The position numbers and the translations under genes are program-made. From contig JAYUVP010000091.1 of NCBI GenBank assembly GCA_043753995.1, positions 1 to 22,724 on the forward strand: a DNA stretch of 22,724 nt, read 5' to 3'. Positions 1 to 22,724 of the stretch are shown one piece after another. Positions within the stretch are counted from its first letter, which is position 1. Each line of letters opens with the position of its first letter. The DNA is from Fibrobacterota bacterium. Lineage in GTDB: Bacteria > Fibrobacterota > Fibrobacteria > UBA11236. The notes beneath the pieces were generated by a model, which was given only the letters and a program-made list of their open reading frames with translations, was not told where the DNA came from and searched no databases.

Positions 1-119
1 AGCGCGCAAGCATAGGCCCGAATTCGGTTTTGAAAACCGACTTGTAAAACAAAAATGCCTGCTCGGTGGAGCGGGGGAAATTCAAATAGGTGGTGACGCG
101 AGCCATGAGACCTTCCAAG

Positions 120-809
120 TCAGTTTTGAGCGGCCTTGGCCTCGGCTTCCATTTCGGCGCGATGATGCTTGACCACCTTCGCCTGCACATGAAAGATGAC
201 CTCTTCGGCAATATTGGTGCTGAGATCGCCGATGCGTTCCAGATTACGGCTTATGCGCAGCAGCTCCAAGGCCATTTCGATGGACGAGGGGTCGCTCTTC
301 ACGATTTGTATTGCTTGTCGCGTATTCGCGCGGTTCAATTCGTCGAGCATGTCATCGCTCTCAAGCACGGTGCGGGCAAGTTGCAAATTCTTGGAAAAAA
401 AACTCTCGCAGGCGTCGCCCAGCATGCTTTGCGCGATGTGTATCATCTTGGGCAATTCAAGCTGGTTATTGCTGTCGGGAAAAGAGGCGCACGAAATGGC
501 CGATTGGGCGATATTGATGCAGTGATCGCCGATGCGCTCCAAGTCATTGTTGATTTTCTGAATGGCAAGCAAGAGGCGTAAATCGATGGCGACGGGTTGA
601 AATAAGGCGAAGCAATCGGCTACCATATGGTCGATGTCGATTTCGAGATTGTTGATTTGACGCTCATTGGAGAACGCGCGCTCAGCAATGGTTTTGTCGC
701 CCTCAAGGTAAGCCCGTGTCGAGCAGGAAAGTGATTCGATGCAAAGGCGAGTCATCTCTTCCAGCTTGGCGCGCAGACTATTCAGTTCTCGTTCGAAATG
801 GCGTTCCAT
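120..809 (-). CDS. phoU: Phosphate signalling complex protein PhoU
   Basis: 229 aa with two PhoU repeats (ERQINNLEIDID...FQPVAIDLR...NDLERIGDH and DDMLDELN...RNLERIGDLSTNIAEEVIF). GGGAG RBS upstream; last gene of the pst operon. Confidence 0.96.
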   Translation of the reverse strand: MERHFERELNSLRAKLEEMTRLCIESLSCSTRAYLEGDKTIAERAFSNERQINNLEIDIDHMVADCFALFQPVAIDLRLLLAIQKINNDLERIGDHCINIAQSAISCASFPDSNNQLELPKMIHIAQSMLGDACESFFSKNLQLARTVLESDDMLDELNRANTRQAIQIVKSDPSSIEMALELLRISRNLERIGDLSTNIAEEVIFHVQAKVVKHHRAEMEAEAKAAQN

Positions 810-831
810 AGTTACTCCCTGGGGCGATAAT

Positions 832-1022
832 AAGTAAAAAGTTAAAAGTTAAAAGTTCAAAGTGAAGCAGGATCCGGCATGGCCTGAATCAGATAGGTGA
901 ACGGGCGCAAACTTCTAAGGGACGCTTCGTTCCTTTTCCCTGCCAGAGCCTAGGGGCATTATTGCGTTTATTTGGTTTGTATTTGTCATTACTTTTGACT
1001 TTTAACTTTTTCCTTTGAACTT
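832..1022. repeat. Intergenic element bounded by inverted arrays of five AAGTTAA-like heptamers
   Basis: Left arm 832-866: aagtaaa aagttaa aagttaa aagttca aagtgaa. Right arm 988-1022 read on the minus strand: aagttca aaggaaa aagttaa aagtcaa aagtaat. The arms are AT-rich and enclose about 120 bp of unique sequence. Confidence 0.85.
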
Positions 1023-1026
1023 GAAT

Positions 1027-1836
1027 TCAGCCAAATCTTCCCGTGATATAGTCTTCGGTCTGTTTTTCTTTGGGCGAAGTGAAAATGCGTTCCGTGGTGT
1101 CGGTTTCGATGAGACTACCCATGTAGAAGAAGGCCGTATAGTCGGAGACACGGGCCGCTTGCTGCATATTGTGGGTCACGATGACTATGGTATAGCTGCT
1201 TTTCAATTCCCACACGAGTTCTTCGATTTTTGAGGTCGCAATGGGGTCGAGGGCCGAGGCGGGCTCGTCCATCAGTAAGACTTCGGGCTCGACGGCGAGG
1301 GCGCGGGCTATGCAAAGCCGCTGTTGCTGGCCACCGGATAGGGCGAGGGCGCTTTTGTTCAATTCGTCCTTGACCTCGTCCCATAGGGCTGAGCGGCGAA
1401 GCGAGGTTTCCACGACTTCATCGAGCTTTTTCTTGTCGTTAGTGCCATGGATGCGTGGACCATAGGCGATATTGTCGTAAATGCTCTTGGGGAAGGGATT
1501 ACTCTTCTGGAAAATCATCCCCACTTTTTTGCGGAGCTCGACTTCGTCAATGCGTTTCTTGTAAATGTCGACATTGTCCACGCAGACTTCGCCTTCGATA
1601 CGCACGCCCTCGATGAGGTCATTCATGCGATTGAGACAGCGTAAGAAAGTCGACTTGCCGCAACCCGAGGGTCCGATAAAGGCCGTCACCTTATGCAGGT
1701 GCATGTCAAGAGAGATATTCTTTAGCGCATGCTTGGGACCATAGTGAAGATTGAGGCCCCGTGAATGCAGTTTCACTGGCGACTTGGCCGTGGCATGGGA
1801 GGATGGAAGCGTCGCGGTCATGGTTTGTTCTTGCAT
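1027..1836 (-). CDS. pstB: Phosphate ABC transporter ATP-binding protein PstB
   Basis: Walker [32 protein letters not shown], signature [13 protein letters not shown], Walker B LLMDEP, and the PstB-typical C-terminus [10 protein letters not shown]. Confidence 0.98.
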
Positions 1837-1851
1837 CGATTCCTCGAGCCG

Positions 1852-2760
1852 TTAGGCGCTAATGCGGCTTTGGCGAATGCGCCAACGAAGCCAAATGGCG
1901 GTAAAATTGAGGGCGAAAGTCAGGATTAATAGGACCAAGGTCGTCGCATACTGAATGCCGAGAGTGCCCGTAACATCGGTGCTTTGGGTAGACATGATGA
2001 AGATGTGATAACCCAATTCCATGAATTGGTCGGTGAATTGAGTCGGAATATGCGGCAGAAAATAGGCCGCACCCGTGAAGAGAATGGGCGCGACTTCGCC
2101 TGCACCACGGCTCACGGCGAGAATGGCTCCGGTAAGTATGCCGCCTACGCAATTGGGCAAAACAACTTTTCGTACGGTTTGCCATTTGGTGGCGCCCAAT
2201 GCCATGGAGGCTTCGCGCAAATCACGGGGTACTTGTTTCAAAGCTTCTTCCACCGACACAATCACAACGGGTAAGGTGAGCAAGGCCATGGTGAGAGCCG
2301 CCCAGAGAATGGTCGGTTGGCCCCATAGCATGGCGCCACCATTGAAAACCTTGTCTATGCCCCCACCCAGGAATTGAATGAAAAAGCCCAAACCGAAAAG
2401 CCCAAAAACGATAGCGGGTATGCCTGCCAAGGTATTGACCGCGAAGCGCACGGCTTTAGCCAGCTTGGATTCACGGCTCACGTATTCGGTGAGGTAAATG
2501 GCGGTGATGGTGCCGAAAGGAACACCCACCAAGGACATGATCATGACAAGAAAAAATGTTCCGATGATGGCAGGAAAAATGCCGCCTTCGGTCATCCCGG
2601 CTTGGGGGGCCGCGGCGATGAAATTCCAAGTGAGATGATGTCTGCCTCCCCAAGCGATAGTGAGCATGAGCCAGGCGACCACACCCACGCAGGAGAAGGC
2701 ACAAGCGCCGGTGAGGAAATAAACCAATTTGCCGATAATGTCTTTGCGCTTCATGGCCAT
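1852..2760 (-). CDS. pstA: Phosphate ABC transporter permease PstA
   Basis: GGIFPAIIGT, AIYLTEY, LAGIPAIVFGLFG, EAA loop REASMALGATKWQT, RGAGEVAPI. Start is ATG 2760 (AAGGGA upstream) or TTG 2766, which overlaps the pstC stop. Confidence 0.95.
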   Translation of the reverse strand: MAMKRKDIIGKLVYFLTGACAFSCVGVVAWLMLTIAWGGRHHLTWNFIAAAPQAGMTEGGIFPAIIGTFFLVMIMSLVGVPFGTITAIYLTEYVSRESKLAKAVRFAVNTLAGIPAIVFGLFGLGFFIQFLGGGIDKVFNGGAMLWGQPTILWAALTMALLTLPVVIVSVEEALKQVPRDLREASMALGATKWQTVRKVVLPNCVGGILTGAILAVSRGAGEVAPILFTGAAYFLPHIPTQFTDQFMELGYHIFIMSTQSTDVTGTLGIQYATTLVLLILTFALNFTAIWLRWRIRQSRISA

Positions 2761-2762
2761 GC

Positions 2763-3911
2763 TCAAAGTCCCTTGAATTTTTTCATGAGGCGGTGGCGCA
2801 CGAAATACTCGGCGATGGCATTGAGGCCAAAGGAAACAGCGAATAGCACCGTGCCCAGGATGAACAGCATGCGATAATGCGGATCCCCGGTGACCACTTC
2901 GGCCATTTCAGCGCCAATGGTTGCGGAGAGGGTGCGCACCGATTCGAACAATTCCGGTGATATCATTGCAGCATTTCCCGTGGCCATAAGCACTATCATG
3001 GTTTCACCAAAGGCGCGACCGAAGCCCAGAATGACGGCGGCGAATACGCCTGGCGTTGCGGCAGGAAGCACGACGAAAAGTGCGGTTTCCCAAGAGCTGG
3101 CTCCTAGGGCTAAACTGGCGGCCGTGAGAGGCTTGGGTACAGCCGCGAGTGCGTCTTCCGAAACCGTGAAAATGATAGGGACAACGGCGATGGCCATAGC
3201 CACGCCACCCACAAATGCATTCAGGCGCGATTCATAACCAAAGAGAGATTGTAATAGGGAGGCGAGTACTACCAAGGCGAAAAACCCGATGACGACCGAA
3301 GGAAAACCAGCCAGAATTTCAATGGTCGGCTTCATGACCTCCTTGGCCCACTTCGGCGCGAAAGTGCTGGTATAAAGGGCGGCGAATATGCCCACCGGCG
3401 TTGCAAGGAGCAAGGCGATGAGGGTCACTTTCAAGCTACCAATGATAAGGGGTATGATTCCAAAACGCGGCTGCAGGGAAACCGGCTGCCATTCGAGGCC
3501 GAGAATGTGCTTGGCGTCGATTTTAGCATCGCTGGCTTCGGCTTCAAGCGCCAAATCGGCGCCCGCGGCGGAAACACCCGCGTCACCCTCGGCAGGCTCT
3601 TCTCCATAGCTTTCGGAGGCGCCAACCTCGGTGACTGTCTCGACGACCTTTACCTGGCCAAAGACGATGGGAGCGGCTTCGCGGAAAACGAAAAAGAAAA
3701 TCAGAATGATAATGGAAAGGCAAAGCAGGGCGACACCTTGAATGCCTCGCTCGACCAGCCATTCTCCAGCGCGAAACTTGGGCGTTAATGTCCACCCGGG
3801 ACGTTTGCTTGCATTGGGAATGGCTGGTGGATCGGGGCGTTTGGTGACTTTAAAAGTCCGAGGAACCGCTTTGGGGCGTTCGCTTTCATCCTGGGGAGCC
3901 AATAATTGCAT
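2763..3911 (-). CDS. pstC: Phosphate ABC transporter permease PstC
   Basis: FGIIPLIIGSL, EILAGFPSVVIGFF, ASLALGASSWET, GRAFGETMIVLMATGN, RTLSATIGAEM. Start uncertain: ATG 3911 has AGGA upstream, whereas the ORF-track TTG 3977 abuts a hairpin. Confidence 0.93.
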   Translation of the reverse strand: MQLLAPQDESERPKAVPRTFKVTKRPDPPAIPNASKRPGWTLTPKFRAGEWLVERGIQGVALLCLSIIILIFFFVFREAAPIVFGQVKVVETVTEVGASESYGEEPAEGDAGVSAAGADLALEAEASDAKIDAKHILGLEWQPVSLQPRFGIIPLIIGSLKVTLIALLLATPVGIFAALYTSTFAPKWAKEVMKPTIEILAGFPSVVIGFFALVVLASLLQSLFGYESRLNAFVGGVAMAIAVVPIIFTVSEDALAAVPKPLTAASLALGASSWETALFVVLPAATPGVFAAVILGFGRAFGETMIVLMATGNAAMISPELFESVRTLSATIGAEMAEVVTGDPHYRMLFILGTVLFAVSFGLNAIAEYFVRHRLMKKFKGL

Positions 3912-3980
3912 ATTCGGATTTCCTGGATTTTTTTCGGGCAGGGGCTCAGACACAGTGAAAGAAAAGGTAGGTGGCAAAGT

Positions 3981-4007
3981 GGGTGGCTCCGGTAAAGGAA
4001 GCCACCC
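3981..4007 (-). terminator. pstS-pstC intercistronic stem-loop (mRNA stabiliser or partial terminator)
   Basis: GGGTGGCT-CC-ggtaaa-GG-A-AGCCACCC inverted repeat 15 nt after the pstS stop, followed on the minus strand by pyrimidine-rich sequence. Confidence 0.7.
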
Positions 4008-4022
4008 AAGATTGTTTCAATT

Positions 4023-4847
4023 CTATTTCGCCGGGAAGTAGCCGACCTTGGTTACAATCCCTTGACCCTCTGGGGATAGGGTCCAGTCGATGTAGTTCTT
4101 GAGCGCGCCAGTGGGCTTGCTGCGCAGGTACATATACAGGTAGCGGGTGATAGGGTATTGGCCGCTTTTCACGGTTTCCGCTGAGGGCTCGAAGCCTTCG
4201 GTGGACGCGTCTTTTTTGACCTTGATGAAGCGTACGCCTTTGGCATAAGCCGCACCACCATAGCCGATGCCGAGTGCGTCCTTGGAGACGGCATTCACCA
4301 CGGCAGCCGTGCCGGGAAGGGTCTGGGCCGAAGCCACGAAATCCTTGCCTTTGAGCACGAAATCGCGAAAATAGACATAGGTTCCCGAATTATTTTCGCG
4401 GCTATAAACCACGATTTTTGAATCCGATCCGCCTACTTCTTTCCAATTGGTGATTTTACCGGTGTAGATATCCTTGATTTGATCCAAGGTTAATTCTTTG
4501 ACCGGATTGTTTTCCTGCACATAAACCGCGAGGCCATCCTTGGCGCTCTTGATTTCAATGCCCAAGGAATTGAAGCGCTGCTTGAGCTTTTCGCGTTCGG
4601 CGCCTTTCATGGGGCGGGACGCATTGCAGATGTCGGTGGTGCCGTTGATGAGAGCTGAAATGCCCGTGCCCGAACCTCCGCCAGTCACCTGAATGGTGGC
4701 GTCGGGGTGGGCAGCCATATAGGCCTCAGCCCAGCGCTGGGCCAGAATGACCATGGTATCCGAGCCTTTGACCGTGATGACGTCATTGGCGAAAGTAGCG
4801 GAGGCCGCAATGGCCGCTGCCATGAGTGTTGCGAACAATTTGTTCAT
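4023..4847 (-). CDS. pstS: Phosphate ABC transporter substrate-binding protein PstS
   Basis: Signal peptide MNKLFATLMAAAIAASATFA, then KGSDTM, VTGGGSGTGISALING, SRENNSGTY, YPITRYLYMY. AAGGA RBS before ATG 4847. Confidence 0.96.
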   Translation of the reverse strand: MNKLFATLMAAAIAASATFANDVITVKGSDTMVILAQRWAEAYMAAHPDATIQVTGGGSGTGISALINGTTDICNASRPMKGAEREKLKQRFNSLGIEIKSAKDGLAVYVQENNPVKELTLDQIKDIYTGKITNWKEVGGSDSKIVVYSRENNSGTYVYFRDFVLKGKDFVASAQTLPGTAAVVNAVSKDALGIGYGGAAYAKGVRFIKVKKDASTEGFEPSAETVKSGQYPITRYLYMYLRSKPTGALKNYIDWTLSPEGQGIVTKVGYFPAK

Positions 4848-4880
4848 CTTGTTTTTCCTTGTGAATATTTCTGGAGGCAA

Positions 4881-6320
4881 TTAAAACTTCACCTGCATGC
4901 GCAAGGTGAAAACATTGTCGCTAAGGTCTTTCGTAAATGGGACTAAGCCGCCCGTGGCTGCTGAATTGATCTCTTCATTGGTGACCATGTCGTAATAAGC
5001 CTGGAATTTCACCCATTCGTCCCAGTGATAAACGGCGCCAAATCCAATCGTGGAGTAGGCGATATCATTGGCGGTTAGGTTGGCGCGGGCTCCACGGCCA
5101 ATATCATTGCCGTCCACTTCGGTATTGGGGTCGTAAATATCGTAGCGACCGATAGCTTGGACTTTGGTGCCGAGGTTTTGCACGGCAGCGATATACCAGC
5201 CCGCCACTTCACGGTTAAATACGCCATTGGTGTCACCGGCATAAAACTGGGAATTGCTGCTGCCGCTGGGCTGATTGCCCCAGACATATTCACCGCGGAG
5301 TGAGAGTCCTCCGATAACAGGGATATCATAATAGAGCTGCATGTCGGCGCCCATGATATTGCGGTCGAAGGTGTCCAAACGCTTGGTGCCCGTCTTGGCT
5401 ATCCAAGCCACCGTATCACTGGTGCCACGTTTGCCAATGTCACTCACCTTGGTAGTGATATTAGTCACCTTTCCGCTATAAACGGAAAAGCCGCCGTCGA
5501 TGGCCAGGTTTATGTCATAAAAAGGCGCCGTGAATCCGAGACGACCGATATAATCCTTTTCATTGTCATTTTCAGTGCCGGTAGCGCCCATGCCGGTGAA
5601 AACGCCACCTTTGGCATTGAGGTATTGCAGGAAACCGAGTTGCTCGGTGCCCTTGAATTCGAGCTTGGCGCCTAAATCGCGTTCACCGGGAAATAAGGTT
5701 TGGAAAATCCGGGTGCGTTCAGGAAATTCACGCGCGCTGGAGCTATAGCTGATTTCAAAACCAAAGGGTCGATCGAAGACACCGGCGGTACCACTGAAAG
5801 CCTTCAACCAGGGTTCGGTGATGGTGGCATAGGCATCCTTGATGGAAACGCCGGAGGGTATGACGTCGATTTGCAAAACGTATTGGGTCAGGCCCGCATC
5901 ATAGGTGGTCTTGAGGCGACCACGGCGAATTTGAAAGCGCTCTTGGCTGGTTTCCAATGCAGGCCAACCACCGTTGGCCGTAGCCGGGCTTGTCGAGGTT
6001 GAGGTTTTATTGAAATTGCCTCCGGCTACCGTGCTGACACCAGGGGAATCAGCATATTGCCATTGGGCTTGGATGTAGCCCGAAACCTTGATTTTGGCGA
6101 GCTTATCGACCGTGGTTTTCACCTCGGCGAAGGCCTCTTCGCCGGATTTCAAAGTGGCCTCGATTTTGGAAGCTTCTTCTTCCACATGCGCAACCTTGGC
6201 TTCAACATGCGCGACCTTCGTTGCCAGAGCGTCGATCTTGGTGGAGTCGCTGGAGGGGCCGCCTTGGGCCAAGACGACAGCGGGGAGGGCTAGTAGGGCC
6301 GACCATGTATTGAGGTTCAT
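4881..6320 (-). CDS. Outer-membrane porin, probably phosphate-selective (OprO/OprP-like)
   Basis: Signal peptide (MNLNTWSALLALPAVVLA), coiled-coil N-region, KVSGYIQAQWQY, FQIRRGRLK, KDAYAT, FDRPFGFE...SSS, amphipathic beta strands and C-terminal Phe (LRMQVKF). First gene of the pst operon; AAGGAG RBS before ATG 6320. Confidence 0.82.
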   Translation of the reverse strand: MNLNTWSALLALPAVVLAQGGPSSDSTKIDALATKVAHVEAKVAHVEEEASKIEATLKSGEEAFAEVKTTVDKLAKIKVSGYIQAQWQYADSPGVSTVAGGNFNKTSTSTSPATANGGWPALETSQERFQIRRGRLKTTYDAGLTQYVLQIDVIPSGVSIKDAYATITEPWLKAFSGTAGVFDRPFGFEISYSSSAREFPERTRIFQTLFPGERDLGAKLEFKGTEQLGFLQYLNAKGGVFTGMGATGTENDNEKDYIGRLGFTAPFYDINLAIDGGFSVYSGKVTNITTKVSDIGKRGTSDTVAWIAKTGTKRLDTFDRNIMGADMQLYYDIPVIGGLSLRGEYVWGNQPSGSSNSQFYAGDTNGVFNREVAGWYIAAVQNLGTKVQAIGRYDIYDPNTEVDGNDIGRGARANLTANDIAYSTIGFGAVYHWDEWVKFQAYYDMVTNEEINSAATGGLVPFTKDLSDNVFTLRMQVKF

Positions 6321-6426
6321 AAGGGTTTCCTTCTCCTTGTTGCTCGATAGTTGAGGCGACGCATGCCGCCTCGGATTCGCGTTCGGATAAACCGTTTTCA
6401 CGACGGGGAGAAAGGTCGAAGCCGGA

Positions 6427-6455
6427 TGTTACAGGAGCGTTTCAAAGGCGTTTCC
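6427..6455 (-). promoter_or_regulatory. Pho-box-like direct repeat array upstream of the porin-pst operon
   Basis: Minus strand GGAAACG-cctt-TGAAACG-ctcc-TGTAACA: three heptamers at exact 11-bp period, about 105 bp upstream of the porin start. Confidence 0.7.
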
Positions 6456-6562
6456 ACGGCGGCACGAAGGCCAAAAAGGAAGGCGTGGCAAAGCGGAGTC
6501 GTTCAGGAAATCGACAGTCTATTCTGGACTACCCAAGACTATCACCGAATCCTTCCGGCTAC

Positions 6563-6591
6563 CGTATCATACACGTGACATTGTTGTTTCG
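6563..6591 (-). promoter_or_regulatory. Second Pho-box-like array in the divergent intergenic region
   Basis: Minus strand CGAAACA-acaa-TGTCACG-tgta-TGATACG at 11-bp period; the middle unit matches the E. coli TGTCA core. Confidence 0.5.
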
Positions 6592-6639
6592 ATTGTATTT
6601 CCAGGGTCGGGACGGCCCCTGAAGCGGCCAATGCCGGGG

Positions 6640-6645
6640 TATAAT
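6640..6645 (+). promoter_or_regulatory. Perfect sigma-70 -10 hexamer (TATAAT) 10 bp upstream of ATG 6656
   Basis: TATAAT in a GC-rich context, with no recognisable -35 and no Shine-Dalgarno before the ATG. Confidence 0.5.
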
Positions 6646-6655
6646 GGCTGCATAA

Positions 6656-9073
6656 ATGTTGCCTGGCTTATTGCGTCGCGGCCTGATTCTTACTGGAAAA
6701 CGGCACCTGATTCCCTTTCTCGACGGGCTCACCTATCTCGGCCGCCCAAGCCAAGTGCCCTTTCCCAGTGAACTCATCGAGCAGGGCTTGGCCATAGTTC
6801 TTTCGGGACTCAACAATACCCTGGCCATACAGAGCAATCCCGATTGGATTTGGCCTCATTGGGTGGAGAGGCAAATCGCCCCGGATGGCGATGAATTCAT
6901 ACCCACGGCCTTCAATCTCATCAAAAGCAATCTCACTTGTCGGAACTGGACTTCGCTTGGCGTTGAGGATAGCCCGCGCGAGGCGATGATTGATCCGGTG
7001 GGCATGATCACCTTGCGGCCCTATGGTTGGTCCGTTTTCCCCTATGTGCGCCTGCATGAGCGCGGCTGGTTCCCTCCCCGCATGCGCGATGGCGTGCGTC
7101 AAGAATTGCTCGAAGCCGTCTTGCCCGTGGTGGTGACCCATTATCGCACCTTGCCTTCGCTTCGCTGGCAAAGCGAAGCCGTGGCGCTTCGCCTGCAAGG
7201 CGAGGAGGCGCTTTCCTTCACGCATACTTTGGCCAATGCCAGCGATCGTCACTTAACCTTGCGCTTTGGGCTGGCTTTGCGTCCTTACAATCCACTCATG
7301 CTGGGCCATATCAATCGCATTCACTACGAGGCTCGTCATTGGCGCGTGAATGGCATGGAAGGGCTCACGCTCGACAGCGACCCTGATCGCGTAGTGGTTT
7401 CCGATCGGCATCACGGCGATCCTTTGGTGCGCGACGTGCTCATCGAAGGCCTACGGGCCTTGCGCTCGCGCTCGGGCATAGCCTGCGGCCTTTGCGAATG
7501 GAATATCGAATTGCCTCCTGGCGCGGAGCGCACCCTGCGCAGCGTGGCCTGGCTGGGCGAAAAGCCCGAATGCCCCGCGCCGCTTCGCAAGCAGGGATTG
7601 TCCGCGGCCGTGGTCAAGTCGCGTGAGGGCGCGCTTCATCGCTTGCGCGAAGTGCAAGAAGAGGGCCTTTGCCTCAAATTGCCGGAGCCCGTACTCGAAG
7701 AAGCCTTTGGCGCCATCAAGGGTCATCTGCATGTCTTTGATGACCGAGAACACTTTTCGCCCGGGACCTTTCTGTATCACCAGCCTTGGTTTCGCGACTC
7801 GGCCTATATCGCGGCGGCTTTTGATCATCTCGGCTGGTTCGCCCGCGTCGAGGAAAAAATCGGCCCCATGCTCAAGCGCCAGGATCGCAAAGGTTTTTTC
7901 CGCAGTCAAAATGGCGAATGGGACAGCAATGGCCAAGCCCTGTGGACCCTGGTGCAGCATGTGCGCCGCGGCGGCACTCCTGATCTGTTACCGCGGCTGC
8001 ATCCAGCCTTGATGCAAGGCGCCCACTGGATTACGCGCATGCGCGGGCAAAATCGAAAATCGCCTTCGCCGCATTATGGCTTATTGCCCTCGGGTTTTTC
8101 CGCCGAGCATTTCGGGCCCAATGATCATTATTACTGGGATAATTTCTGGGGCATTGCTGGCTTGGAAGCCGCGCTATGGTCGGCGCGGCGCTTGGATCGA
8201 AATCAAGACACGCAATGGCTACTCGAGGAAATCGAGGACTATCGCGGTGACTTACACGCCTCCCTTGAATTCAGCCTTCGCCGCACCGGCGGTCAAGGCC
8301 TGCCCTGCTCGCCTTATCGCGCCTTGGATACGGCGGCCATCGGCAATTTGGCGGCGGTATCGCCTCTCGGCATTTTGCCTGCCCACTCCGATTGGGTGCG
8401 CGGCACTTGCGATTGGCTATGGCAAAACAATTTGCGCCATGGCCTCTTCTTCCAGAAAATCGTGCACACCGGCTTGAATCCCTACTTGTCGGTGCAATTG
8501 GCGCGCGCCTTCATCGCCTTACGCGACGCACGCGGCTACGCCATATTAGAAGCGCTTTTGCATAAAGCCTCGCGTACCTGGACTTGGCCTGAGGCCTTGC
8601 ATCCCCGCACCCTCGGTGGATGCATGGGTGACGGAGATCACGGATGGTCCGCTGCGGAAACCTTGCAACTCATTCGTGGCTTGCTCATCGAAGATCATGC
8701 CGGAGCCATCACCCTCATGCCCGGCGCTCCCCGCGCCTGGTTTCGCCCTGGCATGGACCTTGAAATCAAGGATGCTCCGACCCTGCACGGCATGGTCAAT
8801 TTCAAAATCCACTGGAGCGCCCATCTTTGCGTGATGGAATGGAGCGTCCGGCGGGCTGCCCATCAAGACCCCGCCCCGCTTTATTTGCTCTTGCCTTCGG
8901 ATGTGGATTTGGCCTTGCCTTCCGATGCTATCCCCGAGGGTTCCCAAAAACGTTTGGAATTGAGTCTCCCCGCGGGCAAGCGGGTGATGACGCCAATGGC
9001 CGCCGAGGCCAATCTCACCGAAAGGATGCGCGACGCCGCCCGTTACCAGGCGCAGTCAAGCCAAGGACTATGA
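6656..9073 (+). CDS. Six-hairpin (alpha/alpha)6 glycosidase-like protein, family unassigned, probably cytoplasmic
   Basis: 805 aa. Motifs YHQPWFRDSAY, GEWDSNGQALW, YWDNFWGIAGL, TWPEALHP and GDGDHGWSAAE resemble GH15/GH63/GH78-like barrels; C-terminal beta domain (ITLMPGAP...APTLHGMVNF). No clear signal peptide. Confidence 0.62.
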   Translation: MLPGLLRRGLILTGKRHLIPFLDGLTYLGRPSQVPFPSELIEQGLAIVLSGLNNTLAIQSNPDWIWPHWVERQIAPDGDEFIPTAFNLIKSNLTCRNWTSLGVEDSPREAMIDPVGMITLRPYGWSVFPYVRLHERGWFPPRMRDGVRQELLEAVLPVVVTHYRTLPSLRWQSEAVALRLQGEEALSFTHTLANASDRHLTLRFGLALRPYNPLMLGHINRIHYEARHWRVNGMEGLTLDSDPDRVVVSDRHHGDPLVRDVLIEGLRALRSRSGIACGLCEWNIELPPGAERTLRSVAWLGEKPECPAPLRKQGLSAAVVKSREGALHRLREVQEEGLCLKLPEPVLEEAFGAIKGHLHVFDDREHFSPGTFLYHQPWFRDSAYIAAAFDHLGWFARVEEKIGPMLKRQDRKGFFRSQNGEWDSNGQALWTLVQHVRRGGTPDLLPRLHPALMQGAHWITRMRGQNRKSPSPHYGLLPSGFSAEHFGPNDHYYWDNFWGIAGLEAALWSARRLDRNQDTQWLLEEIEDYRGDLHASLEFSLRRTGGQGLPCSPYRALDTAAIGNLAAVSPLGILPAHSDWVRGTCDWLWQNNLRHGLFFQKIVHTGLNPYLSVQLARAFIALRDARGYAILEALLHKASRTWTWPEALHPRTLGGCMGDGDHGWSAAETLQLIRGLLIEDHAGAITLMPGAPRAWFRPGMDLEIKDAPTLHGMVNFKIHWSAHLCVMEWSVRRAAHQDPAPLYLLLPSDVDLALPSDAIPEGSQKRLELSLPAGKRVMTPMAAEANLTERMRDAARYQAQSSQGL

Positions 9074-11871
9074 AAAAACCAGAAGACCAAAACGAAGGAC
9101 ATGGGCGATTTCGCCGACAAGTGAATGCCGGCCTCAAACAAAAAGTCGCCGAGGCTCAAACGGTTGCTGGAGTTTCCGAAATCGGCGACGCAGATACCTT
9201 ACGCATCGATTTGCATTGCCATGATCACAATAGCGACGTGCCCGATGAAACATTGGGTCGCCTCTTGCGCTTGCCCGAGACGTGGCTGCCCACGGCCGAA
9301 TTGGGCAAGGTGCTGCGCGGCCATGGCACCGATGTTCTCACCGTCACCAATCACAATAATGCCCGTAGCTGCTGGGATTGGCTCGAACAGGGTGAAGACG
9401 TTTTGCCCGCCGCCGAATTCAGCGTGACCTTTCCCGATGTGGACATCGGCGTGCACGTACTCACTTTCGGCATCACCCAGGCGGATGAAGAGGCGTTGAA
9501 TAGTCGCCGGAAAGATGCCTATCGTTTTCTGGAGTATACCGCCGAGCGCGACCTTCCCACGTCCTTGGCTCATCCCCTGCATTTTTACAGCCCCAAGGGC
9601 ATGCCCTCGCAAGCCCTCATGGACCGCTTCGCCTTATGCTTCGAGCGCTTCGAAGGTGTGAATGGCCAGCGTGACGCCTGGCAAAATCTATTGACCATGG
9701 AATGGGTGCAAAGCCTCACCCCCGAGGCTCTTGATGCCATGGGCCGCCGCATCGGCATACGCCCCGACGCCTTTTGCCGCGATCCCTATCGCAAGCAAGT
9801 CACCGGCGGATCGGATTGCCACTTCGGAATATTCTCCGGCAGCACGGGCACCGCCCTGCGCGCTCCTGGCTGGCGCCAAGACCCCCGCAAGCCCTCGCAA
9901 ATCGCCTTGGAAGCCTTGCGTCGAGGCGAATTCGCTCCTTATGGCGCCTATTGCGGCGAAGAAAAATTGATGGCCGCCTTCCTCGAATTTTTCTGTAATG
10001 CTGCACTTCGCATGCAAGACCCGGGCCTCTTGCGCCTGCTGCTGCACCGGGGCGACCCGGGGGAGAAACTCCTGGGTTACGTGGTCGCCAACGGTTTTAT
10101 GGAATTAAAGCGCCACCGCATGACCTCGCGTTTTCTCGGGATTTTATGCGAGGGCTTTCGTGGCAAAAAGCCGGGGCTGCTGGCCTCGCTCATGGTGAGC
10201 AAGCCGTATCGCCCCATGTTGCAGGGCATCGAGGCCATCGCCAAGGCGCGCCAAGGCTCCGGCGAAAACATGGCCGCCACCTTGCGCGAAGTCTTGCCCG
10301 ATCTTTTCACGCAAATCTGGGGATTGCTGTGCCGACGCGTGAGCAATAAGGTCGAGAAGCATGAGAAGTCGGGAGCGGACTGGCCCTCGACCTCGGAATT
10401 GCTGGCCCGCGTTGAATTGCCGGTGCATTTTCGGGCCTTGGTCGGTGGCGCTCCTTCGTCGAGCCGCGACATGACGGGCGGCGACTTGGGCGATTGGATG
10501 GACGGCCTGCCCTTTCCCTTTCTCGCCTCGGTGGTGCTGGGCGGATCGGCGTTCGCCGCCAGCACGGTTTTGCATGACAAGCGACCTTTCGTTGATGCTT
10601 TCGCCGAAAGCCTTGGCAAGTGGAAGCATCCGCATCGGGCCTTATGGCTCAGCGATACTTTTTTTGATCGCAATGGCGTTTCCCATGTTTTGCAAGCGAC
10701 GCTCGCCGAAGCGCGCGAGCGCGGCCTGCCCTTGGATTTCCTTGCCTGCGACGAAGCTTTCGGAAAACCCCGCCCCGAAGACGGATCCCATTTGAAGCGC
10801 CTGCCCGTGGCCTCCGCCTTTTCCTTGCCTTTTTATCGGGAGCAACCGATTCGCTTGCCCGACGTCATGGCCGTGCACCGGGCTTTCGCCGAAGGCGGAT
10901 ACGATCGCGTCGTGTGCAGCACCGAAGCCCCCATGGGTTTGCTCGCCTTGTATTTGCGCGAGGCCTTTCATGTGCCCGCCTACTTTTACCTGCATACGGA
11001 CTGGCTCGATTTCGCCAAGCGCACTCTGGGTCTGGATAAGCCTAAGCTCGATCGTTTGCGCCGCTTCCTGCGCGCCTTCTATCGCCGCTTCGATGGCGTC
11101 TTCGTACTCAATACCGAGCAACGCGATTTTCTGATTTCGCCCGCCATGGGCTTGGATCCGGCCCGGGTGCATTTGACCGCGCATTGGGTCGATTCGTTGT
11201 ATCGCCCCGCCGTATTGAACAAGGGCGAAGTATTCGCAGGCGTGTCGGAAAATCAGAAAGTGCTGCTCTTCGCCGGAAGGCTTTCCTTTGAAAAGGGCCT
11301 GCGGGATTTGCCGCAAATCCTTGCGAAAGTTCGTGCACTAGTCCCCGAAGCGGTTTTGGCCGTCGCAGGAACGGGTCCCGCCGAAGCCTGGCTGCGCGAG
11401 GCCCTTCCTGATACCGTTTTTTTAGGCTGGCAGGACAAACCGGGCTTGGCACGGGCCTATGCCGCTGCCGACTTATTGGTTTTGCCCAGTTGGTTTGACA
11501 CTTTTTCTTGCGCCCTGTTAGAGGGGCTGAGCTGCGGCTTGCCTGCCGTGGCCTATGCCACCAAGGGCCCGGCCGACCTGATTCTCGATGGCGTCAATGG
11601 CTATCTCGCCCGCGATGTGGATCACATGGGCGACCTATGCGCTGATTATTTAGCGCATCCCGAACGTGCCGCGACCTTTCGTCGCGCTGCGGCTGAGCGT
11701 GGAGCGAATTTTGAAGCCGAACCCATACTTCAAAACCTGCTGACGGCCATGGGATTGCAAGGGGAAAGCGTCGCCGGTGCGACCTTGAGGGCCGCTAGAC
11801 CCACGCCTATGGAAAAACCCGATGCCGAAGAGGGTCTGCTGGCCGATTTGTTTTCCCTCGTGAGGGCTTAG
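9070..11871 (+). CDS. PHP-domain metallophosphoesterase fused to a GT4 (GT-B) glycosyltransferase
   Basis: 933 aa from ATG 9070 (ATGA overlap with the upstream stop, AAGGA RBS). PHP motifs IDLHCH, VTNHN, AAEFS, HVL, LAHP, FEGVNG, GGSDCH. GT4 motifs SDTFFDRNGV, STEAPMGL, YLHTDW, LFAGRLSFEKG, AYAAADLLVLPSWFDTFSCALLEGLSCGLP. Confidence 0.88.
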   Translation: MKKPEDQNEGHGRFRRQVNAGLKQKVAEAQTVAGVSEIGDADTLRIDLHCHDHNSDVPDETLGRLLRLPETWLPTAELGKVLRGHGTDVLTVTNHNNARSCWDWLEQGEDVLPAAEFSVTFPDVDIGVHVLTFGITQADEEALNSRRKDAYRFLEYTAERDLPTSLAHPLHFYSPKGMPSQALMDRFALCFERFEGVNGQRDAWQNLLTMEWVQSLTPEALDAMGRRIGIRPDAFCRDPYRKQVTGGSDCHFGIFSGSTGTALRAPGWRQDPRKPSQIALEALRRGEFAPYGAYCGEEKLMAAFLEFFCNAALRMQDPGLLRLLLHRGDPGEKLLGYVVANGFMELKRHRMTSRFLGILCEGFRGKKPGLLASLMVSKPYRPMLQGIEAIAKARQGSGENMAATLREVLPDLFTQIWGLLCRRVSNKVEKHEKSGADWPSTSELLARVELPVHFRALVGGAPSSSRDMTGGDLGDWMDGLPFPFLASVVLGGSAFAASTVLHDKRPFVDAFAESLGKWKHPHRALWLSDTFFDRNGVSHVLQATLAEARERGLPLDFLACDEAFGKPRPEDGSHLKRLPVASAFSLPFYREQPIRLPDVMAVHRAFAEGGYDRVVCSTEAPMGLLALYLREAFHVPAYFYLHTDWLDFAKRTLGLDKPKLDRLRRFLRAFYRRFDGVFVLNTEQRDFLISPAMGLDPARVHLTAHWVDSLYRPAVLNKGEVFAGVSENQKVLLFAGRLSFEKGLRDLPQILAKVRALVPEAVLAVAGTGPAEAWLREALPDTVFLGWQDKPGLARAYAAADLLVLPSWFDTFSCALLEGLSCGLPAVAYATKGPADLILDGVNGYLARDVDHMGDLCADYLAHPERAATFRRAAAERGANFEAEPILQNLLTAMGLQGESVAGATLRAARPTPMEKPDAEEGLLADLFSLVRA

Positions 11872-11893
11872 CACACCAGAGCCCTGGACTCCC

Positions 11894-11926
11894 GAGCGCG
11901 GAAAACTTTGACATTTCGCGCTCTTT
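11894..11926 (+). terminator. Probable intrinsic terminator after the glycosidase/PHP-GT4 pair
   Basis: GAGCGC(G)GAAA-actttgaca-TTTCGCGCTC stem followed by TTT, 22 nt after the stop; the U-tract is short. Confidence 0.5.
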
Positions 11927-12019
11927 CATGATTTGTGTGCACTCACCCATGGCGTTTTACGACAATGATTGGGTACCTTTGGTCGTTTTCATTGTGATTG
12001 TTCCTGGTGAGGAAGAAGC

Positions 12020-15000
12020 ATGGTTCGATTTGGGCTCGTTGGCGGCTCGCTTGCGTTGCTGTTTCTGGGTTGGCAATGCCCTGAAGCCGACCTCGTAGAT
12101 TTCGAGCCTCCCGCCTATGCGGTGGGACGCGTTCTGCAAGGCATGGACGGATGGACTCGGGCCGTTACCAATAATGGCGACTCCTCCCAATTCAAAGTGG
12201 AAAGCAATACCACCAGCGCTTATTTGCATGTTCAGCCCAAGGACACCTATGCCGTCAGCCGGATTTTTCGGCCTGCGGCTAGAGCCATTGAATTAAAGTG
12301 GCGATGGCGTTTTGATAGTATCCAGACCAATCAATTCTGCTTGGGCATTGGCACCGAAGCCGATACTATGGTCATGCGAGTCAAAATTTGCGTGTATCCG
12401 AACCAGAGCCTGCAGTATCAAACTGCTTCCGGCAGTATGCTCGGCATTCCGCACAGTATGACCTCGGCCACTTGGCATTATATGCGCCTCGTTGTCGACG
12501 GCAATCTAGGCTCTTGGTCTTTGTTTGCCAGCACCACGGTGGGCCGCGAAAAAGAACAAGCCCTACTGGGACCTATCGCCTTTCTATCGGTGGGCCCACT
12601 TCCGACTGCACAAAATATCCCGGTGCTTAGCCGATTGTTTTTGCGTCAAGAGGGCGACAATACGAGAAAGAATGTGGATCTCGACGATTTTGATTGGGCA
12701 CGGGCCGATTATAAACGCTGGGTAGGATTGGCTTTGGACAGCAATTGGAGTTCGTCCACCAATTGGAATCCGGTTGGCGTGCCTGAATCCACCGATGTGG
12801 TGCTTTTCCCCGCGGGGGTGACCCGGGGCATGATGCTGGATCGCCATGTCAGCGTGCAGGGCATTGTTGTGCAAAACGCCTATGCTGGCACCCTGAATTT
12901 CGATAACTTCATTCTCAATCTTACCGGCAATGGCGATTTCGCCGGCGGCAAATACCGATATCAAGCCGGAATTCTCCGCCTCAGTTCGCCTTCCACCCAA
13001 ATCCTTATTGGCCCAGTTGCCAATGCTGCGGATGTCGCCGCGGGATTGCCACCTGTGCGCCATGATGGAGCTGGCACCGTGCAATTGGCGGTCCGACCTT
13101 TGACCGTGAGAGGTTGGGAGCAAACCCACGGCAACTTGGATTTTAATGGCCAAGATTTGATTGTCAACGGCGATCTGAAGGTCAATGGAAGCCTGGGCAT
13201 AACCAAGGCGACCCCGTATGGCTTGATGCGGCTGGACGGTCGTAACATCAAGGTTTCGGGCAATGCCAGCTTTGAGGGTAGGGAGAACAATCTCATCGGG
13301 CTATTGGCAACCACCACCCCTTTCTCCCTGGCAGTCACAGGCAATTTGACGGCCAAGTATGCCTCCATAGGCCAATGCAAGGCCACGGTTTCGCGGGGCA
13401 TCGCCACTTATTCAGACAGTTTGAAAGGTGCGGAAAACTGGACCTTTAAACGCGCTCCCACGGTCAAAATTGTCCCCGACACCTTGGGTGTCTACCCCGG
13501 GCAAACTGCCACCTTTAACTCGGAAATCACCCATTTGGGCGACGGGACCTTGACTTGGTATGTGAATGACGCGGCCCAATCCTTGGCCAACAAAACCATC
13601 CATTTGATTGGCGTGACCCTGGCGGATCACAGCAAGCGTATTGTTTGCAAGGTGACCAATAGTACGGGAACGGCCACCTCGAATACGGCCCGGTTGAGCG
13701 TGAGCTTTCCTGCTCCGGTGCCTTCGACCCACGATCGCGAATTTTCAGGAACCCTGCAAGTGGGCTTTAATGCCCTAGTCGAAAACCCTCTTTTATTCGT
13801 TTCTCAGAATGACAGCCCCTTTGAGCGGATTACGGGTACGGTGACCTTGACCAAGGAAACCGAACTTCGCGTTTATGCTGTGCTCGGAAGCGATACTTCG
13901 GCCATGGGTCTCTATCGGTTTACTTCCACCGATATCCCAAAACTAGCCCGTCCTATTGCCACACCCAGAGGCCGCGAATTCCCGGATTCCATCACGGTCG
14001 CGCTGAAGTCCCCCGACAGCGCCGAAATGTTCTTCACCTTGGATGGCTCCAAGCCCACTGAAGCCTTGAAGCCTTATGCCCAACCCCTGATTCTGCGACA
14101 AACTGCTGAATTGACCGTCATCGCCACACGGAAGAGTTATCGGAGCAGCGACACCCTGCGCGAACTTTATTTGGACACTCTGGAATCGGTGCAGCCCCTT
14201 TTGGAAAAGCCTATAGCCCAACCTGCGGCTGGCGCGGTCGCCGACGGTACTTCAGTACGCTTCTCTTCGGGGCAGGCCTCAATTTGGTGGCGCAAGGTAG
14301 GAGGAGTTTGGACTTGGCAAATGGATAGCGCCTTGGTCATTCACCAAAATGACAGTGTCGAAGCGGTCGCGGTGCAAGGAACCAAACGCAGCGCCATCGC
14401 CAAATTCACCTACCTGCTGGAGTCGGGGCCGCGCGTCTCTCCCACTCCGGGAAAATTTCACGATAGTATTCAGGTCGAGCTTACCACTCGCGACGGTTCG
14501 AAGATATATGCGGACACCAATAAAGTGCCAACCCAGAATGGAACCCTGCCCTATAGTCAACCTTATAGGTTCTTCAATACCACGGTTTTACATGCTTTTT
14601 CCGTAAGCACAAGCGGAAAGGTGAGCGACATGCAAACCTGGGTCTATCAGTTGGAGCCCCAGATTCCGGTCGCCACACCTGGCGGCAATGCGCTGCAAGC
14701 CACGGGCAAGGTCACCCTCAGTACGCCCACTCGCTTAGCGAGTTTGTATTACACCTTGGATGGGCAAGACCCCACTCCCGGAAATTGGATCCCTTATTTT
14801 GGGCCGATTGCTATCACGAAGAGTTTGACTCTTAAGGCCGTGGCCGTGACGGGCAGAGACGATAACGAAATCAATAGCGCGGTGATGACCGAGCAATATC
14901 GCCTCACCGAAGATCCCAAGCAAACCGAAATTTTGCCGGGTCAACAAGGCGGATTGGCGGGCGAATTTCGTGTGGTCGTGGACGCCAAAGCGAAAGGGCC

Positions 15001-16813
15001 CATTGCCCTGGAGGCCGTGGATTTGCCTTCATATGTCGTTGGTTTTCAATTGCAAAGTTCGATTTTACAAATCAAGGGAATCTCGGGCGACAGCACGGTT
15101 ACTGTTCAGCCCACCAATGCGGCCCTCTCGAATGCGACGCTTTGGTTTCTCGCCGATGGCTTTCGCAAGCCAACCCGCATTGCTGGCGGCAGTCCTTTTT
15201 CCCCCGCTTCTGACGGAAAATATTTCTTTGGTAAAGACACCTTGCCTCCCGTGATACGCTTATCGGGCGAGACGATCAACGCCGATGGCTCAACGGCGGC
15301 GACTTTCACTCTCGATGACAATGCCGCGACTTTGGGCTATCAAGTCTATCGCAGCGATCTCATCGATAGCGTGGTGAAAGTGAAAGATACCGCCAATGCA
15401 ATCGTGATCAAGCTCAGTTTGAAAAACCCTCCAGGAGCCATCAAAATCCTCGGCGTGCGAGTTTGTGCCCAAGGACCTAGTCTATTGGATTCAACATGCT
15501 TGCCCAAATGCAAAACGGGGTGGTTTCCTGTGCGGCAACGCACCCAGGGTTTCACTACCGGACCCGTTTGGAAAGTGGGCTCGCATGTTACCGACAAATG
15601 GGATTTCGTGGGATTGCCCTTCCGTCTCGATACGAGCATTACGGTGGAGTCCTTGATTGGCGCCAATGACCGCTCCGACCTGACTTTGGCGCAATGGGAA
15701 CCATCAGGGAAAGACAGTCTGCGCTATTTGAACAAGCAAAATCACTTGGTGGAGGGCAAGGCCTATTGGGTTGCTTCTTCAAAAGCGCTCGAAAGCGTGA
15801 CCTTGGGTCAGGCCTCCTTATTGACTTCCGGGGATTCCGCCTTTCGTTTCACCCTCAAGGAGGGCTGGAATGCTATTGCCTCCAAGCTTTTAGATTCCTT
15901 GGCTTGGCCCATGAGCCGAAAAAAAGAATCGGATTATAAGAAATCAAAATTGAAGTCGCTTTGGGCTTATCATCCCGGGGACGAAGGCAATTGGGTGAAG
16001 ACCGAAGTTCTGGCTCCTTGGCGTGGCTATTTCGTTTATTGGAAGGGGCCCCTGGACACCGTCGTCGATCTCGACCGAGCGACACCCTCGATGGCCGGTA
16101 TGGCAGCCAAGGCCGCAGCAGTGGACAAAGAGGACTGGGTCTTGGGTATGTCCCAGGATCGCTCTGAAGTCGAGCTAGGAGCGTTTGACGGCGCTTCCGA
16201 GGCATTTGGCATTGAGGATGAACCCGCCTTGCTTTCCCGCAGCAAAAAGGCGACGCAATTAGCGGCGTTGAGAAAAAACCTTGCTTTAAGCTCCGATTTT
16301 CAGGGCCTTGCCCACCAAGGCCTGTTGCGTTGGACCGTGGGTTGGCGAAGCGGATCGAAGTCCGATTTGAAATTGGTTAGACGGCAATTGCCTTCCGGCT
16401 ATGGTGTGGCGGCCTTTTCCCCCAAACGCGGCCTCGCTTTTGATTTGGATGCCAATCCCGTCCTGGCGGCGACACCTCTGGGGTTTGAAGACACTCTGCA
16501 AATCATTGTCGGCAAGGTGGAGGAAGTCCAGGCTGCTTTGGCGCAATGGCCTCAGCAGGTGCAAATTGAAAGTGCCAGATTGCAGGGCCGTCATCTCAGC
16601 CTGCGCCTCCTGGGTAACCGATATGTGACCCTGGAGGCGCTGGATGCCCAGGGTCGACTTTTGGGAAGGGAACAAGCCTGGTGGCCCGCGGGCCAATATC
16701 AATGGTCTTTGTCGCAATTAACACAAGGTCGCCGGGGCTTGGTTTGGCTGCGACTTCGTTTGGAAGGCGAGGGTAAACGCGTACAGAAGGCGTTTTTATT
16801 GCCTCTTCCTTGA
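12020..16813 (+). CDS. Large secreted or surface multidomain protein (Ig-like domain, about five chitobiase/beta-hexosaminidase-C (Fn3-associated)-like repeats, possible C-terminal sorting domain)
   Basis: 1597 aa with GAGG RBS and hydrophobic N-terminal signal. Contains a WVG...NWSSSTNWNPVGVP..TDVVLF motif, an Ig motif (LTWYVN...IVCKVTNSTGT), repeats such as PIATPRG...FFTLDGSKPT...Y..P and LYYTLDGQDPT, LKEGWNAI, and a C-terminal LDAQGRLL...AGQYQW...GLVWLRL. Confidence 0.75.
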   Translation: MVRFGLVGGSLALLFLGWQCPEADLVDFEPPAYAVGRVLQGMDGWTRAVTNNGDSSQFKVESNTTSAYLHVQPKDTYAVSRIFRPAARAIELKWRWRFDSIQTNQFCLGIGTEADTMVMRVKICVYPNQSLQYQTASGSMLGIPHSMTSATWHYMRLVVDGNLGSWSLFASTTVGREKEQALLGPIAFLSVGPLPTAQNIPVLSRLFLRQEGDNTRKNVDLDDFDWARADYKRWVGLALDSNWSSSTNWNPVGVPESTDVVLFPAGVTRGMMLDRHVSVQGIVVQNAYAGTLNFDNFILNLTGNGDFAGGKYRYQAGILRLSSPSTQILIGPVANAADVAAGLPPVRHDGAGTVQLAVRPLTVRGWEQTHGNLDFNGQDLIVNGDLKVNGSLGITKATPYGLMRLDGRNIKVSGNASFEGRENNLIGLLATTTPFSLAVTGNLTAKYASIGQCKATVSRGIATYSDSLKGAENWTFKRAPTVKIVPDTLGVYPGQTATFNSEITHLGDGTLTWYVNDAAQSLANKTIHLIGVTLADHSKRIVCKVTNSTGTATSNTARLSVSFPAPVPSTHDREFSGTLQVGFNALVENPLLFVSQNDSPFERITGTVTLTKETELRVYAVLGSDTSAMGLYRFTSTDIPKLARPIATPRGREFPDSITVALKSPDSAEMFFTLDGSKPTEALKPYAQPLILRQTAELTVIATRKSYRSSDTLRELYLDTLESVQPLLEKPIAQPAAGAVADGTSVRFSSGQASIWWRKVGGVWTWQMDSALVIHQNDSVEAVAVQGTKRSAIAKFTYLLESGPRVSPTPGKFHDSIQVELTTRDGSKIYADTNKVPTQNGTLPYSQPYRFFNTTVLHAFSVSTSGKVSDMQTWVYQLEPQIPVATPGGNALQATGKVTLSTPTRLASLYYTLDGQDPTPGNWIPYFGPIAITKSLTLKAVAVTGRDDNEINSAVMTEQYRLTEDPKQTEILPGQQGGLAGEFRVVVDAKAKGPIALEAVDLPSYVVGFQLQSSILQIKGISGDSTVTVQPTNAALSNATLWFLADGFRKPTRIAGGSPFSPASDGKYFFGKDTLPPVIRLSGETINADGSTAATFTLDDNAATLGYQVYRSDLIDSVVKVKDTANAIVIKLSLKNPPGAIKILGVRVCAQGPSLLDSTCLPKCKTGWFPVRQRTQGFTTGPVWKVGSHVTDKWDFVGLPFRLDTSITVESLIGANDRSDLTLAQWEPSGKDSLRYLNKQNHLVEGKAYWVASSKALESVTLGQASLLTSGDSAFRFTLKEGWNAIASKLLDSLAWPMSRKKESDYKKSKLKSLWAYHPGDEGNWVKTEVLAPWRGYFVYWKGPLDTVVDLDRATPSMAGMAAKAAAVDKEDWVLGMSQDRSEVELGAFDGASEAFGIEDEPALLSRSKKATQLAALRKNLALSSDFQGLAHQGLLRWTVGWRSGSKSDLKLVRRQLPSGYGVAAFSPKRGLAFDLDANPVLAATPLGFEDTLQIIVGKVEEVQAALAQWPQQVQIESARLQGRHLSLRLLGNRYVTLEALDAQGRLLGREQAWWPAGQYQWSLSQLTQGRRGLVWLRLRLEGEGKRVQKAFLLPLP

Positions 16814-16867
16814 CCTAGTGGTTTGGGCTTTTAACGCATTCTTCCCGCTAATCTCGGTTTTCTTCAG

Positions 16868-16910
16868 GGGTTTCACCGGGGTTACGGTTTTTGTAACACG
16901 GCTGAAACCC
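16868..16910. promoter_or_regulatory. Two oppositely oriented Pho-box-like pairs forming an inverted repeat upstream of phoB
   Basis: Plus strand TGTAACA-cggc-TGAAACC (16892-16909) and minus strand CGTAACC-ccgg-TGAAACC (16869-16886). Both have 11-bp period and the same heptamer consensus as 6427-6455. Confidence 0.65.
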
Positions 16911-16990
16911 TTTGCCACTTGGTGCTGCACCCGCCTACCCTTAGATTTAAGCCTTAAGCCAAAGACGTGCTGAAAGGTCGAGGTTGAGAC

Positions 16991-17728
16991 GTGGCTGAAG
17001 CCCAAATTCTTGTAACCGAAGATGATGCTGACATTTTAGAGCTCATTGCCTATAGCCTGGAAGCCGAGGGGTTCCGCGTTTATACCGCGCGAACCGCTGG
17101 CGACGCGCTCTCCATTCTCGCGGACGAAATCGTCGACTTGGCTATTCTTGACGTGATGCTTCCCGACATGTCGGGCACCGATTTGTGCCGCCGCATGAAG
17201 CAAAAAGAACGCCTCGAAAATATTCCTGTGCTTTTCGTGACGGCCAAAACCGAGGAAACCGATAAGTTGATCGGCTTCAAGGTCGGTGCCGATGATTATC
17301 TCACCAAGCCCTTTTCGCCGCGCGAATTGGTGGCGCGCGCTAGAGCCCTTATCAAACGCAGCAAAGGCTCCAAGGATACTTTCCGCTTTCGCGGGCTTTC
17401 GGTGCATTTCGAACGCCATGTGGTGGAAATAGAAAGCCAGCGGCTGGCGTTGACGCCGCGAGAATTCATGGTGCTCAAGGTGCTCATCGAAGGCCAGCGT
17501 AAAACCATAGCCCGAGCCACCTTGCTGGAGAGGGCCTGGGGCATGGAAGCCAAGGCAGGCCTCCGTAGCGTCGATGTGACGGTTACGCGCTTGCGTGACA
17601 AGATCCGGCCCTATAATGCCTGCATTCGCACCGTGACCGGTTTCGGCTATCAATGGGATCCCGAAGGCATGGACGAATTACGTTCTGGCCAAGGCGCCGA
17701 TGTAAGCGAAGAAATCAAGCAAACCTAA
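16991..17728 (+). CDS. phoB: OmpR/PhoB-family response regulator, likely PhoB (PhoP)
   Basis: GTG start with GAGG RBS. Receiver ILVTEDD...LAILDVMLP...FVTAK...GADDYLTKPF; winged helix LTPREF...RSVDVTVTRLRDKI...IRTVTGFGY. Adjacent to a PhoR-like kinase and in pst context. Confidence 0.8.
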   Translation: MAEAQILVTEDDADILELIAYSLEAEGFRVYTARTAGDALSILADEIVDLAILDVMLPDMSGTDLCRRMKQKERLENIPVLFVTAKTEETDKLIGFKVGADDYLTKPFSPRELVARARALIKRSKGSKDTFRFRGLSVHFERHVVEIESQRLALTPREFMVLKVLIEGQRKTIARATLLERAWGMEAKAGLRSVDVTVTRLRDKIRPYNACIRTVTGFGYQWDPEGMDELRSGQGADVSEEIKQT

Positions 17729-17762
17729 TTTGCGCGGGGCCTCGCCCCATTATCTTTGGCCG

Positions 17763-19541
17763 ATGCAAGAATCGCCTTCGCTACGCGCCAGATTGCAATG
17801 GCTGCTGCTGCTTTTCGTCGCGGCCTTTATAGGCCTGGCTTTTTATCAATATTTCTCGGCACGATCCCTGTTTTTTTCCCTGCTGGAAAAAGACCTCCGC
17901 GGCGATGCCGCCTTGATTTCCGAAGTGATGATACGCGATCCTGTCCTTCTATCCTCATCGCCCAAGGTCGATTCGGTATGCAAGGCATTGTCGCGTCATA
18001 AAGGCTTTCGCATAACCGTGGCGGATAGCAATGGCCGGGTGATCGGCGATTCCCATGTCGGCTTTGACAGTCTAGGCATGGTGGACAACCATCGTCATCG
18101 CCCCGAATTCGTGGCGGCGGCGAAAACGGAATGGGGCAGTGATCATCGCGCCTCCGCCACCGTACGCATGGAAATGGTCTATGTCGCCCATCGCCTACCA
18201 GACGGTCATTACTTGCGCGTGGCCGCCGGCCCGCCTGCCTTGATTGGCTTCCGCAAAATCGCCTTCAGTGCGGTGGGTTTTTATTTGCTGCTCTTTGTGG
18301 CCGTGGCCTTGTTCGTGGCGGTTTGGGTGGATCGCCATATCAGCTCACCGCTTTTGCGTCTTCAAGCGGGACGGCCTGATATCACAAAGCCATTGCGCTG
18401 GGACGCATCCTTTCGCGAGGCTGAAGTCCTCAATCATGTTTTCGAAAACTATGTGGGTGAAATCCGACGCTTGCATGCGAATCTCGGGCATGAGCATGAT
18501 CGACTTATCGAAGTGCTCAACCTTCTCGAAGAAGGCGTGGTGCTTTTAGGCCCACAGGGTGAAGTGCGCACCTTGAACGCTTCAGCCATGCGGCTTCTAC
18601 CCAGGGTGAACTCGCCGGCTTCGTCCCTTCCCGGGGACTGGGTAGGACGTCCTTTTTCGGAAATATCGCCGTTGCCAGAATTGGCTGCCTTCACCGGATC
18701 GGTAGCGCGGGGAGAACGCCCGCCGGTTTTACTCATCGACAAAAGCGAAACCTGTCCCCGAGATTTGCTTTGCCATTTGCGATCTTTGTCGGGAAAAGGA
18801 GGCGAACTTTTATTGACCCTGGTCGACATATCCGAATTCCGTCAGCTCGACCGGGTGAAAAGCGAATTCGTAGCCAATGCCAGCCACGAGTTGAAGACGC
18901 CGCTGGCCAGCATTCGAGGCTATGCCGAAGCTTTGATAGACGGAGCTCTACAAAAGGAAAAAGCGCGTGAGCCCTTCGTCCGGAAAATCCTGCACAATGC
19001 CCTGCGGCTCGAAAGCCTGATCGGAGACTTGCTTTCGCTCTCACGCTTGGAGGCGGACAAAGGCCCGCGCAATCCCGAACCCTTGCCATTGCGTAGCTAT
19101 TTGAATCAAGCGGCCGTCATTCATCGTACTGGCCTCGACAGCGCGGGCATTCGTTTTGAAAATCACGTGCCGGAAGACATTACCCTTATTGCTGAGCCTC
19201 GTGACTTGGAGCTCATCGTCAATAACCTTGTCGGCAATGCCATCAAGTACAATAAACCCGGCGGTAAGGTGAAAGTCTCCTGGGAAAGTCTTGGGAGCAG
19301 CGGCCGCCTCAGCATAAAAGACACTGGGGTGGGCATACCCGCTGAAATGCTCCCGCGCATTTTCGAGCGTTTTTACCGTGCCGATGCCTCGCGCGCCCGC
19401 CAAGAGGGAACAGGGTTAGGCTTGGCCATCGTGAAACATGCCGCCCAGCGATATCACTTCACTGTGCGCGCCGAAAGCATTCTGGGCGAAGGAAGCCGCT
19501 TCGTGGTCGATATTCCTGGAACCGCTTTGGGAGTGGCTTAA
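17763..19541 (+). CDS. phoR: Sensor histidine kinase, PhoR-like
   Basis: Two TM helices flank a periplasmic domain with DNHRHRPEF (PhoR-type sCache-like). Also PAS (LEEGVVLL...LNASA), H-box EFVANASHELKTPL, N-box NLVGNAIKYN, DTGVGIP, RIFERFYRAD and GTGLGLAIVKH. ATG 17763 preferred over TTG 17730. Confidence 0.85.
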   Translation: MQESPSLRARLQWLLLLFVAAFIGLAFYQYFSARSLFFSLLEKDLRGDAALISEVMIRDPVLLSSSPKVDSVCKALSRHKGFRITVADSNGRVIGDSHVGFDSLGMVDNHRHRPEFVAAAKTEWGSDHRASATVRMEMVYVAHRLPDGHYLRVAAGPPALIGFRKIAFSAVGFYLLLFVAVALFVAVWVDRHISSPLLRLQAGRPDITKPLRWDASFREAEVLNHVFENYVGEIRRLHANLGHEHDRLIEVLNLLEEGVVLLGPQGEVRTLNASAMRLLPRVNSPASSLPGDWVGRPFSEISPLPELAAFTGSVARGERPPVLLIDKSETCPRDLLCHLRSLSGKGGELLLTLVDISEFRQLDRVKSEFVANASHELKTPLASIRGYAEALIDGALQKEKAREPFVRKILHNALRLESLIGDLLSLSRLEADKGPRNPEPLPLRSYLNQAAVIHRTGLDSAGIRFENHVPEDITLIAEPRDLELIVNNLVGNAIKYNKPGGKVKVSWESLGSSGRLSIKDTGVGIPAEMLPRIFERFYRADASRARQEGTGLGLAIVKHAAQRYHFTVRAESILGEGSRFVVDIPGTALGVA

Positions 19542-19544
19542 AGC

Positions 19545-20030
19545 ATGTCCGCAATCTCGGGCATTATTCAGCAATTGCAAGTCGCCCGTACCTTTTCCCG
19601 TATGGCCCTGAAAGGTCTTGAGGCCGACCTTTGGAAGGTCACGCCGGCACATCCGGCCACCAATGTGAATTGGCAATTAGGCCATATCGTGCTTGCTAAT
19701 TATCACTTCGGCATTGAACTCATCGTGGGTAGGCGCGCCGATTTGATCGATGTATCGTCTTACACGCAATGGTATCATCGTGGCACCTTGCCCGGCGATG
19801 GGTTAGAGGAGAGGCCGGGAAAATCCGATTTGATCGCGGCGGCCTCGCGTGTGGACGCGGCCATCGACGAAATCTTATCGAGCTTGGACGAAGGCGGATT
19901 GTCCGACGCTGTGTCAACCTTCAATCCTATGATCACTACCAAGCACGCCTCCTTGCTCTTCTGTGGTGCGCACCAGATGTATCACAATGGTCAACTTGGA
20001 CTACTACGCAAAGCCTTACTCGGAAATTAG
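19545..20030 (+). CDS. DinB family protein (DinB/YfiT-like four-helix metalloenzyme)
   Basis: 161 aa with NVNWQLGHI and HQMYHNGQL, the conserved His triad of the DinB superfamily. Confidence 0.85.
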   Translation: MSAISGIIQQLQVARTFSRMALKGLEADLWKVTPAHPATNVNWQLGHIVLANYHFGIELIVGRRADLIDVSSYTQWYHRGTLPGDGLEERPGKSDLIAAASRVDAAIDEILSSLDEGGLSDAVSTFNPMITTKHASLLFCGAHQMYHNGQLGLLRKALLGN

Positions 20031-20064
20031 TGATCACCAAAAATATTTAGGGGAAAATGGCATC

Positions 20065-20080
20065 TCCCCCAAATGGGGGA
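20065..20080. promoter_or_regulatory. Palindrome TCCCCCA-AA-TGGGGGA: candidate enhancer-binding site or terminator stem
   Basis: Perfect 7-bp arms, 34 nt after the DinB stop and about 235 bp upstream of the sigma-54 promoter; no U-tract follows. Confidence 0.4.
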
Positions 20081-20314
20081 TAGGGTACTTGTGAATTTGA
20101 CTATCCGATAACTCTGCCAATGGTTCATCATTGCGTAGCATATAGGTTACGTATGTCTTATTGACTTTCACTTTCACGCAATCCATGACGCTTTTGTTTC
20201 CCTGTTAATAGTTGGCATTCAAAATTCTGCCAATTCATACTTGTTTATAAAAATTAGACCTAGTCATTCGCGCAATTCGTCGAGACAATCGATTTTTGCA
20301 GAGGGAATGCGTCA

Positions 20315-20330
20315 TGGCACGGTCATTGCA
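20315..20330 (+). promoter_or_regulatory. Sigma-54 (RpoN) -24/-12 promoter of the urt operon
   Basis: TGGCAC-GGTCA-TTGCA matches the consensus TGGCAC-N5-TTGCW, 79 bp upstream of urtA, a nitrogen-scavenging gene. Confidence 0.88.
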
Positions 20331-20409
20331 ATCAATCCATTCGACATCACAATCCCGCAATAGCTAACGCGTCGCGTAGCTGCGGGGTGACAAAAACCCG
20401 GAGGAAACA

Positions 20410-21672
20410 ATGACAATGCGTATGAAGGGCCATCCCAATGGCCTTGAAATGGGTATGGGCAGAATTTTTCGCAAACTGATTCCAGCTGCTTTAGCCGTCG
20501 GCGCCATGGCCGTAAATGCAGCGGAAACTCTTCCCACCGCCAAGGTGATGACGACGGGATTGGCTGTTACTGACAATGAAGTCACGGTGGGCATACTTCA
20601 TTCCCTTACCGGAACCATGGCCATCAGCGAAACCGGATCGGTGGAAGCGGAAAAATTGGCCATTGCCCAGATCAATGAAATGGGCGGGGTTTTAGGTCGC
20701 AAAATCAAGTTCATTGTGGAAGACGGCGCCAGCGATTGGCCAACATTCGCAGAAAAAGCGCGCAAGCTTCTAGTACAAGATAAGGTGGCCGCCGTCATGG
20801 GCTGCTGGACTTCCGCCTCGCGCAAGGCGGTGCTTCCCGTTTTTGAAAAAGAAAATGGCATGCTTTATTATCCGACCTTCTATGAAGGCTTGGAGCAATC
20901 GAAGAATGTCATCTATACCGGACAAGAGGCGACTCAACAAATTATCGCCGGACTTGATTGGATCGCCAAAGAGAAAAAGGCCAAGTCCTTTTACCTGGTG
21001 GGCTCCGATTATATCTGGCCTCGCACTTCGATGAAAATAGCCCGTAAGCACATTGAGAATGTGCTCAAAGGTACCGTGGTCGCGGAAGAATTCGCACCCT
21101 TAGGTCATACCCAATTCGGCTCCTTGATCAATAAAATCAAATTGAAAAAACCAGACGTGGTATTCGCTGCCGTAGTCGGGGGCAGCAATGTTTCTTGGTT
21201 CAAGCAGCTCAAGGCAGCGGGTTTGACCGCCGAAAAGCAGAATCTCCTCACCATTTCGGTGACTGAGGATGAGGTGCTCGGCATTGGCGGCGAAAATCTA
21301 GTGGGCTTTTATTCTTCGATGAAATATTTCGAGAGCCTAGATAATCCCAACAACAAAGCTTTCGTCGCCGCTTTTAAGAAAATGTGGGGCCCGAATAGCG
21401 TCATCGGAGACGTGACCCAGGCCGCCTATCTTGGCCCATGGTTATGGAAGGCCGGCGTAGAAAAGGCAGGAAGTTTCGATGTCGATAAAATCGCCAAGGC
21501 CTCGCCCGGTATCGAATTGAAAACCGCTCCCGAGGGTTATGTCAAGGTTCACGAGAATCACCATCTGTGGAGCAAGTTACGCATAGGTCTATGGATGGCC
21601 AATGGCCAGGCCAAGGTGGTTTATGAGAGTGACCTTATTCAGCCCGACCCATTCCCCAAGGGCTATCAATAA
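20410..21672 (+). CDS. urtA: Urea ABC transporter substrate-binding protein UrtA
   Basis: VGILHSLTGTMAISE, EDGASDWPTFAEKA, GCWTSASRKAVLPVFE, YPTFYEGLE, GSDYIWPR, NHHLW, PDPFPKGY. GGAGG RBS before ATG 20410; downstream ATGs are also possible starts. Confidence 0.95.
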   Translation: MTMRMKGHPNGLEMGMGRIFRKLIPAALAVGAMAVNAAETLPTAKVMTTGLAVTDNEVTVGILHSLTGTMAISETGSVEAEKLAIAQINEMGGVLGRKIKFIVEDGASDWPTFAEKARKLLVQDKVAAVMGCWTSASRKAVLPVFEKENGMLYYPTFYEGLEQSKNVIYTGQEATQQIIAGLDWIAKEKKAKSFYLVGSDYIWPRTSMKIARKHIENVLKGTVVAEEFAPLGHTQFGSLINKIKLKKPDVVFAAVVGGSNVSWFKQLKAAGLTAEKQNLLTISVTEDEVLGIGGENLVGFYSSMKYFESLDNPNNKAFVAAFKKMWGPNSVIGDVTQAAYLGPWLWKAGVEKAGSFDVDKIAKASPGIELKTAPEGYVKVHENHHLWSKLRIGLWMANGQAKVVYESDLIQPDPFPKGYQ

Positions 21673-21740
21673 TCTTTGACCTCGGCCATCCGACCTAAAA
21701 AAACAAAATATAACTGAGACAAAAGGTATAGGAGAAAGAC

Positions 21741-22664
21741 ATGGGCGGCTATTCGCTGACTGAACTTGGATCTATTTTCGTGATGCAGGGATTTAGCGGC
21801 TTGAGCTTGTTCTGCGTCTTTCTCCTCATGGCCCTGGGTTTGGCCATCATTTTCGGCCAAATGGGCGTTATCAATATGGCTCATGGCGAATTCCTGACCA
21901 TGGGAGCGTACTCTACTTATTTCATGTCGAGTTTAGCCGTGGATAAATTCCCCGGCTTCCTAAACTATTACTTTCCCTTCGCCATCCTTCTCGGCTTCTT
22001 CGTGGCTTTCGGCATCGGCTATTTGCTGGAAGTTTTGATGATACGTCACTTGTATTCAAGACCGTTGGATACCCTGTTGGCCACATGGGGCGTCAGTCTC
22101 ATCTTACAGCAAATCTTTCGTTCCAGCTTCGGCGCACGCGAAGTCAGTGCCACCTTACCTCCATGGTTACTCGGATCGGTCAAGCCCAGCGAGAGCATAG
22201 ACATTCCCTTGAACGGGCTATTTATGATGGGGCTTACCCTTTGTCTGACCTGCCTGACCTTTCTGTATCTCTTCCGCTCCCGTTGGGGCTTGCGGGTGCG
22301 CGCCACCACCTTAAATCGCGTCATGAGTGGCAGCGTCGGCATTAATACGAAAAAAGTGGATCGCATGACTTTCGCCTTGGGCTGCGGCATCGCCGGTGTC
22401 GCCGGCGCCGTATTCACCACCATCGCCTCCACCGGTCCCACCACGGGCTCGCTATATATCGTGGACACCTTTCTCGTCGTCGTCTTCGGAGGCGCGGCCA
22501 GTCTACTCGGCACCATTGCCTCGGCATTCTCCATCGCTCAGGCGCAGTCCATCATGGAATTCTTCATGACCAGTTCCATGGCCAAGGTCTTCACCTTGCT
22601 CGCGGTCATCGGCGTACTAATGGCGCGCCCTGAAGGTCTCTTCTCCACCCGTGTACGCAAGTAA
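21741..22664 (+). CDS. urtB: Urea ABC transporter permease UrtB
   Basis: LMALGLAIIFGQMGVINMAHGEF, LYSRPLDTLLATWGVSLILQQ, YIVDTFLVVVFGG, RPEGLF. AGGAG RBS; follows urtA. Confidence 0.95.
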   Translation: MGGYSLTELGSIFVMQGFSGLSLFCVFLLMALGLAIIFGQMGVINMAHGEFLTMGAYSTYFMSSLAVDKFPGFLNYYFPFAILLGFFVAFGIGYLLEVLMIRHLYSRPLDTLLATWGVSLILQQIFRSSFGAREVSATLPPWLLGSVKPSESIDIPLNGLFMMGLTLCLTCLTFLYLFRSRWGLRVRATTLNRVMSGSVGINTKKVDRMTFALGCGIAGVAGAVFTTIASTGPTTGSLYIVDTFLVVVFGGAASLLGTIASAFSIAQAQSIMEFFMTSSMAKVFTLLAVIGVLMARPEGLFSTRVRK

Positions 22665-22687
22665 ACGCTCGCAGAAGGTTATCGAAA

Positions 22688-22724
22688 ATGGATACGAAGT
22701 TTATCAAGGATCGTTCTTGGGCCA
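22688..22724 (+). CDS. Probable 5' end of the next operon gene (expected UrtC), truncated by the window edge
   Basis: ATG 22688 with AAGG upstream, open to the window end (MDTKFIKDRSWA). Identity inferred only from the usual urtABCDE order. Confidence 0.4.
   Translation, partial: MDTKFIKDRSWA

Follow-up and report, generated by a model that had tools for sequence, protein, structure and literature searches.

Phosphate-starvation (Pho) regulons are poorly mapped beyond a few model phyla, and their usual precedent is the synthesis of phosphorus-free lipids. Elsewhere in metabolism, the pairing of a synthase with a phosphatase is familiar from sucrose-phosphate synthase and sucrose-phosphate phosphatase (SPS/SPP), in which the two are often fused and for which we know of no Pho link, and glycogen metabolism has its build and break enzymes in common operons. 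GT4 glycosyltransferases work with retention and form alpha-linkages; enzymes of the GH15 type are alpha-glycosidases that invert. The two kinds of fold meet in the methylmannose-polysaccharide genes of M. hassiacum, where an (alpha/alpha)6 hydrolase (MmpH) lies beside a GT4 enzyme (ManT) for a cytoplasmic glycan. In PlcP-Agt of the Alphaproteobacteria and SAR11, a phosphoesterase and a GT4 enzyme are expressed at phosphate limitation, as two reports describe (PMC4796936, PMC8231724); no glycosidase partner is known in that system.

The locus considered here comes from an uncultured sediment bacterium of the Fibrobacteria (whole genome 5.2 Mb) and was analysed in a window of 22,724 nucleotides, the whole of the stretch under study. 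Judged from its sequence, its central operon looks like an undescribed part of the Pho response that occurs in several phyla; a full-text literature search found no published description of it.

Organization of the locus

The principal features are as follows.

6656-9073, + strand: gene 1, 805 amino acids, an unclassified GH15-like (alpha/alpha)6 glycosidase by predicted fold
9070-11871, + strand: gene 2, 933 amino acids, a fusion of PHP phosphoesterase, helical domain and GT4
120-6320, - strand: divergent operon of porin-like outer membrane protein (OMP), pstS, pstC, pstA, pstB and phoU (Pfam)
4881-6320, - strand: porin-like OMP gene, the first gene of the divergent pst operon
11894-11923, + strand: hairpin with a 10-bp stem and a 10-nt loop, then CUUUCAUGAUUU (U-rich tract)

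The original prediction held that the two genes overlap by ATGA at 9070-9073, share an intergenic region with a divergent porin-pst operon and end at a hairpin. Direct reading of both codons bears out the overlap, with the gene 2 ATG beginning at 9070 and the gene 1 TGA at 9071-9073, and the Pfam assignments of OMP, pstSCAB and phoU confirm the shared intergenic region. We regard gene 1 and gene 2 as a real two-gene operon. The porin-like gene more likely starts at ATG 6320 than at GTG 6401, because a Shine-Dalgarno sequence, GGAGAAGG, lies upstream of the former. The hairpin after gene 2 is present as predicted and is likely a real, but modest, terminator: the region has a z-score of -1.95, and 9 of 200 shuffles fold equally well. 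A consensus terminator scan did not pick it up because the scan's loop limit is 8.

The gene 1 protein

Searches of Pfam (to E 10), NCBIfam and the PDB gave no sequence match to gene 1. Its AF2 model (pTM 0.87) predicts a beta-sandwich (about residues 100-300), an (alpha/alpha)6 barrel (about 340-680) and a second beta-sandwich (about 700-780), in agreement with the earlier call of a six-hairpin fold. The predicted fold is nearest to GH15, GH65 and GH94, and GH116 glucosylceramidase-type enzymes have it as well. Structural comparison (VIA) gave Z 29.2 (rmsd 4.3, 560 aligned) to the GH15 dextran dextrinase 9ju0, Z 28.4 to the bacterial glucoamylase 1lf6 and Z 28.2 to the GH65 enzyme 7fe3; with 9ju0, 1lf6 and the glucodextranase 1ulv the model shares, over about 550 residues at Z 28-29, the N-terminal beta-sandwich and (alpha/alpha)6 barrel of the GH15 fold. 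The best Foldseek matches were GH94 phosphorylases (E 3.5e-18, TM 0.56-0.58). The GH94/GH65 phosphorylases, such as chitobiose phosphorylase 1v7v and cellobiose phosphorylase, have the four-part architecture of gene 1, at a sequence identity of 10-13%.

The GH15 model PF00723 matches neither gene 1 nor anything else in the source genome, and 8 of 41 genomes of relatives do match it. When gene 1 was aligned by hhalign with eight GH15 proteins of relatives, WFRD fell over the GH15 WIRD, W494-D495 over the W-E of the GH15 acid and E646 over the base Glu, at a probability of just 15% (E 0.0017). These aligned residues, D495 and E646 included, are invariant in 25 sequences, and also in 14 sequences that cover both the main clade and the paralogue clade considered below. 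D495 is thus placed as the candidate acid and E646 as the candidate base. The acid would be Asp in gene 1, whereas it is Glu in GH15; the general acid of GH94 is likewise Asp. At the position of E646, as the GH15 alignment sets it, phosphorylases bind phosphate whereas hydrolases keep the base, and the invariant Glu would argue for a hydrolase rather than a phosphorylase; in fold, the match to the phosphorylases is strong. Gene 1 differs from GH15 in an additional C-terminal beta-sandwich, as GH65 and GH94 have, in a 95-residue N-terminal extension that is strongly conserved, and in its constant pairing with a GT4. A gene 1 profile matched 3809 clusters (50% identity) at E <= 0.001, of which 969 reached E <= 1e-30. 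Gene 1 represents a large GH15-like family of about 1000 clusters that has no Pfam model and is possibly a new CAZy-type family.

The gene 2 protein

Three domains make up the fusion, and the earlier description of gene 2 as PHP-GT4 holds.

9196-9942, + strand: PHP-type phosphoesterase domain (residues 43-291, metal-ligand motifs)
9955-10614, + strand: helical middle domain (residues 296-515, 220 amino acids, from the model)
10639-11748, + strand: GT4 (GT-B) glycosyltransferase domain (residues 524-893, Pfam PF13692 and PF00534 above cut-offs)

The N-terminal domain carries the HxH, H, E, H, H and DxH metal-ligand motifs of PHP proteins in a strand order that fits the model, and all 21 sequences compared keep H49, H51, D52, H95, E116, H129, H168, D249 and H251 unchanged. 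Family models match it weakly. NF038032 (CehA/McbA-type PHP metallohydrolase) is matched by 16 of the 21 members and NF041577 (PHP-type pAp phosphatase) by six, all below cut-off; gene 2 itself scores 25.5 bits to NF038032 against a cut-off of 80. Gene 2 does not match PF02811 (PHP) in Pfam, and PHP_C comes up only at E 0.21; the Atlas clusters nearest to the domain carry PHP_C. An identity with PlcP was considered and rejected, the domain being PHP-type with no match to the calcineurin-type PF00149 anywhere in gene 2; PlcP is a calcineurin-type metallophosphoesterase encoded by a separate gene, whereas the phosphoesterase of gene 2 is fused. The helical middle domain, for which an Atlas search gave no usable match, has a disordered loop (440-477) and an uncharged hydrophobic 22-residue helix (479-502, KD 1.65); gene 2 has no clearly predicted transmembrane segment.

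The GT4 domain matches PF13692 (82.7 bits), PF00534 (78.7 bits) and PF13439 (53.4 bits), with a Pfam E of 4e-23. The GT4 C-terminal domain has the motif E-x7-E; its counterpart in gene 2 may be D810-x7-E818, both residues invariant, with Asp rather than Glu as the first carboxylate. SPS of T. elongatus (6kih) is both the best profile relative (E 2.9e-19) and the closest solved structural relative (VIA Z 37.5), followed by BshA 6n1x (Z 35.5). The lipid-acting PglA, PimB' and PimA reach Z 32.4 at most (28-32 with DGD2), GlgM 6tvp has Z 30.9 and glycogen synthases lie at Z 27-30. GT4 fold rankings are, as a rule, an unreliable predictor of acceptors. Identity to SPS is only 19%, and the SPS family models are far below their cut-offs (TIGR02472, 17.9 bits against 576; TIGR02470, 22.1 against 810). 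The two systems also differ in that the phosphatase of gene 2 is PHP and N-terminal whereas SPP is HAD, and in the 220-residue helical domain inserted in gene 2.

Hexamer arrays and promoters

The elements that may place the operon under phosphate control are these.

6428-6455, + strand: array 1, GTTACA-N5-GTTTCA-N5-GTTTCC, on the porin-pst side
6564-6602, + strand: array 2, GTATCA / GTGACA / GTTTCG / ATTTCC, 11-bp period
6640-6645, + strand: TATAAT, a -10-like hexamer
16870-16908, no strand: four hexamers in inverted arrangement, GTTTCA-N5-GTTACG / TGTAAC-N5-TGAAAC
16991-17728, + strand: phoB-like response regulator
17730-19541, + strand: phoR/pnpS-like kinase

The two Pho-box-like arrays that had been proposed for the intergenic region are found as two arrays of GTTWCA hexamers at 11-bp spacing, the second of them 54-92 nt 5' of the gene 1 ATG. 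The four inverted hexamers lie 83 nt 5' of the phoB-like gene, so that regulator-type repeats are common, in silico, to the gene 1, pst and phoB promoters. The best NCBIfam matches of the regulator are PhoB (206 and 202 bits) and those of the kinase PnpS/PhoR (275 and 249 bits), none of which reaches its equivalog cut-off; this phoB-like/phoR-like pair (16991-19541) is the candidate regulator of the arrays.

Under a strict rule (three repeats, at most one mismatch each and at most two in total) the whole 5.2-Mb genome holds two arrays, one of which is that at 6428, and five shuffles held 0, 0, 1, 0 and 0. Under looser rules the genome-wide array count is at the shuffle level (31 against 20-38), as is that of hexamer pairs at a loose threshold (8 against a shuffle mean of 8.15). 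Because these loose counts equal those of shuffles, the hexamer motif is weak by itself, and its strength would come from position and conservation. Among related loci, the 32.6 kb 5' of gene 1 contain 20 array matches, all on the strand of gene 1, and 1.23 Mb of other DNA contains 18, five of which are in front of a porin gene; the enrichment 5' of gene 1 in Fibrobacteria is about 42-fold. Ten related loci have arrays at the position and strand of array 2, and arrays 5' of gene 1 occur also where pst is not nearby (L002, L008, L010, L014). Arrays on the + strand directly 5' of the porin gene were found in L001, L005, L007 and L019, plus L006, L018 and L056.

The TATAAT lies 37 nt past array 2 and 10 nt before the gene 1 ATG, and relatives have a conserved TTGTTTATACT at an equal distance from their own arrays. 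No -35 element is paired with the TATAAT, and a sigma-70 scan of 6250-12100 returned 0 full promoters. The gap of about 37 nt is greater than in E. coli pho boxes, and the orientation of the hexamers relative to transcription is opposite on the gene 1 and porin sides.

Conservation and neighbourhood of the pair

The original prediction had called for a neighbourhood survey, and was to be abandoned if the pair were unconserved or were conserved without pho context; the survey did not refute it. Gene 1 and gene 2 are adjacent in 51 of the 52 informative main-clade loci with downstream DNA, in Fibrobacteria, Acidobacteriota, Nitrospirota and Gammaproteobacteria, and at 23 of 45 related loci gene 2 has its first ATG within -8 to +27 nt of the gene 1 stop. 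The pair is recurrently linked to pst, with pst genes within 10 kb at 11 of the 51 pair loci as against 0 of 27 paralogue-clade loci. These 11 have at least six gene orders, across Fibrobacteria, Acidobacteriota/Holophagae and Magnetobacteriaceae; at the other 40 there is no pst gene within the DNA examined. Further phosphate-related neighbours are ppk1 (L031), an alkaline phosphatase (L038), CHAD (L051) and a flanking Na/Pi transporter with a PhoU domain (L041). L057 also has, 2 kb from the pair, a gene for an OlsF-like bifunctional acyltransferase. Genes for branching enzyme, methyltransferase or nucleotide-sugar pyrophosphorylase did not recur beside the pair in the survey.

Members of the paralogue clade can occur in one genome together with the main clade and may serve another function. 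Six of nine stand-alone GT4 partners in this clade match the starch-synthase N-terminal motif PF08323, and GH13 genes lie beside the homologue in two Spirochaete loci, which gives the wider family an apparent alpha-glucoside flavour. The core common to both clades is GH-like plus GT4, often without any phosphoesterase. Several paralogue-clade loci have neighbours of lipid type, an observation that counts against the mechanism proposed below: DUF374 (L048, L052), GDSL lipases (L042, L045), FadL (L042), and VTT/DedA with an 813-836-residue NPP+EEP phosphodiesterase (L072, L080).

Proposed function and alternatives

At the level of sequence the pair's link to phosphate is well supported, because its arrays also stand at the pst and phoB promoters and because linkage to pst, ppk, phoA and CHAD recurs in several phyla. 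The operon had been read as a reversible glyco-conjugate cycle tied to phosphate status. What stands of that reading is that coupled, conserved genes with arrays and pho linkage encode a PHP phosphoesterase, a GT4 and a glycosidase-fold enzyme whose catalytic residues are conserved; PhoB binding and its sign, the substrate class, the order of reactions and any action of the glycosidase on what the transferase makes are what we infer. Of the three conjugates put forward (surrogate lipid, storage glycoside, wall polymer), the wall polymer is the least likely, because neither protein has a signal peptide and there are no export genes alongside the pair.

Our best guess, held tentatively and at somewhat short of even chances, is that the operon converts a phosphorylated acceptor to a cytoplasmic alpha-glycoside and sets Pi free. 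A PhoB-type regulator would bind the GTTWCA arrays 5' of gene 1, by a motif common to gene 1, porin-pstSCAB-phoU and phoBR, at a promoter with a -10 hexamer and without a -35. Both proteins would be cytoplasmic. Gene 2 would be bifunctional, its GT4 domain transferring sugar from a nucleotide sugar to an acceptor in alpha-linkage and the PHP domain using a trinuclear metal site to strip a phosphate ester from the GT4's own substrate molecule. The acceptor may be a small phosphorylated metabolite, such as a sugar phosphate or similar, by a logic like that of GlgM or of SPS and its phosphatase. Through the fusion, phosphorylated carbon would become a neutral alpha-glycoside or short alpha-glycan, and Pi would go back to the starved cell. 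Gene 1, with D495 as acid and E646 as base, would be an inverting alpha-glycosidase distantly related to GH15 that trims or cleaves the alpha-glycoside and recovers the sugar. Retaining GT4 and inverting GH15-type alpha-chemistry would fit such a build-and-break pair. Against this mechanism, there would seem to be little point in co-translating a synthase and a hydrolase of its product without regulating one of the two, and we know of no Pho regulon with a soluble-glycoside synthase.

The main alternative, on balance unlikely, is lipid renovation by a non-homologous analogue of PlcP-Agt, whose layout of phosphoesterase and GT4 under Pho control (PMC4796936, PMC8231724; PMC5193443 for Agt and OlsF) the operon resembles. 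The PHP domain would act at the inner membrane leaflet as a phospholipase-C-like phosphodiesterase, or as a phosphatidate or lipid-A/core phosphatase; the GT4 would then glycosylate the freed hydroxyl of diacylglycerol (or a lipid-linked one) to give a phosphorus-free alpha-glycolipid, an order that the PHP-then-GT4 arrangement of domains fits, and gene 1, with the fold of GH116 enzymes, would trim or transglycosylate glycolipids in an SFR2-like or GBA2-like manner. The uncharged helix of gene 2, the acyltransferase in L057 and the lipid-type neighbours are in keeping with this, but no transmembrane segment is clearly predicted, and those neighbours belong to the paralogue clade, which may do something different. 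The GT4 domain is closer to the soluble-acceptor enzymes SPS and BshA than to PglA, PimA, PimB' and DGD2, and its match to the monoglucosyl-DAG synthase model NF049988 is weak (E 0.0027). Nor, to our knowledge, is any PHP enzyme a phospholipase C, or any lipid-renovation operon equipped with a glycosidase.

A third reading, in which the pair serves a cytoplasmic alpha-glycan or oligosaccharide pathway like those of glycogen, MGLP or methylmannose polysaccharide, seems improbable. Here the GT4 would polymerize, the GH15-like enzyme trim or make primers and the PHP domain dephosphorylate a primer or phospho-glycan, with induction at Pi limitation as a carbon sink. Both members of the M. hassiacum pair are among the fold matches (MmpH 7qsj, Z 25.1; mannosyltransferase 7qsg, Z 26.9), the GlgM and glycogen synthase scores and the GH-like plus GT4 core of both clades point the same way, and shared operons for build and break enzymes have precedent in glycogen metabolism. 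The structural matches behind this reading do not rank first, however, those to M. hassiacum being mid-ranked; the M. hassiacum genes include no PHP domain, the survey of the pair met no recurrent neighbours of the branching-enzyme, methyltransferase or pyrophosphorylase kind, and a simple polymerase leaves the invariant PHP fusion unexplained. It is very unlikely, too, that the operon is not Pho-regulated, with the arrays binding another OmpR-family regulator or serving as promoter-architecture elements and the closeness to pst being historical. The shuffle-level loose counts, the 40 loci without pst, the differing hexamer orientations and the sub-cut-off scores of regulator and kinase would suit such a reading, but the same motif precedes pst and phoB, array position and strand are conserved in the 10 related loci, and the linkage to pst, ppk1, phoA, CHAD and Na/Pi recurs across phyla and gene orders with 0 of 27 among paralogue loci.

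Implications

The operon is a conserved candidate Pho member across several phyla without a described counterpart, and the family behind gene 1 is large, has apparently intact catalytic residues and lacks a family model. PHP and GT4 in one chain suggest substrate channelling between dephosphorylation and glycosylation, and the fusion would be a new phosphorus sparing or recovery route, or else a glycoside-forming synthase/phosphatase pair of a new kind. That the two undescribed families (the GH15-like clade and the PHP-helical-GT4 fusion) form a widespread phosphate-starvation machine, in which a phosphate ester is swapped for an alpha-linked sugar and the product is edited, is a speculative and rather doubtful extension. 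Should the substrate of gene 2 be a membrane lipid or lipid-linked glycan, the operon would constitute a second, non-homologous bacterial route of lipid renovation that has its own glycosidase or transglycosidase and is common to Fibrobacterota, Acidobacteriota, Nitrospirota and Gammaproteobacteria. Some of the copies in cultured bacteria are short and may be fragments. The hypothesis is directly testable because homologues occur in cultured bacteria, among them Ectothiorhodospiraceae bacterium BW-2, Nitrincola nitratireducens, Paraglaciecola aquimarina and Psychromonas.

Locus organization

The window is one entire 22.7-kb contig of a 5.2-Mb genome in 356 contigs, which homologues assign to uncultured sediment Fibrobacteria. 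A gene for an 805-aa GH15-like protein (gene 1) and one for a 933-aa PHP-helical-GT4 fusion (gene 2) lie between a divergent pst operon and a phoB-phoR-like gene pair.

Features of the window (coordinates, strand, content)
120-4880, minus: phoU, pstB, pstA, pstC and pstS (Pfam)
4881-6320, minus: porin-like outer-membrane protein gene; 479-aa exported protein with signal peptide, N-terminal coiled coil and C-terminal Phe
6656-9073, plus: gene 1
9070-11871, plus: gene 2
12020-16813, plus: 1597-aa lipoprotein-like protein with CHB_HEX_C_1/Fn3_assoc repeats (Pfam)
16991-19541, plus: phoB-like and phoR-like gene pair; top NCBIfam matches PhoB and PnpS/PhoR, under equivalog cut-offs
19545-20030, plus: DinB gene (Pfam)
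from 20410, plus: urea-type ABC transporter genes (Pfam)

The layout described in the original prediction is borne out by the sequence: genes 1 and 2 overlap by ATGA at 9070-9073, two Pho-box-like arrays of 11-bp period lie on the plus strand of the divergent intergenic region (6428-6455 and 6564-6602), and a hairpin with a 10-bp stem and a U-rich tail (11894-11923) stands 3' of gene 2. A consensus terminator scan does not report this hairpin.

The 479-aa exported protein, which matches no Pfam family, is probably a phosphate-porin analogue. Its body is beta-rich and ends in the final Phe, and its gene precedes pstS in 10 related loci too. The 1597-aa protein between gene 2 and the phoBR-like pair may be a further phosphate-related surface protein. 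A homologue with 29% identity occupies the equivalent position in one compared locus (L012:4919-9256) and is followed by a phoB homologue. By sequencing-run lookup, the locus is also present in two sediment-metagenome DNA runs from one study, from which it may derive; no RNA run containing it is among the runs listed.

Gene 1 encodes a six-hairpin protein

By sequence, gene 1 is a member of a large family, with 636 matches in a word-indexed search, 241 confirmed stretches in species-representative genomes and 969 clusters (50% identity) matched by its profile at E <= 1e-30. Among the 120 matches listed there is no Pfam domain, and names are 'hypothetical', 'uncharacterized' or missing. As a single-sequence query, gene 1 matches nothing in Pfam, NCBIfam or the PDB, and its profile reaches just E 0.16-2.9 against the PDB, including the GH63-like TTHA0978 at E 1.1.

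In the AF2 model (25 sequences; pTM 0.87), an (alpha/alpha)6 barrel lies between two beta-sandwiches. Foldseek places GH94 phosphorylases on top (E 3.5e-18, TM ~0.57), whereas a Foldseek-independent structure search puts GH15 enzymes and a GH65 glucosidase there (Z 28-29), with many six-hairpin families next (Z 20-27). The fold is thus certain, but no one family is prominent. A profile-profile alignment with eight canonical GH15 proteins of relatives scores poorly (probability 15%, E 0.0017), yet is collinear over 393 columns; in it WFRD (378-381) falls at W-x-R-D, W494-D495 at the W-E general-acid position and E646 at that of the general base. All of these residues are invariant in both clades of the family (defined below), as are E421, D423, E484, D490, D659 and H662. 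We take the gene 1 product to be a putative GH15-like alpha-glycosidase or transglycosidase that is active and inverting; a phosphorylase is a minor possibility only, because the invariant E646 occupies the base position.

Residues 1-95 are among the best conserved in sequence, yet of low model confidence, and may mark an interaction surface. Complex prediction with gene 1 residues 96-805 and gene 2 residues 293-520 gave a score of 0.00, for a construct without the conserved residues 1-95, a possible interface.

Gene 2 encodes a three-part fusion

The gene 2 model (pTM 0.85) divides into three. The first portion, residues 43-291, is an alpha/beta domain whose strands bear HxH(D), H, E, H, H and DxH, invariant in 21/21 sequences; motif and model mark it as a divergent phosphoesterase of the PHP type whose trinuclear site is apparently intact. 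Two PHP-type models match gene 2 members, always under cut-off: CehA/McbA metallohydrolase (16/21) and pAp phosphatase (6/21). Atlas neighbours of the domain carry PHP_C, and some database names for related fragments are 'PHP domain-containing' or 'TrpH'. Pfam's own PHP model does not match gene 2, and the sole PDB match of the domain profile is PsfC (E 0.19), across the GGSDxH motif.

The helical residues 296-515 contain a disordered loop and, at 479-502, an uncharged helix of borderline membrane-segment score; this domain has no usable match in Atlas. The third portion, residues 524-893, is a GT4 domain of GT-B fold (Pfam), and the solved enzyme nearest to it is the sucrose-phosphate synthase (SPS) of T. 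elongatus (profile E 2.9e-19; Z 37.5, rmsd 2.9, 367 aligned). BshA scores Z 35.5, and lipid-acting or lipid-linked GT4s Z <= 32.4, in a structure search that was run on the full-length model and whose match list is filled by GT4 entries. No fused form longer than 1634 aa appeared in the search, which is weak evidence; most of the 80 shorter matches to the PHP-helical part are truncated by contig ends. Since neither protein carries a signal peptide, both are expected to work in the cytoplasm or on the inner side of the membrane.

One gene 2 homologue, from a MAG (L056:12411-15206), is interrupted by a single in-frame stop: its codon 63 corresponds to a Trp of the window (ETWLPT). This would be either a sequencing error or the mark of a pseudogene.

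Conservation of the pair

The neighbourhood survey took in 80 loci of the 241 genome matches. In 53 of these the gene 1 homologue has at least 40% identity (main clade), and in 51 of the 53 a PHP-GT4 gene lies directly downstream on the same strand. The DNA of locus L018 stops short of the gene 2 position, and it is thus no evidence on pairing; a Spirochaete MAG (L027) has no PHP-GT4 gene beside its gene 1 homologue. Measured from the gene 1 stop, the earliest in-frame ATG of gene 2 is at -8 to +27 nt in 23 of 45 loci, nine of them with the -4 overlap, and the distances in the remaining 22 reflect a crude start-codon rule. A gene 1 homologue occurs in 28 of 41 sampled genomes of the class (a tally that includes the unpublished genome G021).

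The other 27 loci, at 32-38% identity, form a paralogous clade. One genome can carry both clades, as that of the window does. The partner in the paralogous clade, when present, is a stand-alone GT4 gene overlapping the stop codon (nine loci), with a starch-synthase N-terminal motif in 6/9. The GH-like protein plus GT4 is thus the older core, while the PHP fusion is the mark of the main clade. Further neighbours of the paralogues are DUF374, GDSL lipases, FadL, GH13 genes and carbamoyltransferases; the GH13 genes lie near a homologue in two Spirochaete loci.

Both clades are present in many related genomes. The window genome's own paralogue (772 aa, 33% identity; C236:7157-9475, minus strand) has no adjoining GT4 and is flanked by an NnrS gene on one side and a small ORF on the other. 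At L072:13488-15929 and L080:14178-16688, a VTT/DedA protein comes after a paralogue GH-like/GT4 pair, together with an 813-836-aa protein that joins NPP (type I phosphodiesterase) to EEP, by its domains a different phosphoesterase attached to the same GH-like/GT4 core.

Linkage to phosphate genes

Two independent lines, synteny and hexamer arrays, support a phosphate link at the sequence level. By strict thresholds, pst genes are near 11 of the 51 pair loci, plus L018, and near 0/27 paralogue loci.

Arrangements of phosphate genes at pair loci
L005, L007, L009, L056: divergent porin-pst, window-like order
L003, L019: divergent porin-pst at 5.8 kb distance
L038: phoR-pstB-phoU-pstCA and divergent alkaline phosphatase
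L051: pstSCAB-phoU, then CHAD, same strand
L063: convergent pstAB-phoU downstream
L079: pstCA 8 kb upstream
L040: divergent pstS

The 11 pst-linked loci are related, and so cannot be counted as independent of one another; even so, the gene orders, of which Fibrobacteria, Acidobacteriota/Holophagae and Magnetobacteriaceae together show at least six, are hard to put down to chance. A Pfam run on 73 neighbours from 25 main-clade pair loci and L027 brought out ppk1 in L031 and a Na/Pi cotransporter with a PhoU domain in L041. L035 has a metallophosphoesterase directly downstream, and L057 an OlsF-like acyltransferase.

For the relatives, an array was defined as three GTTWC[AC] hexamers at 11-bp spacing with at most one mismatch each. 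Twenty matches to this rule fall in the 32.6 kb that make up the 450 bp ahead of each gene 1 homologue, and 18 in the remaining 1.23 Mb (~42-fold enrichment); 20/20 share the strand of the gene. These matches are spread over 10 loci and the window, including four without pst nearby (L002, L008, L010, L014), and also L001 and L019 (pst 5.8 kb off). Five of the 18 'background' matches sit just upstream of the porin gene, and more distant Fibrobacteria have GTTGCR/GTTYCA arrays at the equivalent place. Under the strictest rule only window array 1 and C101:873 are found in the whole genome. Two points qualify the array evidence: loose motif versions are no commoner in the genome than in shuffles, and the hexamers are oriented towards gene 1 but away from the porin gene. 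Four GTTWCA-type hexamers, inverted 2+2, precede the phoB-like gene by 83 nt (16870-16908), in what looks like an autoregulation site.

Possible function

The established basis is three modules with intact catalytic sites, tight coupling and a phosphate context. The substrate reading with the best enzyme-level support of three, which we tentatively place first, is a cytoplasmic alpha-glycoside made from a phosphorylated acceptor: phosphorylated carbon would become an alpha-glycoside, and Pi would be returned to the starved cell. It is supported because the GT4 domain is nearest SPS and BshA, because synthase-phosphatase fusions are the rule for soluble-glycoside pathways, because GH15-type enzymes cleave soluble alpha-glucosides, and because paralogue GT4s bear the starch-synthase motif, with GH13 genes nearby in the Spirochaete loci. 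Its weak point is that we know of no Pho-regulon precedent for soluble alpha-glycoside synthesis, and none was found in the literature searched. Lipid renovation of the PlcP-Agt kind has the best physiological precedent (PMC4796936, PMC8231724, PMC5193443), and fits the lipid-type neighbours in the paralogue clade and the hydrophobic helix in gene 2; it would leave the glycosidase unaccounted for and require the PHP domain to act as a phospholipase C, and we regard it as somewhat less likely than the first reading. A cytoplasmic glycan with a primer-generating hydrolase, which mid-ranked fold matches to mycobacterial MmpH and its partner ManT support, is improbable, and an operon that is not Pho-regulated is the least probable of all. 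A teichuronic-acid-like wall or exopolysaccharide switch was rejected as the main reading, given no signal peptides and no recurrent flippase or export genes next to the pair.

Both proteins are divergent members of known superfamilies, and the pair would be a phosphoesterase-plus-GT4 phosphate-starvation module, a kind already known. The combination of GH15-like protein and PHP-GT4 fusion, apparent Pho box and cross-phylum conservation is absent from the family libraries used, and no description of the GH15-like and PHP-GT4 combination was found in a literature search whose reach excluded most subscription journals.

Promoter region and further arrays

A TATAAT (6640-6645) lies 37 nt past array 2 and 10 nt ahead of the gene 1 ATG, and a scan of 6250-12100 found no sigma-70-like promoter with a -35. 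A TATAAT without a -35 so near the ATG would fit an activator-dependent promoter with a very short leader. The relatives have a conserved -10-like element, TTGTTTATACT, ~35-50 nt beyond their arrays. From this element to the ATG there are ~90 nt in L003, L004, L007, L008, L018 and L056, and the leader that follows is conserved (GTGGACAGAATRGGGAAA ... AAGGAWAWCCGGG ... GCAATTCCCGACCCGG). The window is without it, with just 10 nt (6646-6655) from TATAAT to ATG. The conserved stretch may be a regulatory 5' leader, lost in the window to give a near-leaderless mRNA.

An array at C56:19937 of the window's genome, inside a chemoreceptor gene, was taken as chance. In two relatives a conserved array, GTTTCACGGCTGTTGCC...GGTTAGC, lies ~10 kb downstream of gene 1 (L003:20428 and L007:20384). 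The only other strong arrays in the window's genome, C101:846-873 and the four-repeat C290:2470-2507, are just upstream of genes for two paralogous exported CarboxypepD_reg-domain proteins, one of which follows a calcineurin-type metallophosphoesterase gene; both proteins are candidates for further Pho-regulon members.
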